From sequence record OR352947.1: DNA of 64,000 nt; one strand, written 5' to 3'. The notes under the pieces are model-generated. The model was not told the DNA's origin, did no database searches, and saw only the letters and a list, made by a program, of their open reading frames with translations. This document shows, in pieces, positions 1-64,000 of the stretch. Each line of letters begins with the position of its first letter. Within the stretch, counting starts at the first letter, position 1. Both the position numbers and the translations under genes were made by a program. Source of the DNA: Escherichia phage AV117.

Positions 1-84
1 AGGACTGGAATTTTTCTGCTAGACTTTCAGGAGTCTCACGAGACAAGGCCAAATCTAATAGCTCTAAACGTTCTTTAAATGATT

Positions 85-429
85 TCATTTAAACCATTCC
101 TTAATACGTTGCCAAATAGATTTTTGTGCTTGTTTATTTACACCAATCGAACGAATAACAGGTTGTGACTGCTGATATTCTTTATAATCTTCTTTATAGA
201 TTTCGTAAGCTGCATCAACAAATGAACTGATCGCTGCCATAAAGTTTTTACGTATACCGCCAGGAGCTACTCCATTAGGGAATTCAGAATTTTCGCGAAT
301 AATTAAATATAACCCAGCTTTAACTTTAACTATAGTTCCAAGATAAGCCCCGTGGTACCAAATATCCCATCCTTCCTGAGTAGGTTCTGCACATTTACGA
401 AGTTCGTTAATAATATTCAGCTTATTCAT
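85..429 (-). CDS. hypothetical protein (114 aa)
   Basis: ORF downstream of motA on same strand; no recognisable motif. Confidence 0.45.
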   Translation of the reverse strand: MNKLNIINELRKCAEPTQEGWDIWYHGAYLGTIVKVKAGLYLIIRENSEFPNGVAPGGIRKNFMAAISSFVDAAYEIYKEDYKEYQQSQPVIRSIGVNKQAQKSIWQRIKEWFK

Positions 430-439
430 TATGTATTCC

Positions 440-1072
440 TCACAGTACGTTAGTTACAAGGGTAATGATTTCTTTGGACACATTAGGGAAGTCAATGTAA
501 GTATATTTACCACCGATCTTAATCTTAACATCATTTTCAAGAGAAGTAAACAGCTTTGATTCAGTTTCTGACATGTTGTATGCAAAGATTCTAAGAGAGC
601 CATTTCGACGAATTTCAATCTGACGAATACCTAGAACTCGTTTTGCAAATCGAACTTCTAAGTTACTACGGTTTTCACCAATTTCTTTAACTTCAACTTT
701 ATCTTTAATATTTTCAAAAACAAAGTTTGCTAATTCATGCATTTCAGGAGTAACTCCACGTGCTTTTCTAGTGTTACGTTTCTGAAGAAGTTCTGGAGCA
801 TTTTCTTGGGCAAAGAGGTCTGCAGCTTTTTGGATAATATCCATTGCTTCGCCTGTTGCTATAAGTCCATCACCAGATTTTTCGACTAAACCTTTCTTAA
901 TCAATACACCAATGTTAGAGTTAACAACCGATGCATTGTATTCCGCTTCCAGAGCTTCACGGACATTGGCAGCAGTGGCGAAGTTGTTCTTAATGATATA
1001 AACCATTATTGCAGCAGTTTTTTCATTCAGAGCGTTTTCGGAAGCTTTGATGATGTAAGCAACTTTAGACAT
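440..1072 (-). CDS. motA: middle transcription activator MotA
   Basis: 210 aa; N-terminus MSKVAYIIKAS...NSNIGVLIKKGLVEKSGDGLI matches my recollection of T4 MotA (211 aa); early promoter and GGAG RBS upstream. Confidence 0.88.
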   Translation of the reverse strand: MSKVAYIIKASENALNEKTAAIMVYIIKNNFATAANVREALEAEYNASVVNSNIGVLIKKGLVEKSGDGLIATGEAMDIIQKAADLFAQENAPELLQKRNTRKARGVTPEMHELANFVFENIKDKVEVKEIGENRSNLEVRFAKRVLGIRQIEIRRNGSLRIFAYNMSETESKLFTSLENDVKIKIGGKYTYIDFPNVSKEIITLVTNVL

Positions 1073-1100
1073 TTTATTTCTCCAAATTAGTATTTGTTTT

Positions 1101-1140
1101 GATAGGTCTATAATATCATGTTTGAAGCAAAAGTAAACTT
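1101..1140 (-). promoter_or_regulatory. T4-type early promoter (GTTTAC-N17-TATTAT) upstream of motA
   Basis: minus-strand reading GTTTAC TTTTGCTTCAAACATGA TATTAT AGACCTATC; approximate coordinates. Confidence 0.6.
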
Positions 1141-1175
1141 TATTTTGGGCTCTTTTTCAAAAGCCCTGGTAAAAT

Positions 1176-1391
1176 TTACAAACTCATTTCTTTAATAAGG
1201 CTAATAAGTTTTGCCTTTTTAGAACGAAGCTTTTCTAAATGATGTCCATTTGAACCGCGAACCACTAAAGAATTGATTTCAACTTCTAAGAAATTTAATT
1301 CTTCAACGAGTGCTTTACGTGGAGCATTCATACCAGGTTTAACTTTACCGAAACGAGTAGTTGTGTTTTGGGTTAATTTCATTTTAGACAT
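1176..1391 (-). CDS. hypothetical small basic protein (71 aa)
   Basis: ORF with near-identical promoter/RBS cassette to motA (start MSK...). Confidence 0.45.
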   Translation of the reverse strand: MSKMKLTQNTTTRFGKVKPGMNAPRKALVEELNFLEVEINSLVVRGSNGHHLEKLRSKKAKLISLIKEMSL

Positions 1392-1421
1392 TTTATTTCT
1401 CCAATTTGGTTGTTTTGTTTT

Positions 1422-1460
1422 GATAGGTCTATAATATCATGTTTGAAGCACATGTAAACT
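1422..1460 (-). promoter_or_regulatory. T4-type early promoter, near-duplicate of the motA promoter
   Basis: gataggtctataatatcatgtttgaagca...gtaaac repeated about 320 bp from the first copy; approximate. Confidence 0.6.
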
Positions 1461-1484
1461 GTTTTGTGAGAAAAATGCACAAAA

Positions 1485-1500
1485 GGGAGCCGAAGCTCCC
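1485..1500 (-). terminator. intrinsic terminator hairpin with UUCG tetraloop, downstream of gene 52
   Basis: gggagc-cgaa-gctccc on plus strand; on minus RNA followed by UUUUGUGCAUUUUU. Confidence 0.55.
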
Positions 1501-1576
1501 TAATCATGTTTGTCCAACCAATACAGCCAAATCACTAGTGCAGCTATTGCACCGAGAAATCCTAAGGCTAGGGCAC

Positions 1577-2902
1577 TCAAAGTGCCTCCAAGTCTTTAGT
1601 GTACTCTGTCACAACATCAGTAGACTTCCAATACTCATTTTCTTCTTTCTTAGCTTTAGCTTCTTCTGCCAGTTTACGCGCTTCGTCGGAAGTGATATGG
1701 AAGATGTTAAGACCTACAAGTTTATCGACATGTTCTTTATACATTTCGATTTGTGCCAGCTCTTCAGTCAAAGCTTTACGAGTCTTGCCCTGAATCACAA
1801 TTTCACCTGTAATAACTTTTTTGATGAAGTGTGCCTTAGCAAAAGCCAGTTTAAATGCTTTTTCAGATTCAAGGATTTTGTTGTCAATACGTTTCTGAAC
1901 GTAAGTCTTACGGACTTCAACAAAATCTTTGATTAAGTCCACTACGTTATCGTAGACAGCTAATTTACCCTTTTCATTAATCACTGTGATGTTTTGCGAA
2001 CGACGTTCGATGAGACTAAAATCTTTCATGATTTTTTCATGACGTAGCTCTTCATCATCAGGAAGCGAGTACTCTTTACGGAACTTCACCTTAAACCCAA
2101 AGCCGTGTTCACCGCAATCATCTTCCCATGAGATTAGACCTTTGTCTTCCAACGGGTCAAGAACCTTACTCACATACGTTTCACGGTCGAATTTATATGG
2201 GATTTCAGTTATCTGCATTTGAGTGCGAGATGTGAACTTATATGTTCCGTGAATCTCATAACGCCCATCAACTTCATGTACTTCACCACGGAATTCCGGA
2301 AATTCAACTTTTGGCTTAGTGACATTTTTACCTTGAAGAGCTTGTAATACAGCCTTTTTGACTGATTTAAAACTATGAGGCAGAATATTTGTTGCGTAAC
2401 CGGTTGCAATACCAGAGACGCCATTCAAAAGAACTGTCGGAATAATAGGAAGATAGAATTTTGGTGGAATGTGTTCTTTATCTTCATGAGCCGGAGCATA
2501 TTCAGTATCTTTATATACGTTATAGAAATTTTTACTTACACGAGCAAAAATATAACGAGATGCTGCAGCTTTTTGGACTGTTCGAGAACCAAAGTTGCCT
2601 TGGCCATCTAACAGTGGATAGTTGTTGTTCCATGTGTTAGCCATCAATGCACCTGCATCTTGTGCAGAAGATTCACCATGGTGATAACCTAAATCTGCAA
2701 CACCGCCTGCAATTGACGCAAGTTTATGAAATTTTTCTTTATTACCACGAGCCAAATCTAACGCACGATGAACCACAAAACGTTGAACCGGCTTAAATCC
2801 ATCAATCATGTTTGGGATTGCACGGTTTTCAACGGTGTACATCGCATATGCTAAGGCTTCGTTATCAATAATACTTTTTAGATTACGAGAATTCAATTGC
2901 AT
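1577..2902 (-). CDS. 52: DNA topoisomerase II medium subunit (gp52, GyrA-like)
   Basis: 441 aa, matching my recollection of T4 gp52 (442 aa); GyrA-type cleavage-domain motifs (PNMIDGFKPVQRFV, GNFGS); map position next to motA. Confidence 0.92.
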   Translation of the reverse strand: MQLNSRNLKSIIDNEALAYAMYTVENRAIPNMIDGFKPVQRFVVHRALDLARGNKEKFHKLASIAGGVADLGYHHGESSAQDAGALMANTWNNNYPLLDGQGNFGSRTVQKAAASRYIFARVSKNFYNVYKDTEYAPAHEDKEHIPPKFYLPIIPTVLLNGVSGIATGYATNILPHSFKSVKKAVLQALQGKNVTKPKVEFPEFRGEVHEVDGRYEIHGTYKFTSRTQMQITEIPYKFDRETYVSKVLDPLEDKGLISWEDDCGEHGFGFKVKFRKEYSLPDDEELRHEKIMKDFSLIERRSQNITVINEKGKLAVYDNVVDLIKDFVEVRKTYVQKRIDNKILESEKAFKLAFAKAHFIKKVITGEIVIQGKTRKALTEELAQIEMYKEHVDKLVGLNIFHITSDEARKLAEEAKAKKEENEYWKSTDVVTEYTKDLEAL

Positions 2903-2906
2903 ATTT

Positions 2907-3047
2907 TCACCATATTAATGAACGAATAACCATTATAACATCTGAAATGAAAAGCACTACTTGGACTAGCCCAAACATCACACCGTAGTACAGAACCGTA
3001 AGCAACAACAAGAGCCCGAAGGCTCCTGCTAAGATTTTCTTAATCAT
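2907..3047 (-). CDS. small hydrophobic membrane peptide (about 46 aa)
   Basis: MIKKILAGAFGLLLLLTVLYYGVMFGL...; start overlaps stop of upstream small ORF (ATGA); below ORF-track cutoff; approximate coordinates. Confidence 0.3.
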   Translation of the reverse strand: MIKKILAGAFGLLLLLTVLYYGVMFGLVQVVLFISDVIMVIRSLIW

Positions 3048-3193
3048 TGCTCGCCTTTTAATACGTTAAGAAGAGCTAAGACCGCTAAGGTACCTTGTGA
3101 CACAGCCTGTTGAAATACTGTTGTTTCGCCTGTAACTAAAGTGTTAACGAATAAAAACGACCAACATAGCAATGCAATAATCCATGCTACCAT
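3044..3193 (-). CDS. small membrane protein (about 49 aa), possible ac-like
   Basis: MVAWIIALLCWSFLFVNTLVTG...; GAGG RBS; T4 has a small membrane protein gene (ac) at this map position; approximate coordinates. Confidence 0.3.
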   Translation of the reverse strand: MVAWIIALLCWSFLFVNTLVTGETTVFQQAVSQGTLAVLALLNVLKGEQ

Positions 3194-3219
3194 TTTAATT
3201 ACCTCAAAAATAAATTAAA

Positions 3220-3237
3220 GGCCTAGCTTAATAGGCC
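3220..3237 (-). terminator. hairpin plus U-run after ndd
   Basis: ggccta-gcttaa-taggcc followed on minus RNA by CUUUAAUUUAUUUUUG. Confidence 0.4.
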
Positions 3238-3245
3238 CGTATAAA

Positions 3246-3692
3246 TTAGTAACTCTGCAGAATGAATTTGAAATTATCTGCCAGAAGACGGTTCATTTCA
3301 GTGAGTGTTTGATATTCTGATGTATGATTGCGAGTGAATGCCAGAGCCAATTGCCCTTTACCATAACCTGTAGTCAGGGGTTTCATGTTCTTAGCTGCAA
3401 CAAAGATTACATCATATTCAATATTGTTAGTGCCCATAGTACGGGCTAGTTGCGAACGGCCTTGACGAATGTGAGAAAGAATTGCGTCCAACCCTTGTTT
3501 AGAACGTTGACGTCCTACAAAGAATCGTGCTGCTACTTGTCGCCAATCAGATGAACCTTTAACAAAGAAGTAAAAACCTTCACGAGAACGAAACTCTTTA
3601 GAAACTTCAGAACCGTATTCGCCATTACGAACTACTGCAACAACTTCACCACCAACTGCCAGAAGGTCTTTACGAGTTAAATATTTGGACAT
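3246..3692 (-). CDS. ndd: nucleoid disruption protein Ndd
   Basis: 148 aa; C-terminal half (QRSKQG..ILSHIRQ.RSQLART...[40 protein letters not shown]) matches my recollection of T4 Ndd. Confidence 0.82.
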
Positions 3693-3730
3693 GCTAATTT
3701 CCTCAATTGATTAATGTTTTTGTAATCCAT

Positions 3731-3766
3731 GAGAGCATTATACTCTGCTCTCAAGAGTTTGTACAA
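3731..3766 (-). promoter_or_regulatory. early promoter (TGTACA-N17-TATAAT) inside the palindrome GAGAGCA...TGCTCTC, upstream of ndd
   Basis: gagagcattatactctgctctcaagagtttgtaca; a near-identical copy lies at 48558-48593. Confidence 0.55.
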
Positions 3767-3768
3767 TT

Positions 3769-3969
3769 TTATTCGGTTATATCAGAACGTTCAAAAAGCT
3801 CTTCAACAGTTAAACATTCTGTGTCATCCTCAATAAAGAATCGGGTCCAACACGTTGGGGCGATACAGTTATGAGTTTGTCCGGCGATAGAAGCTACACG
3901 AATAAGCTGCTGACCATTATTCAGAACAAATTTTTCACCAATTTCAACATCTTTAAAAAGCTTAGCCAT
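3769..3969 (-). CDS. hypothetical protein (66 aa)
   Basis: ORF; the ATG lies only about 10 nt downstream of the -10 element, so either leaderless or mis-started. Confidence 0.35.
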   Translation of the reverse strand: MAKLFKDVEIGEKFVLNNGQQLIRVASIAGQTHNCIAPTCWTRFFIEDDTECLTVEELFERSDITE

Positions 3970-3970
3970 T

Positions 3971-4009
3971 GATAGGACTACTATACCATAATCCTACCTT
4001 GATGTAAAC
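3971..4009 (-). promoter_or_regulatory. early promoter-like element with palindrome AGGACTA...TAGTCCT-like flanks
   Basis: GTTTAC-N18-TATAGT-AGTCCTATC on the minus strand. Confidence 0.45.
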
Positions 4010-4198
4010 AATTAAATTACATTAAAATATGTTAAAGCCAACCATGTTCCAGTGAACGAACATGCGATGTAAAAACCCGTATCACAAATTGTTCTTAGTA
4101 CAATAAGTGCATTTTTCATAAGTACCTCAATGCAATTGAAAATATTATACAAATCATAGGGATACTAAGCAACCATATTCCGATCCACATTTTAGAGC

Positions 4199-4462
4199 TC
4201 ATATCTCAACTTCCGCGAGTTCCATATATCCTTTGTTGATAACCTCTTTAAGGTCTTTAGAAAGAATAACACTAAAATGGTCGTTCATGTGTCCATTAAC
4301 CAGACGAGTTATTTCGGCTTCAGATGACATATAAGGCACGTCTGAGTCCCAATGAGATAGACCCAAATGGGTATAAATCATCCCTTCGTCATCTGCAGTG
4401 TTGTACATTGAAACAAATTCGCCTGTTACTTTATGTTTTGCGTAGAAAAATTTAAATTTCAT
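4199..4462 (-). CDS. hypothetical protein (87 aa)
   Basis: ORF with GAGGA RBS and upstream early promoter. Confidence 0.5.
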   Translation of the reverse strand: MKFKFFYAKHKVTGEFVSMYNTADDEGMIYTHLGLSHWDSDVPYMSSEAEITRLVNGHMNDHFSVILSKDLKEVINKGYMELAEVEI

Positions 4463-4479
4463 GATGTTATCCTCTTTTA

Positions 4480-4518
4480 GATAGGACTACTATATCATAG
4501 TCCTACTTAGTTGTAAAC
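4480..4518 (-). promoter_or_regulatory. early promoter within the palindrome GGACTACTATATCATAGTCC
   Basis: GTTTAC-N18-TATAGT followed by AGTCCTATC then GAGGA RBS. Confidence 0.55.
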
Positions 4519-4530
4519 ACTTTTATGAAA

Positions 4531-5151
4531 TTAAAGTTGAAGATACCACCCGTTGTAGTTGCTCTTGCGGACGATTTTCTTTAGGTCTTCATGGTCTCCC
4601 ACGAACTTTATAGAATAAGAGAAGACGTCAGGTGAGGTTTCTTTGACATCTAATATAATAATGCAATCTGCGACTCTATGGTTCAAGAAGGGCCCTATAT
4701 TGATTCCATTACCACCCGGATAATCACCGCTGTATCCTGTGGTAACCGAAATCCATTTAGAATCTATCTGGTGTGTCTTGACTTCTACACGAATTCCACA
4801 ATACTTGGGGTGGGCCAACACGTCCCATGCATACGTGTACGGGTCTTCTACGTCTTCAATACCTTTATTAACATACCCGTCTAGCCAATTTGCTACTACA
4901 TACTCTGCAAAGACCGCAACCTTACAACGTCGAACTACATCTTCTTTGTTTTGGCCAGGATTTTGGCTCAGGGAATACCGAGCAGTGTCAGCAATCTTCA
5001 CCTTCATTTCACTAGTCAAAAACTCATTCGACAGGATAAATGTCGGAAGATTCTTCAGTCTCAACAGTCCCAAGTTCGTCTTTACCATAGATACCTCTGA
5101 TGTGTAGTTCGCCAAAATAAATGCGGTCACCTTCTTCAAGATATTCTGCAT
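4531..5151 (-). CDS. hypothetical protein, possible DenB-position nuclease
   Basis: 206 aa in the T4 denB map position; weak D...EVK pattern reminiscent of PD-(D/E)xK; true start probably internal. Confidence 0.35.
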   Translation of the reverse strand: MQNILKKVTAFILANYTSEVSMVKTNLGLLRLKNLPTFILSNEFLTSEMKVKIADTARYSLSQNPGQNKEDVVRRCKVAVFAEYVVANWLDGYVNKGIEDVEDPYTYAWDVLAHPKYCGIRVEVKTHQIDSKWISVTTGYSGDYPGGNGINIGPFLNHRVADCIIILDVKETSPDVFSYSIKFVGDHEDLKKIVRKSNYNGWYLQL

Positions 5152-5362
5152 CTACCGGTGGGATTTCAATAACAACTTCGTCGCATTCTAACCAGCCGTA
5201 GTGTGCATCACCAGGATGTTTTACCAATTTAGCGCAATAAACTGATTTACACTTATGATGACCACGAAGATTAGCAATTTTGGATTCTGATACGTCAAAT
5301 GGATGAATCATAATTACCCCTAAAGAAAAAGGGGACCGAAGTCCCCAATTATTATTCTGCAA
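5024..5362 (-). CDS. hypothetical protein (true start probably internal Met near 5311, about 95 aa)
   Basis: the track ORF runs upstream through the rIIB terminator hairpin; internal MIHPFD start has an AGGGG RBS. Confidence 0.4.
   Translation of the reverse strand: MQNNNWGLRSPFSLGVIMIHPFDVSESKIANLRGHHKCKSVYCAKLVKHPGDAHYGWLECDEVVIEIPPVDAEYLEEGDRIYFGELHIRGIYGKDELGTVETEESSDIYPVE
5331..5346 (-). terminator. intrinsic terminator (UUCG tetraloop) immediately after rIIB
   Basis: ggggac-cgaa-gtcccc; minus RNA GGGGACUUCGGUCCCC followed by UUUUUCUUU. Confidence 0.65.
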
Positions 5363-6299
5363 ATAATTCAGTAACGTCTGAAATTACTTCATAACGACAA
5401 GTACGCATCTTAGCATCACCGTAGTCAACTGGGATAGATACAACATCACGTGGATGAACTTTAACCTTAACAACTTTATCTGAGCTAGAACCAAAGTAAC
5501 GAATATATGATTTAGCACAAACATGTAGACCACGGGAGCAGGTTTGAGTATCATCATCGTTAACACGAGTACGAGGCATTGAAACAACTTTACCAGGCGA
5601 GTTATCAAATGTGCCGCTATAGCAATCTAAATAGTCCTTACGAACTACTTTCCACGCATAGAAATGCCCATCTTCAGTGATTTCAATATCGTTTGCAACC
5701 AAGAAGTCGAATAAACGTTGTACAGCTTTTTCGCTTGGGTTTTCTAACAGGTTTTCAAGGAATGGCAGATAGAATTTAAAGTCTTCGCCTTTTTCCATGG
5801 AATCAATAATACGGTTAACCAGTCCTGAACGAATTTCTATACCTTGATAAAATAAACTACCACCTTCAATAGTAACATTACCGTCAACAAACTTACTAAT
5901 AGCTTTCTTGATGTTAATAAGTTCGACAGCTTTACTAAGGTTTCCTGCGACCAAATTAGCTTTAATTTCTTCAAAATTTGCATGACTTGATGGGGTCGCA
6001 TTGTATGCTACGCGTCCTTCAATAATTGAAATAAATTTAGATGACGCGTTCCATACGATTTCTGGACGATGACCGCCGATAATAGGTTCATCATTTTCTG
6101 GAACTTCTTCGATTACATAAGAGGCATCGTTTGCTTCAGGGACAACGCCTTCTGCTTTAAAATTCTTAACAATCTTACGAAGAGTATCTGTTGAAATGTC
6201 GAAGTAATCGGCAATTTCTTTACGAGTCCATTTGCCCGATTCAACCAGGCCATAAGCTTCTAACTGTTCTTCTTGGGACAAGCATTTAATATTGTACAT
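5352..6299 (-). CDS. rIIB: rIIB membrane-associated lysis-inhibition protein
   Basis: 315 aa, matching my recollection of T4 rIIB (312 aa); directly downstream of rIIA. Confidence 0.9.
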   Translation of the reverse strand: MYNIKCLSQEEQLEAYGLVESGKWTRKEIADYFDISTDTLRKIVKNFKAEGVVPEANDASYVIEEVPENDEPIIGGHRPEIVWNASSKFISIIEGRVAYNATPSSHANFEEIKANLVAGNLSKAVELINIKKAISKFVDGNVTIEGGSLFYQGIEIRSGLVNRIIDSMEKGEDFKFYLPFLENLLENPSEKAVQRLFDFLVANDIEITEDGHFYAWKVVRKDYLDCYSGTFDNSPGKVVSMPRTRVNDDDTQTCSRGLHVCAKSYIRYFGSSSDKVVKVKVHPRDVVSIPVDYGDAKMRTCRYEVISDVTELFAE

Positions 6300-6308
6300 A
6301 ATGTTTCC

Positions 6309-8522
6309 TTATTTGGCCGCTTCCACGGCCTTCATGAATTTAACGATTTGAGCGACCTGTTCTTTGGAAAGAGTACCACGTCGTCCCATGTATTCCGACA
6401 CAATATGATAATTGGTTTCGAATTCAATAACCATTTTATCATCATTATCGTAAGCATTATCTTTAAGCTTATCGAAAATTTTAGCACACAGTTCTAACTT
6501 CTTATTCAGATCTCTGTTAGTAGCACCTGAGAATCGATTCCATCCCCATCGATTATTTACTGTTGAAAGTTTTGCAAAATCTTTACTGATTTCTTTGTTC
6601 TTAGAGCTAAAATACTTACTAAGGAAGTTAAGCTCTTCATTACGAGTAATATGATTCAAATAAGGCTGTGCTCTACGACTTGGTGATACATACTCATCAT
6701 AATCTACTTTATCGATTAGCATAATATAGTCATTAATTGATTTTTCGAACAAGCATTCTACTTCACCAAGTTTACGAACTTTCTTAGCAATCTGTGGACG
6801 GACTACAGTGAACTCTTTAATACCTGACAAATCAGCAATACGGGTCAAGAAATTGGAGTCATAGTTCAACCAACCTTTATCTGCGTCAAGACATTCAGCA
6901 TTAGAACGATTACGAACTATAGCATAACCTTGGATTTCATCAGCTTCACTCGCCGGAATAAAGAGATCTTCTGATACCCAAACATCGTTTTCATTCTTAA
7001 AGAACCGATGAGCACTTGGGGATTTAGGACGAGGCCCATTAGAACGAGTCTTGACTTCAATCCATGGCTTAACGATTTGTAAAAGCTCTGAAGTCTTGTA
7101 CATGTTAATGTTGTCGCCATCAAAGATAACTTTAAGGCGTTCCAGAAGTTTCATTGCATCTTCGTCTGTAGGGTCAACGAATAGTACGCTTTTACCAAAA
7201 CCGCGTGGAACTTTACCTGTTAATTTAACCTCGTCTTTAGACATTTCAATTGAATTAAGAGCTCGCATTAATGGAACACGTCCCTTAACGTCGTCAATAA
7301 CAATTTCAACATTTTTAATGTTAATGCCAATCAGACTGTTAATTGAAATAGTTGACGATGAGCTACCACTTTCACGAATACGACGAAGACGAGGGTCTTC
7401 AATGATATCGTATACGACGCCTAGATTACACCATTCAGGTCCCATTTTAAAACGTTTGTACAACTCAGAATAAGTTAGTTGTTCTTTAGAATATTTCAGT
7501 GATTCAATATTAGAACCAGCTTTTTCCATGTATTTACGAGCTGTATAGCCAAGAGAATCGATTTCACGGAATACATGACGTGGATATTCACAATCAATCC
7601 ATTTCTTAGAATCTTCAGCAAATAATTTTGCATCGATTTCTGCAACACGTTTATGGATATTTGCTACTGTACGTTTATCAAATGACAATGCTTCACGAGA
7701 CGGGGCTACATCTAGTTCACCCATAGGGAATTTAATATAAGCTGTAGTGCATCGCGTCATCATCCATGTTTGTTCTTTAATAACACTTCCAATTGGATAT
7801 ACAATACCACCATAAACAGCCATGATATTACCACGTTCACCCCATGGAGCTTCCTTGGCCAAATATACATCATCGAATTCCGGGAAGTATTTGATATCTT
7901 TAACACCACGAACTTCTGCAATATCGCCGAGAGGACGCATAACATAAGCAATTTCGGATGCGAACTTTTCAAAATCTTCTGGGTTAACAGGCACAACTAC
8001 TTCAACGCCGGTCCGGTCATCAGGGCCCATCTTATCTACGAAGGTTGGCTTAATTTGTGGGCCTGTGTCATCTTGGTAGATTACGTAACCACGAACTTCA
8101 CCATTGTGATAAGACGTAAGGTTAAACGTATCAGTATATGCTAATGGAGCTTTAGAACCGAGTCCGAATCCACCGATGAAATCGTTACTCGATGTTTTAG
8201 TTGAAGCAAAATATGAGTTATAGATTCCTGGCTCTTCATCATTACCTCGAATGGTGAAATCACTCATACCAGGACCAAAGTCTCGAACTACAAAACGTGG
8301 GTCTAAACGACCTGGAGCCTGAACAATAAACTTATCAGTGCAACCATTAAGAATTTGTCCATCGATACAGTTTGTGATTAATTCACGTACACAAGCCAAT
8401 TCTTTGTTTGTATAAAGGTCATTAGACAAAATCTTATAAACTTTACTATTGCCTTGAATAGTAAATGCTGTGCTCTTACCGCCTGAACCAATAATTGTTT
8501 CTTTAGCCGTTTCAATAATCAT
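6309..8522 (-). CDS. rIIA: rIIA protein
   Basis: 737 aa; N-terminus MIIETAKETIIGSGGKS...LYTNK...RELITN.ID and long blocks (FIGGFGLGSK, GPQIKPTFV, APSREALS) match my recollection of T4 rIIA. Confidence 0.95.
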   Translation of the reverse strand: MIIETAKETIIGSGGKSTAFTIQGNSKVYKILSNDLYTNKELACVRELITNCIDGQILNGCTDKFIVQAPGRLDPRFVVRDFGPGMSDFTIRGNDEEPGIYNSYFASTKTSSNDFIGGFGLGSKAPLAYTDTFNLTSYHNGEVRGYVIYQDDTGPQIKPTFVDKMGPDDRTGVEVVVPVNPEDFEKFASEIAYVMRPLGDIAEVRGVKDIKYFPEFDDVYLAKEAPWGERGNIMAVYGGIVYPIGSVIKEQTWMMTRCTTAYIKFPMGELDVAPSREALSFDKRTVANIHKRVAEIDAKLFAEDSKKWIDCEYPRHVFREIDSLGYTARKYMEKAGSNIESLKYSKEQLTYSELYKRFKMGPEWCNLGVVYDIIEDPRLRRIRESGSSSSTISINSLIGINIKNVEIVIDDVKGRVPLMRALNSIEMSKDEVKLTGKVPRGFGKSVLFVDPTDEDAMKLLERLKVIFDGDNINMYKTSELLQIVKPWIEVKTRSNGPRPKSPSAHRFFKNENDVWVSEDLFIPASEADEIQGYAIVRNRSNAECLDADKGWLNYDSNFLTRIADLSGIKEFTVVRPQIAKKVRKLGEVECLFEKSINDYIMLIDKVDYDEYVSPSRRAQPYLNHITRNEELNFLSKYFSSKNKEISKDFAKLSTVNNRWGWNRFSGATNRDLNKKLELCAKIFDKLKDNAYDNDDKMVIEFETNYHIVSEYMGRRGTLSKEQVAQIVKFMKAVEAAK

Positions 8523-8534
8523 ATTTTTCTCTCA

Positions 8535-8735
8535 TCACAAGTTACGTTTAAAAATTTCTGCTACTTCAAGAAGTTCTTCTTTAGTAGCTGTATCGGTTTG
8601 TATTTTATATCGAATTTCCTTAAAGCGTTCTTTAAAGGCTTCGGCTGATTCGATATCAAAAAATCTTTGGATAAGCCGGAATTCCCGGAGCACTGCTTTA
8701 TCAAAAAGTTCCAAGTCCACGTTATATGTTCTCAT
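8535..8735 (-). CDS. hypothetical protein (rIIA.1 position)
   Basis: 66 aa ORF directly downstream of rIIA. Confidence 0.45.
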   Translation of the reverse strand: MRTYNVDLELFDKAVLREFRLIQRFFDIESAEAFKERFKEIRYKIQTDTATKEELLEVAEIFKRNL

Positions 8736-8827
8736 AATATTCTCTTCAGTAGATTCCTAGGGCACTATTACTAAAGACCATATAATCTATCATCTTATGT
8801 GTAATAGTGCCTCAGGCTATTCAGGAT

Positions 8828-9928
8828 TTACGCTGCGAAGATTTTATCCCACATCGCAACAACTGCATCTCGATTATACTTCTTCCATACTGCTTCAGCA
8901 CGTTTAACTCGAGCTTCGTATGTGTCAGTGAATTCTAATACAGCTTTTGTGTAAAGCGCAACTACTTCTTTCTTAGGAGTAGAGGAATCAATTTCTACAC
9001 GCACAGTATCTGGGTCGTATTCGAATGTCGCATGAGGATAATCCTTAAAAACTAACTGGATTACAGGGACACCTTTAGAGATAGCTTCAATAGAACTATT
9101 CTCTACTGTACCCGTGTCAGGACACGTATTAATAAGTGCTTTAGCTGTTTTAAGACGTTCCATGATTTCACTGTGTGGAGCATCAATAATAACAGGATAT
9201 TTAGCTGGTGGTGCCCATTTGCTTGGACAGTATCCTGCGCCATTTTCGCCTAGTGCTTTAATCGCTTCAAGAGCAACATCAGTACGACGCATTTTAGTGT
9301 CATAACGTTGTGCACTAATAATCAGATCAGTCGCCGGAAGAACTTCAGGTTTCTCATTCAAACAAATAACCGGATAATCTTCGGCTTCAAACAACGGATT
9401 TGCTCGCCAATAATCATAATCAATTTTGTCAGTCAGACCTGAAGTCATATAACAATATTTGCGTTCAAATTCACGGAAGGCTTTAGTAGGAGCATAACTC
9501 TTACCACCATTCTTATGAATTTGAATAGTCTGGTCCCAAATTTGAACAATGCCACGAGATACCGGTTCAAATGGTGTTGCCATAAAATTCTTATGAACTT
9601 TAGAGAGACCTGCGTCTTTAATTGCCTGAACGGTTAGTTTAGTCGGTTCCATAGTAACAACAAAATCGTATTCATGGATGCCGGCTAGTTCAACAATCTT
9701 ACGAGCCATAGTATAACTCATACCTAGACTGAATTTAGTCAGATGACCAACAGGATGGTGTGTAACTTTCCAGTCACCAAACGTGTCATTGTCAAAGCCG
9801 ATATAATCAATATCAGCACCGATGGACACAAGATATTTCAACACATTTAAATGTACTGCTTCAAGACCACCTTGTACACGGTCAGGATTAAATGGGACTG
9901 CACGAGATGGGATAAACATAACTTTCAT
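8828..9928 (-). CDS. putative GT-B fold glycosyltransferase, candidate hmC-DNA glycosyl(arabinosyl)transferase
   Basis: 366 aa; C-terminal TGTVENSSIEAISKGVPVI resembles the E-x7-E donor-binding motif of GT-B enzymes; lies between rIIA.1 and gene 39 where T4 has gene 60; no T4 agt/bgt homolog seen in the window. Confidence 0.5.
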   Translation of the reverse strand: MKVMFIPSRAVPFNPDRVQGGLEAVHLNVLKYLVSIGADIDYIGFDNDTFGDWKVTHHPVGHLTKFSLGMSYTMARKIVELAGIHEYDFVVTMEPTKLTVQAIKDAGLSKVHKNFMATPFEPVSRGIVQIWDQTIQIHKNGGKSYAPTKAFREFERKYCYMTSGLTDKIDYDYWRANPLFEAEDYPVICLNEKPEVLPATDLIISAQRYDTKMRRTDVALEAIKALGENGAGYCPSKWAPPAKYPVIIDAPHSEIMERLKTAKALINTCPDTGTVENSSIEAISKGVPVIQLVFKDYPHATFEYDPDTVRVEIDSSTPKKEVVALYTKAVLEFTDTYEARVKRAEAVWKKYNRDAVVAMWDKIFAA

Positions 9929-9953
9929 AATTAAGCCTTATTAAAATTAAAAT

Positions 9954-9971
9954 GAAGCTCCCGAAGGAGCT
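9954..9971 (-). terminator. intrinsic terminator (UUCG tetraloop) after gene 39
   Basis: aagctcc-cgaa-ggagctt abutting the gene 39 stop; minus RNA followed by CAUUUUAAUUUUAAU. Confidence 0.6.
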
Positions 9972-11788
9972 TAGGACATCCATTCTTTACGAAGTTCTGA
10001 ATCATCACCCAACAACATTTCAAAGAGTTCTTTCCAATTTTCAGGAAGTTTAACTACGTCGTACACAGGGTTTTGAATCATTTCACGATATTCTGACTTT
10101 TCAAGTGAGCCCAATCCCTTGATGTATCGAATACTATGCTTAGGCAGTGTATCTTTAGCTTCTTCATACTCAGCTACAGTATAAAACCATTTTTGAGTTT
10201 TGCCAATTTGTGCAATAATTACAGGCGTTTTAACAAAGCGAATACGTCCTTGTTCAAACAATTCAGGCCAATTACTAAAGAAAGCAAGCAAAGCCGGATA
10301 AATACTTCCAAGACCGTCATGATCGGCATCGGTCATAATTGCAATATTACGATAGTTCGTATTCTCTGCCTTTTCACCAAGAATAAGACCTGTGATAGCA
10401 CAGATATCAAAGAGCTCTTTGTTCTTCATCATATCAGCATATGACATACCCCAGCTATTCATCACCTTACCACGTAATGGGAATCCACCGTGTAGTTCAC
10501 GGTCACGAACATCAATGAGATAACCAATTGCCGAATCACCTTCTGTTAAAAACAATGTCGTATCCGCATCTTTACCGCATTGGTTAGCTTTAATATGCTT
10601 ATGAACCTTAGCTTTAGTTGCCTTTTTAGCTGCTTTAGTTTCTGCAGCCTTTTCTGCTGCCAATTTACGAGCTAATGCTGCTTCAACAATAGGCATAATC
10701 AAGGCTTCGTTTTTAAGAAGTGCCTGAGCAATTTTCTTAGCATCTAATTGGATATGATTACGAATATCACCATACGTTGACGTTAAACGTTCTTTAGTCT
10801 GAGAATCAAAACGCATGTTGCTCATGTCTCTAATAAACATCAACATTGTGAGACATTCTTTAACACGAGCTTTAGTGACTTCAATACCCTTATATTTCTT
10901 TTTAATACCCGGCAAAAGATGTTCGCAGATATCATCCATTACACATTCAACATGATGACCACCATTTTTAGTATGGATGTTATTCACATAAGTTAAATGA
11001 CGGAAGCCGTCTGGTGATGTTGTGAATGCTATAGAGACTTTATCATTTTCTTGAATGATGTTATCTTCACCAAATTGTTTAGCAAATCGTTTAAAATTAC
11101 CATCAACCTTTTTACCATTAAATGTGAACTTGATATCAGGATAAACGACTGCCAATGTTTGAAGCCGGTCTAAAGTAATATCTAAATAAATTTGAGATAA
11201 ATTATGTTCTTCAAATGAAGAGAAATCAGGAGTGAAGATTACTTTAGTGCCTTTACCTTTAGATTTCTTAGAAGACCATGATTTGTTTTCCATCCCGTTT
11301 GAACAGTTAACAGTGATTTCATTTTCGCCATCTGACGTTATGCCTGTAAACAACGTAGAGAAGATATTAGTTAAACTACTCCCGACGCCGTTCATACCAC
11401 CGGTCTTACGTTCAGAGTCATCGCCAAAGTTACCACCAGCCTTTGGAATAGTCCAGGCTGCTACAGGCCCAGGAATTTGTTCACCTGTTTGGTCGGTAAC
11501 TAAACCTTGAGGAATACCACGTCCGTTATCTTCCACCGAAACTTGATTATTTTTAATTTGCACATCAATTTTATTTGCAAACTTAAATGATGTACGAATA
11601 GCTTCATCAACCGAGTTGTCAATAATCTCATCGATTAATTTAACCAGACCAGGAACATATTCAACTTGTTGATATTTACCAAACAAAAAACGTTCGTGGG
11701 CTTCTTTGGCCGAAGAACCAATATACATGCCACTTCGTTTCTTAATATGTTCTACATCTGACAATACCTTAATTTCATTTTTAATCAT
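9971..11788 (-). CDS. 39: DNA topoisomerase II large subunit (GyrB-like), fused gp39+gp60 form
   Basis: 605 aa; GHKL ATPase motifs (DNGRGIP, GGxxGxG-like) and TOPRIM; length equals the fused 39+60 subunit of non-T4 T-evens. Confidence 0.93.
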   Translation of the reverse strand: MIKNEIKVLSDVEHIKKRSGMYIGSSAKEAHERFLFGKYQQVEYVPGLVKLIDEIIDNSVDEAIRTSFKFANKIDVQIKNNQVSVEDNGRGIPQGLVTDQTGEQIPGPVAAWTIPKAGGNFGDDSERKTGGMNGVGSSLTNIFSTLFTGITSDGENEITVNCSNGMENKSWSSKKSKGKGTKVIFTPDFSSFEEHNLSQIYLDITLDRLQTLAVVYPDIKFTFNGKKVDGNFKRFAKQFGEDNIIQENDKVSIAFTTSPDGFRHLTYVNNIHTKNGGHHVECVMDDICEHLLPGIKKKYKGIEVTKARVKECLTMLMFIRDMSNMRFDSQTKERLTSTYGDIRNHIQLDAKKIAQALLKNEALIMPIVEAALARKLAAEKAAETKAAKKATKAKVHKHIKANQCGKDADTTLFLTEGDSAIGYLIDVRDRELHGGFPLRGKVMNSWGMSYADMMKNKELFDICAITGLILGEKAENTNYRNIAIMTDADHDGLGSIYPALLAFFSNWPELFEQGRIRFVKTPVIIAQIGKTQKWFYTVAEYEEAKDTLPKHSIRYIKGLGSLEKSEYREMIQNPVYDVVKLPENWKELFEMLLGDDSELRKEWMS

Positions 11789-11837
11789 GTTGTCTCCTCG
11801 TTATGAAGGTATTCTATCATCCTAAATCTAAAGCAAA

Positions 11838-11853
11838 AAGGGCCGAAGCCCTT
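11838..11853 (-). terminator. UUCG-tetraloop hairpin plus U-run
   Basis: aagggc-cgaa-gccctt; minus RNA followed by UUUUUGCUUU. Confidence 0.55.
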
Positions 11854-12277
11854 ATTTAAATTTAATTTTCTGAAGTGCATCAATTGCAGCCAAACGCCCT
11901 TGTTCACTTTTAACTGTAATAACCACATCACCTGATACGATCACCGAACCATCAACAAATTCTACAGAGCCTTTTTTGAAATCGACAGCTGTATCTGGTT
12001 CCGGAACTTCTTCAAAGAATTTAAATTCTGCACCATAAAGCAGAATATCACCTTGCATACTATGAATAGTTCGGCCATAATCGCCTACGGCTTCTACGGC
12101 AATAACCGAAACGCCGTAACCAATCATCTCTTCCACAATAAAATCTTTGGACAATAAAGTAGTATGCAGATTAGTATTAAGACGTTTACCAGTCGTATTA
12201 AGAATTCTCAAGAAATTATCTTCTTGACCTTTGATAATACGATATTTCTTACCAACTTCAAAACCTTTAAAAGCCAT
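11852..12277 (-). CDS. hypothetical protein (141 aa; goF-position)
   Basis: ORF downstream of the zinc-ribbon ORF; size and position like T4 goF but sequence not verified. Confidence 0.45.
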   Translation of the reverse strand: MAFKGFEVGKKYRIIKGQEDNFLRILNTTGKRLNTNLHTTLLSKDFIVEEMIGYGVSVIAVEAVGDYGRTIHSMQGDILLYGAEFKFFEEVPEPDTAVDFKKGSVEFVDGSVIVSGDVVITVKSEQGRLAAIDALQKIKFK

Positions 12278-12279
12278 AA

Positions 12280-12459
12280 TTAACCCTTCTTAAGTAAGTC
12301 GTAAAAGCCGCCGTTCACATGTTTAGGAGCAGAAACCCGGCGAGTAGACAGACGATGACATTCAGGGCAAACATCGTTTTCTCGTTCAGAAATCCTTTTA
12401 ATTTTTTCATATTCATGGCCACAATCTTCAGATTGACATTTATAGTCGTATAACGGCAT
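12280..12459 (-). CDS. small zinc-ribbon protein (about 59 aa)
   Basis: MPLYDYKCQSEDCGHEYE...CPECH: two CxxC pairs, FmdB-like arrangement; below track cutoff; approximate. Confidence 0.4.
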   Translation of the reverse strand: MPLYDYKCQSEDCGHEYEKIKRISERENDVCPECHRLSTRRVSAPKHVNGGFYDLLKKG

Positions 12460-12461
12460 TA

Positions 12462-12890
12462 TTATTCCTTAAAATGTGCTTTCAACATTTGATACAAAGA
12501 CCATGCCTGGTCGTTATTTTCGATAGTAATCGTCATCACCGGAAATTCAGACAATTCGTCAAGTTCACCAGAATCTTGCTCTTCGGACGCTTGATATGGA
12601 TTTTCAACTTCGTCAAAGAACTCTGCTTCATTCGTGGAGAGCCAGATAAAGTTTTCATCAAGGATATCACCGCCTGTTGCGTATCCAACCGTGCCAGTAG
12701 ATGTCACAATTTTAGTAGGACGTCCGAGATGGTCAACATCTAAAATTTTAAATGGCTCCATGCCAAGACGTCGTGCATAAATCCCATTATCAGTGTGGTT
12801 TTTAATAAACTCTTCTTGGGCACGTTTATCTTTAAATTGGTACCATGAGTTAACGCGGAATTTATTAGCCATTAGTAAGTTTCCTTCCAA
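12462..12890 (-). CDS. hypothetical protein (142 aa)
   Basis: ORF, acidic C-terminal half. Confidence 0.5.
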
Positions 12891-13144
12891 TAAGTTGTAC
12901 CATTTTCAGTGATTTCACGGAAGATGCCATAGATAGGCATTTCGTCACCGAGTTTTTCGTAAACGTAAACCACTTCGGTGTAGCATAAAAATTCGGTCCA
13001 GTTTTTCTGTACAACAACTAAATCAGGATTAAACAGAACATCTTCAAACTCATCGATGTTTGAATCAGTAGTTACGTTTTTAATGATTTGACGTTTCATA
13101 ATATTCTCCTCTTGTTTTGATAGGTCTATAGTATCATAGACCAT
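12872..13144 (-). CDS. hypothetical protein (real start probably internal at about 13099)
   Basis: the track start lies upstream of the promoter TSS; internal MKRQ start has a GAGGAG RBS. Confidence 0.45.
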
Positions 13145-13156
13145 AGTTGTTGTACA
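13119..13156 (-). promoter_or_regulatory. early promoter within the palindrome GGTCTAT...ATAGACC
   Basis: TGTACA-N17-TACTAT-AGACCTATC on the minus strand. Confidence 0.5.
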
Positions 13157-13681
13157 TCATTTTAGCAAAATAAAATCAACTTGTTCTGACAATGAACGTC
13201 TAAACATTAATTGACAACTTCCGAGGATGAAATCAGGTGCTTCATAGACCGCGATGTAGTATCCTTTAGCTTTCAAGAGTTCAACATCCACCTGGTCATC
13301 AAACCATGCATAAACCGCGTCAACACTTTCAAATCCAAAATATAACCCTTTAGCCCAATCTTCACTCAATTCAAATGAGTGGTCAATTCTATAGTATCTT
13401 AAGATATTTTGTTCAAGGAGTTTGTCTTCATTTACTGTAGGACGATTAGGGACATTATAGTTGTCGCCGTGATGGTAGAAGTTACCTGAGAGTATTCCAT
13501 GCTTATCAAGGAACTCCCATGTTTCTTCAGAGTTGTCGGTGCCCGACCAACCGTATGGCGAACGAGGTTCTTTATTCCAAGAGGTTTCCCAAATTCTGAC
13601 GGCTTTACCATCTTCGATAGCAATTCCTGGTAATGATTCACGTTGAGTACAAAAACTACGTTCTACGCGGTAAACTAACAT
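13157..13681 (-). CDS. hypothetical protein (174 aa)
   Basis: ORF with upstream promoter. Confidence 0.5.
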   Translation of the reverse strand: MLVYRVERSFCTQRESLPGIAIEDGKAVRIWETSWNKEPRSPYGWSGTDNSEETWEFLDKHGILSGNFYHHGDNYNVPNRPTVNEDKLLEQNILRYYRIDHSFELSEDWAKGLYFGFESVDAVYAWFDDQVDVELLKAKGYYIAVYEAPDFILGSCQLMFRRSLSEQVDFILLK

Positions 13682-13699
13682 ATTATTCTCCTCTGGTTG

Positions 13700-13736
13700 A
13701 TATGGTTATAATATCAAAACCAGAGGAGAAGTAAAC
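13700..13736 (-). promoter_or_regulatory. early promoter with -10 element in the loop of the 9-bp inverted repeat CCTCTGGTT/AACCAGAGG
   Basis: GTTTAC-N17-TATTAT on the minus strand; the inverted repeat also contains the GAGGAG RBS. Confidence 0.55.
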
Positions 13737-13740
13737 AACT

Positions 13741-14160
13741 TTATGCAAAAGATGCTGGACAATATTTTTTGATTTGGAACTCAGGAACTACCATGAACTG
13801 TCCAGCGAAAACGATGTTATAAAGCTTAACACCATCTTCTACCCATTGGTCCGAAATAAAACCAGCAACTTGATTCGTTGTCCATGGAGACCCGTCAGTT
13901 GCAGAAGCAATAGTAAATTCATGGTCTTTTACAACTAAAACAGACCTGCACAGTTTCCATTTGAACGCACGTTCTTCTGGTTCAATGAATTGGCTTTTAA
14001 CATAACCAATGTTACCATCGGCGTCACGAACTTTAACTTCGTTACGTCCAAAAACCGGATCACTCACGTAAAGAACTTCAACCAACTTCCCGGCAACTTT
14101 AGAGCGAGAAGCAACAGATACATATACGTAATCACCTGTAGAGAGATTTACAATATTCAT
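13741..14160 (-). CDS. hypothetical protein, paralog family member A
   Basis: shares ASRSKVAGKLVEV and C-terminal DQWVEDG.KLYNIVF.G.F.VV with the next two ORFs. Confidence 0.55.
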   Translation of the reverse strand: MNIVNLSTGDYVYVSVASRSKVAGKLVEVLYVSDPVFGRNEVKVRDADGNIGYVKSQFIEPEERAFKWKLCRSVLVVKDHEFTIASATDGSPWTTNQVAGFISDQWVEDGVKLYNIVFAGQFMVVPEFQIKKYCPASFA

Positions 14161-14169
14161 AATAATTCC

Positions 14170-14688
14170 TTAAGCTTTAAGAGGAGACACATAGCGAGTG
14201 ATTTCAGATTCTTTAACAACTCGGAAGTCACCTAAGAATACGATATTGTATAGCTTTTCACCATCTTCAACCCATTGGTCGCTAATGAAGCCACACATGA
14301 TATCAGTTGTGCTTGGATAACCGTATTCGTCGATGTAATCAAATTCTTTATCGGTTATAAATTCAACGCCTTTGCAAAGAGCCCATTTGAACTGTACATT
14401 AGGTTCAGTAGAAGCAAAATGAGCGCTCACACGAGTTTCCAGGAATTTAGGACTTACGTAAGCGTACTGAGTATCCTGACGTCCAAAACTAGGAATGATT
14501 CGAACTTTAACTTCTTTAATGCGTCCCATGCCATTTGTGCGAAGTCCGACAACTTCAACCAGACGACCTGCGGCTTTAGACCGGGATGCAGTTGATACAC
14601 GCTTAATTTCACCAATAGTAATCATAATTTCTCTCTCTTTGTTTAAATTGAATTCACTATACTCCATCCATCCTTGGATGTACAACAT
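14170..14688 (-). CDS. hypothetical protein, paralog family member B (start probably internal MITIGEIK)
   Basis: ASRSKAAGRLVEV and DQWVEDGEKLYNIVFLGDF motifs; the track start overlaps the promoter. Confidence 0.55.
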   Translation of the reverse strand: MLYIQGWMEYSEFNLNKEREIMITIGEIKRVSTASRSKAAGRLVEVVGLRTNGMGRIKEVKVRIIPSFGRQDTQYAYVSPKFLETRVSAHFASTEPNVQFKWALCKGVEFITDKEFDYIDEYGYPSTTDIMCGFISDQWVEDGEKLYNIVFLGDFRVVKESEITRYVSPLKA

Positions 14689-15224
14689 TAATTAAGGATA
14701 TTAACTACTGCACTACGTGGAACCACACTAAAATCACCGGCATGAACAACGTTCAGAAGTTCAACACCGTCTTCAATCCATTGGTCAGTTACCCATCCAT
14801 TTACTGGACCATCGAATGGGCGTCGAATTGAAACATATTTACACAATAAATCAGTAGGCTCAATAGGCTTAATCAGAGTACCGTACATACAAACGATATC
14901 CATATCAAAGTGGAGACCATCTTTAACAGGTGCTTCTTCAATCAAGAGTTCAAAGTCGGTGCTTGGAAGGGCGGTAGTAGAAATTGTACCGTATAAATTT
15001 TTAATTTCTAAGAATAACCAAGGGCCTTCAACTTGTTTAATGAAGTTAACAATAGTGAAACTATTACCTTGAGTGGCGCCTAAAATTTCACAAAACTTTT
15101 CGTAAGCTCGCACTGAAGCACCGTACCAATTGATTTGTTTTTCGTCTTTCAGGATGTAAGTAGCCGTAGTATTGATATTCATAATGTTTTCCCGTTTGGT
15201 TAAGATAGAAAGATTATACTCCAA
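14688..15224 (-). CDS. hypothetical protein, paralog family member C (start probably internal)
   Basis: C-terminal TDQWIEDGVELLNVVHAGDFSVV; more diverged N-terminus. Confidence 0.5.
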   Translation of the reverse strand: MEYNLSILTKRENIMNINTTATYILKDEKQINWYGASVRAYEKFCEILGATQGNSFTIVNFIKQVEGPWLFLEIKNLYGTISTTALPSTDFELLIEEAPVKDGLHFDMDIVCMYGTLIKPIEPTDLLCKYVSIRRPFDGPVNGWVTDQWIEDGVELLNVVHAGDFSVVPRSAVVNILN

Positions 15225-15242
15225 CCGTCCTTGGTTGTAAAC
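15205..15242 (-). promoter_or_regulatory. early promoter; repeat family TATACTCCAACCxTCCTTGGTTGTAAAC
   Basis: GTTTAC-N18-TATAAT; near-identical copy at 57055-57094 and a third variant at 58045-58086. Confidence 0.5.
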
Positions 15243-15246
15243 TGTT

Positions 15247-15939
15247 TTATCGCTGTTTTACACTTAACGGGTCAGGATTCTCAGGGACATCTTCAAGGCC
15301 AAGCGCATAACGCTGAGCATATTTTAACATCAAAATATCTTTAGCACAATCATGAATACTATCATGGGCAACGAATCCTTTTAGCGTACCCATCGGTAAT
15401 GGACACATACTTAATCCTCGTGTCAACGAGTAAGCTTCGATTGCCGTACGAATATCGCGTTGAGCCCAGAATTTAACCGGTTCTAATTTATCAGTATCAA
15501 TATCCGGTTCAAGAACACCTTCATCACGATAGAGGTCACGAATCAAATCGACCAAGATCGGGAAGTCAAAGCTCATACCACGGCACCACATCTGTGATTT
15601 CCATTGGTCAACTTTATTAGCTCGGCAATAGTCTAAAAAGATTTTAATGCCTTCAAGCGTAGTGACATCGTCTTCAGACGGAGCCAAGTTTTTACGTGCT
15701 TCAGCCGATTGTTCTTTCCACCATTTCATAGTGGATTTAGCAAAAACTCGCTTCCCTTTCTGAGAAGCCAAATTAAATTTAATTCGCTTACCTCGTTGAA
15801 CAAGTTCTTCAAATGATTCAACAACTTCAGGGTCGGAATTATATGCAATAACCGCAAGGTCAATAACAGCCGCTTTTGATGTATTGCCGAATGTTTCAAA
15901 ATCTATAATAACATCAGTGCTCATAATTTTCTCTCTCAA
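15247..15939 (-). CDS. dexA: exonuclease A (DexA, DnaQ-like 3'-5' exonuclease)
   Basis: 230 aa; N-terminal VIIDFETFG exo I motif; map position upstream of dda as in T4. Confidence 0.8.
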   Translation of the reverse strand: MREKIMSTDVIIDFETFGNTSKAAVIDLAVIAYNSDPEVVESFEELVQRGKRIKFNLASQKGKRVFAKSTMKWWKEQSAEARKNLAPSEDDVTTLEGIKIFLDYCRANKVDQWKSQMWCRGMSFDFPILVDLIRDLYRDEGVLEPDIDTDKLEPVKFWAQRDIRTAIEAYSLTRGLSMCPLPMGTLKGFVAHDSIHDCAKDILMLKYAQRYALGLEDVPENPDPLSVKQR

Positions 15940-17249
15940 ATAAAATGGACGTCAAACCGACCACGAGTTGTGCCGACATACAATAACTGTTTAGCTAATT
16001 CTGAATCGGCATAATGGATACACGGTGTATAAACAAAGGCCGTGTCAACAGACATACCCTGGGCCTTATGGAAGGTTGATACTGGTAGTGCCTTCACCTT
16101 AGTGAACATACGTTTAGCATCCCAGAATTCGCTCCATGGAGCTTTACCACCTTTATTCCAAAATTTGTATGTTTCTGCGGTCTTAGCCAAAAACAAATTG
16201 AATTTATAAAGCTCTTCTTCAGAAGAAATAACCTTTATATCTTCGCGGATGTATTCTTCATCATCCCCATATGTTTCTACTGTAAGATTCCAGTATCGTA
16301 TCATATATTCGCCTGAAACACCACGTGCTTTAACGAATGTAGACGTTTCTACAGCATCTCGAATACGAACGAATTGGCCGTTATTGAAAAGCATTTCGGT
16401 CATATTTTTACCATCTAGCTTATATGTCTTAGTAAATGGCTCCTGTAGAACAATGACTTCGTCTTTAATAAATGGTTTTTCTGTTTCAAGAAGTTTTCGG
16501 CGAATAATTGAATTTAGCTTGTCCACCGACTTATTTGTGAATGCCATCATTCGATTTTCGAAAAGGTCTTCAGGAGTTTTAACGACGTTAAAATAGTTCA
16601 TCATATACGATTTAAGGTCTGTATATCCATGAACACCGTGCCCATCAACTACTTTATCGTAAATCCATTTGCCGTTACGAATATCAGTCGCAACATCAAT
16701 AATTGGTGCATTGCTACGTTTAACTTCCGTAAGGTTGCATTGCACGAAGTCTTTGTGAGTGAAGAAAGGACTTAGATACGCAGTTGATTCGCCTGGGTCT
16801 ACCGGACGAATCTGGCATCGGTCGCCGATGCCAATTACTGTACACCATTTAGGGATACTAGCTAACATTATTTTAAACAGAGAACGGTCGCACATTGACG
16901 CTTCATCAAATAACAGTACACGGCACAAGGCTAAGTCGGGGACCTTTTTCTGTTCAAACAATACGTTTTCTTCGTATGTAGTTGGGTTGATTTTAAGAAT
17001 GCTATGAATAGTCGATGCTTCTTGACCTGCAAGTTTGCTTAGAACCTTTTTAGCGGCATGTGTAGGGGCTGCTAAAATAATACCTGATTCTCCAGAAGAA
17101 ATAAGGGCTTCAACGATGAATCTAGTAAGGGTTGTTTTACCTGTACCAGCAGGCCCATTAATAGTTACATGATGTTTCTTTTCTTTAATAGCGTTCATAA
17201 CAACGTTGAAGGCGTTTTTCTGGCCTTCAGTCAAATCATCAAATGTCAT
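15936..17249 (-). CDS. dda: Dda DNA helicase (SF1)
   Basis: 437 aa; Walker A GPAGTGKTT, SF1 motifs; length and N-terminus MTFDDLTEGQKNAF as recalled for T4 Dda. Confidence 0.92.
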   Translation of the reverse strand: MTFDDLTEGQKNAFNVVMNAIKEKKHHVTINGPAGTGKTTLTRFIVEALISSGESGIILAAPTHAAKKVLSKLAGQEASTIHSILKINPTTYEENVLFEQKKVPDLALCRVLLFDEASMCDRSLFKIMLASIPKWCTVIGIGDRCQIRPVDPGESTAYLSPFFTHKDFVQCNLTEVKRSNAPIIDVATDIRNGKWIYDKVVDGHGVHGYTDLKSYMMNYFNVVKTPEDLFENRMMAFTNKSVDKLNSIIRRKLLETEKPFIKDEVIVLQEPFTKTYKLDGKNMTEMLFNNGQFVRIRDAVETSTFVKARGVSGEYMIRYWNLTVETYGDDEEYIREDIKVISSEEELYKFNLFLAKTAETYKFWNKGGKAPWSEFWDAKRMFTKVKALPVSTFHKAQGMSVDTAFVYTPCIHYADSELAKQLLYVGTTRGRFDVHFI

Positions 17250-17557
17250 CGTAAAGTCCCTGCAATTGGAATACTAACAATACGGCCTGTGTCCAGGATT
17301 CGTTGATACAATTTTTGCGTCTCCGCATCTAGTTTAATGTGTTTCATTTCAAGCTTATTAAACCAGAACTTACGCGGAGTTTCGACCATTCTTAGAACTC
17401 CCATTTTTAAATCTGTTTTATACTGTGTTTTCAAAGTATCAAAAACTTTATCTGCAATATCCTTTCTAAAAAATACTGCAGGACGATGCTCATCAAGTGG
17501 AACCGGGACAGTAAATCCTTCCATATCTCGATAAACTATTGCATATACATAAACCAT
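17246..17557 (-). CDS. hypothetical protein (dda.1 position)
   Basis: 103 aa ORF. Confidence 0.45.
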   Translation of the reverse strand: MVYVYAIVYRDMEGFTVPVPLDEHRPAVFFRKDIADKVFDTLKTQYKTDLKMGVLRMVETPRKFWFNKLEMKHIKLDAETQKLYQRILDTGRIVSIPIAGTLR

Positions 17558-17559
17558 AA

Positions 17560-18306
17560 TTAACCTTTAATCAGTTGGAATAATGATGCGCTAAGTGGTA
17601 AGCCACGTTTCAATTTTAATTTACCAATGAAACCAATCTTTTCAAAACGTTGCAGACCTTGGATAACTTTATCATATGTATCGAAAAGCGATTCAGCGTC
17701 AGTTAATTTAGTTTTAGTTTTCCAGTCAGAGCCTTTAAGAAGAACGTTGAGTTTAGTAAGTTCATGGCCTTCTGCTTGATGTGAGCCATTAATGCGTGCT
17801 TTCAAAGCAACAATTCTAAGTTTAGATTCGTTAGATAAAGGTTGATTTTTCATCATGTTCGCCATATGCTTAACACGATTTTCACGTTTTGCTCGGATTT
17901 TTAAAATAGTACCATAAACCTTTTTAATTTGGGCCCATTTCTTCTCGTCGAGATTAAGTTTCTCTACTTTACGGGCAGAAGGATTAGCGATACGTCTTGC
18001 AATGGCATCACGTTTCTCAATAAGTTCTTCTAATGTTAAATCAGAACGAGCCGTGTTATATTTTTTCTTAACTGGGATAACATTACCTTTAATGTAGCCG
18101 ATATCGTTATTAAAACGTTCTAAGGATAATTTCTCACCTTCAACAGAGTTATTGAAAGATTCACCTGAGTAAGCGCAGACCTTTTGATCAAGAATGTTTT
18201 TAAGGTAATTAAAATCTAAGTTAAAATCCTTAGAGCGTCTCTTCGCAGAAGCTCTGGTGTGGTCAAGACGACGATTGATTTTGTTAATTTTATTATTTGA
18301 TAACAT
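17560..18306 (-). CDS. hypothetical basic protein (srd map position)
   Basis: 248 aa, Lys/Arg-rich; positional equivalent of T4 srd, sequence identity not verified. Confidence 0.45.
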   Translation of the reverse strand: MLSNNKINKINRRLDHTRASAKRRSKDFNLDFNYLKNILDQKVCAYSGESFNNSVEGEKLSLERFNNDIGYIKGNVIPVKKKYNTARSDLTLEELIEKRDAIARRIANPSARKVEKLNLDEKKWAQIKKVYGTILKIRAKRENRVKHMANMMKNQPLSNESKLRIVALKARINGSHQAEGHELTKLNVLLKGSDWKTKTKLTDAESLFDTYDKVIQGLQRFEKIGFIGKLKLKRGLPLSASLFQLIKG

Positions 18307-18346
18307 AATATTTTCCTCTGTCTTACGGACGTTAGGTCATTTAGCT

Positions 18347-18384
18347 GATAGGTCTATAATATCATGCCCTCAGGTAGTGTACAC
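18347..18384 (-). promoter_or_regulatory. early promoter
   Basis: GTGTAC-N17-TATTAT-AGACCTATC. Confidence 0.5.
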
Positions 18385-18458
18385 TCTTTTTTCGTAAAAT
18401 GCTTTAATTTTTTATGTGTTATAATGGTTCTGAGTTCCATCTGGTTATTCCAATCCAG

Positions 18459-19067
18459 TCAGTAACTGACAATAGACAGATTCCAGATTGTATAACGTCC
18501 GTCTTGAATAATAGAATCTACACGCAGTGTAGTCCCTATAGGGAGCATAAATTCACATTCGTCAGATATAAGTCTAGCATTAGACCGTCTTGTCGCTTCA
18601 GGGAAAGCTCCATTGAACTCGCAAGATGGTGCAGCCAGAATCATATTAAGCATATGTTCACGGAAGTTGAAAGCAAATGGTGCATCTTTGATGCAGAACA
18701 TATTAAATGTTCCATAAAAATTATATGAAGCAAAGTTACGTGCCACACCAAACACTGGACTAAAGCTCATTACTCTGTCAAATTTAATAATACTACCAAC
18801 GCCTTTATCATCGAGTGTGGCCATAGTTTTCTTAGAGATTCCACGATACATTGTCTCAGGAACTGAAGAAGACCAATTTCTACGAACAATTGCACTTAAA
18901 TCTTGTTGGATGCTGTCTGGCTTGTTTTCCATACACTGCCACAGTACACTTTGTTCAATGTCACTGAATTGCTCATCGATTTTGTACTGAAGCATATCTT
19001 GATAATCCGGGCATTGAGCACGACGAACCATTTCTTCAATTTCACACTCGTTATACGGCATAAACAT
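18459..19067 (-). CDS. modA: ADP-ribosyltransferase, ModA-like
   Basis: 202 aa; R (MYRGIS), S-x-S (SFSP) and E-x-E (DECEF) elements of R-S-E ADP-ribosyltransferases; paralogous to next ORF; T4 modA/modB map position. Confidence 0.65.
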   Translation of the reverse strand: MFMPYNECEIEEMVRRAQCPDYQDMLQYKIDEQFSDIEQSVLWQCMENKPDSIQQDLSAIVRRNWSSSVPETMYRGISKKTMATLDDKGVGSIIKFDRVMSFSPVFGVARNFASYNFYGTFNMFCIKDAPFAFNFREHMLNMILAAPSCEFNGAFPEATRRSNARLISDECEFMLPIGTTLRVDSIIQDGRYTIWNLSIVSY

Positions 19068-19084
19068 TTAGGTTTCTCCTGTGG

Positions 19085-19124
19085 TTGATAAAGGTATAGT
19101 ATCATCATCGGAAGAGTTTGTACA
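19085..19124 (-). promoter_or_regulatory. early promoter upstream of the modA-like gene
   Basis: TGTACA-N17-TACTAT then AGGAG RBS. Confidence 0.5.
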
Positions 19125-19706
19125 CTAAAAATTCAACATTTTCAAATGAATGATTTTGTATAATCGAGATAAAGGGTCATATTCTAAGTCTTCAATTTCC
19201 ACAATCTCAAATCTAGAGATACCTGAGACCATGTACTCTTGTTCAGATTCAATCATATCTAGGACATCGATACGAGTTTCTTCCATAACATGCTTAGGGT
19301 TTTTTCCGGCAAGTACAATGTTAATCATGTTTTGGTAGTAATCAAAAATGAATGGAGCATTCCTGAGACTAAGAATAGTGTACGTCTGATATTCCCAGCT
19401 CCCGGAGAATTGACGAGCTGTACTGAAATCAGTTGTGAACGATGTTACTCGTCCAGGAGACCAATGACATCCAACAGAAAGAAGGGAAAGTCGTTCTACT
19501 TCTTCCGGAGTTACACCGCGGTAGAGTTCTACTGGTACTGTAGAAGTCATATGCTTACGAACAAGATGGTCTAATTCATAGTGGAAATCCGGGTCTTCCT
19601 TAGAATCGGTGCAAGCCCAGAGAATATTTTGTTCTTGGCGGGTGAATTTGCTATCAATCAGATTTGTTAGGTATTCACGTTCTTGAAGTTCAGATTGACA
19701 TGTCAT
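19125..19706 (-). CDS. modB: ADP-ribosyltransferase, ModB-like
   Basis: 193 aa; LYRGV, SFTTDFSTA, SEQEYMV elements of an R-S-E ADP-ribosyltransferase. Confidence 0.65.
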   Translation of the reverse strand: MTCQSELQEREYLTNLIDSKFTRQEQNILWACTDSKEDPDFHYELDHLVRKHMTSTVPVELYRGVTPEEVERLSLLSVGCHWSPGRVTSFTTDFSTARQFSGSWEYQTYTILSLRNAPFIFDYYQNMINIVLAGKNPKHVMEETRIDVLDMIESEQEYMVSGISRFEIVEIEDLEYDPLSRLYKIIHLKMLNF

Positions 19707-19711
19707 GATAG

Positions 19712-19762
19712 ACCTCCATTTAAAGATAAGCCTATCATAACACGAGAGGAGGGAATGTAAAC
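19712..19762 (-). promoter_or_regulatory. early promoter upstream of the modB-like gene
   Basis: GTTTAC-N17-TATGAT then GGAGG RBS. Confidence 0.5.
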
Positions 19763-19922
19763 TACTTTTTAAGCTTTCCTACTAAAGGTCCATCAGGTCC
19801 AGGTTGTTCTAACATGAATAAGGATGCTTTAAAAAGCAATGTCAACCCTTTCACCATTCGATACCATATCTCAAAGTCTTTTTCCTTGATTTCTAGTAAG
19901 AATTTCTCTTTAAATTTCTCTT

Positions 19923-20111
19923 TCATTTCCAAGGACTCCATGGTGGAGGGTCGTCATAATAAGAGGCAAGGTCTTTCAGGGCTTCAACAGGTAAACTAAA
20001 GCCGTGACGTTGTATAATACTATCTAGTTCATCAACAAGTTCACTACGATGCACTTTAGGAGCCTCAACTTCGGGCTCATCAAACATACTCATCAAGTCC
20101 ATATTATTCAC
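19923..20111 (-). CDS. hypothetical acidic protein (62 aa)
   Basis: ORF. Confidence 0.4.
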   Translation of the reverse strand: MNNMDLMSMFDEPEVEAPKVHRSELVDELDSIIQRHGFSLPVEALKDLASYYDDPPPWSPWK

Positions 20112-20568
20112 CGAGATAAAAACTAGCAGGTTCAGAGAATGTTTCTAGCGCTACACCTTTTGTCTTAAAAAATTTCCAAATAGCTCGTTGCAAATGGGTT
20201 AAATCTGCTAATGATGTAATAAAGTATTTTTTAGCAAAATACTTATGGTCTCGCTTTTCAAACAAGTCTAAACGCTTTTCAGGATTCACATAAACTGCAT
20301 TTTCCGTAGATTCATAACCTAAGTCCTTTATGCCTTCTTCAAGACTAAACGGAGAATTTTTAGAACGAGTAATAGCTCCAACTCGCTCTACACGAATTTT
20401 GTAACCTTTAGGAATCTGCAATTTACAGAATTCTTCTACGATATATTGCGGATTATTTAGACTTTTGTTAATGAGAATAGCTATTTCTAGTGGAGTCTTA
20501 TCTTCTACTGGTATATGTTTAAACGACTTGGCTTCAAGCAAATACATTTTAAATAACATAGCATCCAT
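20104..20568 (-). CDS. hypothetical protein (154 aa)
   Basis: ORF. Confidence 0.5.
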   Translation of the reverse strand: MDAMLFKMYLLEAKSFKHIPVEDKTPLEIAILINKSLNNPQYIVEEFCKLQIPKGYKIRVERVGAITRSKNSPFSLEEGIKDLGYESTENAVYVNPEKRLDLFEKRDHKYFAKKYFITSLADLTHLQRAIWKFFKTKGVALETFSEPASFYLGE

Positions 20569-20774
20569 TATAATTTCCTCGATGGTTCACCCATATAAAG
20601 TTTTACAATACGTTCGCCTTCATCTTCGATGAGCTTCTCTTCGTGTTTCTGGAATTCTTTAGCCATATTCTCTTCAAGAACATCCAGCCAATCTTCTGGA
20701 CCGACACCATCGTCCCAGCTTTTAAACCATTTTACTATTCTGTTCATTCGCAGCTCCCTGAGCTTGAACCACAA
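20568..20774 (-). CDS. hypothetical protein (68 aa)
   Basis: ORF. Confidence 0.45.
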   Translation of the reverse strand: MWFKLRELRMNRIVKWFKSWDDGVGPEDWLDVLEENMAKEFQKHEEKLIEDEGERIVKLYMGEPSRKL

Positions 20775-21067
20775 TCAGAATAACTTGACCCAGAATCACC
20801 AGGCCAAGACGATACGTATGAATGATTATAATCGGAAGAGCTTGAAGCATTAACCTGTTTTGTTTTTGGACGAACAACTTCTTCCATCATTCCGTCGCCG
20901 ATATATTCCCAACTTTTTTCGTGTGTATCAGGAATAGGCATCATACCTTCGCCTGGTTTAACAGCAAACAACTTCTTCAGCATCGTAAGCATTAATTGTT
21001 CCTCGAACAAAACGAACACCACCATCGTCCCAACGAATTTCGGCATTAAATTTGACGTCTTCACCAT
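20744..21067 (-). CDS. hypothetical Ser-rich protein (start probably internal)
   Basis: C-terminal SSSSDYNHSYVSSWPGDSGSSYSDCGSSSGSCE; overlaps next ORF. Confidence 0.35.
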   Translation of the reverse strand: MVKTSNLMPKFVGTMVVFVLFEEQLMLTMLKKLFAVKPGEGMMPIPDTHEKSWEYIGDGMMEEVVRPKTKQVNASSSSDYNHSYVSSWPGDSGSSYSDCGSSSGSCE

Positions 21068-21224
21068 CCATCATGAATGAGTGTACGACTACATCATCAT
21101 AATATCCAAGACCGTATTTCAACGAAACTTCTTGAGCAATCAAAGCACCTAATGTGTTATTAGGTTTAATCCAGCGATTTAACATATTGTTCTCCTCTTG
21201 AGTAAGTAAAGAATATCTTAACAC
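20958..21224 (-). CDS. hypothetical protein (88 aa)
   Basis: ORF. Confidence 0.4.
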   Translation of the reverse strand: MLRYSLLTQEENNMLNRWIKPNNTLGALIAQEVSLKYGLGYYDDVVVHSFMMDGEDVKFNAEIRWDDGGVRFVRGTINAYDAEEVVCC

Positions 21225-21266
21225 AGTTTTTAGTGGTTGTAAACTGTAGGTAGAAACAAAAAAAAA

Positions 21267-21288
21267 AGGAATCCCGAAGGATTCCTTA
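21267..21288 (-). terminator. strong intrinsic terminator (UUCG tetraloop) after soc
   Basis: aggaatcc-cgaa-ggattcct; minus RNA followed by a run of about 10 U. Confidence 0.7.
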
Positions 21289-21294
21289 AATTAT

Positions 21295-21531
21295 TTAACC
21301 GCTTACTGGTGTAGGGGTAAACATTGCGGCATTCTTAGTTTTCCAATCAGCTGCGTCAGAAACTACAGTAGAATATGCTGCCTTTTCTGATGGAAAGATT
21401 TGGTAATGAGAATCCGCAATCCGATGTTCGTTTGAATAAATCTCAAACGGTACAGAAACTTCCATACCTTTAACTTCTTTGCCTTCACCCGCTGGATGAG
21501 TAAAGGTCTTGATGTTAACGAAACCACCCAT
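21295..21531 (-). CDS. soc: small outer capsid protein Soc
   Basis: 78 aa; YVNIKTF...HYQ.FPSEKAAYSTV matches my recollection of T4 Soc; late promoter immediately upstream. Confidence 0.85.
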   Translation of the reverse strand: MGGFVNIKTFTHPAGEGKEVKGMEVSVPFEIYSNEHRIADSHYQIFPSEKAAYSTVVSDAADWKTKNAAMFTPTPVSG

Positions 21532-21562
21532 AATTAACTCCTTTGTTGTTTAATTACAGGTG

Positions 21563-21570
21563 TATTTATA
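21563..21570 (-). promoter_or_regulatory. T4 late promoter TATAAATA upstream of soc
   Basis: tatttata on the plus strand (TATAAATA on the coding strand) about 32 nt before the soc ATG. Confidence 0.65.
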
Positions 21571-21577
21571 TCAGTAA

Positions 21578-22114
21578 TCAGTAACCATTATCCTGGCGTT
21601 CAAAGTTGTGTTGGTTTTTCAAGTAGTAAAGTTTAAAGATTTCTTCAGCGGAAAGACCAAGACCTTGGAACATATTCAGAACAAAGTGCAGAATATCAAT
21701 CATCTCGAATTTAATTTCGAGCTGGTCTTCAGGAGACAGTTCATCGATACGACGATTTCGATATTCAGCATGTTGAGCTTTCCAAGGCTTCCATACAGAG
21801 CTAGCGGCTTTTTCACCATTGCTCATACCACCGAGTGAAGTCAACAGTTCACGGAATTCATCATCAATATAATCTTTCTGATTACGCAGCCAATCAACAA
21901 CATCGCCAGCAGTGGCCAATTCGTCAGGATGTTTGTTATGTTCAGGCTTATCATTTGCCAGACGAATCTGTAAAGATTTCTGCATATCAAGCATTACCTG
22001 CAGAGGGTCTTTATCTTCATGAATCAGAGCATTAAAATAAGCTTCTTCTGCTTTATCAACACCAGAAATAAGTTGTGAACATTCGTTAAAGTGCGCCATT
22101 ATTTTTCCTTTCAA
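21578..22114 (-). CDS. 56: dCTPase/dUTPase (gp56, MazG-like dCTP pyrophosphatase)
   Basis: start probably MAHFNEC (as in T4 gp56); DKDPLQVMLDMQ...LANDK and C-terminal EIFKLYYLKN blocks match my recollection of T4 gp56. Confidence 0.88.
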   Translation of the reverse strand: MKGKIMAHFNECSQLISGVDKAEEAYFNALIHEDKDPLQVMLDMQKSLQIRLANDKPEHNKHPDELATAGDVVDWLRNQKDYIDDEFRELLTSLGGMSNGEKAASSVWKPWKAQHAEYRNRRIDELSPEDQLEIKFEMIDILHFVLNMFQGLGLSAEEIFKLYYLKNQHNFERQDNGY

Positions 22115-22189
22115 TTCAGTATAAGAGAGTTTAATTCTAACATTAATTTTATAAAGCGTAATAAATAATAAGGTAACTAAGGAGATATT

Positions 22190-22387
22190 ATGTTTAAACT
22201 TCCATCGTTAATCAACGCTATTAAAGGCAATAAAAAGAAAACTGCTATCGCTGCAATAGTTGTAGGTGGCATTATTTCATGGAACTTCGGGATTGCGCCA
22301 TTGTTAGTTGCCCATGGTGTTATGGTTCCTTCTGTTCCATTGGATACTGTAGTTGATTTAGCCTTTGCTATTATAGGGCTTGTCTAA
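22190..22387 (+). CDS. small membrane protein (65 aa), plus strand
   Basis: strong AAGGAG RBS 7 nt before ATG; two hydrophobic segments; sits in the 56-61 intergenic gap on the opposite strand. Confidence 0.5.
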   Translation: MFKLPSLINAIKGNKKKTAIAAIVVGGIISWNFGIAPLLVAHGVMVPSVPLDTVVDLAFAIIGLV

Positions 22388-23406
22388 ATCTTAGAATAAT
22401 GAGATAATCTCATTTTAGCATGCAACCCACTTGAAATATTCTGTTTCATATATTCTAAAATTTCTTGTGGTGTTGCATTTTCTTTCATTACCATATCATT
22501 CACATCCTTTGATCTCCACGGAGCTCGGTCCCAGAACATGACACGTTCGCCTGCATCAACTAATCGCTTCATGCGAGCTATAGTATCCGGATGCCTAGGT
22601 TCATTATCCATTACCCATACCCGACGTTCTTTAAATGGTACCACATCTAAATCTATTGAGCCGCCTGTAATAGCGATTGCATTGGGTATGAATAAACTAT
22701 CAATAGGGCCTTCCATCACCCAGACGTCTCCTTCCTTAACACGTTCAACACCATAAATTTTTGTTGCAGACTCAAACGCTTTAATAGTGATATATTTCTG
22801 AGGAGCATCTTTACGAAGTGCACGTCCTTGGAATGACTCAGCCTTCCCATCTTTATTAAAAATAGGAATCACTAAACGTGGTTCGGGAATCTCTTTCTTA
22901 TACGTACCAGGTTGAATCTTGTTGACCAATTTAGGCCATTCTAATGTGAACCATAATCTGTCCCATGATTCTTTAGGAATGCATCGAGACTTAACATATT
23001 TCACAATAGGATGCTCTTCAGGCAGCTTGTCCAGACGAGAACAAGACGGCAAAGAATTTATAGTCTTTTTCTCCGGTTCTGGTTTATGTTCAGGAACCTT
23101 TTCAATCTTTGGTTCCATTCTAGCTTTTTCTTTACGAACTTCCATTAGATATTCGCGGTAAAGCTCTTCATCATACTCTTTTAAGTATCCGGAAATTGTA
23201 TTGTGGTATTGACAATTATAGCAATGTACATTACCAGGAGTACCGCCATAATACCATCCGCGAGCTTTCATTGCATCTGTCTGGGAGTCGCCACAAACCG
23301 GACAACGAAATGTTAATTTAAATGTACTTGAATTATTGATTTGTCTAAAACGAGGGAGGTGAGAAAACGCACGATAAGCAAATTCATTATCTATCCATTC
23401 AGCCAT
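22384..23406 (-). CDS. 61: DNA primase (gp61)
   Basis: 340 aa; N-terminal zinc-binding CPVCGDS...CYNC; TOPRIM region; size and order as T4 gp61. Confidence 0.9.
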   Translation of the reverse strand: MAEWIDNEFAYRAFSHLPRFRQINNSSTFKLTFRCPVCGDSQTDAMKARGWYYGGTPGNVHCYNCQYHNTISGYLKEYDEELYREYLMEVRKEKARMEPKIEKVPEHKPEPEKKTINSLPSCSRLDKLPEEHPIVKYVKSRCIPKESWDRLWFTLEWPKLVNKIQPGTYKKEIPEPRLVIPIFNKDGKAESFQGRALRKDAPQKYITIKAFESATKIYGVERVKEGDVWVMEGPIDSLFIPNAIAITGGSIDLDVVPFKERRVWVMDNEPRHPDTIARMKRLVDAGERVMFWDRAPWRSKDVNDMVMKENATPQEILEYMKQNISSGLHAKMRLSHYSKI

Positions 23407-23445
23407 AGTATTCTCCAGAGGCCTTAAATTAATAAGGCCATCATA

Positions 23446-23940
23446 TCACAACTTATTAATATTTACTTTAATTCGCTTTCTTTTCTTGGAAGGAATTTGT
23501 TCTGGACCTTTATTTACGACTGCACCTGTAGTTGTTCCTGATGCAATAGCTTGAGGACTACCGCCTGAATCACCAGCAACCATATCCTCAAATAAAGGGA
23601 GTTCTTTAAATATTTCTTTCTGTTGTTCTTCCGTAATGTTATAGCGTGAAGCTACAGCACTCCAGGCAGACATCATTGAGGCCATTCCATTAAGACCTGG
23701 AACAGTGCTCATCATTCGCTTCATTGAACGAACTGAAGCATGAAAAGGTGTATACGCAGCTTTCTCTTCGGGAGTAGAAGGACGTTTAAGAACACTTCCA
23801 CGTTCATCGATGATTTTGGCTTCGTATGCTTTCCATTCGGTAAAAGGTTTTTGCATTAGTCGAATAAACTTATATGCGTAAACAGAATCTATTGCAGTGT
23901 TAATAATACCCATAGGTACCTCCTGAGTATATTTAATCAA
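23446..23940 (-). CDS. hypothetical protein with basic C-terminal tail
   Basis: 164 aa; C-terminal PSKKRKRIKVNINKL. Confidence 0.45.
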   Translation of the reverse strand: MIKYTQEVPMGIINTAIDSVYAYKFIRLMQKPFTEWKAYEAKIIDERGSVLKRPSTPEEKAAYTPFHASVRSMKRMMSTVPGLNGMASMMSAWSAVASRYNITEEQQKEIFKELPLFEDMVAGDSGGSPQAIASGTTTGAVVNKGPEQIPSKKRKRIKVNINKL

Positions 23941-24130
23941 TTACAAAGATTGCTTTGTCACCATTTATATCTGTGACTTCATATGTAGTGCCTTCATACT
24001 GTGGAATATTCCAAATTACACCATCATTAGCTTTTACGCTAATATGGTATTGGTGTTTTGAAACAACTTCATAATCTTCAAAACTTGTAAAAACACTAAT
24101 TTTAGAACCAGTGCAAATTGCAGTAGTCAT
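23933..24130 (-). CDS. hypothetical protein (65 aa)
   Basis: ORF. Confidence 0.4.
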   Translation of the reverse strand: MTTAICTGSKISVFTSFEDYEVVSKHQYHISVKANDGVIWNIPQYEGTTYEVTDINGDKAIFVID

Positions 24131-24131
24131 T

Positions 24132-24791
24132 TTAACCTCGATTCATAAATGCATTAAATATTTGGTCATCAACAGAAATTTCTAATTCGACTTCAATTGC
24201 TTCAGCCTTTTCTTCAGGTGGTAATTCGTATCCACACACTACAATTTTTTCATCAATATCAAAATATACGGAAGCAATATGATTAATGTTATTTTCGGTT
24301 AAGTCTAAATCAACATCAACATCTTTTTGACCTACACTTAAAGGATAACTAATACGGGTTATTTTATTATCTTTAACAAAGAGACCACCGACATACTCTG
24401 TACTACGTTTGAAGTTTACACGTTTCCGAAATGAAAGATATGATGCATCTTTACCGTGAGCTCGGCTCATAGGACATAATGAATAGCTAGAATAAGAGAT
24501 GTCAAATCCTACACCTTCAATATGAGCCAACGCGTCATGATTAAACCAATTATAATCATATGCCAAATCCATTATATTGTAATATGTGAAAGGCACCGGA
24601 TTAACATCATACGTTGTACCTTTAAAATCTGCCCAGGCAACGATTTCGTTATCTTTAACAATTACAAAAATTACACCAATATGGTATCCGTTATTATTTT
24701 CGTTCGGCGTTATATTATAACATTGTGCATTAGGAAATTTACCATATTTAAATGGCGCATTTTTGTGCATATAATAAATCATATTATTCAC
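24132..24791 (-). CDS. hypothetical protein (219 aa)
   Basis: ORF. Confidence 0.5.
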   Translation of the reverse strand: MNNMIYYMHKNAPFKYGKFPNAQCYNITPNENNNGYHIGVIFVIVKDNEIVAWADFKGTTYDVNPVPFTYYNIMDLAYDYNWFNHDALAHIEGVGFDISYSSYSLCPMSRAHGKDASYLSFRKRVNFKRSTEYVGGLFVKDNKITRISYPLSVGQKDVDVDLDLTENNINHIASVYFDIDEKIVVCGYELPPEEKAEAIEVELEISVDDQIFNAFMNRG

Positions 24792-25077
24792 CTGTGATTT
24801 CGGTTACGATATCTTTGTTATCGAAATTAGGGTCACAATACAAAACATAATTGTACTGCATGATGCCGCCAGTCTTAAGTTGTTCAACAACTTTATTAAC
24901 CATATTAGGACGGTCTCGTTTAGTGATGTTCATGATATCAGAGAAGATTTGTTGTTCAACATCTTCTTGATTTGCAGTCATTGACCACTCACAGAGGTCT
25001 TTATCATAACCTGCTGTAACTGGAGCCGGTGCACATGATACTGCAAGTAAGATTGCTGCCAATGATAACTTTTTCAT
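24784..25077 (-). CDS. sp: Spackle periplasmic protein (superinfection exclusion / lysozyme inhibitor)
   Basis: 97 aa; signal peptide then AGYDKDLCEWSMTA...IMNI.KRDRP...GG.MQYNYVLYCD.NF.NK.I..E..GE matches my recollection of T4 Sp. Confidence 0.82.
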   Translation of the reverse strand: MKKLSLAAILLAVSCAPAPVTAGYDKDLCEWSMTANQEDVEQQIFSDIMNITKRDRPNMVNKVVEQLKTGGIMQYNYVLYCDPNFDNKDIVTEITGE

Positions 25078-25140
25078 TTTAACTCCTTAGTTGATTTGAT
25101 AGGACTACTATACTATAGTCCATCTATAATGTAAACAAGT

Positions 25141-25389
25141 TTATTCTTTTTCGCGAATAATAATTACTTGTTGAGTCTGCTGAGCAGATTTCTTTTCGGC
25201 AACGATAGACCAAATTAAAGTTCCAATCCAACCAACCATCGTCCAGTTAAAGAGTAAAGATACAAAGAAGATTGCTGTTGTGCTTTTTGTGCCACGAATA
25301 AGTGCGATTACCCAAGGCAACATGTAAATGATGATTGAACCAATACCTGCGATTAAAACTGCTACTGAACTAGCTACGAATAATTCCAT
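25141..25389 (-). CDS. imm: superinfection immunity protein Imm-like (membrane)
   Basis: 82 aa; LPWVIALIRGTK...IFFVSLLFNWTMVGW...LIWS fits the Imm superinfection-immunity family signature as I recall it. Confidence 0.6.
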   Translation of the reverse strand: MELFVASSVAVLIAGIGSIIIYMLPWVIALIRGTKSTTAIFFVSLLFNWTMVGWIGTLIWSIVAEKKSAQQTQQVIIIREKE

Positions 25390-25404
25390 GTTAATTTCCT
25401 CTTG

Positions 25405-25447
25405 ATTTGTTATGTTTATAATATCTTGTTTTGACTTTGGCGTAAAC
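25405..25447 (-). promoter_or_regulatory. early promoter upstream of the imm-like gene
   Basis: GTTTAC-N18-TATTAT. Confidence 0.45.
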
Positions 25448-25450
25448 CAA

Positions 25451-25819
25451 TTAATTAAATTTGTTTAAACGTTCAATACACTGGACGTAGTTATTTGCGA
25501 TTTGTTTCTGGGTAGGCTCTTTACCGGTTGTTTCAACATAGCGAATGAATGCTATTTCAGTAGCCTGTAGACAATGTTCTTTAACGCGTTGTTCTTTTGG
25601 CAATGCTACAGTATCAGAGTCACGATAACGTTGAGCATGGGCATCAGCTTGAATCATTCGATTACCTACAGTAACCGGGTCTTCCACTTCAACTTTAGGT
25701 TGGTCATACTGTTTAACATTCGGATTGTAAATCAGTTGGCCAACGTTATTAGGGATAAAGCCATGGGCACCACATCCGGTTAATCCAAATACCATTGCTA
25801 AAGCGATTAATTTTTTCAT
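25451..25819 (-). CDS. putative lipoprotein (122 aa)
   Basis: signal peptide with lipobox LTGC. Confidence 0.5.
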   Translation of the reverse strand: MKKLIALAMVFGLTGCGAHGFIPNNVGQLIYNPNVKQYDQPKVEVEDPVTVGNRMIQADAHAQRYRDSDTVALPKEQRVKEHCLQATEIAFIRYVETTGKEPTQKQIANNYVQCIERLNKFN

Positions 25820-25879
25820 TTCAATTTCCTCTGTAGTTGATAGAAAGATAGTAACACAGTATGCGATGCTTGTAAACAG

Positions 25880-26092
25880 CTATTTTAAACTTTTGCGAAA
25901 TTTGCGTTTTTCTTGACGAATCTGTCGTTTAGTCGGACGTACAGCAAATTTAACGAAGTCCACTTTGCCATGTGGAAACTTTTCAGATGCTTCACAGTCC
26001 ATCATTAGTTCCCATCCTTCCAGAATAAGAGCTTTCCATTGCGTAGTTGATGCAAATTCGTATGTTGATGGTTTAAACACAGTTGAATACAT
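25880..26092 (-). CDS. small basic protein with C-terminal VRPTKRQIR motif
   Basis: 70 aa; shares the RPTKR(Q/M)(L/I)R..KR motif with ORFs at 53862-54041 and 54466-54663. Confidence 0.45.
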   Translation of the reverse strand: MYSTVFKPSTYEFASTTQWKALILEGWELMMDCEASEKFPHGKVDFVKFAVRPTKRQIRQEKRKFRKSLK

Positions 26093-26093
26093 A

Positions 26094-26306
26094 TTATCCT
26101 CTTAAATCAGCTTCAAAAACTTTCTCGTCATTAACAAATGCTTTAACTAATGCGTTGTTCACTTCAGCAAGTTGTACAGCAACCCACTCAATTTCTTCAC
26201 GGTCACCTGATAACATGATATCTTTAGTGAACATCTCACCGCTTTTAAACCAACCAATAAAAGTAACTTTAGTTAATTTGCTCATATTTCCTCGCAAAAT
26301 GCCCAT
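26094..26306 (-). CDS. dmd: Dmd (discriminator of mRNA degradation; antitoxin vs RnlA/LsoA)
   Basis: start probably MSKLTKV; VTFIGWFK...MFTK.I....D...W...Q.AEVN.ALVKAF..D.KV.E.D.RG matches my recollection of T4 Dmd (60 aa). Confidence 0.8.
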   Translation of the reverse strand: MGILRGNMSKLTKVTFIGWFKSGEMFTKDIMLSGDREEIEWVAVQLAEVNNALVKAFVNDEKVFEADLRG

Positions 26307-26599
26307 TCAGCGTGATAAACTGTAGCACCTTTAGTATCATTCATTTGAACTACATCTACCGGAGAAATTACTCGATAGAGACGTGGTTCACCTCCATAAG
26401 AGCGTGCTGCTCGTCCTGCATAAATCTTTGCTAAACCGATATCTTCAGTAAAGAATACCCGATCCAAGTTTTTCTTACGTCCTGTTTCAGACAGAACTCC
26501 TGTTTCTTCAGGAGGACAAAGCATGTTTTCGATGTTAGCTGAACTACTTGAACCGTGATAAAAAATCTTAAATTCTGCTTTACAATCGATGGTTTTCAT
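26282..26599 (-). CDS. hypothetical protein (105 aa)
   Basis: ORF with GGAGAA RBS and promoter upstream. Confidence 0.45.
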   Translation of the reverse strand: MKTIDCKAEFKIFYHGSSSSANIENMLCPPEETGVLSETGRKKNLDRVFFTEDIGLAKIYAGRAARSYGGEPRLYRVISPVDVVQMNDTKGATVYHAEWAFCEEI

Positions 26600-26607
26600 T
26601 TTGTTCT

Positions 26608-26654
26608 CCAGTAGTTGATAGGTCTATAATAACACAACTACTGGAGAAGTAAAC
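26608..26654 (-). promoter_or_regulatory. early promoter with -10 element flanked by the 10-bp inverted repeat CCAGTAGTTG/CAACTACTGG
   Basis: GTTTAC-N17-TATTAT-AGACCTATC; the first 30 nt are duplicated at 59682-59711. Confidence 0.55.
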
Positions 26655-27029
26655 TTAAAAACGTAATTTAGATACATCTGCGTTGATTTCGCTTTGGTTT
26701 GCGTCGTATGCAATTAAACGAACAGCTTTAGATGGGTCATTCAATGCATAGAAATGATGGAACATTGCTCGAACGATATCACCATTTACGAGTTCTACCT
26801 GGATAGGAGAACCTTTTTCGAGTTGGAAATGTTCATAAGCTTTGATGGTTCGCAGATAATCAAGTTTTTGATTTCCGGCTCCAACAATTTGTACAATACG
26901 TTTGCCCATGTTTTCCATACGAGATACAATAGTTTTAGGAGCAAGAATAACGTAGGTTGCCAGCGGAGAAACTACTTCAACAGTTGTGTTTTCGGTGATT
27001 GCAGTAAAAATTGCTTGAGACATATTCAT
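26655..27029 (-). CDS. hypothetical protein (124 aa)
   Basis: ORF. Confidence 0.5.
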   Translation of the reverse strand: MNMSQAIFTAITENTTVEVVSPLATYVILAPKTIVSRMENMGKRIVQIVGAGNQKLDYLRTIKAYEHFQLEKGSPIQVELVNGDIVRAMFHHFYALNDPSKAVRLIAYDANQSEINADVSKLRF

Positions 27030-27054
27030 AATGTTTTCCTCTTGGTTTGTGTAA

Positions 27055-27088
27055 GTACATCATATCATGCCTAGAGGAAGATGTAAAC
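27055..27088 (-). promoter_or_regulatory. early promoter directly downstream of the gene 41 terminator
   Basis: GTTTAC-N18-TATGAT. Confidence 0.5.
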
Positions 27089-27093
27089 CCCGA

Positions 27094-27111
27094 AAGGAGA
27101 CCGAAGTCTCC
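27094..27111 (-). terminator. UUCG-tetraloop hairpin after gene 41
   Basis: aggagac-cgaa-gtctcct; a T-run follows on the plus strand and a weaker U-tract on the minus. Confidence 0.5.
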
Positions 27112-27117
27112 TTTTTG

Positions 27118-28560
27118 TTAAAATTTTAACTCATTGGCTAAGCTATCTAGGTCAGCACGTGTTGCTTTGGCTTTACCTACGCGTTCCGTACGATTCACCT
27201 CTGCCTGACGCATCTGAGCACCTGCGTTTTCATTTACTGTGTTAGGTGTGTTCATGCCTTCTTGCTCAATCTCAACCCATTTCTGGTTGCCTTTACGTAC
27301 ACCCATCAGGAATTTATTCCACTTATTCTTATCACCATATCGTGATTTGATCTGTTTGATAAGTTGTTGTTCAGCTTGTGCAAGTTCTTCGGTTTCAATT
27401 ACGGCCAACATGAAATCTGCTGTTGCTGGTAAACCTGCTGATTCTGCAATATCACTCATGTTCATATCCGAAGCATCCCATGCTGCACGTCCTACTTGAG
27501 CTGCAGTCCATAGAACTGTTTCAGATTCTACTGCTAATGCACGAAGTTCTTCTGCGATAGCTTTAACTAATGTGTAGCTATTTTCAGTGTAAACTCTGAT
27601 ACGACAAGACCCACAAATACCTAAGTAATCAACCATGATTACAGATGGCACAAAGTTCTTCTTGAGTTTCAATTCATTAAGCAATGCACGGAATGTATTA
27701 GCATTAGCTCCGCCAGTAGGATACTGTTTAACTACTAAACGTCCTAATGTTGTTTTTGAACGCCATTTTTCCATCTTGGCTTTATATTCAGCATAAGATA
27801 CGTTACCATCATCAATATCATCAAGTGATACGTCAAGCATGTTTGCATCTATACGCTTAGCGCAAACTTCTTCGGCCATTTCCATGGAAATATAAAGAAC
27901 ATTATGACCTGTTTGAAGATAATCTGCAGCAAGTGAACAAAGGCCTAAAGATTTACCAACGTTAACACCAGCCATTAAAACATTCAGCGTACCGGTTTCA
28001 GCACCACCTTTAGTGATTTTATTCAGAACGTTTAATTTGAACGGGACCTTACGTGCTTTATTTAGATAAGAAAGCCAGCGTGCTTCATAGTCTTCCATCC
28101 AGTCATGTCCAACATAACTATCAAACGAAATTGAAAGTGCTTGACGCATAATATCAGGAATAGCTCCTACGTCAGGCATTTTCTTGTTACGTTGTTCTGG
28201 AGGTAGTTCAGCATTAGACTGAATCTCAATGATTTTGGACGTAGCGTTATACATCGCTTTTTGCTGGACGTATTTCTCAGTTTCTTTAACCAACCATTCG
28301 TGGTCTTCAGGAGTATCAGCCAATTTTTCAATTAGGTCTGAAGTTCCTTTATATTCAGCTTCAGTTAAAGAACTGTTATCTAAAGCCACCTTTAATGCAT
28401 TTATAGACGGCATTGCATTATATTCGTTAACGTGGCTCTTTATAATTTTAAAGACATTTTTTGCCGGTCCACGCTCAAAATACTCAGAATCCATATAAGG
28501 CCAGACCTTAGAAAAATAAGCCTGGTCATATACTAGATGAGACAAAATAATTTCTACCAC
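27118..28560 (-). CDS. 41: replicative DNA helicase gp41 (DnaB-like)
   Basis: 480 aa; Walker A GVNVGKS, RecA-like core; position between 61 and uvsX. Confidence 0.95.
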   Translation of the reverse strand: MVEIILSHLVYDQAYFSKVWPYMDSEYFERGPAKNVFKIIKSHVNEYNAMPSINALKVALDNSSLTEAEYKGTSDLIEKLADTPEDHEWLVKETEKYVQQKAMYNATSKIIEIQSNAELPPEQRNKKMPDVGAIPDIMRQALSISFDSYVGHDWMEDYEARWLSYLNKARKVPFKLNVLNKITKGGAETGTLNVLMAGVNVGKSLGLCSLAADYLQTGHNVLYISMEMAEEVCAKRIDANMLDVSLDDIDDGNVSYAEYKAKMEKWRSKTTLGRLVVKQYPTGGANANTFRALLNELKLKKNFVPSVIMVDYLGICGSCRIRVYTENSYTLVKAIAEELRALAVESETVLWTAAQVGRAAWDASDMNMSDIAESAGLPATADFMLAVIETEELAQAEQQLIKQIKSRYGDKNKWNKFLMGVRKGNQKWVEIEQEGMNTPNTVNENAGAQMRQAEVNRTERVGKAKATRADLDSLANELKF

Positions 28561-28569
28561 GATAACTCC

Positions 28570-28932
28570 TTAAAAGAATTTAAATTTTTTCTTGGTCCGT
28601 TCATTAAAAGCTTGTTGTACTTGCATTGTAACACATTTTTCAACATGCGGTGCAAGTTCTGCTTTTCTGTCCTGGTCAAGAACTGCAAAGTCCATTACGA
28701 TTTTACCATCAACCCAGTCTAGTTTTGTAATATAGACTATATGATGAGAACCATCTTCAAGTGTAATCAGAATCTCTTGAATGACATTTTCCATTGCTGA
28801 ACGGATAATTTTAAGAGATTCATTAAACACTCGTTCTTTGCGAATGTCTTCCCCTTCCGAAGAAGGGGATTCATCAACGATTTCTAGATTTAAATCATCG
28901 AGATTATTCATCGAAATCTTCCATTTCGTCAA
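28570..28932 (-). CDS. 40: gp40-like protein (head vertex assembly chaperone position)
   Basis: 120 aa between 41 and uvsX as in T4; sequence identity not verified. Confidence 0.5.
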   Translation of the reverse strand: MTKWKISMNNLDDLNLEIVDESPSSEGEDIRKERVFNESLKIIRSAMENVIQEILITLEDGSHHIVYITKLDWVDGKIVMDFAVLDQDRKAELAPHVEKCVTMQVQQAFNERTKKKFKFF

Positions 28933-30076
28933 GGTCGTTTTCTATATCTGCTGCAGACGGAGCATCAGAAGTTTTAACCGGAACTTTAGTTGTGGCTTTG
29001 CAATTAATAAGGTCATTAACAGCGTCATCAACTTCTTTAATAGAAGAGATAGCACCTAGTTTATATTTAGTTTCAATTGCATCTCGGAAAGGTTTGTGTT
29101 TAAACAAAGGTCCCCAGAATTCTACACAATCAGTAGCTTTAGCACGCCATGATTTTTCTTCACGAATCATTTCGCCAGTTTCTTCGTCAAGGAATTCACG
29201 AGCATACCAACCAGCTTTAGGCTTAACTACAAAACCAATTTCAGTTGCCATTTCTAACAAGCCACTGAATGGGTCGATACCACCATCAAAATTAACAGTG
29301 ATTGGGAAAGTAGATTTTTCTTTAACGGTGCGAGATTTTTCTGCTTTCAACGTGAAGTCATAACCGGTCAATTCTGTACCTTCTTTAACCTGACGTTTAG
29401 AGATAAAAAATACCGTGTTGGCAGAATAAAGAATACCTGTACCACCACCCATAATCTCTTTAGGATACAATCCGCCGATTTCCATTGCTGTATGGTTGAT
29501 TGCAACACATGGAATATCTTTAATAGTCAGATAAGGAGTCACAATGCGGAACAGAGATTTAAGTGCCTTAGCACGAGACATATCACCTACAACTTTCTCG
29601 TTCAATGCATCTTCAGTTTCTTTCTTAGATGCAGTATTACCGATTGAATCGATAAAGATAATAACTTTATCACCGCGTTCAATCGCGTCAAGCTGATTAG
29701 TCATATCAACTTTAAGTTGTTCGACAGATTGAATCGGAGTATGAACTACACGGTCTAAATCAACACCCATTGAACGAAAATAAGATTCTGAAGCACCAAA
29801 TTCCGAATCATAGAACAAACAAATTGCATCTTTATATTTCTTCATATATGCTGCAACCATGGTCAGCCCAAACAACGTTTTAAAGTGTTTAGAAGGAGCA
29901 GCAAAAATAGTTAAGCCTGATTGCAACCCGGCATTCAGTGCACCACCTAATGCAATATTCAACATCGGAATACGAGTAGGGACTTCATCGCGATTATTAA
30001 ACAACTTAGACTTAGTCAAGTCTGCAGTCATTTTAGAAGTAGAAGCTTTAATCAGACGAGATTTTAAATCAGACAT
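28904..30076 (-). CDS. uvsX: UvsX recombinase (RecA/Rad51-like)
   Basis: 390 aa; RecA core, Walker-type motifs; length as T4 UvsX. Confidence 0.95.
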   Translation of the reverse strand: MSDLKSRLIKASTSKMTADLTKSKLFNNRDEVPTRIPMLNIALGGALNAGLQSGLTIFAAPSKHFKTLFGLTMVAAYMKKYKDAICLFYDSEFGASESYFRSMGVDLDRVVHTPIQSVEQLKVDMTNQLDAIERGDKVIIFIDSIGNTASKKETEDALNEKVVGDMSRAKALKSLFRIVTPYLTIKDIPCVAINHTAMEIGGLYPKEIMGGGTGILYSANTVFFISKRQVKEGTELTGYDFTLKAEKSRTVKEKSTFPITVNFDGGIDPFSGLLEMATEIGFVVKPKAGWYAREFLDEETGEMIREEKSWRAKATDCVEFWGPLFKHKPFRDAIETKYKLGAISSIKEVDDAVNDLINCKATTKVPVKTSDAPSAADIENDLDEMEDFDE

Positions 30077-30175
30077 TGTATTTTTCCATAGGCATCATTA
30101 TATTTTACTCATGTTTAAAAGATAAGACGATTATATACTAACGGTTATACAGCATTTAAAACTTTAAACAGGCTC

Positions 30176-30724
30176 TTAACGAGCCCATTTGATAATTTCT
30201 GTAATCAAATTATTACGTTCGCTTGCATTAAATCCTATAACTTTGTTAGCACCATCATGATTAAGTAATTGATACGTTTGGATTTTGTTATGAATTGCAA
30301 ACTCTTCAAAATATGAAATGACTGTATTAAAACCGAATGAAGACAAAGTAATAAGGTCGTCTTCAAAACTTTCAGTCATTTCGTTACGTGTTAAAATAAT
30401 TGTGAACACATCATGGTTTTGGCAAAGACGAACATAATCCTGTTCATAAACGTCAAGAACCGAGTCCACATCTTGTCGAATACGTCCATAAACCCAGTTA
30501 CTAATATATCCACGGTCTAACAGATAAATCTTAGTAGGGTCTAAATAATTCAACATCGTTTCGAAACAGCCAACTTCATTTCGAGACTTAACATCGAAAC
30601 GTCCATCAACTGTTCGTTTAGGGAAATCAATCTTTACATATCTTTCACTAATTTCCATTATGTCATTAATGAAAGTTGTTTTACCAGCATTATCCGGGCC
30701 ATCTACTAAAATAATTTTAGCCAT
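30176..30724 (-). CDS. thymidylate-kinase-like P-loop nucleotide kinase
   Basis: 182 aa; P-loop ILVDGPDNAGKTT (compare Tmk GxEGxGKTT) and LLDRGY (Tmk DRY-like motif). Confidence 0.55.
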   Translation of the reverse strand: MAKIILVDGPDNAGKTTFINDIMEISERYVKIDFPKRTVDGRFDVKSRNEVGCFETMLNYLDPTKIYLLDRGYISNWVYGRIRQDVDSVLDVYEQDYVRLCQNHDVFTIILTRNEMTESFEDDLITLSSFGFNTVISYFEEFAIHNKIQTYQLLNHDGANKVIGFNASERNNLITEIIKWAR

Positions 30725-30725
30725 T

Positions 30726-31625
30726 TTATTCCTCGATTACGACATCTTCATATTTAGGTATATTATACGGCGAAGAAATTAAAGCATTAAAGTAGATGAA
30801 CTCGCCAAGACCTGGATGGAATACTTCTTCAGGATTTTCGAAGTATTGAATCTTCGGACGTCCTTTAAGAATTTGATAGTACTCAGTTTTAGTTGGTTTA
30901 AAAATTCGAATCAGCGCTTCTTCAGGATACTTATTTCTGTCGAAGCTATTATTTGGATCGGTTATATAAAGCGGTTGACCTAATTGAATTGCACATTCAA
31001 CCACTTGTTCAAAACGATAGCACGGGTCACTAATTCGAAATGGATGAAAAATACCATCTAGATGAATAGGAGCCAAATCACCTACAAGACGCTGCATGAT
31101 GGAAGGACGTATAACTTTCTGCGTTACGATAATCTTATTACCATCTGCACCTGCGTTAACCAGCACTTCTTTTTGACGTTCATTCAACACAGTAGTTTGA
31201 AGTGAACGATTAACAGACAACATGTCGGTTTTTAAGAATTCGTCAATATAAAAACGTGGTTTATTAGGGTCTGCAGTGATATTGAAATTGAATTCTACGT
31301 CAAAAGTGCCGTCATATCCAGTGATATCTGTGATTAGAAAATCACAATCATAATAATCAATTAATGAATCAACCACAAATTCATTTTCAGACCAGAAATA
31401 TTTACGAGTGTTATATGCGTTATCTTTATACCATAATGGAACAAACTTAAATTCTGGGAAAAGTCGTTCACATTCTTTAATATCAGATGCATTACGTGGA
31501 TATGTAATCACATCACCCGGATTAGCACGGTGCAAATGAAGTTGGAAGTTGCCATCCTTAAGGATAGCATACTGTCCAGTTTCATAAGACCGCATACTCA
31601 AGATAGGTACGCGGAAAATAGCCAT
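30726..31625 (-). CDS. hypothetical enzyme (299 aa) in the T4 beta-gt map position
   Basis: no recognisable motif; 1-nt gap to downstream kinase and shared stop/start with the hydroxymethylase. Confidence 0.5.
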   Translation of the reverse strand: MAIFRVPILSMRSYETGQYAILKDGNFQLHLHRANPGDVITYPRNASDIKECERLFPEFKFVPLWYKDNAYNTRKYFWSENEFVVDSLIDYYDCDFLITDITGYDGTFDVEFNFNITADPNKPRFYIDEFLKTDMLSVNRSLQTTVLNERQKEVLVNAGADGNKIIVTQKVIRPSIMQRLVGDLAPIHLDGIFHPFRISDPCYRFEQVVECAIQLGQPLYITDPNNSFDRNKYPEEALIRIFKPTKTEYYQILKGRPKIQYFENPEEVFHPGLGEFIYFNALISSPYNIPKYEDVVIEE

Positions 31626-32341
31626 TAGTCAAGGAATCCTTTAACATAATCAAAATCACGTTCAAACACATGGGCACTTACCATGGTATGAGTATAATCA
31701 CCAACTTCTACACCACATTCTTTAGCGATATAATGAAGTAATTTTCCTTGGAGATAAAAATCCAACTGCATAACAACAGCACAGTTCTGAGAACGCATAT
31801 GGCAGTGGGTATAAAGCTTACCATCACGAATATAATAAGTCACTGAGTCAGTACATGGATATTCAAGTGTTTCGTCCGAATCAAGCAAAGCCTGATCTGA
31901 ACTTTCAAGAATTTGAAACACAACTCTTCGAGAGTTAGGTTTTTCTTTAAGTTCTTTTAGAAGAGTTGGTAACTGGGCCGCAATGCGAGGACCGTAGAAA
32001 GTGTTGAAGTTTGCAGGCAAAGCATCTGATTTCGGTTTAGAAATAAATTTAGCGACGTTAGGATATGCCTTAAATGCTTCTTCTGCATCAGTACCACCAG
32101 AAATCATAAATTTCCAGAAATCTTCAGCATATTCATAAGAGATGCGATTAATACGTGGGTCGGTCATTTTGAATGATGAAGGGGTATCAACAACTACTGT
32201 CATAGACCCAATTTCATTACAACGTCCAATACGAGAATCAGTAACGAACTGTGGATTTTCTAAAATTTCACGATTGACAGCTTTAAATGCGGATTGAAAA
32301 TCTTCGGCTTTAATATATTTCATTGTGTTATGTTTTCCCAT
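31625..32341 (-). CDS. 42: deoxycytidylate 5-hydroxymethyltransferase (gp42-type, thymidylate-synthase fold)
   Basis: 238 aa; PNSRRVVFQIL, YPCTDSVTYYIRDGKL (catalytic Cys), MRSQNCAVVMQLDF align by eye with the T4 gp42 blocks I recall; an Asp appears at the base-specificity position. Confidence 0.78.
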   Translation of the reverse strand: MGKHNTMKYIKAEDFQSAFKAVNREILENPQFVTDSRIGRCNEIGSMTVVVDTPSSFKMTDPRINRISYEYAEDFWKFMISGGTDAEEAFKAYPNVAKFISKPKSDALPANFNTFYGPRIAAQLPTLLKELKEKPNSRRVVFQILESSDQALLDSDETLEYPCTDSVTYYIRDGKLYTHCHMRSQNCAVVMQLDFYLQGKLLHYIAKECGVEVGDYTHTMVSAHVFERDFDYVKGFLD

Positions 32342-32354
32342 GTTTACCTCAATA

Positions 32355-32390
32355 CAGTTATTATATACTCAATTCATAAAGCTTATTTGA
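32355..32390 (-). promoter_or_regulatory. candidate MotA-dependent middle promoter upstream of the hydroxymethylase gene
   Basis: minus strand AAGCTTTA (MotA-box-like) - 11 nt - TATAAT, then GAGGT RBS; approximate. Confidence 0.4.
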
Positions 32391-32478
32391 ATTTCTTAGC
32401 GATGTTGATATAACGTAGAGCTTCGGCTTAGTATTCCAATTGAACAGGTCCTTTAATCACTTTAGCCGCTTTAGTTTC

Positions 32479-32502
32479 AAAAAGGCCCTTATGGGCCTTT
32501 TT
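32479..32502 (-). terminator. strong symmetric hairpin terminator after the 386-aa gene
   Basis: aaaaaggccc-ttat-gggccttttt: 10-bp stem flanked by A5/T5, could terminate in either direction. Confidence 0.55.
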
Positions 32503-32579
32503 AAGAATTTGTTCGTTGCTGTTAATTTTAATAGTCAAAATCTCTTCGTTAAGTTGGTGGTTAAAAGTTTTTCTAGAAA

Positions 32580-33740
32580 TCATTCTGGGTACCTCAAAGC
32601 GTCATCAGAGTTAGTTATATCAATAATAGATATAGAGTTTTCTGATAACCCATTTTTAGATAACTGACGTTTATAATATCTTTCACAATATGTACACGTC
32701 GTCCCACAGATTTCATTAGCACAATCGAAATCTGGATGTTTGAACCACCTTTTTTCTAAAAAGCCGTCTAACAAAGAGGTTTCAATATTTACCGTATGTG
32801 AAAACTCAGTCTCATTTTCAAGAGTGAAAATGGTCTCTAAAGGCTTCCACAATTCCAACAAATTACCTTCAAATTTTTCAGAAGCATAAGCTTCAAGAAC
32901 TTTCAAAATGTAGTCTGTGCTACCTGTACGTCCTGAAACTTTGAATTGAGTGATACCAATATCATTATAAAGTTTCAAATCTTGAGGACGAACAAAACGA
33001 GTTCTCAACCAGTTAAATGGGTCTGTATCACGAGCTTTAATACAGTGTTGCATTGGATATCCATTTAAGGATTTGGCATCATCTACTGTAACGTCAGTGC
33101 TATGGAAAATATAGCAAGAGTCACGATAGCTACAATGTGTTGTATACCCTTTACCAGCATTAGAACAGAACTCATTTACAAGAACTTCAAATATTATATT
33201 GTTCTTATTACAAAACTCTGCTGCACGTTTCAGGAAAGAAACTGAACGGTTCTTATGAATTCCACAGCAGACCTTTTTGATATTATATTGGTCATGCAAG
33301 TATTTGATTTGAGTTACAGCATCGACATGTAGAATTGTTGAAACTTCAATCTCAATGTCTTTATTGACTTCACGAACAATTTCCATAACAACAGGGTTAG
33401 CGATAGTAATACGCCATACGCCTATTGACCAAAGATACTGAACATAATCCTGAATAGCTTTCTTCTTCCACTCAACTAGTTCTCTTTTTGAACCAGGATT
33501 TATCGTGTTGAGTGTATAGTTAAAGCAAATACCTAATTCGTTACAACGTTTAACGTAATCTTCTAACATCTTTTTGTCAACGTCAGGAAGCCTAAAATCA
33601 GGTCTGGCTGCTACAAAAGCCATTTCTCTTGTAGAGCCGTATACTTCGTTTATCAAGCTATTAGGATAAGTTTTATTGAGCTCTACGATTTTATCAAGAA
33701 GAGCTAAATCAAAATTCGTTCCGATTTTAAAAGTATTCAT
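32580..33740 (-). CDS. hypothetical Cys-rich enzyme (386 aa)
   Basis: C-terminal cluster CANEICGTTCTYCERYY (contains C-x3-C-x2-C) plus internal VCCG and CS..AGKGYTTHCSYRDSC; possible metal/Fe-S site; function unknown. Confidence 0.5.
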   Translation of the reverse strand: MNTFKIGTNFDLALLDKIVELNKTYPNSLINEVYGSTREMAFVAARPDFRLPDVDKKMLEDYVKRCNELGICFNYTLNTINPGSKRELVEWKKKAIQDYVQYLWSIGVWRITIANPVVMEIVREVNKDIEIEVSTILHVDAVTQIKYLHDQYNIKKVCCGIHKNRSVSFLKRAAEFCNKNNIIFEVLVNEFCSNAGKGYTTHCSYRDSCYIFHSTDVTVDDAKSLNGYPMQHCIKARDTDPFNWLRTRFVRPQDLKLYNDIGITQFKVSGRTGSTDYILKVLEAYASEKFEGNLLELWKPLETIFTLENETEFSHTVNIETSLLDGFLEKRWFKHPDFDCANEICGTTCTYCERYYKRQLSKNGLSENSISIIDITNSDDALRYPE

Positions 33741-33800
33741 TTTTTTTTTTGCATCCCACGTTAATTGATGCGATGGTTTTTGCAGGTCTTACTTAAATTA

Positions 33801-34202
33801 TTATAGATTCGGTTTATATGATTTAAATGTTTCGAATTCGCCTTTATTCATAAGAGCTTTGAATTCGTCAGGACGCATAGCTTTGTCGTCGATAATCCAA
33901 TCATATACTGGTTTATGTGTTAGCAAATTATGGTACTTCAATCCAATGTTTGCCAAGTTCTGAATCAGACTTGGGAGAATGTCAATTGCTATACGACCAG
34001 GACCGACTGACTTCATACCGCGAGCAGTGTAAAGCGTTATGGTATGCCCTGCATCATACAGGGCATTAATGGCAGACACCATTTCGACGTCTGGTTTGAA
34101 GTTCACGTAATCACGATTGTTATTCCACTCTGTTATACAATCATCGACATCAAAACAAAGATTAAGCATGTTTTCTACACGGTGCATTAGATTCGTTCCC
34201 AT
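33801..34202 (-). CDS. HAD-superfamily phosphatase, small cap-less (KdsC/GmhB-like) form
   Basis: 133 aa; motif I FDVDDCIT (DxDx[TV]), LYTAR, K, DWIIDD; overlaps the upstream gene by 16 nt. Confidence 0.6.
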   Translation of the reverse strand: MGTNLMHRVENMLNLCFDVDDCITEWNNNRDYVNFKPDVEMVSAINALYDAGHTITLYTARGMKSVGPGRIAIDILPSLIQNLANIGLKYHNLLTHKPVYDWIIDDKAMRPDEFKALMNKGEFETFKSYKPNL

Positions 34203-35872
34203 TGATGAGTGATATCGCCACCGATTGGACGATAAGAAACACCGGTTTCTTTATCAGTTAGTACCCATTTACCAGGATTTTTTGTAATCAGAGTAGCCGT
34301 TACAGGTTCTGCTACGTCATAACTAATAGAGCCGTCCTGAAGTACACGGCCCATGTTACGTAATTGCTTAGTCAGAAGTTCCATACCTTTATAATATGCG
34401 GCTACCGCTTTAAGTGGATTATTCTTGAAATAACCACCTAATGCAATCCAGATAATTGCCGCTGCCAAATGATGATACTCGTTAAACGAACTCATCTTTC
34501 CATATTTGTAAACTAATGGATTGATGTTAATAGACACATTACAAGTTGTTTCATCGATAGTAAACTGTCCCCAGGTCGGATTAGCATTGAATTCATCATA
34601 ACCTGAAACAGCGTAAAGCACTTTAGCTTCATCATACAATTTTGGGCCGTAAATCTTGGTTTCGCCAAAATATCCACGAGGGTCGATAAACTTGACTTCG
34701 CCGTTATCAGTAATCATAGTATTACTGAAGTTCGGGTCACCATGAATAACAGAGTACTGTCCCTGAGAACGGTTATGATAACGAATAAGGTGTTCTAAAG
34801 CTTGTTTCAGCATTGGTTTCAGACGCCCAATCTTAGTGTAGTTCACATGTGTGATTTTACCAAATGAATCAATCAATGGTTGAATACTTTCACAACGATC
34901 AATGACTTTAGTATAGAATTCTTTAGTGAAATCACGACGAACAGTTTCAGGACTTACAAAATAAGTGTCTGTGCTGAATTTCAGTGCGTCTAAAATTGCA
35001 TCAACAATTTGTGGACGAGCAAGACTCGATTTGGATTTAATATATTCAAATGCTGGCTTACCTTTAATGCGTTCCATTTCAAAGTTATTTTCATTAACAG
35101 AAACTAACTGAGGAACTGAATCTGATTTCACTTTAAGATACCATGAAATCTCATCTTTCTGAAGAGCTCGACCCTGTTCGGTTAATGCGAATTTAGTTAC
35201 AGTTTCTTCACCAATTTCAACTGCATTAAAACTACGATTAAGTTCACGAACTTCATGAGCTTTTTCAAGTTTAGGCATATCACCTAAATCAATTAGATTC
35301 ATAAGCTCTGATTTATTGAATGCGCTGCCGTAAAGGAATTCTACGAAATCGCGTCCTTTGCAGTATTCATGAATTTCCTCATCAGTAGAACCCATATAGA
35401 ATTCCCAGTCTTTGAACTGATAAATTCCTACAACATTACCACCTGTTGAACCTACGTTAGTGATATTTTCACCGTCGAAATTATATCGACATTCGTCACC
35501 CTTAACATAGATTGCGTTAACATTCCAAGACCATGAACCAAAATCAGGAATAATATCACACCAGTTAACAATTACATTATGGCCGTCTAAATCTTTGTGC
35601 AATTTAGCAAGAGCATAAGCAGAACCATACGCTTCATCAACTGTACGAATAGTCACATTGAACCCTTCTTGCTCACAATAAGCTCGAACAGTTTCAGCAA
35701 ATTTTGAATGAACTACTACAATAATTTCATCTGCGCCAAGGTCAGAATAAATTGTATACAAATTGCTCAGAATAGTGTCTTGTTTATAATTAACAAGCAC
35801 CTTAGGAATATGATGCGTTATTGGATACAAACGAGTTGCCAGTCCAGCACCAAGAATAACAGCTTTTTTCAT
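34187..35872 (-). CDS. bifunctional sugar-1-phosphate nucleotidyltransferase (N-terminal) / APH-like anomeric sugar kinase (C-terminal)
   Basis: 561 aa; N-terminal AVILGAGLATRLYPIT..IPK (RmlA/GlmU-type GxGTRL motif); C-terminal VIHGDPNFSNTMI and FIDPRG (HxDxxxxN catalytic loop and IDxxG of aminoglycoside/choline-kinase fold). Confidence 0.7.
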   Translation of the reverse strand: MKKAVILGAGLATRLYPITHHIPKVLVNYKQDTILSNLYTIYSDLGADEIIVVVHSKFAETVRAYCEQEGFNVTIRTVDEAYGSAYALAKLHKDLDGHNVIVNWCDIIPDFGSWSWNVNAIYVKGDECRYNFDGENITNVGSTGGNVVGIYQFKDWEFYMGSTDEEIHEYCKGRDFVEFLYGSAFNKSELMNLIDLGDMPKLEKAHEVRELNRSFNAVEIGEETVTKFALTEQGRALQKDEISWYLKVKSDSVPQLVSVNENNFEMERIKGKPAFEYIKSKSSLARPQIVDAILDALKFSTDTYFVSPETVRRDFTKEFYTKVIDRCESIQPLIDSFGKITHVNYTKIGRLKPMLKQALEHLIRYHNRSQGQYSVIHGDPNFSNTMITDNGEVKFIDPRGYFGETKIYGPKLYDEAKVLYAVSGYDEFNANPTWGQFTIDETTCNVSININPLVYKYGKMSSFNEYHHLAAAIIWIALGGYFKNNPLKAVAAYYKGMELLTKQLRNMGRVLQDGSISYDVAEPVTATLITKNPGKWVLTDKETGVSYRPIGGDITHQWERI

Positions 35873-35913
35873 GTTGTGGTCCTCATTGGTAAGTAGGAGT
35901 ATTGTACACTATT

Positions 35914-36057
35914 CTAGTTAAAGCATTCATACTTTGCTTGTAGTCCAATCATAATCCATCCGATTATAAGAGTCGGAACCATTACTGGAGCCGTTAAGCT
36001 CCAGTAGATAGTCATGACAAGCATCAATAGTAAAAGTCCTATTGTTATTGCTTTCAT
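35914..36057 (-). CDS. small membrane protein (about 47 aa), translationally coupled to the isomerase gene
   Basis: MKAITIGLLLLMLVMTIYWSL...; ATG overlaps the SIS gene stop (ATGA); GAGG RBS; approximate. Confidence 0.35.
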   Translation of the reverse strand: MKAITIGLLLLMLVMTIYWSLTAPVMVPTLIIGWIMIGLQAKYECFN

Positions 36058-36689
36058 TGTTCGCCTCGTAACATGGCACCTAGTGCACCGCCAGGGTGGA
36101 ACTTAAGGAAGTCATTAGAGGTAAATCCACGCTCAGACGAAAGGTTGATAGCAAACGTATCGATAAGCGCTAACAACAATGTAGTGGACATAGTCGGAGC
36201 CAGAGAATTCTCATCAACCTCTACTGCGATGCCTGTACAGAAAGAGTAATCAAAAAGGGCTTCATTTTCTTGTGGAATGTCTGGGTTACAATGCAACAGA
36301 ATCTGTTTGACGTTAGGACGAATCATTTTAAGATGCTTAGCCACGCCTATCATTTCTTCAGTTTTACCAGAACGACTAATATGAATCAACACATCATTAG
36401 GCGCAATGAATCCTGCATCACCGTGAGAATAATGCCCAGTGTTCAAGTACATACTCGGGATACCGAGTGAAGCAAATGTCTCAGAAGCTTTAGTTGCAAT
36501 ATTAGCATTCTTACCAACACCCGTAATAATTACTCGGCTTTCATAATTACTAAGTCCAGGGCGTCGAAGAGTTTCTAGAATAGCATTATAACGAGCAGGG
36601 TTTTGACTAATTACTTTGGCCATAGCGGCCAAAGAAGAAGCTTGTTTTATGATTGCGTCAATAGCGATAGTAATAGGAGTAGTTTTCAT
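36054..36689 (-). CDS. arabinose-5-phosphate isomerase-like SIS-domain protein (KpsF/GutQ-type, no CBS domains)
   Basis: 211 aa; FASLGIPSMYLNTGHYSHGDAGFI, ISRSGKTEEM, LAPTMSTTLLLALIDTFAI and RGFTSNDFLKFHPGGALG align block-for-block with the KpsF motifs I recall. Confidence 0.78.
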   Translation of the reverse strand: MKTTPITIAIDAIIKQASSLAAMAKVISQNPARYNAILETLRRPGLSNYESRVIITGVGKNANIATKASETFASLGIPSMYLNTGHYSHGDAGFIAPNDVLIHISRSGKTEEMIGVAKHLKMIRPNVKQILLHCNPDIPQENEALFDYSFCTGIAVEVDENSLAPTMSTTLLLALIDTFAINLSSERGFTSNDFLKFHPGGALGAMLRGEQ

Positions 36690-36729
36690 ATTTCTCTCAT
36701 TTAATTAGTTTACCGTCCATGACATTATA

Positions 36730-39441
36730 TCAAAAATCGAACATATCGAACAGAGATGCTTTCTTCTCGTAATCGAGTTTCGCTGCTGATGTGAATCCTT
36801 CAAGTGGTTTAATAAATGTCTTCTCAAGGAGAACAGTGTAGTCCATCCAATGAAGTACGTCGTCTTTAATTAAATCTGTGATTTCAGTACCAGAAGGCCA
36901 TGCGATACATTTATCACCGAATGGGTTTCCTTCACGTAAAGGCAGAACATATACTTTTTCACCTTCTACAACTTGCGGTGCATCGATATTACCTTTGATA
37001 GCCCGGTTATACGTCAGAATTCCACGAATATGGAATGGACATTTAGGACCAGGGAATCCACCTACATCATATTTAGCAATGTTATTCGCAGAAGATACCG
37101 ACGCGATGCTAATATAATTCAATTGACGGAATTCTTTTTCAAACTCTTTAAAATATTCTTGTAATGATTCTTCACCTTCTTGAAGCATACGACGAATACA
37201 TTCTTTAAGAGCTTTCTGTACTGCTTTAGGAGTCGAAGATTTCTGAGTCTCTAGACCCATGATTTTGAGTTTAGGCTCAGCGTAACGAGTACCTTCCATA
37301 TCCCACACGTTTAATGCATAACGTTTCTTACCAGTCCAGAATCCGCCAATACCTTTAGAACCAAGCGGAGGCCCAGCGATAGCTTCTCGGTCCATGAACA
37401 TTAAGTGTTGTTTATTGTTCATGTATTCACACATTTCACGGAAACCTCTATCAATAGCTGGTTCCATACGTTCACGTGCAAACTTATCTAAGAAGTCTAC
37501 CCAATGGTTGGTATCACGGAATTTAGATTCACCAACCTTATCGATAATTTTATCAGCAGATACGTAAATAGAGTCTGTATCACCGTAAAGAACGAAAGCT
37601 TCACCTTCTGTGCCACAAACTTCATTCAGATATTCATTAACTTTACGTTCAATCCACTGTAAAGCCATTTGACCAAATGTTGTGATTGCAGTAGCATTAC
37701 GCAAATCATAATAACGGAACCAAACGTTTCCAAGTGCACCATAAAGTGAGTTGATAAGCAATTTACGGTTAATTTGGGCAGTCATACCTGCAACTTCAGT
37801 ACGTTGAGCTCTAAACAACATTTCATTAAGAGATTTAGCAGACAACTTTTTAATCTTTTCTTTAATCTCATCACTGAAGTCGAAACGATAATCAACATCT
37901 AATGGTTCGTCAACAGAAAGATTAGGATTATGCAATGCCTCTTTAATTATTTCACCATTACGTTGAGCTGCAAGCATGTAACCTTTATGTTCTTTACGTT
38001 GATTAAAGACCTTAGTGATTTCGGTTGGAACTACACCGTCACGGTCTTTATAATACATCATGCCGTTAGGAGAACAACTGTACACATCAGAAGGACGCTC
38101 AGCGATTGCGTTAATATAATCATGCAGTGGAGCTACTTTAAACGTTCCTGCTATTGTTTCTGGGCTAATATTCACTTGGCGAATAATACTTGGATACAGA
38201 GATGTAAGGTCGAAACTCATTACATATTTGTATCGATTTGGAATAGGTTCCTTAACAAAAGCGCCAGGATAAGGTTGAACCGGGTGAGAACGACCTTGTG
38301 GAATCACCTTGTTCTGCTCTTTAAGGCTATTAAAAATAATAGCATCCCATGTTTTAATTGGACTAAACACAGATTGAATCTGTATCTTAGCATAATAACC
38401 CATGTCCAAGCTCAAGTTAATGAACTGACGTTTACCATCAATTTGCAATACACGATACACGTCGATAATGTTATAAGAAATATATCGTTGGTGATTGCTT
38501 TCACGAAGCTTAGAAATAGGGCCGTCATATTTCAGTTTACCAACGTTCAATTCAAATTCTGAAATGTAATCCAGAGAATATGATGGTTGATTGGTAAAAG
38601 AGAATTTTTTGTAAAGGTCAATGTAATCAAGAACAGAGATACCGAACAATGTAATGATTTCACGAGAACCATACATGTTTTCGATAACTTTAACACGAGT
38701 TTTACGATGTGGTGACAACCGTTTTGCTGTGGATTCGCCAAAAATATTCTTGATTCGGTTATACACATATGGAATATCAAATGACTCAACGTTCCATCCA
38801 GTCAAAATGACAGGAGTTTTCTGTTGCCAGAAGTTGAGATATTCCATCAACAATTCTTTTTCGTTATCGAACGGCATATAAATGATTTTATCGATAATTT
38901 CGGATGGAACTTCATCACCACCTTGTTCTTGAAGCTTAGCCGCAATTTCGATAGACCATTCTTCTACATTACCATATGGAGAATTCAATAGATCAAATAC
39001 GTAGAACCTGTCGTCAATTGAGTCATAATGGGTGATAGCATCAATCGGATGTTTTGCTTGTGACGGCTCAGGGAACCCGTCCGGAGATGTTACTTCGATG
39101 TCGAAGTTAGCCACACGAATTTTTGTATGGTCGTATTTGATTTCATAGTTATAAGTGTCAGACAAATACGCTAATTTGAAATCGTCCATGCCAAGTGCTT
39201 CAAGTCCGATATCTTCCATGCGTTTAATCCATTGGGAGGCATCACGCATATTGGCGAACAACTTACGAGTACACGGCTTACCGTAGATATCGAAATATTT
39301 CGTAGCCTGACTTTCTGGACAATGAGCAAACAGTGATGGTTTATATTCTACTTCACGAGTACGTTCACGGCCATTAGAATCGATGTAACGTTCAAAAATT
39401 GAATCACCAATCTGTTCAACCGTTAAGTAAAATTCTTTCAT
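36730..39441 (-). CDS. 43: DNA polymerase gp43 (family B)
   Basis: 903 aa; exo motifs (FDIEV, YNIIDV), polymerase motifs (DxxSLYPS, YGDTDS); N-terminus MKEFYLTVEQIGDSIFERYIDSNGRERTREVEYKPSLFAH matches the RB69 polymerase as I recall it. Confidence 0.97.
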   Translation of the reverse strand: MKEFYLTVEQIGDSIFERYIDSNGRERTREVEYKPSLFAHCPESQATKYFDIYGKPCTRKLFANMRDASQWIKRMEDIGLEALGMDDFKLAYLSDTYNYEIKYDHTKIRVANFDIEVTSPDGFPEPSQAKHPIDAITHYDSIDDRFYVFDLLNSPYGNVEEWSIEIAAKLQEQGGDEVPSEIIDKIIYMPFDNEKELLMEYLNFWQQKTPVILTGWNVESFDIPYVYNRIKNIFGESTAKRLSPHRKTRVKVIENMYGSREIITLFGISVLDYIDLYKKFSFTNQPSYSLDYISEFELNVGKLKYDGPISKLRESNHQRYISYNIIDVYRVLQIDGKRQFINLSLDMGYYAKIQIQSVFSPIKTWDAIIFNSLKEQNKVIPQGRSHPVQPYPGAFVKEPIPNRYKYVMSFDLTSLYPSIIRQVNISPETIAGTFKVAPLHDYINAIAERPSDVYSCSPNGMMYYKDRDGVVPTEITKVFNQRKEHKGYMLAAQRNGEIIKEALHNPNLSVDEPLDVDYRFDFSDEIKEKIKKLSAKSLNEMLFRAQRTEVAGMTAQINRKLLINSLYGALGNVWFRYYDLRNATAITTFGQMALQWIERKVNEYLNEVCGTEGEAFVLYGDTDSIYVSADKIIDKVGESKFRDTNHWVDFLDKFARERMEPAIDRGFREMCEYMNNKQHLMFMDREAIAGPPLGSKGIGGFWTGKKRYALNVWDMEGTRYAEPKLKIMGLETQKSSTPKAVQKALKECIRRMLQEGEESLQEYFKEFEKEFRQLNYISIASVSSANNIAKYDVGGFPGPKCPFHIRGILTYNRAIKGNIDAPQVVEGEKVYVLPLREGNPFGDKCIAWPSGTEITDLIKDDVLHWMDYTVLLEKTFIKPLEGFTSAAKLDYEKKASLFDMFDF

Positions 39442-39499
39442 TTAATTTCCTTTAGACGAGTTATTGTCTTTTGTTTGTTGATGAACTTATTATACTCCA

Positions 39500-39519
39500 A
39501 ATGGGACCGAAGTCCCATT
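39500..39519 (-). terminator. UUCG-tetraloop terminator after regA
   Basis: tgggac-cgaa-gtccca; a TATAAT box for gene 43 follows immediately downstream on the coding strand. Confidence 0.55.
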
Positions 39520-39522
39520 GCT

Positions 39523-39900
39523 TTAATTACCAATTGTATATTTTGCTTTCAAAGTCCAGTCATCTTTCTGTTTAAAAGAGATAACACGGAAGTTATTAGT
39601 CAAGCCAAACAGATCTTCACGAGCAGAGTCTTCAATAACAATCAATCCCCAGTCTTCAAGCAACTGAGCAATCGAATCACGTCGCTGATAGTCTTCACCG
39701 TCAATATCAACCAGACGTCCGTCCATACGCAGCATTTCTTTAAAGTGGACGATGTAATATTTACCTTGCTTTTGGAGGATATGACAAGACTGGTAAAGGA
39801 CTTTATCCTTGTTATTAGCGATGCCCATACGGGTCAAAGTCTCTTTGACTTTCAGAAAATCTTCAGGGTTCTTCAATTTAATTTCAATCATTTTTACCAT
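39523..39900 (-). CDS. regA: translational repressor RegA
   Basis: start probably MIEIKL; [36 protein letters not shown] matches my recollection of T4 RegA. Confidence 0.92.
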
Positions 39901-40457
39901 TCCAATGCTAATTTTTTAAATTGTTTTTGTTCTTTCACATTTTTTGTAACTTCTTTGAGAAACTCATCAGTGACCATGGCCTTCAGTTCTTTAAGGACTA
40001 TTGGCAACTTGTTATTTTTTTCAAGGAGCCGCTTATACTCAGTAGCATCATTCATGTTGATTGTGTAATGTTTCATCAACAGTTTGATAACTAGTAACTC
40101 TGAAGTGTCTTCGACTAGTTTAGCCCATTTAGAGAATCGACGACCACGAGGAATTGCCGCCATCATATAGTTGAAGTGCGCTTCATCACTTAATTCAGAA
40201 CCGACTAAGTTCATCATGTAAACAGCTGGCATACATTCTGGGAACTGGGATAATGAGTTCTCAACCATAAATTTTGAGTAGTCGACCTGAGCAATTGACA
40301 TAGATTTCTTTTCATTAATAGCATTAATGATTTTAAAGAATTCATTCTCAGGTTTTTCTTTAAACATATCAGCACATTTTTGAATCGCATCAGCGTCATT
40401 AGACTTCCATGCAATTTGGTGCTCGTTAAGCCGGACGTCATCATCGAATAAGTTCAT
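39894..40457 (-). CDS. 62: clamp loader small subunit gp62
   Basis: 187 aa (T4 gp62 is 187 aa as I recall); directly downstream of gene 44. Confidence 0.85.
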
Positions 40458-40458
40458 A

Positions 40459-41421
40459 TTATTTCCAAGTCAGTTCGCAGGTCAGTTGAAGAAGCATATA
40501 CATAACATGTAATTCAATATTACTTGCTAATCCATGAAACTTATTGTTTTCGCCTGCAATTTCATAAAGCGAAATAATACTTTTACCAGGTGCAACTTGG
40601 TCATAACATTCTGAAACTAATTTATCGATGAACCATGAATAATCTGCGGCATATTTTGGAGCTAATGCACGAAGCTGTTTGATATCTTTGTTCTTCATTG
40701 CTTCGATAACATCAGAGACTGTGCCACGGTCATTAGTTACGATAGACAAAATACCCGCATCAAGAACACCTTTAGACGAGTACTGGTCTAATTGACCAAT
40801 TGTGCGACGAAAGTCTGGGAAGTTCTTTTTAACCAGAGCTGCAACAACTTTCATATCAGCGATTTCGATATTTTCATTCTTACAGATTTCAACCATACGA
40901 TGAATCATTTTCTTCATCATCGAGATTTTATCTTCTTCGGTTGGACGTCCGAATTCGATAACTCGACAACGACTACGTAATGGTTCAATAATTCCATCGA
41001 TGTTGTTAGCAGTAATAATAATAGAACAGTTACTAGAGAATTCTTCCATAAACGTACGAAGGTGTCGTTGTGATTCGGCGAGGCCACTACGGTCAAATTC
41101 ATCAATAACAATAACTTTAGGCTTGCCTTCCATTGAGACTGAACGAGCGAATGCGGTTAACGGACCCCGCACAAAATCAATCTTACAATCAGAACCGTTG
41201 ACGAACATCATTTCGGCATTGATATCATTACATAATGCTTTTGCTACGGTTGTTTTACCTGTACCAGGAGAAGGAGAGTGCAAAATAATATGAGGAAGTT
41301 TTCCTTTAGATACTAAAGACTTGAATGTTTCATGGTCATACGCAGGCAGAATACATTCGTCAATGGAAGAAGGACGATATTTCTGTTCTAGAATGTGTTC
41401 TTTGGAATTGATAGTAATCAT
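40459..41421 (-). CDS. 44: clamp loader ATPase subunit gp44 (AAA+)
   Basis: 320 aa; Walker [11 protein letters not shown], Walker [12 protein letters not shown]-like motif. Confidence 0.93.
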
Positions 41422-41496
41422 GTAATTTTCCTCATTATCATTAAACTGGAGGATTTCTCCTCCATAATCGTATCACAATAAACGTAAAGCTTTAAC

Positions 41497-42198
41497 TTAA
41501 AAGTCGTGAGTAGAATCGGCTTCCATCGCAATAACATAACTTACTTGAGAGCTTTCAAACTTGGCTGCAACTTTATCACCAGCTCCCCACAGCATTACTT
41601 TATAGTTACCTGGCTGGATTTTCATATTAGCCATATTGATTACGAAGTTAAAATTGTTAGAACCATCATAATCGGTAAGAGTCAAAGAATACTTAGGACG
41701 GGTTAGTCCAGAATCTTCAACTTTATTATAGCCATTGATAACAATTTTACCATCTTTATTTGTAATAGCAATTGTATCAATCTGAAGACCACGTGAAACT
41801 CGAAGCAATTGTTGAAGGTCTTCAGCTTTAATTTCAGTAATCACAGAAGCCACTGGGAATTGAATTGGCTTATTAGGAAAAACAATGGTGCTCTTGTCAG
41901 CGGCAGGCCAATAAACCGTGGAACGTGTATCTGCAATTTTAATATTGCCATCGGTGTGCATTGAAATTTCAGCATCATCAGACACTAAACTCAAAATGCT
42001 TAAGAAGCTATTCAAATCATAAAGTGCTACGTCAAAATCAATTTCATCAGAGATATTTGCTTCCGCATAAGTGGTGCCATTAACTGCACGAGTCATAATA
42101 AATTTACCTTGACTCAGCAGAATACCGGAGTTAATAGAGGCAAAGTTTTTCAGAATAGCGATAGTATCTTTAGACAGTTTCATTTTATTTCCTTTCAA
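41497..42198 (-). CDS. 45: sliding clamp gp45
   Basis: start probably second Met (MKLSKDT); long blocks (FIMTRAVNGTTYAEANISD, EIKAEDLQQLLRVSRGLQIDTIAIT, EADSTHDF) match my recollection of T4 gp45. Confidence 0.95.
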   Translation of the reverse strand: MKGNKMKLSKDTIAILKNFASINSGILLSQGKFIMTRAVNGTTYAEANISDEIDFDVALYDLNSFLSILSLVSDDAEISMHTDGNIKIADTRSTVYWPAADKSTIVFPNKPIQFPVASVITEIKAEDLQQLLRVSRGLQIDTIAITNKDGKIVINGYNKVEDSGLTRPKYSLTLTDYDGSNNFNFVINMANMKIQPGNYKVMLWGAGDKVAAKFESSQVSYVIAMEADSTHDF

Positions 42199-42225
42199 GA
42201 CAATTCAAAGTTTATAACAAATTTA

Positions 42226-42642
42226 TTATGCAGCAACCATTTGCTTTTTAATAGCTTCAGGCAGTGATTCAATATATTCTGGAATTTTAGAAGCAACAAT
42301 TTCGCCAGCTGCAATTAGTTGTTCGTCGGCATCAACACAGTAGAGATCTTCCAGACGCTCAGAACCATCTTTATCAAGAACGATTTTTCCGCCGGCTTCA
42401 ATAGAATCTTTATAGTGCTTACGCATCAGATGAATCCACATATCAGATACATCGTTATCAATAAAACCATAAATCATAAAACGAGTTTCTTGTGGCAAAG
42501 ATTGGAGTTTTTTAGCACTTGCGTCATCACAATGCAGGACCCATGCTTTACGAACACGATTATGGTTATGTGGGTTAGCGTCAGTACGGATAGAAGTAAC
42601 TTTCAGATCAGCAGCAGTGAAACCTTTAGCAGTAGTAAACAT
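42226..42642 (-). CDS. hypothetical protein (RpbA map position)
   Basis: 138 aa downstream of gene 45; identity to T4 RpbA not verified. Confidence 0.45.
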   Translation of the reverse strand: MFTTAKGFTAADLKVTSIRTDANPHNHNRVRKAWVLHCDDASAKKLQSLPQETRFMIYGFIDNDVSDMWIHLMRKHYKDSIEAGGKIVLDKDGSERLEDLYCVDADEQLIAAGEIVASKIPEYIESLPEAIKKQMVAA

Positions 42643-42654
42643 ATTATTTCTCTC

Positions 42655-42855
42655 TTATTCGTAGAAGTCGGTAACTGTCCATGCGGAATTGCGATTAGAC
42701 ATTATTTTATTATACTCATCTTTAAAAGCAGATTTGAGCATTTGTTCAGTAACAATATGTTCTTCGCCTGAAAACGTATTGGTCAAAACATATTTTTTAA
42801 TTTCAGGGACAACTAGAAGATGTTGTCCGGTTGAATACTCCATGTTGTTCTCCAT
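42655..42855 (-). CDS. hypothetical protein (66 aa)
   Basis: ORF. Confidence 0.4.
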   Translation of the reverse strand: MENNMEYSTGQHLLVVPEIKKYVLTNTFSGEEHIVTEQMLKSAFKDEYNKIMSNRNSAWTVTDFYE

Positions 42856-42897
42856 TTAATTTGATGTGGTCATTATAACCACATCGTGTTAAAGCGT

Positions 42898-44586
42898 TTA
42901 TGAAACAGTCATTACCGTAAATCGTCCAACTTTGCTCATCTGAAGATGTTGTCCGTACCGTTGAGGGTCATGGTCTCGATGGGAGATAATGAACACATTA
43001 GTATTTTGTAAACTTCCAAGGATGGTATCTATAGCCTTAACAGCCTCAGAATCGACAGCACCATCAAAAACCTCATCAAGAATCAGAGTGTTGATTTTAA
43101 CACCAGAGACCTTTTCAGCAATATCTCGCCATGTAAACAACAATGCGATATCGATACGTGCCTTTTCACCTTGACTAAATGAAGCATAACTAAAATCTTC
43201 ACGACCACGTGATTTTATAGATTCATTGAATTCTTCGTCAATAGAAAACACGTAATCAGCTTCCATGATTTTAAGATAATGGTTAATCTGCTTGTTGAAC
43301 AGAGGCACATATTTTTTAATGATAGCACCTTTAATACCAGAATCTTTTAACATATCTGTGATAATACCACGATGGTATTTTTCAAGAACGATATCTGATT
43401 TTGTTTTAATGATTTTATCAAGTTCTTTTTGAAGCAAAGCTATCTCATCGGCATGGTCGATAAATTCAGCTGAGGCTTGTTCTATTGCAGCTTTAACTTT
43501 CTTAGCTTTATCAATAGTGGCAATCATTGCTTGTTTCTTAGTACGAATATCAGATGCAAGGTCCTGTTTAGTCTTAACATTAGCTCTATATTCGTCAACT
43601 AGGACACTCAGATTATCTCTGTGACATGTAAGTTGCTCGAATGAGTGATTACATTCGTGAAGCTTATCGGTAATCTTAGAGACAATAGGGTCACCCTGGT
43701 GCAACTGTGATGCGCAAGTAGGACATGTACCACCATCATGATACATCTTAATAACTTTATTATATGAGTCAATTTTAGATTTAATCAAGAATGCTTCTTG
43801 TCCTATCTTGTTGAATGCCTCAGTAGGGTCTTCATCAAGAACGATATTAAGTAGTCGCTCATTAGCTTCTTCGATTTCTGCTTTTAATGAACGAGCTTCT
43901 TTGGCTAGGTCGTCATACATATTCTGTAGACGCGCTACATTATCACCAGATAATTTCTTTTGACGTTCGATATTCTCGTTATAAATCTTAATTTGTTGGA
44001 TAATACCATCTTTCTTGGCATCGAGAACTTGTCCCTGGGAATTAAGTTCTCGAACTTGAGACTTATTGATTTTATCCATTTCAGCGAGTGTGCCGACTTC
44101 TAAAAGGTCTTCGACAAGTTTTCTGCGAGCAGGGGTGCTAAGAGCCATGAAAGGGGTATACCCTGCCGTCCCAAGCACAACGATTTGTTTAAAAGACGCG
44201 TATGACATTCCGATGCTACGTTCAAATTCTTCTTGGAAGTCACGACTGCTGGCAGATTCATCAAGACGAACACCGTCAACGGAGATTTCGAAAATATTGG
44301 GTTTTTGGCCACGTTTAATGAAGTATTTTTTACCATCGAATTCCATCCAAAGCTCAACTAAGAGCTCTTTCTTGTTCGTGCTATTAATGATTTGCCCTTT
44401 CTTAACATCACGAAATGGTTTACCGAAAAGTCCGAAAGTAATGGCTTCTAACATCGTAGATTTACCACCACCATTTTTACCAGTGATTAATGTCTTTTGG
44501 ACTTTATCTAATTGGATGTCAATAGGATTCCCACCTACCGACATGATGTTTTGATAACGAACACGATTTAATTTAAATGATTTCAT
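42898..44586 (-). CDS. 46: recombination endonuclease subunit gp46 (Rad50/SbcC-like ATPase)
   Basis: 562 aa; Walker A GKNGGGKST, long coiled-coil with CPTC zinc hook, C-terminal signature/Walker B (LILDE). Confidence 0.93.
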   Translation of the reverse strand: MKSFKLNRVRYQNIMSVGGNPIDIQLDKVQKTLITGKNGGGKSTMLEAITFGLFGKPFRDVKKGQIINSTNKKELLVELWMEFDGKKYFIKRGQKPNIFEISVDGVRLDESASSRDFQEEFERSIGMSYASFKQIVVLGTAGYTPFMALSTPARRKLVEDLLEVGTLAEMDKINKSQVRELNSQGQVLDAKKDGIIQQIKIYNENIERQKKLSGDNVARLQNMYDDLAKEARSLKAEIEEANERLLNIVLDEDPTEAFNKIGQEAFLIKSKIDSYNKVIKMYHDGGTCPTCASQLHQGDPIVSKITDKLHECNHSFEQLTCHRDNLSVLVDEYRANVKTKQDLASDIRTKKQAMIATIDKAKKVKAAIEQASAEFIDHADEIALLQKELDKIIKTKSDIVLEKYHRGIITDMLKDSGIKGAIIKKYVPLFNKQINHYLKIMEADYVFSIDEEFNESIKSRGREDFSYASFSQGEKARIDIALLFTWRDIAEKVSGVKINTLILDEVFDGAVDSEAVKAIDTILGSLQNTNVFIISHRDHDPQRYGQHLQMSKVGRFTVMTVS

Positions 44587-44837
44587 ATGTATTCTCTTCG
44601 AATGAAGTCCTCTACATATTTTAACATGTCATCTCTATCAGCAAAATATTCATCTAGTTCTGCATACATAACAACACCTGGTGCGTACTCACAGGTAACG
44701 TACATTGTTCCAAAGAAACGAGGAGTTGATTCCTCGTAATTCTCAGTCCATTCAACGATACCAATATAACCATCACCAATACTAAACTCATGACGATGGA
44801 TTTCATAATCTGTCTTAGTCATTATATGCATCCTCAA
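44583..44837 (-). CDS. hypothetical protein (84 aa)
   Basis: ORF between 46 and 47. Confidence 0.45.
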   Translation of the reverse strand: MRMHIMTKTDYEIHRHEFSIGDGYIGIVEWTENYEESTPRFFGTMYVTCEYAPGVVMYAELDEYFADRDDMLKYVEDFIRREYI

Positions 44838-45066
44838 TACACGCTTCAGCCATTTTAAGAATAGAGCCAGGAGTATCGTTGTCCATTATATTAAAGCTAA
44901 ATTCAATAGCCCAGTCGGTGCAGACATGAACTGCTTTAACTTCATTGCCTTCAACGCGTAATGGCTCAATCCAATACTTGATAGTGTTCTCGAATCCATC
45001 GTCATCTTTAACGTCCATTTCAACTTCAAGGTTGAGTCCAGCATTGTTAAATTCATCTAAAGTCAT
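44815..45066 (-). CDS. hypothetical protein (83 aa)
   Basis: ORF between 46 and 47. Confidence 0.45.
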   Translation of the reverse strand: MTLDEFNNAGLNLEVEMDVKDDDGFENTIKYWIEPLRVEGNEVKAVHVCTDWAIEFSFNIMDNDTPGSILKMAEACIEDAYND

Positions 45067-46082
45067 TGTGTTGCCTCAATATAAAGTTCGTTGGAATATT
45101 TGACCAGCGCTTCTCTGTCTTCGTCTGAGATATCTGGAATCGCGTCAATATATTCTTTAATGATATCTTGAAGTGATTTAATCTCGATTTCCTGGTCGTC
45201 ATCAGATTCAACACTGTTATCAACTTTAGAAACCATACGAAGAGAGTGAACTACTTTTTCAAGTTCAGATTCAAACTTAGTCAACTCTGAATCAATTTCT
45301 GATACTATAACACGTACGGCTAGATTAGTATAATCAGAATAATTGATTTTGCCTTTAAACGGATAAGTGATTCGTCGATGCCATGTTGTTTCATTAGGAA
45401 TAAATTCCATACGTTCAACATCGGTGTCAAATACCCAGAATCCTCGAGGGTCGTTTTCATCACCTGCAGTAAGGGTCCATGGTGTCCCAATATATTTGAC
45501 GTTAGCAGCTTCAGAGATTGTGTGGAAGTGGCCGGACCAGACTTGTTTATAGGTCTTTAAGAAATCAGGTTCAAGCCCATGAGACTTCATTCCTTTATAG
45601 AAATAAAAGCCATTCAGTTCCCAGTGCCCAACACAAAAAGAAGCAGATGAAGTTTTGATATGTTCAAGAATTTCACCAGTATTTTCTTCGCACATCCAAG
45701 GAATTAAATCAATCAAACATCCGTCAAAATCTACTGTAGTAGGCTTATCATATACTTTAACATTAGGATATTTAGCTAAAAGCTCAGTAGAAGCGTTTGG
45801 AGTTAAAGTATTTTTAAAGTGCATATCATGGTTTCCTACAACAGTATGTAGGGTAATACCAGCATCATCAAGCATTTGAACTATTTCACGTGCGAACTCC
45901 ATAGTTTTATGCGTGATTGCTTTTCGCACATCAAAAATATCACCGTATTGAATCCATGTAGTAATTCCATTTTTCTTGGAATATTCTATCGCCTGCTTAA
46001 TTCCATCCAACTGAATGGATTGAACCCACTCATCATCGGCTTTAACACCTAAATGCCAATCACCTAAATTTAAAATTTTCAT
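45063..46082 (-). CDS. 47: recombination endonuclease subunit gp47 (Mre11/SbcD-like)
   Basis: 339 aa; calcineurin-like phosphoesterase motifs (LGDWH, GNHD, GHWE). Confidence 0.93.
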   Translation of the reverse strand: MKILNLGDWHLGVKADDEWVQSIQLDGIKQAIEYSKKNGITTWIQYGDIFDVRKAITHKTMEFAREIVQMLDDAGITLHTVVGNHDMHFKNTLTPNASTELLAKYPNVKVYDKPTTVDFDGCLIDLIPWMCEENTGEILEHIKTSSASFCVGHWELNGFYFYKGMKSHGLEPDFLKTYKQVWSGHFHTISEAANVKYIGTPWTLTAGDENDPRGFWVFDTDVERMEFIPNETTWHRRITYPFKGKINYSDYTNLAVRVIVSEIDSELTKFESELEKVVHSLRMVSKVDNSVESDDDQEIEIKSLQDIIKEYIDAIPDISDEDREALVKYSNELYIEATQ

Positions 46083-46134
46083 ATTATTTCCTCATTAGTT
46101 AATTCATTCTATCATCCGTTTATAAAGCAAAAAA

Positions 46135-46154
46135 AGGAACTCCGAAGAGTTCCT
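46135..46154 (-). terminator. UUCG-tetraloop terminator upstream of gene 47
   Basis: aggaactc-cgaa-gagttcct; minus RNA followed by UUUUUUUGCUUU. Confidence 0.6.
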
Positions 46155-46368
46155 ATCCACATAGTACACCGTACAGAGGCTCATTTGAACTTTTAAATCG
46201 AATGGGCTTGTATGTAATAGTTCCTTCTGCTTTAGCTTTATCATGAGACTCTTTAAAACGTCTCATCATTTCTACTTTAGAGGAACGAATTTTATTATAA
46301 TCTATTTCAGAAGTCGGGATGTTCGTCATGCATAAGCACCTCTCAGAAAATGCCTAAATCAATTTCTC

Positions 46369-46590
46369 TCATCGTTTCCACCATTTCTTAACTTGAAATG
46401 AATCAACCCACACGAGTTGTTTTGGGTCTGCCTTTACAATAGGCGGACAAATTTCTGTAATAGAACCGTCGTGATATTCCTTTTCAGAGATTTTAACACA
46501 AAGAGGACCTCCCAATTTAAGGGTGAATCCTGCGTTCAGATTAAGACGTTTAAACTTTGTTTGAACTAGCGCCATTAATGATGTCCTCAA
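46369..46590 (-). CDS. hypothetical protein (73 aa)
   Basis: ORF. Confidence 0.4.
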   Translation of the reverse strand: MRTSLMALVQTKFKRLNLNAGFTLKLGGPLCVKISEKEYHDGSITEICPPIVKADPKQLVWVDSFQVKKWWKR

Positions 46591-46873
46591 TAGCCTGACG
46601 AGTAGTAACCCACTGGATTTTAATTAACTTGTCATTATATGGTTGTCGTAGAATATCCCGAGATTTCTTAATAGCATATTCGTAAGCTTCGAAGTTGTTT
46701 TGAATTGCTGCTTCTTGAGCATGAGCATAAAGACGGTTTAGTTCAAAACGATTCTTTTTAAGAATCTTTTCGGATTTTTTACGTGCTTCAGCTTCATTTT
46801 TCTTTTGGATTTCTTGTAGCATTTTAGCTACTGCATCTTCTGCTTCTTTATTTTCAATAATCTCGGTAGTCAT
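46550..46873 (-). CDS. hypothetical protein (107 aa)
   Basis: ORF, predicted helical. Confidence 0.45.
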   Translation of the reverse strand: MTTEIIENKEAEDAVAKMLQEIQKKNEAEARKKSEKILKKNRFELNRLYAHAQEAAIQNNFEAYEYAIKKSRDILRQPYNDKLIKIQWVTTRQAIEDIINGASSNKV

Positions 46874-46874
46874 A

Positions 46875-47168
46875 TTATCTCATTAAATTAAAATAAAAAC
46901 GTCCATCCTCTTCAATACAGAACTCATACTCGACCGGAGTCCCATTTATCGAAAATGACACGTCATGTGGGTTCAAAGGGTCGATGTCAAAATTAATTTT
47001 AAATTCACGACCCAACAGTTTTATCAAATAAGGGATTGCTTCGTCAAAAGGTTCTTCTAAGTAGTTAGAGATGTCAATTGTCATCCTCATATAAAAAATC
47101 CAAACTAGGCGAATCGCTAACAACTTCCTTCTTTTCAGCCCCAGGAGCTTTATAAGCGGATTCTTCAT
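46875..47168 (-). CDS. hypothetical protein (start probably internal)
   Basis: the track ORF overlaps the gene 55 3' end. Confidence 0.4.
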
Positions 47169-47631
47169 AATGCGTCATTTTATCGTAGATGTCTTGAATA
47201 AACGTTTCATCTACCAACGCTACCATATCATCGTCATGACTGTCGTAGACGTTATGAACGAAGTAACTATATTTCTTTGCAACTTCCTTACGTTCTTTTT
47301 TGATACGTTGGACAAAAGCATTAAAACAAGCTCGAGTTATGTATGCATGTGGGTTATTGTACTTAGTTTCGTCGAAATTATGAAGTCCCTTAATAGAGGC
47401 TTCAATCCCATCTGCAATCATCTCCTGCTTCCAAGACTGGGTATATCCTGAAAAGTTGAAACGTTTGGACAGGCCTTCGGCGATAAGCATAATTGCTAAA
47501 CCGATGGTATCATTCTGACGAATAATTTTGTTTGGGTCTTTATTATTTAAGAGCTCCTTTTTCCACTCGATTATAGCGGCGAGAAGCTCTTTATTATTCA
47601 CATAGTTATTTTTAGGTTTTTGTTCAGTCAT
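47074..47631 (-). CDS. 55: late-transcription sigma factor gp55
   Basis: 185 aa; [64 protein letters not shown] matches my recollection of T4 gp55. Confidence 0.95.
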
Positions 47632-47703
47632 AAGTACCTCTTAGCTCAATTCATAGGTCTATTATATCATAATATTTAGAGACCTATCTTAAAGCACGAG
47701 ATA

Positions 47704-47973
47704 CTATCGGAGCAAACAATAAGCCTGAAACACTTTTTCCATTAAACGTTTGAACTCATGGATATCGATATAAAGCTCAGTAAGACCGGCATTATAAAGA
47801 AAATCTAAAAAGTTCTCATGTGTTTCGTTATAGTCGCCTTCGTTTAATTGAGATACATGAGTTTCCCAAAAACCAACACCTTTAACGAATGGAAAATACG
47901 TGACTTTCATGTATTCGTCAACATAAAATTCGCCCAGCTTTTCTTCAGTTATACTGATTCGAGTTAATTTCAT
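47704..47973 (-). CDS. hypothetical protein (89 aa)
   Basis: ORF. Confidence 0.45.
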   Translation of the reverse strand: MKLTRISITEEKLGEFYVDEYMKVTYFPFVKGVGFWETHVSQLNEGDYNETHENFLDFLYNAGLTELYIDIHEFKRLMEKVFQAYCLLR

Positions 47974-48197
47974 TCTAGTTCCTTTGCTGCTTCAAGAGCA
48001 TCATCCAACGAATCAAATTGGTCAACGAAATCGATATTCAACGCATCGTCAGCCGTAGCATATAGCCACCATTGTTTGAATTCATATTCTAGGATAAATC
48101 CAAGCCCTTCAATCTGAGAAAGACCTAGGCTATTTGTACCAACTTCGTAACCAGCTAGACGCAGGTCATTAATCAAAGATTCTGTTAATACGCTCAT
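47970..48197 (-). CDS. hypothetical acidic protein (75 aa)
   Basis: ORF. Confidence 0.45.
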   Translation of the reverse strand: MSVLTESLINDLRLAGYEVGTNSLGLSQIEGLGFILEYEFKQWWLYATADDALNIDFVDQFDSLDDALEAAKELE

Positions 48198-48565
48198 TTT
48201 ACCGCCTTAACAATTTTCAGGTCAACGAATTTTTTCTTACGTTGATTTTTCATACGACGGATAGTCTTTTCAGAGATTTCATGTTTCTGATAAGCTTTAG
48301 ATTCAACACCAAATGCAGCAACGTCAAATTCAGAAAGAATATATTGTACTAGAATTTCACGAATAGAATTACGTCCAATTTTCTGGTCGTGTTTTTGCAT
48401 GATTTCATAAAGACGGAATTCCCATGCGTCAAGGACTTGAGGAGTAACAATATTGCCGGATTCCAGAAGAGCAACAACTTTATCGAAAGCGAAAGAATTA
48501 ACTACGTTTTTGATTTTAGTAGACATATTATTTTCCTCGGTTATTTTATTATCCAATGAGAGCAT
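48194..48565 (-). CDS. hypothetical protein (real start probably internal MSTKIKN at about 48526)
   Basis: the track start overlaps the -10 of the duplicated promoter; internal start has a GAGGAAAA RBS. Confidence 0.45.
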   Translation of the reverse strand: MLSLDNKITEENNMSTKIKNVVNSFAFDKVVALLESGNIVTPQVLDAWEFRLYEIMQKHDQKIGRNSIREILVQYILSEFDVAAFGVESKAYQKHEISEKTIRRMKNQRKKKFVDLKIVKAVK

Positions 48566-48593
48566 TATACTCTGCTCTCAAGAGTTTGTGCAT
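48558..48593 (-). promoter_or_regulatory. early promoter, near-identical duplicate of the ndd promoter
   Basis: gagagcattatactctgctctcaagagtttgtgca, 1 mismatch over about 35 nt versus 3731-3766. Confidence 0.55.
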
Positions 48594-48832
48594 TATTCCG
48601 TGATAAGATAATGTAAATAGTTTGCTTGACGAACACTGATATCAACACCCATATCAAAGATACCTTTATAGAACGGGTATTTGTTTTCAGTAGAATCTAG
48701 ACTAAAAGCCTTTCCACCACAACTAACGGTAATAGCATCAGTTAAAGTGTCATATACAAACTTAATAGTTGAGCCATTCACTACGACTTCAAGACGTTTT
48801 TTCGATGTAATAACGTCTAATTCTTGTTCCAT
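48593..48832 (-). CDS. hypothetical protein (79 aa)
   Basis: ORF. Confidence 0.45.
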   Translation of the reverse strand: MEQELDVITSKKRLEVVVNGSTIKFVYDTLTDAITVSCGGKAFSLDSTENKYPFYKGIFDMGVDISVRQANYLHYLITE

Positions 48833-48895
48833 GATATTTTCCTCATTTTAAGACGATAGGAAGATAATAACACGTCTTCCTATCGTTGTACATTA

Positions 48896-49108
48896 TTAAC
48901 CGAACTTTTTAGCGCCTTTCCAGCCTTCATACATAGCTGCACAAGTCAGTAGTACAGCGTGCTGGCATTCTTTGTATTTGTAAATCCAGAACCAACGTAA
49001 AAAGTCTTCGTCCTCAACGCCGTTGAGTTTCATATTGGCAAAGAATTCGGCACGTTCTTCACGAAGTTGCCATGACACAATATTTTCAGGATTCATTTTG
49101 TGTTCCAC
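48896..49108 (-). CDS. hypothetical protein (70 aa)
   Basis: ORF. Confidence 0.45.
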   Translation of the reverse strand: MEHKMNPENIVSWQLREERAEFFANMKLNGVEDEDFLRWFWIYKYKECQHAVLLTCAAMYEGWKGAKKFG

Positions 49109-49320
49109 GTCCCATTTTCATCGATGAACTTAATCCAGTCATTTACAGACCATTTAGTTGTATCACCCTTTGGATTAACATTTAAAGTATATAATCCCTG
49201 CTTAAAAAGCATTCGTTTGATATTCATAATTTCCTCAACTGTAACGATAACATTCATTAGCTTTACGTTTGGCTTCAGTATGAGAAGTATTATAATCATA
49301 ATCTTCTTTACTGTAAACAT
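49093..49320 (-). CDS. hypothetical protein (start probably internal at about 49227)
   Basis: internal MNIKRM start has a GAGGAAATT RBS. Confidence 0.4.
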   Translation of the reverse strand: MFTVKKIMIIILLILKPNVKLMNVIVTVEEIMNIKRMLFKQGLYTLNVNPKGDTTKWSVNDWIKFIDENGTWNTK

Positions 49321-49555
49321 CTTTTTTCAACTTACGAACTTCTTTGCGGAGTTGTCGATTCATTTCGTTCTTGACTTCGGAATCAACGCCTTTCATACGT
49401 TTCCATTTATCTGAGCGGAAAATGTTTTCAACCATGTCTTTGTGGCTAACACCGTCAGGAGCTTTACGTTTACCAAAATAGTCGTAATCACGAACTTTCA
49501 AATCTTTACGACGATACGTTTTACCCATAAGTACCTCAGAGGTTGATTGATACAA
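49235..49555 (-). CDS. hypothetical basic protein (106 aa)
   Basis: Lys/Arg-rich ORF. Confidence 0.45.
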   Translation of the reverse strand: MYQSTSEVLMGKTYRRKDLKVRDYDYFGKRKAPDGVSHKDMVENIFRSDKWKRMKGVDSEVKNEMNRQLRKEVRKLKKDVYSKEDYDYNTSHTEAKRKANECYRYS

Positions 49556-49784
49556 TGCGTTTGATAAAATTCATTTCACTTACTGAAAGGTCTTTAAGAC
49601 CGATTGATTCTAAACGCTGAGTAAGCGTCAACATTGGGATATAGTCCCATTGTGTTTTAGACGTTTGATAAGTACGGACGCCATTAGCAATTTCAACATG
49701 CAAATCGGAAATGGTAACGAATACTGGACGTTCGTTGTTTACATTAAGAGTTAGAACAACTTTCTTTGAATCTAAACTAATCAT
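49536..49784 (-). CDS. hypothetical protein (82 aa)
   Basis: ORF. Confidence 0.45.
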   Translation of the reverse strand: MISLDSKKVVLTLNVNNERPVFVTISDLHVEIANGVRTYQTSKTQWDYIPMLTLTQRLESIGLKDLSVSEMNFIKRIVSINL

Positions 49785-50083
49785 GGCTTAATTTCCTTCG
49801 CAATTGAACAGAAGATACCACGGTCACAAAGCATTTCACCAATTTCTGGATATTTGATTGAACGGTACCAAACATCCAGGCTTGAAACTCTGGTTATCTG
49901 TATTGCATTACCATTGACAGAATAGTACTGGTCGACCTTAATTTCTTTATCTTCAATTGTCATTTTATTTTCCTCTATAGTAGATGGTTTAATCTTAACA
50001 CATCTATTGAGGATGTAAACTGTTTTATGAAAATATTTTCGATTTGAGAGGGGCACAAGGAGATAGTGAAGTGAAGATTCCAA
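49781..50083 (-). CDS. hypothetical protein (100 aa)
   Basis: ORF. Confidence 0.4.
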   Translation of the reverse strand: MESSLHYLLVPLSNRKYFHKTVYILNRCVKIKPSTIEENKMTIEDKEIKVDQYYSVNGNAIQITRVSSLDVWYRSIKYPEIGEMLCDRGIFCSIAKEIKP

Positions 50084-50128
50084 TGGATTATATTAGAAAT
50101 GAGATAAAGAAGACCAGGCGGCACCTGG

Positions 50129-50581
50129 TCAATCTTCTATGATATCAGAGTCATATCCTAATGAAATCAAGGACTTTTTAAACTCTGCAATATTCTTTTG
50201 TTTCTTATCATTTAAAAATATGACAGGATAACGAATATTAAGTGAAGTGAATCCTGCACGTTTAGCAAGAGATACGATTAAAGGACGGTCATATTCAATC
50301 TTACCATTATTAGTGAGGACTTTATAAAATGTATAAGGAGCATTGAGCTCCTTTAAAAGTTTTGTAACAGTATAACATCCCGGACAACGTCCTACTTCTT
50401 CAGGGATGCCATAAATTTCAATCTTGTTCTTTAAGTTCGAGTTTTGTTCCACGAGAAATAATTCCTTGGTAAGCCCAATAAGGAGGATTAACAGAATCCT
50501 CGCCAGAGTTTTCTTCAGGAAAATAAACCTGGATAACAAATCCAGATGCATCAAAGGTAAAATAAACCGTAGGCAGTTCAC
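50129..50581 (-). CDS. nrdH: NrdH-like glutaredoxin (true start probably internal, possibly GTG near 50452)
   Basis: CPGC redox motif in IEIYGIPEEVGRCPGCYTVTKLL; the N-terminal 45 aa of the track ORF overlap the upstream gene. Confidence 0.55.
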   Translation of the reverse strand: MNCLRFILPLMHLDLLSRFIFLKKTLARILLILLIGLTKELFLVEQNSNLKNKIEIYGIPEEVGRCPGCYTVTKLLKELNAPYTFYKVLTNNGKIEYDRPLIVSLAKRAGFTSLNIRYPVIFLNDKKQKNIAEFKKSLISLGYDSDIIED

Positions 50582-50735
50582 CTAACAATTCGGCGCGAGC
50601 ATTAATTTCTTCGAGATCTCGTTCACGTCCAGCCCAAAAACTAGGATTTAGACTACATTCATAGAAATAATAGTCATTACCGAACATATCAAAACCTTTC
50701 CAACTCTCTACCACATACTGCTCAAAACTAATCAT
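50418..50735 (-). CDS. hypothetical protein (105 aa)
   Basis: ORF. Confidence 0.45.
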   Translation of the reverse strand: MISFEQYVVESWKGFDMFGNDYYFYECSLNPSFWAGRERDLEEINARAELLGELPTVYFTFDASGFVIQVYFPEENSGEDSVNPPYWAYQGIISRGTKLELKEQD

Positions 50736-50737
50736 AA

Positions 50738-50977
50738 TTAAGCCTTTTTATCAAGAACAGAATTCAGTTTATTAGTAATTTTGTCCAAACGTTCATTGAA
50801 TTCGCTGGAGGATAAACCCTTTTCCGGAGAAATTAAACTAATCACGAAAAATACACCAGTAAAAGGAATAAGAAAAATAGCTCCAACTGCCATAAACAAA
50901 AAGAACGTTACAGTTGTAAGAAAATCAGCTAAACCTTTACGAAATTTATACATATTTACCCTTAATTGATTAACCAA
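50738..50977 (-). CDS. hypothetical membrane protein (79 aa)
   Basis: one long hydrophobic segment. Confidence 0.45.
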   Translation of the reverse strand: MVNQLRVNMYKFRKGLADFLTTVTFFLFMAVGAIFLIPFTGVFFVISLISPEKGLSSSEFNERLDKITNKLNSVLDKKA

Positions 50978-51067
50978 ACATTGATAAACACTAAACTATA
51001 TTGCGAATAAAATTCTGGACCAAAACGAAAAATCATATCATTTATAGTATCCATAGTGTAATTCAAT

Positions 51068-51538
51068 TTAATCATGTTTCCACACCCCATCGGTATTTGA
51101 CCAAAGTCGCTGATTATCTGATCCTCGCCACAGTTTTTTGGTCGGAAGATTTTTCTCATACTTCCCATCAATAATAACATCAACATATTTAAGCATTTCT
51201 AGTTGTTTAATATCTTCAAACTTGTACCCTGTCCACAACCAAATGCTTTTATTGGGATAAAGATTTTTTACTGTTTGAGCAATGCAATGAACAACATCTC
51301 TGTTATCAGGATAAAGAGGGTCTCCTCCAGTTATAGTTAATCCTTCTATATAATCATTATTCAAACATTCAATTAATTGCTCTAGTGTTTCACCAGTGAA
51401 TGGAATACCATTTCTAGCGTTCCATGTTGATTTATTATAACACCCTTCACATTTATGCAAACAACCTGTAACGAAAAGAACGACCCTGCATCCAGGGCCA
51501 TTCACAAAATCACAGGGATAAAATCTATCATAATTCAT
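51068..51538 (-). CDS. nrdG: anaerobic ribonucleotide reductase activating protein NrdG (radical SAM)
   Basis: 156 aa; CxxxCxxC radical-SAM motif (GCLHKCEGC); directly downstream of nrdD. Confidence 0.92.
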   Translation of the reverse strand: MNYDRFYPCDFVNGPGCRVVLFVTGCLHKCEGCYNKSTWNARNGIPFTGETLEQLIECLNNDYIEGLTITGGDPLYPDNRDVVHCIAQTVKNLYPNKSIWLWTGYKFEDIKQLEMLKYVDVIIDGKYEKNLPTKKLWRGSDNQRLWSNTDGVWKHD

Positions 51539-53352
51539 TGGTGTTTAACCCTATGCATGATTTCTTTATTTTTGCCGAGATTAAATCCACGTTCATTCGG
51601 ATTTCCAAGATAACCGCATGTTCTTCTTATTGTGTTCATCTTTTTAGGATCAGTTTCTCCACAAATAGAACAAACAAATCCGTTTTCGGTAGGAGTCATT
51701 TCATGGGTACTTCCACACGTAAAACATTTATCTACTGGCATATTAACACCAAAATAATCTAAATGTTGCGCAGCATAATCCCAGACAGCCTCAAGACCTT
51801 TTAGGTTATTTTTCATATCAGGAAGTTCAACATAAGAAATGTGTCCACCGGTCGCAATGAAATGATATGGGGCTTCGCGAGAAATCTTTTCAAACGGAGT
51901 AATATTTTCTTCTACTGAAACGTGGAAACTATTAGTGTACCAGCCTTTATCAGTAACATCTTTTACACTTCCATATTTTTCGATATCAAGTTTACAGAAG
52001 CGATAGCACAGGTTTTCAGCAGGTGTAGAATACAAGCTAAAAGCAAAACCGGTTCTTTCGGTCCACTGCTTAAGACGAGCATTCATTTTAGTTAAAATTT
52101 CCTTTCCAATATCACGACCGACAAGAATATTCAATTCGTGAATACCAATGTATCCTAAGGACACTGAACTTCTACCGTTTTTAAATAACTCAATTATATC
52201 GTCCTCAGGTTTAAGACGAACCCCGAATGCACCTTCTTGGTAAAGAATAGGAGCAACAGTAGCTTTAACTCCTTTTAAGGAACTAATTCTACACATCAAA
52301 GCTTCAAAACACAGATCCATTCGTTCATTAAATAGCTCAACAAATTTCTGTTCATTGAATTGTGTTCCAATATAAGAATCTAACGCAATACGAGGAAGAT
52401 TCAGTGTTACAACACCAAGATTATTACGTCCATCAAGAATTTCATTACCGGTCGAATCTTTCCATACGCTCAAGAAACTACGGCAACCCATTGGAGAAAC
52501 AGGAACAGATGAACCGGTGATAGCTTTATTATTCTTAACTGAAATAATATCAGGATACATTCTTTTGCTTGCGCATTCTAAAGCAAGCTGCTTAATATCA
52601 TAGTTCGGGTCGTCTTTATAAAGATTGACACCCTCTTCAACGAACATAACAAGTTTAGGGAAAATAGGAGTTATTCCATCACGACCAAGACCTTTGATAC
52701 GATTTTTCAGAATTGCTTTCTGAATCATTCGTTCAGTCCAGTCAGTTCCCGTGCCAAATGTAATTGTTACAAAAGGCGTTTGTCCGTTTGAACTAAAGAG
52801 AGTATTTACTTCGTATTCATACGCTTGGAATGCATCGTATACGTCTTTTTCTGTTTTAGATTGGGCATAATTCAACGCATCAGCGATTTGCCATTTTTCT
52901 GCATCCTCAATATGTTTTGCATAGGTGCGTTTAACATAAGGAGAAAGTACTTTATCTACATTAGCAAAAGTCGTTCCGCCGTACTGATGTGAAGCAACTT
53001 GTGCAGTAATTTGTGCCATAATTGCAGTAGCAACGCCGATTGATTTAGGAGTTTCAATTTGAGCATTGCCTAATTTAAATCCATTCTCAAGCATCCCCTT
53101 TAAATCGACTAAACAGCAATTAGTAAATGGAAGAGCAGGAGAATAATCAATATCATGGAAATGGATAATTCCGCTTTCATGTGCTTTCATAATAAAAGAC
53201 GGGACCATATTTTTGGCAATGTGCTTAGACACAATACCAGCCATAAGGTCCCGTTGAGTTGGAAAAACACGAGAATCTTTATTAGCATTCTCGTTCAAAA
53301 GATCTTTATTAGTTTTATGAATTAATCCTTCAATTTCTTTTTCAATTTTCAT
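51535..53352 (-). CDS. nrdD: anaerobic ribonucleoside-triphosphate reductase NrdD
   Basis: 605 aa; C-terminal zinc-ribbon cysteines and glycyl-radical motif RRTCGYLG; uninterrupted (no intron). Confidence 0.95.
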   Translation of the reverse strand: MKIEKEIEGLIHKTNKDLLNENANKDSRVFPTQRDLMAGIVSKHIAKNMVPSFIMKAHESGIIHFHDIDYSPALPFTNCCLVDLKGMLENGFKLGNAQIETPKSIGVATAIMAQITAQVASHQYGGTTFANVDKVLSPYVKRTYAKHIEDAEKWQIADALNYAQSKTEKDVYDAFQAYEYEVNTLFSSNGQTPFVTITFGTGTDWTERMIQKAILKNRIKGLGRDGITPIFPKLVMFVEEGVNLYKDDPNYDIKQLALECASKRMYPDIISVKNNKAITGSSVPVSPMGCRSFLSVWKDSTGNEILDGRNNLGVVTLNLPRIALDSYIGTQFNEQKFVELFNERMDLCFEALMCRISSLKGVKATVAPILYQEGAFGVRLKPEDDIIELFKNGRSSVSLGYIGIHELNILVGRDIGKEILTKMNARLKQWTERTGFAFSLYSTPAENLCYRFCKLDIEKYGSVKDVTDKGWYTNSFHVSVEENITPFEKISREAPYHFIATGGHISYVELPDMKNNLKGLEAVWDYAAQHLDYFGVNMPVDKCFTCGSTHEMTPTENGFVCSICGETDPKKMNTIRRTCGYLGNPNERGFNLGKNKEIMHRVKHQ

Positions 53353-53822
53353 TTTAAACTCTTTCTAAGCTGCTTTTTGAATGAAGCTATTAATTGTGTT
53401 TTGGTATCAGATTCATTATATTCAAATCCTCTTTGAAGCATCTCAGCCATCATTTCCTCTTTACCTAGTCTTGAGAACTCTTTAGTTTTGTCTGGAACAA
53501 AATTAGGATGGATATTATTATCAGAATAATCTTGTTTCAAATAAGCAAGAAGAGCTTCAAGCCATTCGAGGTAGTCGACATCACGTCCTTTAAGACCGGA
53601 ACGGTTGAACTTATGCTTCATTTGACCTTCTGCTGCGTTGCACAGATTACAGAGTAACCCACGAACTCTACCGGCTTGTGGCCCGTTTAATTCGTGGTCG
53701 TGGTCAAGGTGGTTACCTTGAACATCAGGGTCTAATTCACGGTGGCAAATAGGACACTTACCGTTCTGTGCATCATAAAATTTTTGTTTTTCTTCTTTAT
53801 ATTTTGCGCCTGATAATAACAT
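53349..53822 (-). CDS. 49: endonuclease VII (gp49, Holliday junction resolvase)
   Basis: 157 aa; near-identical to T4 gp49 as I recall it (KEEKQKFYDAQNGKC.IC.REL...HLDHDHELNGP.AG.VRGLLCNLCNAAEGQMKHKF...LQRGFEYNESDTKTQLIASFKKQLRKSLK). Confidence 0.95.
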   Translation of the reverse strand: MLLSGAKYKEEKQKFYDAQNGKCPICHRELDPDVQGNHLDHDHELNGPQAGRVRGLLCNLCNAAEGQMKHKFNRSGLKGRDVDYLEWLEALLAYLKQDYSDNNIHPNFVPDKTKEFSRLGKEEMMAEMLQRGFEYNESDTKTQLIASFKKQLRKSLK

Positions 53823-53851
53823 GATAAACCCTTACCTTAAATAGATAAGGG

Positions 53852-53859
53852 TATTTATA
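53852..53859 (-). promoter_or_regulatory. T4 late promoter TATAAATA upstream of gene 49
   Basis: tatttata on the plus strand about 30 nt before the gene 49 ATG. Confidence 0.6.
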
Positions 53860-53861
53860 AT

Positions 53862-54041
53862 TTAGTAAACGTTATAAAAGTCTCGATGAAAACGTTTATA
53901 TTGGCGAATCATTCTTTTAGTAGGACGTGTTACCGAAATGATTGAAGTCCTCATGTTCGGATTGTTTGGAGCACCAATTATAACAAATTTCCAAGATTTT
54001 TGACCGTTTGTTCTTTCGCCAAAAAATAATGCAGTTTTCAT
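53862..54041 (-). CDS. small basic protein (about 59 aa) with TRPTKRMIR motif
   Basis: MKTALFFGERTNGQKSWKFVIIGAPNNPNMRTSIISVTRPTKRMIRQYKRFHRDFYNVY; AAGGG RBS; below track cutoff; approximate. Confidence 0.4.
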   Translation of the reverse strand: MKTALFFGERTNGQKSWKFVIIGAPNNPNMRTSIISVTRPTKRMIRQYKRFHRDFYNVY

Positions 54042-54050
54042 AATAAGCCC

Positions 54051-54464
54051 TTAACTTAAACGTCTTTCTAAATATTCAATGTATTCCGCTGCGGCTTGCA
54101 TCAGATTACCTTCATAACCGTCATTATTTTCTTGGGCGGCTAATTTAGCTAAAGCATAAGAAATACGTTCACCTTCGAATTCGCCAAGTCCACCATCACA
54201 AACTACTTGGTCAATTTCTTCGAGTTCATCTATTGAATGGGATTCCCAGAAGCACCAAAGAGAAGTATCACGGTCATAGATGCAAAGTTTCTCACCTGTG
54301 TTCAACATCACTTCGATAATGCCATGGTCGCCATAACCATCTTCGGCAGTAGTACCAATTACCTTGATGATCGTATCTTTCTTTAATTCGGGAAACTTAT
54401 CTTGGAGTTCTTCGTCTTCTTTAACAATCTTGAACCATTTACCGCGAGTTTCAGAAATATTCAT
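54051..54464 (-). CDS. hypothetical acidic protein (137 aa)
   Basis: ORF. Confidence 0.5.
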   Translation of the reverse strand: MNISETRGKWFKIVKEDEELQDKFPELKKDTIIKVIGTTAEDGYGDHGIIEVMLNTGEKLCIYDRDTSLWCFWESHSIDELEEIDQVVCDGGLGEFEGERISYALAKLAAQENNDGYEGNLMQAAAEYIEYLERRLS

Positions 54465-54465
54465 A

Positions 54466-54663
54466 TCAATATTCTCTATAAAAGTTACGATGAGAACGTT
54501 TAGCTTTGCGAAGCTGACGTTTAGTAGGACGAACTGTAAATGGTTGTCCAGAGAAAAAATTTGGTTCAGTTTTAATCAACACATACCAATCGTGTTCGCC
54601 GCTTTTTAATAAACGATATAACAATTTAACTTGCATAATAATCTCTTCCAATTTCCAAATCAA
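54466..54663 (-). CDS. small basic protein with VRPTKRQLR motif (start probably MQVKLL at about 54636)
   Basis: paralog of the 53862-54041 and 25880-26092 ORFs. Confidence 0.45.
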   Translation of the reverse strand: MIWKLEEIIMQVKLLYRLLKSGEHDWYVLIKTEPNFFSGQPFTVRPTKRQLRKAKRSHRNFYREY

Positions 54664-54764
54664 TCATATCGTTTACTGTAGGTTCATCATAACACGTTTC
54701 TTCGTCGTTGTAAACTGTTTCGACGTCTGGCTCGACAGTTTCCCATCGAGCCGAATACCATGGT

Positions 54765-55121
54765 TTAACCCCGGAGTTTATTGAGCTCTTCATAATCAAT
54801 CCAGGATTCTAGCCCTGACGGCAGGTCACATTCAATGTTCCACAGAAGCTCTTCAACGGCTTGCAGGCGATTATATTCTTCAACGGTAATGGTAACCATT
54901 GGTGCAACCGGTTCCGCCTTTTTAACCATCATATCGTTCATCAGGACGTAAAGGTCATCACGAACGACGGTGTCGTTCCAACCCCATGATTTGGCTTCGT
55001 AAGCTAATGATGAAGGGAGCACATTTAAAACTTCAATAATAGTTGGAGCATCAGGACCAAGTTCATTGGCACAAACTTCGTATACATCTTGGAAATCTTT
55101 AAGATTTAATGAATATGTCAT
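54765..55121 (-). CDS. hypothetical protein (118 aa)
   Basis: ORF. Confidence 0.5.
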   Translation of the reverse strand: MTYSLNLKDFQDVYEVCANELGPDAPTIIEVLNVLPSSLAYEAKSWGWNDTVVRDDLYVLMNDMMVKKAEPVAPMVTITVEEYNRLQAVEELLWNIECDLPSGLESWIDYEELNKLRG

Positions 55122-55396
55122 TTAAAATATTCTCGCAGTTGGTCAAATCCACCAATATGACTTCCATCAGGAGCAAACACTTGAGGCATAGTCAATCCGA
55201 CTTGTGATTCACGTCCAAGCTTAACCAGAAGCTCAGCAATTTTCTCATCATCAAAAACACCTTTTTCTGGCATAACATTAATGAATTCGAATGGCTGTTT
55301 CTTAACAGTCAGCAATCGTTTCGCATTATCACAATAAATGCATTTATGAATAGTAGAGTCATACCCGTACACTTTAAACATTATTTTTCCTTTCAT
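55118..55396 (-). CDS. nrdC: thioredoxin/glutaredoxin NrdC
   Basis: start probably MFKVYGYDS; CIYC redox motif (T4 has CVYC); near-identical to T4 NrdC (87 aa) as I recall it. Confidence 0.9.
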   Translation of the reverse strand: MKGKIMFKVYGYDSTIHKCIYCDNAKRLLTVKKQPFEFINVMPEKGVFDDEKIAELLVKLGRESQVGLTMPQVFAPDGSHIGGFDQLREYFK

Positions 55397-55787
55397 CGAT
55401 TAAATATGTAATGCCAAATACAATACATGTAATAAAACCTGTGATACAGATAGAAACCAACAACACTGTACCAAAGAACCAAATCAAGTTATCTTTAGTA
55501 GTTTGTTTGATATCCATCTCACGAATTTCTATAGCTATCGTATCACCTTTATTCAGAAGCGTATAAAACGACGGTGATACATGCCTGTCAAAAACACGGC
55601 CTTGTTCATCTTTATAAACTGCAATAAATTCCAATTTAGAATATTTTCCTGTAGATTGGCCTGAGATTAATTCCACTACCTCCACAGGAATTACTTTAGT
55701 TTCCATGTAAGTATTCTGGCTGTTCCAAATGAATGGAATAATAGCAAAAACTAAAGCTGCGATAAAACAACGAAGGCTATATCTCAT
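55374..55787 (-). CDS. hypothetical membrane protein (137 aa)
   Basis: N- and C-terminal hydrophobic segments. Confidence 0.5.
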   Translation of the reverse strand: MRYSLRCFIAALVFAIIPFIWNSQNTYMETKVIPVEVVELISGQSTGKYSKLEFIAVYKDEQGRVFDRHVSPSFYTLLNKGDTIAIEIREMDIKQTTKDNLIWFFGTVLLVSICITGFITCIVFGITYLIDERKNNV

Positions 55788-56092
55788 TATAATGTTCTCT
55801 CAAATTTGTGGAAGCATTTACGGCATTTCAATTTCAAGTTATCAGTGGTCCAGTTAACCAGTTGGACTTGGATAGTTCCACATTCCGGGCACGGATGTTT
55901 TGCTGCCGTTTTGGCAGCATTTTCACGTCGTTCAACCATTTTCATTATTTCGTTCCATGCCGGAGGAACGAACTCTCCTTCACCGTGGATTTTATCTCGC
56001 TGAACAAATTCAATCTTTGAACTATCGTCAATAAACTTAACCAAGCCGTGATTAGTGCTCATATCAATATCCTCTAAAAGACGTAGTTTCAT
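55787..56092 (-). CDS. hypothetical zinc-ribbon protein (101 aa)
   Basis: CPECG...CRKC. Confidence 0.5.
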   Translation of the reverse strand: MKLRLLEDIDMSTNHGLVKFIDDSSKIEFVQRDKIHGEGEFVPPAWNEIMKMVERRENAAKTAAKHPCPECGTIQVQLVNWTTDNLKLKCRKCFHKFERTL

Positions 56093-57036
56093 TATAAAAC
56101 CTCAATGGCATTTCGTAAACCATCAGCTTTTGCATTCAGAGCTTTTAATGATTTAGTTTGTTCTGCAATCTGGGCTTCGACTTCTTTCAGGCGAGATTTG
56201 AGATATTCGCGTTCTTCTCTTAAGTTATCAACTTTTTCTGCTTTAGGCTCTTTAATAGGCTTATACTCGTTAGGGTTCTTCAACTTAATTTGAATGCGAG
56301 AACTGTATAACATTGAACCATTATCTTCGGTTTCATCATACATTTCTACCACGTCCATGATTCTTAACATCATGCGAAGTTTATAAGACAGCGAACGAAT
56401 GGTTTTGTTGTGCTTATTAATTTCTTCGGCTTTCATGGTACCGAGATTACGTGAGTAGTAATAAGGAACCTGGATATCAATTGATAATGATGCGGTACCA
56501 TTACCTGTTGGTTTGAACACTGCAGTAACCCAATCTTTAGCATGAACTGTATTTGTACGATCATCGCCACCTGTGAATAATTTACGTGAATGTTTAAAAA
56601 GCATATTCACTTGGTTATTGAATTCACAAGCAAATTTATCAGCAAATTTAGTTTCAGGAATGGTAGTTAACCAATCAGCCAAATGAGTCTTTTTAACATC
56701 ATTAACAATAGTGAATTCAACCAAATCGGTTTTAGATGTCACAGATTTAATAAAGCTCGGCTTCATAAAGTTTTTAATGTTATCGCGAGCTACAGTAGAA
56801 GATAATAAACGAGAACGTTTGAACCATTGAAGCAGTGTCCCTAATGAATGAGAATACGCATTCTGAGTATCTTTACAGATATGATTTTCTTGGCCTGTGT
56901 ATGTACCAAAATCGCGAAGAATACCACTTACTACATCTCGGTGTGGAACATCAAATCCTAGTGCACCAGTAGCGCGCTGAGCATGAACGTTAGCGATAAG
57001 ACCTGCAAAATAATCAATGTAATGTGAACGTGTCAT
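56092..57036 (-). CDS. hypothetical protein with C-terminal coiled coil (314 aa)
   Basis: C-terminal heptad-like LREEREYLKSRLKEVEAQIAEQTKSLKALNAKADGLRNAIEVL. Confidence 0.5.
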   Translation of the reverse strand: MTRSHYIDYFAGLIANVHAQRATGALGFDVPHRDVVSGILRDFGTYTGQENHICKDTQNAYSHSLGTLLQWFKRSRLLSSTVARDNIKNFMKPSFIKSVTSKTDLVEFTIVNDVKKTHLADWLTTIPETKFADKFACEFNNQVNMLFKHSRKLFTGGDDRTNTVHAKDWVTAVFKPTGNGTASLSIDIQVPYYYSRNLGTMKAEEINKHNKTIRSLSYKLRMMLRIMDVVEMYDETEDNGSMLYSSRIQIKLKNPNEYKPIKEPKAEKVDNLREEREYLKSRLKEVEAQIAEQTKSLKALNAKADGLRNAIEVL

Positions 57037-57054
57037 AATATTTTCCTCTCGTTA

Positions 57055-57094
57055 AGATAGAAAGATTATACTCCAACCATCCTTGGTTGTAAAC
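57055..57094 (-). promoter_or_regulatory. early promoter, near-identical duplicate of the 15205-15242 element
   Basis: gttaagatagaaagattatactccaaccatccttggttgtaaactg. Confidence 0.5.
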
Positions 57095-57098
57095 TGAT

Positions 57099-58031
57099 TT
57101 ATGATTTTAATGCATTCATTGCGTTAAAAAGTTTAGAGTACTGCAACTGGAGCTTGGTAACTACTTGTTGAGCATCACGAAGCTTAGCTTGTGCTTTGTC
57201 AAGTTCAACAGACAGTTGGTCCGCAGTGGCTTTGATTTGATTATAATAGTAATCTTCGGCAGGAAGAAGACCGTTAGAGATTTCCAGTTTAGTCGACGGT
57301 GTGCCATTAAACATAACAGGTTGTGCTGAAGCCGCATTAATCTTACCGATAGTCGGGGCGACAATAATTGACGCTTCGAACGTTGCATTTTCCTTTTTAA
57401 GATTTTTATAATATTCAGAGTCTTTGTGCCACCATGGCGCAGGAACCTTTTTACCAATAGATACACGAGCCTGGATAGCGATATGGCCCTTATTCTTGAT
57501 AACGTCGATAATATTAAGCTCACGAGAATAAATTGCTTTAATCTGGTAAATATTATCACCTAACACTTCCAACGCTTGGTGGAATACACGAGCAACGTTA
57601 TCATTCTTAGGTTTATACGTAAGAGTGAACTCGTTCTCACTGATAACCATGATTTCTAACTTATCGTAAGTATATTTCAAATGTTTCATGTTAATTGCTT
57701 GAGGACGAATACGAGAAGCAATGGCCATCAGATTGTTAAGGTTATTTCTGAACTGTTTAGCAAAATATTGTCCTTCACCGCCAATACAAAAATTACGAAG
57801 TTTCTGTTTGGCTAATAAACGACTGAACTCGCCATTTTTAATGAACTCTTTAACTGGTGTGTTAGTAACGCATTCAAATTGAGTAAACTTACGAGAAGTA
57901 ATCCCATAATATGAACAGATTTCCTCAATCTCTTCAGGAGTCTTTACAGGCATACGGATAGGATTAGGTCCTGGGGTATATGCGTTCGAGGTAAATTCTT
58001 TGATAAGTTCTCTACGTGTAATAAAAGCCAT
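57099..58031 (-). CDS. hypothetical protein with C-terminal coiled coil (310 aa)
   Basis: C-terminal ADQLSVELDKAQAKLRDAQQVVTKLQLQYSKLFNAMNALKS. Confidence 0.5.
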   Translation of the reverse strand: MAFITRRELIKEFTSNAYTPGPNPIRMPVKTPEEIEEICSYYGITSRKFTQFECVTNTPVKEFIKNGEFSRLLAKQKLRNFCIGGEGQYFAKQFRNNLNNLMAIASRIRPQAINMKHLKYTYDKLEIMVISENEFTLTYKPKNDNVARVFHQALEVLGDNIYQIKAIYSRELNIIDVIKNKGHIAIQARVSIGKKVPAPWWHKDSEYYKNLKKENATFEASIIVAPTIGKINAASAQPVMFNGTPSTKLEISNGLLPAEDYYYNQIKATADQLSVELDKAQAKLRDAQQVVTKLQLQYSKLFNAMNALKS

Positions 58032-58044
58032 TTTATATTCCTCA

Positions 58045-58086
58045 TGTTGAAAAATTTATTATACTCCAACCATCCCTGGTTGTACA
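58045..58086 (-). promoter_or_regulatory. early promoter, third member of the TATACTCCAACC repeat family
   Basis: TGTACA-N17-TATAAT then GAGGAA RBS. Confidence 0.5.
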
Positions 58087-59082
58087 TCATTCCTTAAGAA
58101 GTTTTACTACTTGAATAAGATTAGCTCGTTCCGTTTTATTTTTACCATTTAAGCCTGCTAATCGTGAGATTTCATCATCAGTCTGTTGAATAGTTACATT
58201 AAGTTCGTTAATCAAAGCTTCAAAGTATTTGATTTGCTCAGCATGTTTTGATTCAAATTTCTGAACCGGAATAACGTCTTGGTTCAGTTCATCAATAAGG
58301 TCTTTAAGAGCATCTTCTTGGTTGATATCATATTCAACTTCTTTTATTTCTTCAACGAGCTCGTCTTTATATCTAACGTCTTTTAGTCCTGGTGCTGGTC
58401 CTGAAATCTCTTCTTTAAGAGTACAAACATATCCAATACGGTATCCAATGCCGTCTCGCTTGATATCAACTTCGTCAATAAATCCACAATGTTTAAGACC
58501 AGAGCCGATTAGGTCAAAATATCCTTGACGTCGTCCTTCAAACGTTACACGAACTACTAAGACAGTTTTACCTGCAACCTTTTGAAGCTCACATTTATAA
58601 AAGTTTGTTGAACCTGAATACCGTGGATGAGTTTTAAAGTTCATCTGACGATCTAGGCCCATTTGTAAGCGTGCTGATACGGCCATAAAACGTGTTTGGT
58701 TCTCGTTAAGATGAGCAACAATCCATTTCAAAGGCATTTTACACTGTTCACGACCGAACAAATCAGTACGTCCTAGATTACGCAGAATGTTGTTAGAGTT
58801 AATCATCGACAGAACGTTAAGTTTATTCAGCGCGCTGAAGATTCCATCAGCCATTGATTTTCCGTAACCTTTACACGCTTTAATAAGCGCTCGCGGTAGA
58901 TTAGTATAAATTTCAGACGGCATATGAAAATCAAATTTACTAGTCAGTAATTGATGAACTTGGATAGCAATTTGCTCATAATTAAGTGCTCTGCGATCAT
59001 TATGGTCTTTAAACCACACTTTAATCTGTGAAGCACATAAACCGTTAATTTCATGTTTTACCGCATCAGATGTAATGCTCAT
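58087..59082 (-). CDS. hypothetical protein with C-terminal coiled coil (331 aa)
   Basis: C-terminal heptad-like region after residue 240. Confidence 0.5.
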   Translation of the reverse strand: MSITSDAVKHEINGLCASQIKVWFKDHNDRRALNYEQIAIQVHQLLTSKFDFHMPSEIYTNLPRALIKACKGYGKSMADGIFSALNKLNVLSMINSNNILRNLGRTDLFGREQCKMPLKWIVAHLNENQTRFMAVSARLQMGLDRQMNFKTHPRYSGSTNFYKCELQKVAGKTVLVVRVTFEGRRQGYFDLIGSGLKHCGFIDEVDIKRDGIGYRIGYVCTLKEEISGPAPGLKDVRYKDELVEEIKEVEYDINQEDALKDLIDELNQDVIPVQKFESKHAEQIKYFEALINELNVTIQQTDDEISRLAGLNGKNKTERANLIQVVKLLKE

Positions 59083-59144
59083 AACTATTTCCTCAGATTG
59101 AATTGGAACTCAAAACCATTATAACCCGTCCTTGGGTAAAGCGT

Positions 59145-59672
59145 TTATGCGTGAACCGTCTTTAAACGTTCTTCAAATTTCCGAAGAGTACTAATACGTT
59201 CTGCTTTCTGTTTTGTATAGTTTGCAATACGTTCTGAAGTGAGAGCGTATCGTTCATTTACTGTTTCTTTCATGAAGTCAGGGATTTCACGAGAAGCTTT
59301 AATTTCATCAAACTTATCGAGTACTGCCTGGTCTTCAGCGATTAAATTTTCGTACATCTCGATATCTTTCTTGATAAACTCGATATCTTCCTGGGTTACT
59401 TTGGATAAACGAGATGCTTTATCCTTTTTGTACTGCTCGTTAGTTTCACGAGACCAGAATAATGTACGTTTTTTGTTAGTGTTTTTGTAGACTTCCACAA
59501 TTCCAACTGAATCGATGATAGCAATCCAATTCCAGCGAGATTTGAAAATCTGACCTCCGTCTACGGTAATCTCGTTACCATAAGCAACGTCATTAAAGAA
59601 CTTGCTTTGTGCTTCAGATTTAAATTTACCGTCGTTATAATTTACCAGGTTGAAAATATCTTTAGCGTTCAT
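59145..59672 (-). CDS. hypothetical protein (175 aa)
   Basis: predicted helical/coiled-coil C-terminal half. Confidence 0.5.
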   Translation of the reverse strand: MNAKDIFNLVNYNDGKFKSEAQSKFFNDVAYGNEITVDGGQIFKSRWNWIAIIDSVGIVEVYKNTNKKRTLFWSRETNEQYKKDKASRLSKVTQEDIEFIKKDIEMYENLIAEDQAVLDKFDEIKASREIPDFMKETVNERYALTSERIANYTKQKAERISTLRKFEERLKTVHA

Positions 59673-59681
59673 GTTTTACCT

Positions 59682-59728
59682 CCAGTAGTTGATAGGTCTA
59701 TAATAACATAACCATAGACCTTGTAAAC
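59682..59728 (-). promoter_or_regulatory. early promoter, partial duplicate of the 26608-26654 element
   Basis: ccagtagttgataggtctataataaca shared; GTTTAC-N17-TATTAT. Confidence 0.5.
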
Positions 59729-59730
59729 AA

Positions 59731-60018
59731 CTAAAAGAAACTTTTTTCGGTATTTTTTCCACTGAACCAAACCGATTTCGGAATTTTCTGTAATTTTTCA
59801 GATTTAAGTTTCTCTTCCTGTTCTTTCTTATATGCATCCTTGTCGTACTGGAACAACTCTAGGGCATTCTTTTGCAAACGATCTAAGGTAATTAAGGCTT
59901 TAGTTTTTCCTTTCAAGGAAGAGTCCTGGCGAACCTCCTCGCTGTATTGCATCGTAGAACTAACCATACGATGAGCATACAGTTCGACTGCGGCTTTAAT
60001 TTTTTGCATAAAATCCAT
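59731..60018 (-). CDS. hypothetical protein (95 aa)
   Basis: ORF. Confidence 0.4.
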   Translation of the reverse strand: MDFMQKIKAAVELYAHRMVSSTMQYSEEVRQDSSLKGKTKALITLDRLQKNALELFQYDKDAYKKEQEEKLKSEKLQKIPKSVWFSGKNTEKSFF

Positions 60019-60156
60019 AACATATCCTCTTTGATTTGTATACCATTATTTTTAAATATTTCTATGCCCTCAGTAGGTTCCTGGTGTCCTTCTTTGAGGT
60101 AAGCCATATGATTATTCATCTTTATGGCTTTTGTTACCTCAGAACTTCCTATAAGC

Positions 60157-61158
60157 TTATTTCAGTAAAGTTACTTCAGAGATTTCCTCCCAACCATCTT
60201 TATCAGTTGAAATAAAATCTGCTACATAAAGAGCCGTACGTAATGATACATTGCGAAGACGAGATACGTTGGCCTTCATCCAGGACAATGCTTTATACGT
60301 TTCTGCATCTGTCAGACCACGTTTCTGCATCATGTCAGTAGATAATATTACATCTTCAACTCGAACCATAATCTCTTCATTAGAGTGTACTCCGAGGTCG
60401 AGATACACTGAACGAGATACTAAAGCTTGAAGGTGTGGGGCAAGTTTCGAACCGCGTTCTAACTCTTTATCGATATCAACGTTTGTAATGAAAACGATAG
60501 TACCTTCAAACTCAAATTCTTTATCAATACCCTTATCATCGAGATAAGATGACGCAGTGCTCCAGCAAACTTTGCGTTTATCTCCAGTATCTAATGCTGC
60601 TTTAAGAAGGTTCAAGATGTCCATATCCGAGAATACGTCAACGTCGTCGATTAAGAGAACGCTGTCTGCATCACGGTTGAGCCAAAGTTGTTCGTAAAGG
60701 CCAATACCAGAGATTTTACCATTAATGCTTTTGTATTTGATGAAACCATTATCATTAGCATTATTAAGTGCTTTATCCAGAGAATACGTCTTACCAATAC
60801 CAGCTGCACCTGAAATAATGAGTGAACGAATTTTGCCATCGATAATGCCATTCGTCATCATGTTCATTACTTTAAAGCGTTTGTTGATACGAGTTTTCAT
60901 ATCTTCAGTGCTTTCAACAACTGCAACTGGTGATGTCTCAACTCCTTCCATTACGATGTCTGATTTGAAGACCCATACTCCACGTTCAGAACCATCAATC
61001 ATAACGAAAATTTTACCATCACCTAAGTGGGAACATTCAGGATTAAGCTTTGCCGGGAACCATGTCTTTGTGGCAACATAAGAACCAGAGATTTCGTTAT
61101 TACGATAGATACCTTTTTTGATTTGAACGTTGAACATTTTATTCTCCAATTTACTCAT
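60157..61158 (-). CDS. P-loop NTPase of unknown function (333 aa)
   Basis: Walker A SGAAGIGKT and Walker B VLLIDDVD; N-terminal domain of about 110 aa with no recognised motif. Confidence 0.55.
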   Translation of the reverse strand: MSKLENKMFNVQIKKGIYRNNEISGSYVATKTWFPAKLNPECSHLGDGKIFVMIDGSERGVWVFKSDIVMEGVETSPVAVVESTEDMKTRINKRFKVMNMMTNGIIDGKIRSLIISGAAGIGKTYSLDKALNNANDNGFIKYKSINGKISGIGLYEQLWLNRDADSVLLIDDVDVFSDMDILNLLKAALDTGDKRKVCWSTASSYLDDKGIDKEFEFEGTIVFITNVDIDKELERGSKLAPHLQALVSRSVYLDLGVHSNEEIMVRVEDVILSTDMMQKRGLTDAETYKALSWMKANVSRLRNVSLRTALYVADFISTDKDGWEEISEVTLLK

Positions 61159-61164
61159 TTCGTT

Positions 61165-61205
61165 TCGATAGGTCTATAATAACATATCCTAAAAGCATGT
61201 ACACT
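61165..61205 (-). promoter_or_regulatory. early promoter downstream of the 61236-61253 terminator
   Basis: GTGTAC-N17/18-TATTAT-AGACCTATC. Confidence 0.5.
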
Positions 61206-61235
61206 ACTTTTTTAAAAATATTTTAACCCCCTAAA

Positions 61236-61253
61236 GGGACCCGAAGGTCCCCA
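61236..61253 (-). terminator. UUCG-tetraloop hairpin after the small secreted-protein gene
   Basis: gggacc-cgaa-ggtcccc. Confidence 0.5.
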
Positions 61254-61256
61254 CAT

Positions 61257-61520
61257 TTACTTATCGCACTTAGCAACATAATTAGGCATATCACAGAATA
61301 CGGAGCGAGTAACTACTCGGCCCTTTGACCATGCTTCAGTTGCTTGTCCGGCTGTGCTATTAATATAGCTTGATCTAATGTTCTCAATACCCTGAGAATG
61401 TGATGCATTTACAGAACCATTAGAAGTCCCAGAAGACTGGTTACTACCAGCTGCACCCGTGGTAGCACCAACAGAGAATGCCATCATTACTGCGAATAAA
61501 CCAATTACTAATTTTTTCAT
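61257..61520 (-). CDS. small secreted protein (87 aa) with signal peptide
   Basis: MKKLVIGLFAVMMAFSVGA signal sequence; Ser/Gly/Asn-rich mature region; C-terminal Cys pair; late promoter upstream. Confidence 0.5.
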   Translation of the reverse strand: MKKLVIGLFAVMMAFSVGATTGAAGSNQSSGTSNGSVNASHSQGIENIRSSYINSTAGQATEAWSKGRVVTRSVFCDMPNYVAKCDK

Positions 61521-61551
61521 ATTTACCTCAAGTTAATGGTTATTTATCTAC

Positions 61552-62541
61552 TTATTTATAGTAAGAATTATGATTTTCGAGATAGACTTGTTCAAGGAAG
61601 TCATCCCAGAAACTCATATCTACTTTTTGTTGCATACCGTTCTTGGCAGCTTGTTCTGACGCATGTTCAACTTGGTCAACGATATCTTCTAGGAATTCTT
61701 GAACAGTTTTAAACGTATGTTTACCAAGCTTAACATCGAGAATAAATGGAGCATCCTGAAGTGGGTAAACCAGGTCGCCTGTTTTGTAAATTTCCAATAA
61801 TTGAAGTCCACCACGACATGCATGACTCAATGCTTTCCAGTCAATACCTTCGTTAGCTTCTGCCTTACGAGCACGTTCACCATAGTTCTCTTCCAGTTTA
61901 ACCAGGATGGCATTGAACTCTTTATTGGTTAACGTGTCTTGGAATTTACGGTCTAACAGATTATAGAATGTTTGCTTACCTGTTTTCTCGTTTTCAGTTT
62001 CAACCCACGAAGCAAATTCACCTACAGGCAGAACATTCTTCATATGTGATAAACGAATTACCGCACCATTATCAAAGTATTGTCCCCATTCATTAGAACG
62101 TTTAAGGGCTTGACGAAGAACAGCCAGTCGAGAACCCTTGACACCGTATTTAGAAGCTTGCTTACGGACATACCCTAAATAAGATTTCATGTTAGTGGTA
62201 TAGAAACGAGACCTGTTATCTTGAATATACTTCCATACATCAGGCAAATCAGATTTAACTACTAAACTTGGTGGAGTGTGAAGCATATCTAATGCGACGG
62301 TTTCACCATCCGCCGCTAATTTAAAGAAATATTTGAGACTATACAACTCATGGTCTACGTCGTCTTTTGTGTTCTTAGAAGATGTGTTATTCGTGTTCTT
62401 GCTCATGTGTTCTTTAACGTTACCGGTCAAGATATCACGAGCGTGAGGGACATAAATTTCTTTAAAATCGACGTCAGATTCAGGAGTAGACGTTCCGTAA
62501 AGGTGGCTACCAAAGTAGCCTTTCATAATTGTTTTCATCAT
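61552..62541 (-). CDS. Pol-beta-superfamily nucleotidyltransferase-fold protein (329 aa)
   Basis: N-terminal GYFGSHLYGTSTPESDVDF (GS...[DE]x[DE] minimal NTase signature) with a downstream acidic residue (VALDML); helical C-terminal domain. Confidence 0.5.
   Translation of the reverse strand: MMKTIMKGYFGSHLYGTSTPESDVDFKEIYVPHARDILTGNVKEHMSKNTNNTSSKNTKDDVDHELYSLKYFFKLAADGETVALDMLHTPPSLVVKSDLPDVWKYIQDNRSRFYTTNMKSYLGYVRKQASKYGVKGSRLAVLRQALKRSNEWGQYFDNGAVIRLSHMKNVLPVGEFASWVETENEKTGKQTFYNLLDRKFQDTLTNKEFNAILVKLEENYGERARKAEANEGIDWKALSHACRGGLQLLEIYKTGDLVYPLQDAPFILDVKLGKHTFKTVQEFLEDIVDQVEHASEQAAKNGMQQKVDMSFWDDFLEQVYLENHNSYYK
61553..61560 (-). promoter_or_regulatory. T4 late promoter TATAAATA upstream of the secreted-protein gene
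   Basis: tatttata on the plus strand about 33 nt before the ATG at 61520. Confidence 0.5.
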
Positions 62542-63011
62542 TTAGCCTTATATTCAAGAGTAGGACAGATTTTTTCTTTACGAGCTTTAAGGTATTCACC
62601 TATTAATGATTTCTTACGTTCAATAGGTTCAAGTCCGTTTTTAATTCGTTCTTGGTTTTGCGCAATGAGCTCAATTTCTTTATAATATTTTCTGTCGTTA
62701 TATTTGTCTAACAACCAAGACGGACCAATTACCAACCCGGCAGAAATAAAAGCCATGACTGCTACCATTAAAATGCCTACACCAATTGAGGCCGGAACTA
62801 ATGTCCATAGACTGCTAAAAACAAAGAATCTAGTTAAAATTTCTTGGCCAATGATTGTTACTGCTGCTAAAATCGCAAATCCAATAATTGAAACAGCCAA
62901 TACCGGGATTAACGTTTTCCAAAAATAAGCACACAACGTTTTCGGACGATTCCATGTACTATTGAACGCGGCATAAATTTTAAAGTGCCAAGAGTTTTCA
63001 TTGATAATCAT
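62538..63011 (-). CDS. hypothetical membrane protein (157 aa)
   Basis: 2-3 predicted TM helices (LIPVLAVSIIGFAILAAVTIIG; VGILMVAVMAFISAGLVIG). Confidence 0.5.
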   Translation of the reverse strand: MIINENSWHFKIYAAFNSTWNRPKTLCAYFWKTLIPVLAVSIIGFAILAAVTIIGQEILTRFFVFSSLWTLVPASIGVGILMVAVMAFISAGLVIGPSWLLDKYNDRKYYKEIELIAQNQERIKNGLEPIERKKSLIGEYLKARKEKICPTLEYKAK

Positions 63012-63020
63012 AATAATTCC

Positions 63021-63563
63021 TTATTTCAAAGTCGGGATAATAGAATCAAGATAAGCTTTAAGAGCAACTGCTTCATCTTTGTCTAATGTAACGATATGTT
63101 GACGAAGGTCATCAATTTGACGAATAACTACGACATCACCATCTTCATAAGAAGGATTAACGCCTAGGACTGTTGTATAGTCAGGGCGGTCCTGATTTGT
63201 AATAAAAGCATTACGGCATTTAGCCCATTGAAGTTTGGCCTTTTTGGCTGTTTCAGATTCCATGAATTCTTTCACTTTAGCGACGAATGTTTTCCAATTA
63301 TTAATAGAAAAACATTCGTCTTCAGTTTCGATATTAACCCCACTATAAAGTCCATGATAAAAACGAACTTGAAGGTCTTCGTTAATGTTAATTACAGATG
63401 CATGACCCGGTGGATTGAGTTTCAAAATCTTGTCTAGTTCCATAGGAAGAATAGTAGCAGCATCATCTTCTTGTGTCAGAACATACACATAACCACGTTT
63501 TTCGATACATAAATCACCAAACAACTCGGTTGTTTCAATTACAGTTTTCATATTATTCACCAA
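63021..63563 (-). CDS. hypothetical protein (180 aa)
   Basis: ORF. Confidence 0.5.
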   Translation of the reverse strand: MVNNMKTVIETTELFGDLCIEKRGYVYVLTQEDDAATILPMELDKILKLNPPGHASVININEDLQVRFYHGLYSGVNIETEDECFSINNWKTFVAKVKEFMESETAKKAKLQWAKCRNAFITNQDRPDYTTVLGVNPSYEDGDVVVIRQIDDLRQHIVTLDKDEAVALKAYLDSIIPTLK

Positions 63564-64000
63564 TTAAAGTTTCAACAAAATTCACCAAAGCATTCTGACA
63601 AGCATCAACCTGATTTTCATAAAAGTCTACATTATCATTTACCGCATGATAAGCTACATCATTCAAATCTGAATCGGCTTCACGTAAGTCACGGATAAGG
63701 TCCATCAATTTATTAGCTTGTTCACGGGTCATTTTACCATACTCGTTTCAATAAGATTCACTATGCCGTTTACCATGTTATAAGTAAACATCGGATAATT
63801 GTATTGTACTACAACATAAGCGATAAGCAAAAGTTTCATTTTGTTCTCCATTTGTTTTGGTAGGACTACTATAACATAGTCCTACCAAGACGTAAACTAC
63901 CGATTGTGTTTTAAATGTTGATAAAGCTCTTCAACTTGTTTGGGGTCCAAAACAATTAAGTCATTTTCTTGGCGAAGATAAATCCATCCCTTATCCCCAG

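Follow-up and report, generated by a model that had tools for sequence, protein, structure and literature searches.

At positions 26,282-26,657 of the window, by which we mean the whole 64,000-nt stretch of Escherichia phage AV117 analysed here (OR352947.1), an early promoter lies between two genes on the minus strand. Promoters are referred to below by their box position, 26625 in this case, and the parts of this locus are as follows.

26655-26657, minus strand: stop codon TAA, which ends the upstream ORF (26655-27029) and lies immediately next to the -35 hexamer.
26649-26654, minus strand: -35 hexamer GTTTAC of the focal early promoter.
26635-26648, minus strand: 5′ arm TTCTCCAGTAGTTG of a palindrome, which fills the spacer, contains the anti-Shine-Dalgarno sequence CTCC and lies upstream of the predicted start site.
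26626-26634, minus strand: extended -10 (TGT + TATTAT), in the palindrome loop.
26617-26625, minus strand: box AGACCTATC, corresponding to promoter positions -6 to +3, with the A at 26619 as predicted +1.
26604-26617, minus strand: 3′ arm CAACTACTGGAGAA, which includes the Shine-Dalgarno (SD) sequence GGAG at 26606-26609.
26282-26599, minus strand: downstream ORF of 105 aa, orthologue of RB69 ORF040c, with its ATG at 26599.

The RB69 orthologue of this promoter is Pe:20537, predicted by Nolan et al. (2006). Pfam searches with the flanking small ORFs gave no hits; an Arr-like identity considered for the 105-aa ORF is unsupported, as no Pfam family matched it.

The window covers the early region from rIIA to nrdC, is about 95.5% (95-96%) identical to phage RB69 and collinear with it, and shows 98% identity to Mosigvirus genomes. 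PWM searches across the 64 kb identified 22-26 early-promoter cassettes on the minus strand and 0 on the plus strand at the same threshold. Each minus-strand cassette sits 5′ of an orthologue of a T4 early gene, in the correct orientation and with an SD and an ATG, the latter located 26-31 nt after the box start in most cases. The layout, about 60 nt in all, consists of the upstream stop codon, an A-rich UP-like region (aaaa or ataaa tracts at -40 to -45 in the aligned cassettes, upstream of the -35), GTTTAC, a 17/18-nt spacer, TGn-TAttAT, the box, a leader of 20-25 nt carrying GAGG or GGAG, and the ATG. A GTTTAC-like -35, a spacer of 17±1 nt, a TGn extended -10 and a TAnnnT -10 are the features of T4-type sigma-70 promoters, and the RB69 set of Nolan et al. 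(2006), in which 58 early promoters were predicted and orthologues of those in the window are included, has the same -35, spacer, extended -10 and A-rich upstream region in front of the same genes. Judged by sequence and orthology, the elements are ordinary host-type sigma-70 early promoters of an RB69-like T-even phage. The sequence-only reading, which had described early promoters with a conserved sequence right after the -10 and often an inverted repeat around it, is confirmed to this extent. Dependence on MotA/AsiA, which it had also envisaged, is not: the -35 is GTTTAC or TGTACA, whereas the MotA box, with the consensus (a/t)(a/t)TGCTT(t/c)a centred at -30, replaces the -35 (PMC2988021), and the promoters are therefore early rather than middle-mode. 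A MotA-dependent promoter was considered at 47660 and rejected, since its TGCTTTA lies 23 nt from the -10, too distant. A generic promoter and terminator scan of the window was not discriminating (73 promoter-like sites vs 68 in shuffled sequence), no Rfam family matched anywhere in the window, and a literature search for genome-wide T4 start-site or terminator maps found nothing usable.

The conserved sequence after the -10, AGWCCTATC, occurs in 11 exact copies in the window against 0.62 expected, a count reached in 0 of 100 shuffles. Ten of the 11 lie on the minus strand directly after the -10 hexamer, and the eleventh, at 47680 on the plus strand, forms the 5′ arm of the gene 55 promoter palindrome. 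Two further boxes carry one mismatch (63867 and 47660), and about 17 more promoters share only the terminal TATC, mainly as YTATC (for example CTTTCTATC, CTTCCTATC and AACCATATC). An earlier count of at least 18 elements with AG(A/T)CCTATC was accordingly overstated: 10 exact and two one-mismatch copies stand, and the rest are mainly YTATC. The box adjoins the -10 in every case and is promoter positions -6 to +3, that is, the discriminator and start site, rather than a separate element. The predicted +1 is its seventh base (the A of CCTATC), placed by the usual 7-nt distance after the -10; A+1, T+2 and C+3 are invariant in 14 of 14 strict matches. Since the box is also kept in promoters that have no palindrome (1109, 1430, 18355 and 61175), it is the primary feature, belonging to the extended promoter consensus of this lineage. 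T4 and JS98 carry weaker or variant versions at the same position; the T4 early promoters read ACAACTATC, AGAATTATC or AGTCTTGTC there, whereas the box is much more uniform in the window (and in JS98). A preference of RB69 promoters for C at -3 to -1 (Nolan et al. 2006) agrees with the CC of the box.

The three palindromes named in the sequence-only reading, at 26625, 13707 and 3737, are present where it placed them, and the first two are longer than it gave. Two arrangements recur: in the box class a 5′ arm at -23 to -16 would pair with -7 to +1, and in the SD class the spacer would pair with the leader and the SD. The promoters with palindromes, apart from 26625, are listed here.

13686-13737, minus strand: motB.2 early promoter 13707, SD class, box AACCATATC at 13707-13699; arms TTCTCCTCTGGTT (13730-13718) and AACCAGAGGAGAA (13698-13686) bury GAGGAG.
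63857-63897, minus strand: early promoter 63867, box class, box AGTCCTACC; arms TTGGTAGGACTA (63888-63877) and TAGTCCTACCAA (63868-63857).
48853-48893, minus strand: early promoter 48863, box class, box CTTCCTATC; arms ACGATAGGAAGA (48886-48875) and TCTTCCTATCGT (48864-48853).
48556-48594, minus strand: early promoter 48564, TGCACA as -35, box GCTCTCATT; arms TGAGAGCA (48580-48573) and TGCTCTCA (48564-48557).
3729-3767, minus strand: early promoter 3737, TGTACA as -35; arms TGAGAGCA (3753-3746) and TGCTCTCA (3737-3730).
4480-4518, minus strand: early promoter 4488, box class, box AGTCCTATC; arms TAGGACTA (4505-4498) and TAGTCCTA (4489-4482).
59691-59729, minus strand: early promoter 59699, box class, box AGACCTATC; arms AGGTCTAT (59721-59714) and ATAGACCT (59701-59694).
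47652-47689, minus strand: promoter 47660, 5′ of gene 55, TATAAT followed by AGACCTATG, without GTTTAC; arms ATAGGTCT (47687-47680) and AGACCTAT (47660-47653).
13119-13157, minus strand: cef early promoter, box AGACCTATC; arms GGTCTAT (13142-13136) and ATAGACC (13129-13123).
49983-50021, minus strand: 55.6 early promoter 49991, SD class; TCCTC pairs with GAGGA, and TAGATG with CATCTA.
27050-27114, minus strand: UUCG-loop terminator (27114-27093), then early promoter 27058, with an SD (AGAGGAA) complementary to its spacer TCTTCCTCT.
19725-19763, minus strand: modB early promoter 19733, box AGGCTTATC; its SD GGAGG is complementary to CCTCC in the spacer.
25098-25136, minus strand: sp early promoter, box AGTCCTATC; GGACTA/TAGTCC, 6 bp and a bulge.
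3971-4009, minus strand: early promoter, box AGTCCTATC; TAGGATT/AGTCCTA, including one G-T pair; a 66-aa ORF has its ATG 11 nt beyond the -10.

The remaining promoters have a hairpin confined to the spacer or lack a palindrome.

15204-15242, minus strand: motB early promoter 15212, box CTTTCTATC; spacer-internal hairpin (CAACC..GGTTG); the cassette recurs at 57064 and 58057.
57056-57094, minus strand: early promoter 57064, box CTTTCTATC; spacer-internal hairpin CAACCA-agga-TGGTTG.
58049-58087, minus strand: early promoter 58057, box AAATTTTTC; spacer-internal hairpin.
61167-61205, minus strand: early promoter 61175, exact box; no significant palindrome.
18347-18385, minus strand: srd early promoter 18355, exact box; no significant palindrome.
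1422-1460, minus strand: early promoter 1430, exact box; nearly a copy of the cassette at 1109, and no palindrome spans the -10.
1101-1139, minus strand: early promoter 1109, exact box; no palindrome across the -10.
25839-25877, minus strand: imm.1 early promoter, box CTTTCTATC; no palindrome.
25409-25447, minus strand: imm early promoter, AAACATAAC; no palindrome.
21206-21287, minus strand: UUCG-loop terminator (21287-21266), then mrh.2 early promoter, box position 21214; no palindrome.
19087-19125, minus strand: modA early promoter, ACCTTTATC; weak complementarity only.

When the perfect inverted repeats of the 64 kb are ranked by length, each of the top four (arms of 12-14 nt, loop of up to 40 nt) encloses an early -10. 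Pairing statistics were computed for 57 non-redundant promoters of T4, RB69 and JS98 type, with swapped partners as the control. A spacer/downstream duplex of -10 kcal/mol or stronger was found in 40-42% of native pairs vs 13-16% of swapped ones (permutation p < 1/5000), and one of -15 kcal/mol or stronger in 21% vs 1.7%. This complementarity is directional: pairing of the spacer with the downstream flank is enriched (40% vs 13%), whereas pairing with the upstream flank is not significantly so (9% vs 4%), and in every case the free spacer supplies the 5′ arm and the constrained partner, box or SD, the 3′ arm. The placement of the -10 in the loop of an inverted repeat, as previously proposed, is real and beyond chance, but it applies to only about 40% of the promoters. 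Duplex energies of the sense and antisense strands showed no asymmetry (Wilcoxon p 0.97) and G-U pairs were not in excess (25/297 vs 35/340), so these data do not favour a role at the RNA level over one at the DNA level. Anti-SD tetramers occur in 26% of spacers against a background of 7%, many of them in orthologues of one promoter; with orthologues counted once, about seven independent cases are left and the enrichment is modest. A scan of IMG/VR for the ACTATGNTATAGTAGT core returned many unrelated matches, the informative set being the 17 with a -35-like element: the stem was extended by at least 3 bp in 9 of these 17 vs 6 of 72 without a -35.

Comparison with related phages shows that orthologues conserve the pairing and not the sequence. 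The SD is buried at the motB.2 promoters of the window and RB69, of JS98 and of T4 alike, by arms that differ in sequence, promoter 48564 differs from its RB69 counterpart by two compensatory double changes, and in-register comparisons of cef, motB and motB.2 gave 8 pair-keeping and 0 pair-breaking double changes. Only in-register comparisons were used, because 1-nt indels (RB69 7400 and 42771) confound covariation counts at fixed coordinates. Orthologous promoters of the window and JS98, whose spacers are only about 40% identical, correlate in pairing strength (rho 0.59, p 0.014); across all three lineages, T4 included, the correlation is weak (Spearman 0.19, p 0.14). Single-protein searches for orthologous loci returned three for the motB.2 gene and two for the gene downstream of 48863, too few for covariation analysis in depth. 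The two longest stems carry uncompensated changes in close relatives (26625 in RB69 and ST0, 13707 in ST0), which indicates that perfect pairing is not under strict selection.

At the focal promoter the 5′ arm occupies -23 to -10, upstream of the predicted +1, and the promoter's own mRNA could therefore not form the hairpin. The 5′ stem-loops that had been expected on the mRNAs find no support here: for 26625, folding predicts no structure in the primary transcript (0 kcal/mol) but a fold of -22.1 kcal/mol (z -4.9) in read-through RNA from upstream, and the corresponding values at 13707 are -0.8 and -23.9 kcal/mol. With a probability of roughly 0.5, we read these elements as sigma-70 early promoters whose spacer pairs with the start site or SD, giving a hairpin only in read-through RNA. 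In about 40% of promoters the spacer, otherwise free in sequence, would have become complementary to the box or the SD region. A transcript begun at its own promoter would contain the 3′ arm alone and stay open, whereas RNA from promoters further upstream would contain both arms and, if these fold in vivo as predicted, would hide the SD of the focal element and of about six more promoters. The SD is predicted to lie within a helix of the longer transcript at 26625, 13707, 49991, 27058, 58057, 47660 and 19733 (about 7 of about 26 promoters), and its predicted accessibility drops in the read-through fold from 0.75 to 0.00 at 26625, from 0.36 to 0.00 at 13707, from 0.66 to 0.02 at 49991 and from 0.42 to 0.03 at 27058. 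Translation of an SD-class gene would then be unimpeded on the early transcript from its own promoter; on read-through RNA it would be poor, or would occur only when a ribosome ending at the adjacent stop codon opens the stem. The next promoter upstream of the focal gene (27058) is early as well, and a purely temporal gating of this gene is for that reason not obvious. Box-class hairpins, about half of the palindromes, leave the SD untouched, so that a single mechanism does not account for the whole set; by analogy with the cassettes discussed below, they are most likely intergenic hairpins of the upstream message, serving attenuation or 3′-end protection.

The SD class would thereby follow the scheme of T4 e, soc, 49 and I-TevI, except that the promoter within the hairpin is early and not late. 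In these four genes it is established that a hairpin sequesters the SD and that an internal promoter relieves the block (PMC3014915): the SD lies in a helix of the long transcript, and transcripts from the internal promoter lack the 5′ arm and are open. Their internal promoter is late (gp55, TATAAATA) and the hairpin delays translation, whereas in the window the promoter is early, with a GTTTAC -35 and a TGnTATTAT -10. Because the internal promoter is of the early sigma-70 type, the effect here would be to restrict or insulate early translation.

The promoters are also a variant of promoter/stem-loop cassettes already described in T4-like phages. Such PeSL (promoter-early stem-loop) cassettes are known from RB49/phi1, T4/PST and KVP40/nt-1 (Arbiol 2010; Comeau 2014; for the latter two pairs, PMC4122927), and RB69-type phages were not included in those papers; in the text of Nolan et al. 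(2006), "palindrom" and "stem-loop" do not occur. The cassettes share with those of the window an intergenic stop codon, an AT-rich region, an early promoter, a stem-loop, an SD and an ATG, and are repeated genome-wide. The RB49/phi1 stem-loops commonly lie between the -35 and -10 or overlap the -10 (PMC2839356); in RB49 they are short G(n)-loop-C(n) hairpins for which a block of expression has been shown, and in T4/PST the stems are drawn upstream of the -35. In the window, in contrast, the arms straddle the -10 with loops of 8-19 nt, the spacer pairs with the box or SD, and no T run follows. About 40% of the promoters have a palindrome that agrees with the PeSL stem-loop, and three more have a hairpin inside the spacer.

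On a reading in the PeSL sense, the stem-loop would attenuate or terminate incoming transcription or protect the upstream 3′ end, the cassettes of about 50 nt would be recombination sites for gene shuffling, and burial of the SD would be incidental. This overlaps with the preferred explanation and may hold for the box class; as an account of its own we consider it doubtful. An RB49/phi1 PeSL stem-loop reduced downstream lacZ as much as rrnB T1 did (PMC2839356), RB43 has eight TransTerm terminators inside predicted early promoters, and cassettes in the window have been copied between unlinked loci with sharp edges: 57064 and 15212 share 46 nt, 48564 and 3737 share 34 nt exactly, and 59699 and 26625 share 29 nt exactly (-9 to +20, with different 5′ arms). 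Yet no sense-strand T run follows the stems, which lead instead into the A-rich leader, so the palindromes are not classical intrinsic terminators; a terminator scan called none of them, and TransTerm called none of the RB69 orthologues. The genuine terminators here (27114-27093, 21287-21266, 46154-46135 and 39519-39500), which like the palindromes are intergenic hairpins between co-directional genes, have a GC-rich stem, a UUCG loop and a T run, all lacking in the promoter palindromes. They can directly precede a palindromic promoter (27058; JS98 18889; L005-L020), in which position a second terminator would be redundant. As for shuffling, the window shows no rearrangement at the cassettes over its roughly 50 kb of collinearity with RB69, and the single 186-nt indel between them is at a site with no palindromic promoter.

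Templated mutation of quasi-palindromes is well known in T4 and established in T4 rII. The palindromes could likewise have no function, as by-products of such strand-switch events that convert a free spacer into the complement of its constrained neighbour. The mostly perfect Watson-Crick arms without strand asymmetry, the constant position of the free spacer as 5′ arm, the turnover of arm sequences between lineages and the uncompensated changes in close relatives all fit this reading, which we nevertheless regard as unlikely: the spacer pairs with the downstream flank and not with the equally adjacent upstream one, pairing persists at motB.2 in T4, RB69 and JS98 and is absent at srd, imm and imm.1, and there are multiple compensatory changes, though templated conversion could make these too.

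A DNA-level element, in which the inverted repeat binds a dimeric phage regulator or extrudes as a cruciform and so switches early promoters, for example in early shut-off, is very improbable: it would suit the symmetry centre of the box-class palindromes near -11/-12, inside the -10 element, the lack of strand asymmetry and the TAGGWCT..AGWCCTA common to seven promoters, but one operator of fixed geometry cannot be reconciled with at least eight unrelated arm sequences in one genome and loops of 6-19 nt, orthologues change in sequence while still pairing, and shut-off is general, whereas a palindrome is present in only about 40% of early promoters. The variation in arm sequence and spacing fits base pairing and not a shared half-site, which argues against the operators for one regulator suggested earlier. 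Cruciform formation is less likely because the longest palindromes have loops of 17-19 nt, a size that disfavours extrusion. The mechanism of T4 early shut-off is stated as unknown (PMC2988021; PMC3014915).

For annotation, these sites are best labelled early promoters with a start-site consensus, not operators or RNA leader structures. Complementarity of the spacer to downstream sequence in about 40% of promoters, its directionality and its upkeep by compensatory changes had not previously been spelled out for RB69/JS98-type phages, and the pattern holds for the dmd, motB, motB.2 and cef promoters of T4 as well. If the hairpins work in read-through RNA, translation of motB.2, modB, 55.6 and ORF040c would be tied to their own promoters, and a mechanism known only for late-promoter cases would extend to early promoters. 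That a large fraction of T-even early-promoter spacers serve as antisense arms against their own start site or SD in promoter-gated control, or that the palindromes act in DNA toward early shut-off, seems decidedly unlikely at present; were promoter gating true, the translation or message fate of an early gene would depend on which promoter made the RNA.

The window holds the leftward-transcribed early region (rIIB/rIIA, 39, motB, dexA, dda, srd, modA/B, 61, imm, 41, uvsX, 43, 45, 46/47 and 55, up to the nrdC cluster), with nearly all genes on the minus strand. The 6-kb piece around the focal promoter, 26625 (promoters are named here by the position of their box), is 98% identical to Mosigvirus genomes, e.g. 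AV112, ST0, HX01 and JS09, and RB69 is collinear with the window at 95-96% identity across ~50 kb. A search of the entire window against Rfam returned no family match. For the box, AGWCCTATC, 11 matches were counted where 0.62 would be expected. Ten copies lie on the minus strand, each adjoining a -10 hexamer, 17 or 18 nt 3′ of GTTTAC, GTGTAC or TGTACA; the remaining copy is the upstream palindrome arm at the gene 55 promoter. The 22-26 cassettes identified with iterated weight matrices all lie on the minus strand, the plus strand having none; cassettes 3737, 48564 and 27058 were added by eye. The elements described in the sequence-only reading are thus present, but since the box is exact in only 10 cassettes and within one mismatch in 2, the others having mainly YTATC in common, its count of at least 18 was too generous. 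With transcription presumed to start at the usual distance, the seventh base after the -10, the box as the nine bases 3′ of the hexamer would span -6 to +3, and A+1, T+2 and C+3 are invariant among the 14 strictest matches. The box has a G two bases past the -10, and -1/+1 form a pyrimidine/purine step, both of which strong sigma-70 promoters favour. At promoters 1109, 1430, 18355 and 61175, which have no palindrome, the box is no less conserved; it is therefore a promoter feature and not merely a repeat arm. At its position, T4 has the weaker versions ACAACTATC, AGAATTATC and AGTCTTGTC, and JS98 has AGACCTATC, the same as the window phage. The promoters are T4-type early promoters and already known: Nolan et al. 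(2006) predicted 58 in RB69, with C preferred at -3 to -1, and their list covers the orthologues of nearly all window cassettes (the focal one is Pe:20537).

As judged from the sequences, copying or gene conversion also helps to keep the box uniform, since unlinked loci share identical cassettes (57064/15212, 48564/3737, 59699/26625 and 1430/1109). These copies, with 58057 beside the first pair, lie up to 45 kb apart among unrelated flanking genes, and their identity has sharp edges (46 nt, 34 nt exact, 29 nt exact and 37 nt exact, respectively). Promoters 59699 and 26625 are identical from -9 to +20 and differ in their 5′ arms, pairing involving the box in one and the Shine-Dalgarno sequence (SD) in the other. 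A leader, AUCAACUACUG(A)GGAG from the predicted +1, is common to T4 and the window phage at several unrelated genes (window 26604-26621, 59680-59695 and 25826-25843; T4 (L002) promoters 27050, 6600, 20079 and 8188); it carries the SD, and might it also be a RegB GGAG site? At promoter 3979, the ATG of a 66-aa ORF (3769-3969, minus) lies only 11 nt past the -10, ~4 nt past the predicted start site and without an SD, so that this early mRNA may be nearly leaderless. The promoter of gene 55, the late sigma factor (47652-47689, minus), has the box AGACCTATG and an 8-bp palindrome without a GTTTAC -35; its TGCTTTA, 23 nt upstream of the -10, is too distant for a standard MotA box.

Palindromes at these promoters exceed chance. 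An early -10 is enclosed by each of the four perfect inverted repeats with the longest arms (12-14) in the 64 kb, and by three 8-bp perfect repeats; the three palindromes quoted earlier are all present, two being longer than had been stated. A set of 57 non-redundant promoters was drawn from the window, T4, RB69 and T4-like contigs of IMG/VR; for each, the spacer (from -35 to -10) was paired as RNA with the 34 nt starting at the -10 end and the best duplex was scored, with swapped partners as control. Duplexes of -15 kcal/mol or better were found in 21% of native versus 1.7% of swapped pairs, and of -10 kcal/mol or better in 42% versus 16% (permutation p < 1/5000). For the upstream flank, which is just as near, no significant enrichment was seen (9% versus 4%); spacer complementarity is therefore directional, towards the downstream flank. 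Clear cases in T4 include the promoters of dmd (GACAAGACTA/TAGTCTTGTC), cef (TCAGTAGTTGAT/ATCAACTACTGA), motB (GGGACC/GGTCCC) and motB.2. Two pairing classes were distinguished: in the box class, positions -7 to +1 are the partner of a 5′ arm at about -23 to -16, with TGnTATAG as the loop, and in the SD class, the leader and SD are matched by a spacer that often begins with CTCC or CCTC directly 3′ of the -35. Neither a palindrome nor a spacer-internal hairpin is present at ~10 promoters.

4488, 63867, 48863, 59699, 13127, 3737, 48564 and 47660, minus: promoters of the box class
26625, 13707, 49991, 27058 and 19733, minus: promoters of the SD class
15212, 57064 and 58057, minus: promoters with a small hairpin entirely within the spacer
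63282-63320, minus: perfect inverted repeat, 12 bp, 15-nt loop, away from early promoters
8761-8811, minus: perfect inverted repeat, 11 bp, 29-nt loop, away from early promoters

The core ACTATGGTATAGTAGT, with further complementary flanks (TATAT..ATAT), was also observed in promoters of unrelated viral IMG/VR contigs (L106, L101, L175 and L178), judged not T4-like from their TTGACA -35 context; palindromes spanning the -10 may extend beyond T-even phages.

Orthologous promoters retain the pairing although its sequence differs. At motB.2 the SD is buried by TTCTCCTCTGGTT/AACCAGAGGAGAA in the window and RB69, by TTCTCCTCATG/CATGAGGAGAA in JS98, and by a different stem of -17 kcal/mol in T4. Arms likewise differ between the window and JS98 at sp (GGACT/AGTCC vs GGTCT/AGACC) and cef (GGTCTAT/ATAGACC vs TAGGGTA/TACCCTA), and between JS98 and T4 at motB (AGAGCC/GGCTCT vs GGGACC/GGTCCC). 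Two base pairs of the 48564 stem differ from RB69 (T:A to C:G; C:G to A:T), each through a compensatory double substitution, at an overall divergence of only 4-5%, and at least five different pairing solutions occur upstream of the focal gene at 50 IMG/VR loci. Pairing strength is correlated between window and JS98 orthologues (rho 0.59, permutation p 0.014, n = 14) despite spacers only ~40% identical. Evidence against strict selection on the stems comes from the fading of this correlation when T4 is included and from single uncompensated changes in the focal stem (one each in RB69 and ST0) and the 13707 stem (ST0).

The focal gene, a 105-aa ORF (26282-26599, minus) directly upstream of dmd, corresponds to RB69 ORF040c; 50 T4-like contigs of IMG/VR carry a conserved version with 55-100% identity, and Pfam gave no match. 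An Arr-type ADP-ribosyltransferase was suggested by its N-terminal FYHGS motif, and no support was found.

With the 5′ arm located upstream of the presumed start site, RNA initiated at the promoter itself would be unable to fold into the hairpin, contrary to the proposal that the half-sites give the mRNAs 5′ stem-loops. The hairpin would form only in read-through RNA arriving from promoters farther upstream. Predicted folding energies were 0 kcal/mol for the primary transcript and -22.1 kcal/mol (z -4.9) for read-through RNA at 26625, and -0.8 and -23.9 kcal/mol at 13707. Predicted SD accessibility at 26625 falls from 0.75 to 0.00 in read-through RNA and similarly at 13707, 49991, 27058, 58057 and 47660; in the box class it is unchanged. 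The SD would thus be buried in read-through RNA, and the promoter inside the hairpin would free the ribosome-binding site. Such an arrangement is known from T4 e, soc, 49 and I-TevI, with a late internal promoter (PMC3014915); in the window phage that promoter is early. Since the upstream stop codon (26655-26657) adjoins the focal -35, a terminating ribosome could open part of the stem, and translation from read-through RNA would then be coupled, not abolished. That the palindromes surround the -10 is probably a matter of constraint, because the spacer is the sole stretch of the 60-nt intergenic cassette free to evolve a complement. Box-class hairpins are proposed to attenuate the upstream message or to protect its 3′ end.

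This latter role is the one assigned to promoter-early stem-loops (PeSLs), known in RB49/phi1, T4/PST and KVP40/nt-1 and originally read as terminator plus recombination site (PMC2839356, PMC4122927); RB69- and JS98-type phages lie outside those analyses, and Nolan et al. (2006) make no mention of palindromes. The cassette copies at unlinked loci fit the original PeSL reading, but the promoter palindromes lack T runs, their RB69 counterparts have no TransTerm calls, the window is collinear with RB69, and true UUCG terminators already stand directly upstream of some palindromic promoters. The following UUCG-tetraloop hairpins were found:

27093-27114, minus: intergenic, followed by a T run
21266-21287, minus: intergenic, followed by a T run
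46135-46154, minus: intergenic, followed by a T run
39500-39519, minus: hairpin
28850-28869: UUCG-loop hairpin that may fall within a coding region

Given their T runs and intergenic sites, the first three look like real intrinsic terminators of the phage, of the classical T4 CUUCGG type. Early promoters 27058 and 21214 each directly follow one of the UUCG hairpins. The supplementary tables of Nolan et al. (2006) place eight TransTerm terminators with 8-9 bp stems within predicted early promoters of RB43 (e.g. 3977-3995 within Pe:4005) and none within those of RB69; embedded hairpins may therefore differ in kind between T4-like groups. A neutral origin by templated quasi-palindrome mutation agrees with the perfect arms, their turnover and the absence of strand asymmetry, but is weakened by the directional complementarity and by persistence at particular orthologous promoters. 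Against the operator proposed in the sequence-only reading stand the number of distinct arm sequences (at least eight), the variable loop length (6-19 nt) and the preservation in orthologues of pairing rather than sequence; the cruciform proposed there is disfavoured by long loops, which speak against extrusion. A role at the DNA level may still exist, though with low probability.

Beyond the PeSL papers and Nolan et al. (2006), the present analysis adds a division of the palindromes into those pairing with the box and those pairing with the SD, statistics on directionality and covariation, and a predicted hairpin that would be confined to read-through RNA.

Follow-up and report, generated by a model that had tools for sequence, protein, structure and literature searches.

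A probable RB69/HY126-type cytosine-hypermodification cluster in Escherichia phage AV117 and the place of its U32-family protein

What does a T4-like phage make with a block of sugar-nucleotide genes set between uvsX and gene 43? The window analyzed here is the 64,000-nucleotide stretch of Escherichia phage AV117 (OR352947.1), and all of it is RB69-like Mosigvirus. Its slot is limited by uvsX (28904-30076) on one side and gene 43 (36730-39441) on the other; in T4 the same slot reads uvsX-segA-b-gt-42-imm-imm.1-43. An earlier note had placed eight minus-strand genes here and read them as a phage-made route from ribulose-5-phosphate (Ru5P) through D-arabinose-5-phosphate (A5P) and arabinose-1-phosphate to NDP-arabinose for DNA glycosylation. 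All eight are in the ORF list where they had been placed (Table 1), and a ninth small ORF, the gp49 orthologue, had been overlooked in a 238-nt "gap." By sequence comparison, the island is the cytosine-hypermodification cluster of Mosigvirus (RB69/HY126 type), with a probability of about 0.9. The main finding is already known, as the published island of RB69-like coliphages, and the arabinofuranosyl-5-hydroxycytosine pathway has been described (Lee et al., NAR 2026; He et al., Nat Chem Biol 2026; Mahler et al., Cell Host Microbe 2025; the latter two as summarized in PMC13326640). The pentose route of the note agrees with the pathway published for RB69, DLP3 and HY126 (PMC13326640). Its remark that the RB69 donor pathway had been left open does not hold, as the eight-gene module had been proposed as the UDP-arabinose candidate (Thomas, 2018); the route was shown in 2025-26.

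Table 1. Features of the island and of related loci in the window.
Feature	Position	Strand	Details
Tmk-like P-loop nucleotide kinase, RB69 gp45 orthologue	30176-30724	minus	182 aa; 97.8% identity (tblastn to RB69p045); PHROG 761 thymidylate kinase, E 7e-45
Putative GT-B DNA arabinosyltransferase 1	30726-31625	minus	299 aa, intact; GT-B fold
Predicted 5-hydroxy-dCMP synthase, TS fold, RB69 gp48 orthologue	31625-32341	minus	238 aa; Pfam Thymidylat_synt 1.5e-15
T4 middle-promoter-like element	32360-32385	minus	MotA-box-like AAGCTTTA, 11 nt, TATAAT; pattern match
Truncated RB69 gp49 orthologue	32428-32583	minus	51 aa; start overlaps U32 stop (ATGA)
U32-family putative Fe-S protein, RB69 gp50 orthologue	32580-33740	minus	386 aa; Pfam Peptidase_U32 6e-11
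HAD phosphatase, AfhF / RB69 gp51 type	33801-34187	minus	128 aa; alternative ATG at 34202 gives 133 aa
Bifunctional enzyme, AfhE / RB69 gp52:53 type	34187-35872	minus	561 aa, intact
Two-helix membrane peptide, RB69 gp54 region	35914-36057	minus	47 aa; PHROG 3610 full length, E 1e-26
SIS-only KpsF/GutQ-type D-arabinose-5-phosphate isomerase (predicted)	36054-36689	minus	211 aa; 100% identity to RB69 gp55
Predicted second DNA arabinosyltransferase, RB69 ORF003c / gp3 orthologue, outside the island	8831-9928	minus	99.2% identity to RB69p003
gp56 dCTPase	21581-22099	minus	96.5% identity to RB69p028

The genes and their order are those of RB69 gp45-gp55 and of the HY126 Afh cluster. The island proteins show 97-100% identity to RB69 by tblastn, as likewise do the gp3 and gp56 orthologues, and near-identical proteins have solved structures (9IQC, 9IQW, 9IQZ). 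Because at least 80% of the island is found in 151 phage records at 95-99% DNA identity (98.5% for the island of phage HX01) and its GC content is that of the flanks, it is not a chance assembly. The overlapping or coupled starts and stops that had been noted are seen as ATGA (isomerase/47-aa peptide and U32/gp49), as TAATG (TS-fold gene/glycosyltransferase gene and bifunctional/HAD) and as a 1-nt spacer between the glycosyltransferase and Tmk-like genes. The family calls of Tmk-like kinase, HAD phosphatase, nucleotidyltransferase and KpsF-like isomerase stand in Pfam, PHROG and NCBIfam-type profile searches. Sequencing errors break gp46:47 and gp52:53 in the RB69 GenBank record, whereas both are single ORFs here. 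The gp49 orthologue is shorter than the 79 aa of RB69, having gained a TAA stop through the loss of 39 bp. The MotA-box-like element that precedes the hydroxylase gene is a putative middle promoter by the T4 middle-promoter consensus. The comparison with T4 was right about the T4 arrangement; imm and imm.1, held to be replaced, are relocated and not lost (25144-25389 and 25454-25819).

How would the cluster work? The enzyme steps of the hydroxylase and of AfhE and AfhF, together with the nucleoside structure of RB69, have been demonstrated with near-identical proteins elsewhere (as summarized in PMC13326640), and identities of 97-100% suggest that AV117 does as RB69 and HY126 do. gp56, whose presence had been reported correctly, would convert dCTP to dCMP and, by clearing dCTP, restrict incorporation to the modified nucleotide. 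The TS-fold enzyme would hydroxylate dCMP at C5 with flavin and O2, nucleotide kinases would lift the product to 5-hydroxy-dCTP, and the polymerase would incorporate this in place of dCTP. On the sugar side, the SIS isomerase would convert Ru5P to A5P, the C-terminal kinase domain of the bifunctional enzyme would form arabinofuranose-1,5-bisphosphate, the HAD phosphatase would then take off the 5-phosphate, and the N-terminal nucleotidyltransferase domain would yield UDP-arabinofuranose (UDP-Araf). The GT-B enzyme would put the first arabinose on the 5-hydroxyl, on DNA, and the distant second transferase would add another.

The T4 system (gp42, gp56, gp1, a-gt, b-gt) occupies the same slot and follows the same logic, from a dCTPase through a TS-fold enzyme on dCMP, a kinase and the polymerase to post-replicative GT-B glycosylation. 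However, T4 takes a hydroxymethyl group from methylene-THF, whereas here the hydroxyl would be set directly on C5 by flavin and O2, and T4 uses host UDP-glucose where the donor here would be phage-made UDP-Araf. As had been observed before, the window has no homologue of the T4-type alpha- or beta-glucosyltransferase (a-gt, b-gt).

Which base does the TS-fold enzyme produce? The protein scores 57.5 bits against PF00303 (cut-off 24.3) and keeps, in ThyA numbering, the catalytic C146 and R126, R127, R166 and S167. It had been taken for a gp42-type dCMP hydroxymethylase making hmC, with NDP-arabinose joined to the hydroxymethyl group. The TS fold, the name dCMP hydroxymethylase given to such proteins in many GenBank records and the report of arabinosyl-hmC for RB69 (Thomas, 2018) favor this. 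However, the protein is not a hydroxymethylase: residue 169 is N, T4 gp42 shares only 25% identity with it, and RB69 gp48 shares 97.9%. N169 is common to the window, RB69, DLP1, WG01, LC53 and Thanatos, whereas D169 is kept in T4 gp42, E. coli ThyA and L030 ThyA. The change D169N has been described as the signature dividing hydroxylases from hydroxymethylases, and a preference for dCMP (N177D) with an acidic residue at L143 as the criteria for a 5-hydroxy-dCMP synthase (PMC13326640). Both E143 and D177 are present, and the E143/C146/N169/D177 signature is shared with the same five phages. Only 4 of 238 residues differ from PDB 9IQC/9IR2/9IQU, and T4 gp42 structures are absent among the best 60 of 111 PDB matches. 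RB69 gp48 was shown to yield 5-hydroxy-dC with 18O2 incorporated, 5-hydroxy-dCMP being made with O2 and flavin; the HY126 enzyme is likewise flavin- and O2-dependent, and NMR and MS of RB69 nucleosides revealed an ether link straight to C5 (PMC13326640). RB69 DNA is described as carrying arabinosyl-5-hydroxycytosine, with the sugar as arabinofuranose (PMC13326640), and the 2018 hmC assignment, on which the earlier note drew, has explicitly been called erroneous (PMC13390438). Arabinosyl-hmC is refuted for RB69 by the 18O2, NMR and MS data and is very improbable for AV117. By its residues and near-identity, the TS-fold protein is predicted to be a flavin- and O2-dependent dCMP C5-hydroxylase.

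The isomerase matches PF01380 (SIS; 41.9 bits, cut-off 25) and KpsF/GutQ TIGR00393 (E 2e-32; 113 bits, under the full-length cut-off of 203.7), and it covers positions 47-202 of the 328 of KdsD. It shares the SIS catalytic domain with KdsD, GutQ and KpsF but lacks their C-terminal CBS pair, no CBS match being found in Pfam and TIGR profile searches. Those enzymes serve Kdo, whereas this one would feed nucleotide-sugar synthesis for DNA; the published pathway assigns the A5P step to it (PMC13326640), and the fold suggests the conversion of Ru5P to A5P. In the bifunctional enzyme, residues 3-99 match PF00483 NTP_transferase (39.1 bits, cut-off 21.2; 8e-10), with a PDB match to 1jyk (E 2e-5), and residues 308-409 give sub-threshold Pfam matches to Fructosamin_kin, EcKL, APH and RIO1; the assignment of the C-terminal kinase domain is structure-based (PMC13326640). 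Its identity to RB69 gp52:53 (RB69p052/p053) is 99% over the full length. The HAD protein aligns over 128/128 residues with PDB 9IQW (E 1.8e-87), matches TIGR01689 (EcbF/BcbF; 4e-13; 49 bits, under the 162-bit cut-off) and is 99.2% identical to RB69p051, whose start is the equivalent of 34187.

In the published account, AfhE and AfhF of HY126 are reported to make UDP-Araf in vitro from A5P with no other enzyme; the AfhE kinase converts A5P to Araf-1,5-bisphosphate and AfhF then strips the 5-phosphate (PMC13326640). The order supposed before, with the phosphatase releasing free arabinose for the anomeric kinase, is the reverse. By near-identity, we infer that the bifunctional enzyme is a C-terminal A5P 1-kinase joined to an N-terminal UDP-arabinofuranose pyrophosphorylase, and the HAD protein is predicted to be the Araf-1,5-bisphosphate 5-phosphatase. 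That the sugar genes instead make Kdo, heptose or capsule intermediates for the host envelope is suggested by the KdsD/KpsF-like isomerase, the likeness of the HAD protein to capsule phosphatases (TIGR01689) and database names such as "phosphoheptose isomerase" and "capsule biosynthesis protein," but is scarcely credible given the UDP-Araf made in vitro, the arabinofuranose in RB69 DNA and the fact that, in phages of many genera, these genes are syntenic with and translationally coupled to those of the base hydroxylase and a DNA glycosyltransferase.

The 299-aa protein, formerly listed as an unknown, has a two-Rossmann GT-B fold. In RB69 its role was assigned by position and fold, gp46:47 being unmarked as experimentally confirmed in Table 1 of PMC13326640, and the protein is here a putative DNA arabinosyltransferase 1 that would transfer arabinofuranose onto 5-hydroxycytosine. 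The second transferase matches PDB 9IQZ, "phage HY126 glycosyltransferase" (E 6.5e-250), and is predicted to add the second arabinose. The Tmk-like protein is listed as "nucleotide kinase" (PMC13326640, Table 1), a role to which its fold also points.

What does the U32 protein do in such a cluster? It scores 42.4 bits against PF01136 (cut-off 22.4); its AF2 model (pLDDT 92) is a TIM barrel whose top PDB match is the U32 protein 5D88, and its best hhalign match is RlhA. C203, C209 and C233 align with three Fe-S ligands, namely C169/C176/C193 of UbiU, C170/C177/C193 of TrhP and C169/C176/C192 of RlhA, where the UbiU/V numbering is what we take to be that of Pelosi et al. (2019). The region of UbiU C232 is missing; the fourth ligand might come instead from among the invariant C192, C158 and C177 or from the invariant C-terminal CX4CX3CX2C motif, all peculiar to the phage protein. 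The characterized members RlhA (ho5C2501, 23S rRNA), TrhP (ho5U34, tRNA) and UbiU/UbiV (anaerobic ubiquinone) are O2-independent, prephenate-dependent hydroxylases (PMC5727448; PMC6599085; PMC10990095). They share the U32 domain and TIM-barrel core with the window protein, at only about 20-25% identity over the core. A link to a prephenate source is seen in its relatives: a CM_2 chorismate mutase adjoins U32 in 13/15 T4-like loci and 14/42 other loci, sometimes as a DAHP-synthase-CM fusion; the window has no chorismate mutase. Where uncultured phages have strict anaerobes as their assigned hosts, U32 occurs together with the same glycosyltransferase and without the TS-type hydroxylase, and in phages of strict aerobes it is absent. 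We propose the U32 protein as a candidate anaerobic, prephenate-dependent cytosine C5-hydroxylase; RlhA performs the same chemical step, and the substrate here would be a deoxynucleotide or DNA. It would be an accessory, O2-independent enzyme giving the same 5-hydroxyl under anoxia with host-made prephenate, and if so could keep DNA modified in the anoxic gut. The literature search found no published experiment on a gp50-type phage U32 protein.

Could U32 act on the sugar branch instead? It has been listed as "sugar or heterocycle reductase" (PMC13326640, Table 1) and, in Bas46, as "enzyme involved in UDP-arabinose biosynthesis"; it stands among sugar genes, often adjoins isomerase and bifunctional-enzyme homologues in uncultured phages and has a fold common to many sugar enzymes. 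However, AfhE and AfhF suffice for UDP-Araf in the account cited above, and DLP-type Acinetobacter phages and Dhakaviruses keep the sugar genes without U32, DLP3 still making tri-arabinosyl-5-hydroxycytosine (PMC13326640). In addition, chorismate mutase plays no part in pentose chemistry, and U32 homologues also adjoin dCMP deaminase, NT5C and dNK genes where there are no sugar genes. A sugar-side role is therefore unlikely, if still worth weighing. Somewhat less probable is a TrhP/RlhA-like hydroxylase of phage or host tRNA or rRNA that tunes translation and is unrelated to DNA. Every characterized nucleic-acid U32 enzyme acts on RNA, RlhA is the best match and T4-like phages encode tRNAs; but the gene has remained part of the DNA-modification cluster through rearrangement, as in Thanatos, in unrelated phages it directly adjoins a DNA glycosyltransferase family gene, and its protein has none of the long extensions found at the C termini of TrhP and RlhA. 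A genuine peptidase, as the family name and automated annotation in most GenBank records have it, is highly improbable given the hydroxylase activity of the characterized members found, the invariant cysteines typical of Fe-S binding and the context of nucleotide and sugar metabolism, and we know of no U32 member with an established proteolytic mechanism.

Two small genes may be added. The gp49 orthologue was considered as a CM_2 (AroQ) chorismate mutase and rejected: Pfam and NCBIfam give no match, BLASTP shows no likeness to the chorismate mutase of Entb_45, and in PM2, TG1 and L029 gp49 and the mutase are separate neighboring genes. The gene of the 47-aa peptide is coupled to the isomerase gene by its ATGA, and its counterpart in LC53 comes after the isomerase gene.

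The island between uvsX and gene 43 carries a published pathway for arabinosylated 5-hydroxycytosine. It also carries a U32-family enzyme (gp50 in RB69) that is unassigned and exceptionally conserved, and comparative sequence evidence suggests a specific function for it.

The eight minus-strand ORFs described in the earlier note were all confirmed in this interval, but a ninth ORF, the orthologue of RB69 gp49, had been overlooked. The domain calls also agreed: a P-loop Tmk-like kinase, a thymidylate synthase (TS) fold, Peptidase_U32, a small HAD phosphatase, a bifunctional protein with an NTP_transferase N-terminus and a weak kinase-like C-terminus, and a SIS-only KpsF/GutQ isomerase. The coupled junctions are real: isomerase/47-aa peptide and U32/gp49 share ATGA, hydroxylase/transferase and bifunctional/HAD share TAATG, and transferase and kinase are separated by 1 nt. 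Base composition of the island equals that of its flanks, with no compositional anomaly. The island is 98.5% identical at the DNA level to that of Escherichia phage HX01, and at least 80% of it is carried by 151 phage records at 95–99% DNA identity; the window therefore belongs to an RB69-like Mosigvirus. Translated RB69 genes match the window one-to-one (identity: gp45 97.8%, gp46 100%, gp47 97.8%, gp48 97.9%, gp50 99.0%, gp51 99.2%, gp52 and gp53 ~99%, gp54 94%, gp55 100%, gp43 99.8%). In the RB69 record gp46/gp47 and gp52/gp53 are split by known sequencing errors, whereas the window has intact single ORFs, that for gp52:53 being 561 aa long. The corresponding T4 slot does hold b-gt, 42, imm and imm.1, as had been proposed, together with segA. 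In the window, however, imm and imm.1 were not replaced by the island: they lie between sp and 61.4, as in RB69, and not beside gene 43, their place in T4. The gp56 dCTPase is present and no homologue of T4 a-gt or b-gt was found anywhere in the window, both as first read. The T4 slot for 47.1, a-gt and mobB is empty, reduced to a spacer of ~70 nt.

Coordinates of features in the window and in compared phage or viral-contig loci (L numbers)
Feature	Coordinates	Strand	Remark
Second transferase	8831-9928		RB69 ORF003c
gp56 dCTPase	21581-22099
imm	25144-25389	-
imm.1	25454-25819	-
gp41 helicase	27118-28560		conservation comparison
uvsX	28904-30076
Island	30176-36689	-
Middle-promoter-like motif	30762-30788	-	within transferase gene 3' end, upstream of kinase gene
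TS-type hydroxylase	31625-32341	-	RB69 gp48
Middle-promoter-like motif	32360-32385	-	upstream of hydroxylase gene
gp49, including in-frame codons past the stop	32386-32583	-
gp49 ORF	32428-32583	-
U32	32580-33740	-	RB69 gp50; conservation comparison
Eleven-A run	33741-33751	-	directly upstream of U32 start codon
Bifunctional enzyme	34187-35872	-	RB69 gp52:53
Middle-promoter-like motif	34595-34622	-	inside bifunctional gene
Middle-promoter-like motif	35901-35927	-	upstream of bifunctional gene
DNA polymerase gp43	36730-39441		conservation comparison
Gene 47	45066-46082
Empty a-gt slot	46083-46155
a-gt.2	46156-46317
Miniature chorismate mutase	L005:6158-6397
Miniature chorismate mutase	L011:5983-6240
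Miniature chorismate mutase	L012:5884-6228
Miniature chorismate mutase	L013:5854-6228
DAHP-synthase/chorismate mutase fusion	L039:8399-9430		directly beside U32
DAHP-synthase/chorismate mutase fusion	L042:7290-8354		directly beside U32
DAHP-synthase/chorismate mutase fusion	L043:8323-9384		directly beside U32
DAHP-synthase/chorismate mutase fusion	L053:11076-12194		directly beside U32
~265-aa protein	L003:7185-7982		precedes U32 relative
U32 relative	L003:8001-9098

The base chemistry differs from that first proposed. The window TS homologue was aligned with E. coli ThyA, T4 gp42 and five phage orthologues, and was found to have the catalytic Cys146 together with E143, D177 and N169. Position 169 is the published discriminator between hydroxylases and hydroxymethylases (PMC13326640), and both T4 gp42 and E. 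coli ThyA have D169. Given this signature and only 25% identity to gp42, the protein is assigned as a 5-hydroxy-dCMP synthase and not as the gp42-type dCMP hydroxymethylase of the earlier note. Its "hmC module" was likewise wrong. RB69 DNA was shown by MS and NMR to contain mono- and di-arabinofuranosyl 5-hydroxycytosine, with the arabinose ether-linked to C5 itself (Lee et al., NAR 2026, PMC13326640), and the earlier ara-hmC assignment has been called erroneous (PMC13390438). RB69 gp48 binds flavin, incorporates 18O2 and produces 5-hydroxy-dCMP (PMC13326640). The HY126 hydroxylase structures (PDB 9IQC, 9IR2 and 9IQU) are four substitutions away from the window protein, and near-identical HY126 proteins are also in the PDB for the HAD phosphatase (9IQW) and the second transferase (9IQZ).

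The idea of a phage-made sugar nucleotide was right in substance and matches the published RB69/HY126 route. In this route, Ru5P is converted to A5P by the predicted isomerase gp55, to Araf-1,5-bisphosphate by the C-terminal domain of gp52:53, to Araf-1-P by gp51 and to UDP-Araf by the N-terminal domain of gp52:53 (PMC13326640). According to the account in PMC13326640, the last three steps were reconstituted by He et al. with the HY126 bifunctional enzyme AfhE and HAD phosphatase AfhF. The view that the donor pathway was still open is outdated. The island was flagged by Thomas et al. (2018), was characterised chemically, enzymatically and structurally in 2025–26, and has its genes annotated as a UDP-arabinose module in the record of BASEL phage Bas46 (MZ501056). 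The main finding of the earlier note is thus a correct re-discovery of a known system, to which it adds nothing new. Most GenBank labels for the island genes read dCMP hydroxymethylase, peptidase, phosphoheptose isomerase or hypothetical, and the practical value of the island analysis lies in correct annotation.

The U32 protein is called a "peptidase" in most database records, a UDP-arabinose biosynthesis enzyme in MZ501056, and only a "sugar or heterocycle reductase" in PMC13326640, on the basis of fold similarity to 5D88. That paper is silent on the family gp50 shares with RlhA, TrhP, UbiU and UbiV. The U32 proteins of known function are RlhA (5-hydroxycytidine 2501 of 23S rRNA), TrhP (5-hydroxyuridine 34 of tRNA) and UbiU/UbiV (anaerobic ubiquinone), all of which are O2-independent and prephenate-dependent; RlhA is a cytosine-5 hydroxylase (PMC5727448, PMC6599085, PMC10990095). 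The window protein scores above the Pfam U32 cut-off, and Cys203, Cys209 and Cys233 fall at the cluster-ligand positions of UbiU, TrhP and RlhA in the alignment. C158, C177 and C192 are invariant in its subfamily, as is a C-terminal CX4CX3CX2C motif. Profile comparison placed RlhA first (E 9.6e-6, probability 83%), followed by TrhP (3e-3) and UbiU (8e-3), which is weak evidence. The AF2 model (pLDDT 92) has 5D88 as its best solved structural match. Foldseek against the PDB returned only 5D88 and generic TIM barrels, and a PDB sequence search gave no match at E<=1. Cross-genus identity of U32 is 80–89%, the highest in the island, compared with 70–82% for the TS-type hydroxylase, and exceeds that of gp43 (69–83%, full-length coverage) and gp41 (58–73%). 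Such conservation could reflect very strong constraint or a recent horizontal spread of the U32 module.

A miniature type II chorismate mutase (75–85 aa, or 75–124 aa at the widest) adjoins U32 in 56 records of T4-like phages belonging to many genera. It matches Pfam CM_2 at E 2.4e-10, keeps the catalytic residues Arg/Arg/Lys/Ser/Gln, and is labelled as such in some records only. In Shewanella phage Thanatos-1 the pair is kept together at a different cluster position; the Thanatos paper does not discuss a role for either protein. Among 42 loci on uncultured viral contigs, a chorismate mutase lies beside U32 in 14, in 4 of them fused to a DAHP synthase domain; the fusion gives the phage a step into the shikimate pathway and another out of it. 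The miniature mutase is missing from Mosigviruses, the window included.

On the strength of these comparisons, we put the odds slightly above even (roughly 0.55) that gp50 is an Fe-S, prephenate-dependent, O2-independent pyrimidine C5-hydroxylase making 5-hydroxy-dCMP or 5-hydroxycytosine in DNA. Prephenate would be produced by chorismate mutase, either phage-encoded or, in Mosigvirus, the host PheA/TyrA, and would serve the Fe-S enzyme as oxygen donor for C5 hydroxylation of the cytosine nucleotide. The small mutase found with U32 in most other genera would then be a phage-encoded supply of this donor. The product would supply the handle for glycosylation under anoxia, with the flavin/O2 TS-type hydroxylase inert. 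T4-like phages of facultative anaerobes would thus have two hydroxylases for one base, in parallel with the aerobic and anaerobic ribonucleotide reductases (NrdAB/NrdDG) that T4-like phages carry; in RB69 the nrdG annotation lies just downstream of the island region. In uncultured phages of strict anaerobes, U32 would be the sole hydroxylase feeding the DNA glycosyltransferase. Alternatively, the substrate of U32 could be dUMP, DNA or RNA.

The distribution of U32 bears on this proposal. Phage records numbered 373 for the TS-type hydroxylase and 221 for U32. The former include 57 Acinetobacter and 20 Rhizobium phage records, and neither group appears in the organism tally of the U32 records, which names the ten commonest genera. 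U32 is absent from Acinetobacter Lazarusviruses (DLP1) and E. coli Dhakaviruses (WG01), which do carry hydroxylase, transferase and sugar genes, and DLP3 still makes tri-arabinosyl-5hoC (PMC13326640). U32 is an accessory to the pathway. Uncultured viral contigs, the largest 294 kb, encode relatives of U32 at 40–55% identity, either adjoining a 299-aa-transferase homologue or within transferase-isomerase-bifunctional-U32 arrays. The Romboutsia locus L069 carries U32, chorismate mutase, transferase and bifunctional enzyme. At the 42 contig loci no TS-type hydroxylase lies within 10 kb of U32; the sole TS nearby is a canonical ThyA (L143/D169/N177). Matches in 100,044 species genomes numbered seven, all in anaerobic lineages (Erysipelotrichales, Bacillota, Romboutsia twice, Tannerella, Phocaeicola and candidate division BRC1). 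Two further contexts also involve nucleotide metabolism: in one, U32 lies beside dCMP deaminase, Tmk and UDG, and in the other its neighbours are NT5C, dNK and nucleoside deoxyribosyltransferase.

Caveats apply to the proposed anaerobic hydroxylase: Mosigviruses have lost the chorismate mutase, and Dhakaviruses infect E. coli with a TS-type hydroxylase and without U32. The latter also makes a strict host-lifestyle rule for U32 imperfect. No publication linking U32 to anaerobic pyrimidine hydroxylation was found in the literature covered, which did not include He et al. (2026) or Mahler et al. (2025). A phage Tn-seq preprint has no data on the essentiality of island genes. If true, the proposal would give the U32 hydroxylase family its first DNA-pathway substrate. 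It would explain why phages carry chorismate mutase, and how gut phages relying on an O2-requiring hydroxylase could fully modify their DNA without oxygen. Anoxic modification would be relevant to the evasion of restriction and CRISPR in vivo and to phage therapy based on Mosigvirus-type phages. A further implication would be that strict-anaerobe phages harbour a pool of glycosylated hydroxypyrimidine DNA.

Some loci depart from the common layout. Dhakaviruses (WG01, locus L006) lack both U32 and the SIS isomerase and carry the TS-type hydroxylase, transferase, Tmk-like kinase, HAD and bifunctional enzyme. Where the isomerase gene would lie they encode a 166-aa hypothetical protein, so their pentose-phosphate source may be different. 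A conserved protein of ~265 aa without Pfam match always precedes the U32 relative in L003, L064, L066, L067 and L068, which are contigs binned to genomes of Bacteroidales, BRC1 and Bacillota. In L003 the genes after the U32 relative encode NT5C, PnuC, dNK, a radical-SAM/SPASM protein, a second U32-like protein and nucleoside deoxyribosyltransferase; loci of this type may represent a different nucleoside-modification system.

The small gp49 gene constitutes a separate family, found downstream of U32 in several genera. A degenerate chorismate mutase was considered for it and rejected: gp49 has no Pfam, NCBIfam or BLASTP similarity to one, and PM2, TG1 and L029 each carry both as distinct genes. 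In the window a 39-bp in-frame deletion creates a TAA stop at its junction, leaving 51 aa instead of 79, and the remaining 14 codons stay in frame past the stop. HX01 probably shares the deletion, as it gave the only single-piece megablast match. The gp49 slot holds a 40-aa ORF in HY126 and the full 79 aa in Bas46 and RB69. Since it is shortened in the window and related isolates, gp49 may be dispensable in Mosigvirus.

A generic scan of the island for sigma-70 promoters and intrinsic terminators gave counts equal to shuffled expectation. Plausible middle promoters of the T4 type came only from a hand-made pattern (a MotA-box-like GCTTTA, 11–13 nt, then TAnnnT). The spacer upstream of U32 is 60 nt long without an obvious Shine-Dalgarno sequence and ends in the run of eleven A, a homopolymer that could affect expression from the U32 translation start.

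Follow-up and report, generated by a model that had tools for sequence, protein, structure and literature searches.

Background

RB69 DNA carries arabosylated 5-hydroxycytosine, an end product in which the sugar is ether-linked directly to the base, without phosphate, and RB69 gp48 was shown experimentally to synthesise 5-hydroxy-dCMP in a reaction that depends on flavin and O2 (Lee et al., NAR 2026, PMC13326640); the older assignment of arabinosyl-hmC to Mosigvirus DNA is now considered an error (PMC13390438). The substitution D169N has been proposed as a diagnostic signature of the synthase, and N177D predicts dCMP specificity, according to the ThyA literature cited in the same study (PMC13326640). 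RB69 gp159, the homolog of gene 1, converts 5hodCMP to 5hodCDP in vitro, and gp159 together with gp48 is enough for 5hodC to appear in the DNA of E. coli (PMC13326640). Single glycosyltransferases (GTs) supplied with UDP-Ara did not arabosylate 5hoC-DNA, and Lee et al. left undecided whether the first sugar is added at the level of the mononucleotide or of DNA; later arabinoses are added at the DNA level (PMC13326640). The protein gp46:47 was named arabinosyltransferase 1 on fold evidence, the roles of the HAD phosphatase gp51 and of the nucleotidyltransferase/kinase gp52:53 were described, and gp50 was labelled “sugar or heterocycle reductase”, with U32 never mentioned (PMC13326640).

Synthase, sugar-nucleotide enzymes and later arabinosyltransferases of the arabinosyl-5-hydroxycytosine pathway are already characterised. 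The kinase gene which is the subject of this study, and its Tmk-like nature, are likewise known from the literature: RB69p045, DLP3 gp78 and RL38J1 gp214 were listed as “nucleotide kinase” in 5hoC clusters, a label based on fold (PMC13326640), a listing of 2021 placed RB69p045 “presumably” in the pathway (PMC8056088), and the RefSeq label of RB69p045 is “thymidylate kinase”. In the literature searched, neither a demonstrated role for the kinase or for the first sugar transfer nor a measurement of kinase activity was found, He et al. 2026 (phage HY126) lying outside that scope. Added here are the conservation of the module beyond the T4-like phages, the separation of the kinase from 5-HMUDK and from the gene 1 family, the cases of Morganella phage MP1 and contig L020, and a set of glycosylase fusions.

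Gene cluster and reading frame

The window, a stretch of 64,000 nucleotides from Escherichia phage AV117 (OR352947.1), is in this region 99.4% identical to Escherichia phage F2, 98.9% to HY126 and 98.7% to SA79RD; SA79RD and RB69 are both classified as Mosigvirus, and the window is likewise assigned to Mosigvirus on these sequence identities. The order of the genes on the minus strand is DNA polymerase, isomerase, nucleotidyltransferase/kinase, HAD phosphatase, U32 protein, ThyA homolog, GT, kinase and uvsX (Table 1). Translational coupling links synthase, GT and kinase in this sequence. T4-like loci hardly vary in the order synthase-GT-kinase-uvsX; a Dhakavirus-like locus has the kinase at another place inside the same cluster.

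Table 1. Positions of the features discussed, in the window unless another record is named
Feature	Position	Strand	Basis or remarks
Tmk-fold P-loop kinase, 182 aa	30176-30724	minus	ATG start; ortholog of RB69p045 / DLP3 gp78
P-loop GPDNAGKTT, residues 9-17	30674-30700	minus	translation; aligns to TMPK P-loop
LLDRGY, residues 68-73, DR(Y)-like motif	30506-30523	minus	translation; aligns to yeast TMPK “MDRYVYS”
Short hairpin GGCTC-gttaa-GAGCC with T-rich tail	30158-30185	minus	overlaps kinase stop codon
GT-B glycosyltransferase, 299 aa	30726-31625	minus	RB69 gp46:47, proposed first arabinosyltransferase; PHROG 3891 at 4e-156
ThyA homolog, 238 aa, 5-hydroxy-dCMP synthase	31625-32341	minus	near-identical to PDB 9iqc, E 8e-161 to PDB 9iqc/9ir2; D169N + N177D
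Peptidase_U32-family protein, 386 aa	32580-33740	minus	RB69 gp50; Pfam PF01136 at 6.3e-11, NCBIfam UbiU at 4.8e-4
HAD-type phosphatase, 133 aa	33801-34202	minus	RB69 gp51 / HY126 AfhF-like; TIGR01689 4e-13; 100% identical to HY126 ORF
Bifunctional sugar-1-P nucleotidyltransferase/kinase, 561 aa	34187-35872	minus	RB69 gp52:53 / AfhE-like; 97% identical to HY126 ORF
Arabinose-5-phosphate isomerase, 211 aa	36054-36689	minus	RB69 gp55; 99% identical to HY126 ORF annotated D-arabinose-5-phosphate isomerase
366-aa ORF	8828-9928	minus	between rIIA and topoisomerase large subunit
rIIA	6309-8522		
Topoisomerase large subunit	9971-11788		
Kinase + MBD4-like HhH-GPD fusions	L023 10001-11074; L027 6205-7173; L029 1446-2390; L024 127-1092		metagenomic phage contigs
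Radical SAM/SPASM enzyme	L027 8385-9377; L048 2752-3681		after synthase-kinase-GT4 set
MP1 td ortholog	NC_031020 142020-142859; L034 42020-42859		
RL38J1 gp214	L030 7748-8383		“nucleotide kinase” at equivalent position

The kinase reading frame is a genuine gene and not a chance reading frame, because it is matched by tblastn in 343 of 50,697 phage records, has homologs in 27 clusters in a search of 5.8 billion proteins (best E 3e-115), shows 37 invariant columns in an alignment of 22 sequences, is tightly spaced, with its ATG 1 nt past the stop codon of the upstream gene, and ends in a hairpin at its stop codon. It is identical to RB69p045 (NP_861735.1) at 178 of 182 positions (98%). The site corresponding to the hairpin carries a rho-independent terminator annotation in phage SA79RD, and transcription of the synthase-GT-kinase unit likely ends there. 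A simple consensus scan called no terminator, this hairpin included; a simple scan for promoter-like sites yielded 12, as compared to about 12 expected from shuffled sequence, and PADLOC returned nothing meaningful.

The 366-aa ORF between rIIA and the gene of the topoisomerase large subunit is, by its position only, the probable second arabinosyltransferase (RB69 gp3 / Aat-like), the second Mosigvirus enzyme having been reported to lie there; the GT1 profile does not match it. The Peptidase_U32 family includes the O2-independent hydroxylases RlhA, which forms 5-hydroxy-C in 23S rRNA, TrhP, which is responsible for prephenate-dependent formation of 5-hydroxy-U in tRNA, and UbiU/V, and the U32 protein of the window may provide an oxygen-independent route to 5-hydroxycytosine. 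The U32 gene is present in the clusters of phages of facultative anaerobes and absent from those of Acinetobacter phages (L015-L017, Ac42). In phage Rgz1, a gene for a “chorismate mutase” is located between the U32 gene and the synthase gene.

Motifs and fold of the kinase

The P-loop GPDNAGKTT and the LLDRGY motif, on which the original prediction had drawn, are both present in the translation. Among 22 kinase homologs, residues G9, D11, N12, G14, K15 and T16 of the P-loop are invariant, and D70 and R71 are invariant throughout the family, remote and fused members included; in the window kinase the Asp-Arg pair is followed by Gly, with Tyr one position further on (the Tmk consensus being GxxxxGK[ST] and DR[YHF]). 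In a PDB profile search, FPKR of the kinase aligned to FP(Q/E)R of vaccinia and yeast TMPK, and LDRGYISN to “MDRYVYS”; the FPKR motif is lost in the remotest members. With the residues of catalytic type, namely the P-loop Lys and Thr, the Asp-Arg pair and an Arg of the LID region, invariant in the 22 sequences, we regard the protein as a catalytically intact, very divergent nucleotide kinase of the Tmk fold, its activity being a prediction from these residues.

The three-dimensional fold is that of Tmk, with bona fide TMPKs as its best matches. When the PDB was searched with the kinase, both as a single sequence and as a profile, only P-loop-level or marginal TMPK matches resulted, and the PDB contains no solved structure for the kinase or the adjacent GT. 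PHROG 761 (“thymidylate kinase”) matches at 7e-45. In contrast, the curated models were clearly missed, with 12.3 bits against a cut-off of 27 for Pfam Thymidylate_kin (PF02223), which matched residues 7-26 alone, and 16.8 bits against a cut-off of 83.25 for TIGR00041. Membership of the curated Tmk families by sequence was therefore rejected, so the Tmk-family resemblance originally claimed is upheld for the fold but not at the level of these models, and the inference of a substrate from TMPK motifs is weak. Membership of the T4 gene 1 dNMP kinase family was rejected as well, as neither the sequence nor the closest fold matches showed the corresponding similarity to gp1 (1dek). In TMPK structures, the P-loop Asp and the Arg of the DR motif make contact with the dNMP at its 3'-OH and its 5'-phosphate; both residues are retained here, which fits a free mononucleotide as substrate.

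The modified base and the second candidate kinase

In the ThyA homolog of the window, the residues corresponding to D169 and N177 of E. coli ThyA are Asn and Asp, respectively. The kinase gene had been described in the original prediction as lying next to a hydroxymethylase gene; instead, the gene for the 299-aa GT intervenes, and the ThyA homolog is a 5-hydroxy-dCMP synthase. The accompanying expectation that gene 1 lies elsewhere, the kinase being an extra one, was borne out: the 64,000-nt window contains no gene 1 homolog, and gene 1 occurs in 1467 T4-like records, which include 606 Escherichia records and those of the close relatives SF and CCU7. Because gene 1 is common in T4-like relatives, and because gp159 acts on 5hodCMP, the phage has two candidate kinases, the one in the window and gene 1 outside it. 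Since gp159 and gp48 are sufficient for the appearance of 5hodC in DNA, the window kinase is not strictly required for the step from 5hodCMP to 5hodCDP.

Distribution and remote relatives

The synthase occurs in 373 phage records, as compared to 343 for the kinase, the excess including Rhizobium and Agrobacterium phages outside the reach of the kinase query. By genus, kinase and synthase records number 176/176 for Escherichia, 57/57 for Acinetobacter, 15/15 for Shigella, 25/26 for Klebsiella, 9/9 each for Enterobacter and Serratia, 7/7 for Proteus and 6/6 for Yersinia. Roughly 430 more Escherichia T4-like records contain gene 1 and lack a kinase of the window type, and the record counts imply that the T4-type hmC phages do not possess it. 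A profile of the kinase gave 302 matches among 1.84 billion representative proteins, 45 of them below 1e-10; the family is small and phage-restricted.

Gene contexts were examined for twelve remote matches. The kinase gene lies beside genes for a D169N/N177D ThyA homolog and a GT in L027/28, L036/37, L038, L045, L046, L047 and L048, whereas in L023 and in L029, a short contig, only the former is seen beside it; wherever a remote context contained a ThyA homolog, the one beside the kinase was of the D169N/N177D type, except in L020. In the short contigs L024, L040 and L041, the kinase gene is next to a GT-sized gene only, with evident homology to GT1 in L040 (E 7e-97), weak homology in L024 (8e-6) and none detected in L041. 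The adjacent GT is homologous to that of the window in most remote loci (E 1e-34 to 1e-103; RL38J1 gp215, 3e-17): such homologs lie beside the kinase in L036, L038, L040 and L045-L047, and beside its positional counterpart in RL38J1. The adjacent transferase of L027 and L048 is an unrelated GT4-type enzyme, some other loci having members of the GT1 family. As judged from this recurring adjacency in distant loci, synthase, kinase and transferase behave like a module that is portable between unrelated viruses, PolA-type phages included. The most conserved neighbour of the kinase is the GT, and the role of the kinase could be tied to the first sugar transfer.

In the two non-T4 loci of the 5hoC type with a GT4 enzyme, L027 and L048, the set of synthase, kinase and GT4 genes is followed by a gene for a radical SAM/SPASM enzyme, which suggests a further, undescribed elaboration of glycosyl-5-hydroxycytosine. 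The “nucleotide kinase” gp214 of Rhizobium phage RL38J1 has GKD in place of GK[ST] and Pro-Arg in place of Asp-Arg; due to weak similarity (probability 43%) and degenerate motifs it was rejected as a member of the kinase family and is a positional analogue only. It may be inactive or work by a different mechanism; another gene of RL38J1, gp219, codes for a dNMP kinase.

Loci without the sugar genes

At the locus where its close relative Rgz1 has the full cluster, Morganella phage MP1 has two small ORFs and the kinase gene between the polymerase gene and uvsX. No synthase, GT, U32, phosphatase, nucleotidyltransferase or isomerase gene turned up when the complete 163-kb genome of MP1 was scanned, so that the arabinosylation cluster has been lost as a whole. 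Besides DenB and gene 1, MP1 retains a dCTPase with 94% identity to its Rgz1 counterpart, and the kinase with the conserved motifs of the family. Its td ortholog has Asp at the position of ThyA N177, together with C168A, while the td of Rgz1, 71% identical to it, keeps Asn at N177; MP1 may make 5-methyl- or 5-hydroxymethyl-dC with a td predicted to have been repurposed. The argument draws on one genome record and a predicted change of specificity of td. In contig L020, the kinase homolog is accompanied by a MazG-type pyrophosphatase (MazG-like dCTPase), a ThyA homolog of the hmC type (D169, N177D) and a dCMP deaminase, and no recognised transferase was found among the ORFs neighbouring it. In both MP1 and L020 the kinase is thus linked to the provision of a dCMP modified at C5 and not to glycosylation. 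The two types of GT found beside the kinase argue for a role that is independent of sugar and transferase type.

Kinase-glycosylase fusions

Eight remote members of the family (314-357 aa) carry a C-terminal domain which, in an AlphaFold model (pLDDT 82), superposes on MBD4 glycosylase domains with 27-28% identity and a target TM of 0.75-0.81. The Asp of an “EPxDKEL” motif, kept in 7 of the 8 fusions, may correspond to the catalytic Asp of MBD4. The fusions are situated in loci with a ThyA homolog of the D169N/N177D type, and among cultured phages their kinase domain matches the T4-like gp45 group only. An interpretation of the fusions as the arrangement of 5-HMUDK and amino-acid:DNA-transferase was rejected, as the C-terminal domain matches MBD4-type glycosylases and not PF18724. 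We interpret the fusions as an association at the level of the pathway, perhaps the repair of deaminated or unmodified pyrimidines. They are also compatible with a kinase acting on DNA, but are no evidence for such action. Contig L023 additionally has nearby genes for an FMN reductase, an SIS isomerase and a large nucleotidyltransferase-like protein.

Proposed function and alternatives

The explanation which best accommodates the observed reading frame, fold, conserved motifs, co-occurrence and synteny is that the gene, the ortholog of RB69 gp45, codes on balance probably for the module's own 5-hydroxy-dCMP kinase, partly redundant with gene 1, both kinase activity and substrate being predictions. 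The module would comprise three genes, for the 5-hydroxy-dCMP synthase (the D169N/N177D ThyA homolog), the first DNA-base GT and the kinase. The latter would catalyze the ATP-dependent conversion of 5-hydroxy-dCMP to 5-hydroxy-dCDP and so pass the modified base on towards the triphosphate used in replication; it would make the module self-sufficient in any recipient phage and overlap with gene 1 in T4-like hosts. The dedicated hm-dCMP kinase of the original prediction would accordingly survive in part, as a probably dedicated kinase for a modified dCMP, the base being 5-hydroxycytosine and not hmC.

We consider it unlikely, though worth setting out, that the GT arabosylates 5hodCMP before replication and that the kinase alone phosphorylates the resulting arabinosyl-5hodCMP, DNA then being built from a glycosylated dNTP. 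The order of synthase, GT and kinase and their translational coupling match such a sequence of reactions; the adjacency of kinase and GT is the most conserved feature of the distant loci and spans two unrelated GT families; and a second kinase beside gene 1 would be explained, as gene 1 or host kinases would be unable to take the bulky product. However, MP1 has the kinase without GT or UDP-arabinose genes, and the homolog of L020 belongs to a nucleotide cluster of the hmC type in which none of the ORFs near it is a recognised GT. To our knowledge, the well-studied phage base glycosylations all act on DNA. The failure of single GTs to arabosylate 5hoC-DNA, with the level of the first sugar left undecided, is in line with glycosylation of the mononucleotide, whereas the addition of the later arabinoses at the DNA level is not (PMC13326640).

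There is also a small chance that the gene codes for a thymidylate (dTMP/dUMP) kinase of the ordinary kind, an auxiliary enzyme which raises the supply of dTTP without being specifically linked to the modified cytosine. This would agree with the bona fide TMPKs as best fold matches, with the labels in RefSeq and PHROG, and with the retention of the kinase in MP1, which lacks the 5hoC cluster. In T4-type phages, however, dTMP is already served by gene 1 (T4 gp1). The number of kinase records tracks that of the synthase genus by genus, with the roughly 430 Escherichia gene 1 records devoid of the kinase, remote homologs lie beside D169N synthases in unrelated viruses, and the curated Tmk thresholds are missed widely, all of which argues against a general role in dTTP supply.

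It is very unlikely that the protein is a non-catalytic or regulatory partner of the first GT, for instance a nucleotide-binding subunit. The very tight adjacency of kinase and GT, and the degenerate P-loop and Pro-Arg pair of RL38J1 gp214 at the equivalent position, would be compatible with such a function. On the other hand, P-loop Lys/Thr, DR and LID Arg are all invariant in the family of the window kinase, and MP1 has the kinase without the GT.

Still less probable is a kinase acting at the DNA level on the 5-hydroxyl of 5hoC, in the manner of the kinases that act on 5-hmdU in DNA during thymidine hypermodification; this corresponds to the original suggestion of a kinase for a base hydroxyl in DNA. 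The protein belongs to the same broad class of P-loop kinases, some remote members are fused to the MBD4-type HhH-GPD domain, which binds flipped pyrimidines in DNA, and the first glycosylation on DNA was not reconstituted (PMC13326640). The suggestion was not sustained by the family comparison: the kinase has no PF18748 match at E values up to 1, as compared to 7.7e-18 for the positive control M6 gp54, and hhalign aligned it to M6 gp54 with a probability of 80% over 83 columns in the N-terminal P-loop half only. The P-loop Asp and the DR pair, typical of mononucleotide kinases, are invariant, whereas M6 gp54 aligns FE at this position (FEG versus DRG), and the fused domain is glycosylase-like, with the putative catalytic Asp, and not the amino-acid:DNA transferase PF18724. 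Moreover, the final product contains an ether-linked sugar and no phosphate (PMC13326640), and a phosphorylated oxygen of phenol type would offer no obvious path to it.

A dedicated hm-dCMP kinase is hardly credible, even though the kinases of L020 and MP1 accompany ThyA homologs with a signature of the hmC/mC type, since the island's only ThyA homolog in the window is a 5-hydroxy-dCMP synthase, Mosigvirus DNA contains arabinosyl-5-hydroxy-C, the hmC assignment being erroneous (PMC13326640, PMC13390438), and the record counts imply absence of the kinase from T4-type hmC phages.

Knowledge of the kinase substrate would complete the minimal gene set for writing glycosyl-5-hydroxycytosine into DNA, a set useful for the engineering of restriction- and CRISPR-resistant phage or DNA. 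It would also show whether gene 1 and the kinase are redundant or divide the work, and settle whether the first sugar is attached before or after replication. A protein that is simply a 5hodCMP kinase would be an ordinary, expected component of the pathway.

Comparison with known systems

RB69 gp45 (RB69p045) and DLP3 gp78 represent the same gene in another Mosigvirus isolate, with nothing material differing; RB69p045 occupies the same place between uvsX and the first GT gene and has the same Tmk-like fold matches (PMC13326640 Table 1). From Tmk (PF02223, TIGR00041) the window kinase differs in an identity of <=15%, in DRG-Y as opposed to DR[YHF], in an Asn of the P-loop at the site of the catalytic Arg of class I TMPK, and in its genomic partner, which is a dCMP-modifying enzyme, unlike the dTMP synthesis with which Tmk is associated. 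The 5-HMUDK enzymes (PF18748, M6 gp54) are likewise small P-loop kinases of phages, with genes next to those for a base-modifying enzyme of the ThyA family and for a group transferase; however, the similarity does not extend beyond the N-terminal half with the P-loop, the DR pair of the window kinase is absent from M6 gp54, and the chemistry of 5-HMUDK, with phosphate as the leaving group at a benzylic carbon, is without counterpart for a ring hydroxyl (PMC8989533). With the T4 gene 1 dNMP kinase (PDB 1dek) and RB69 gp159, the window kinase probably shares an overlapping function, the phosphorylation of the phage's modified dCMP, and the module of synthase, GT and kinase would resemble the T4 set of gp42, gp1 and glucosyltransferase.
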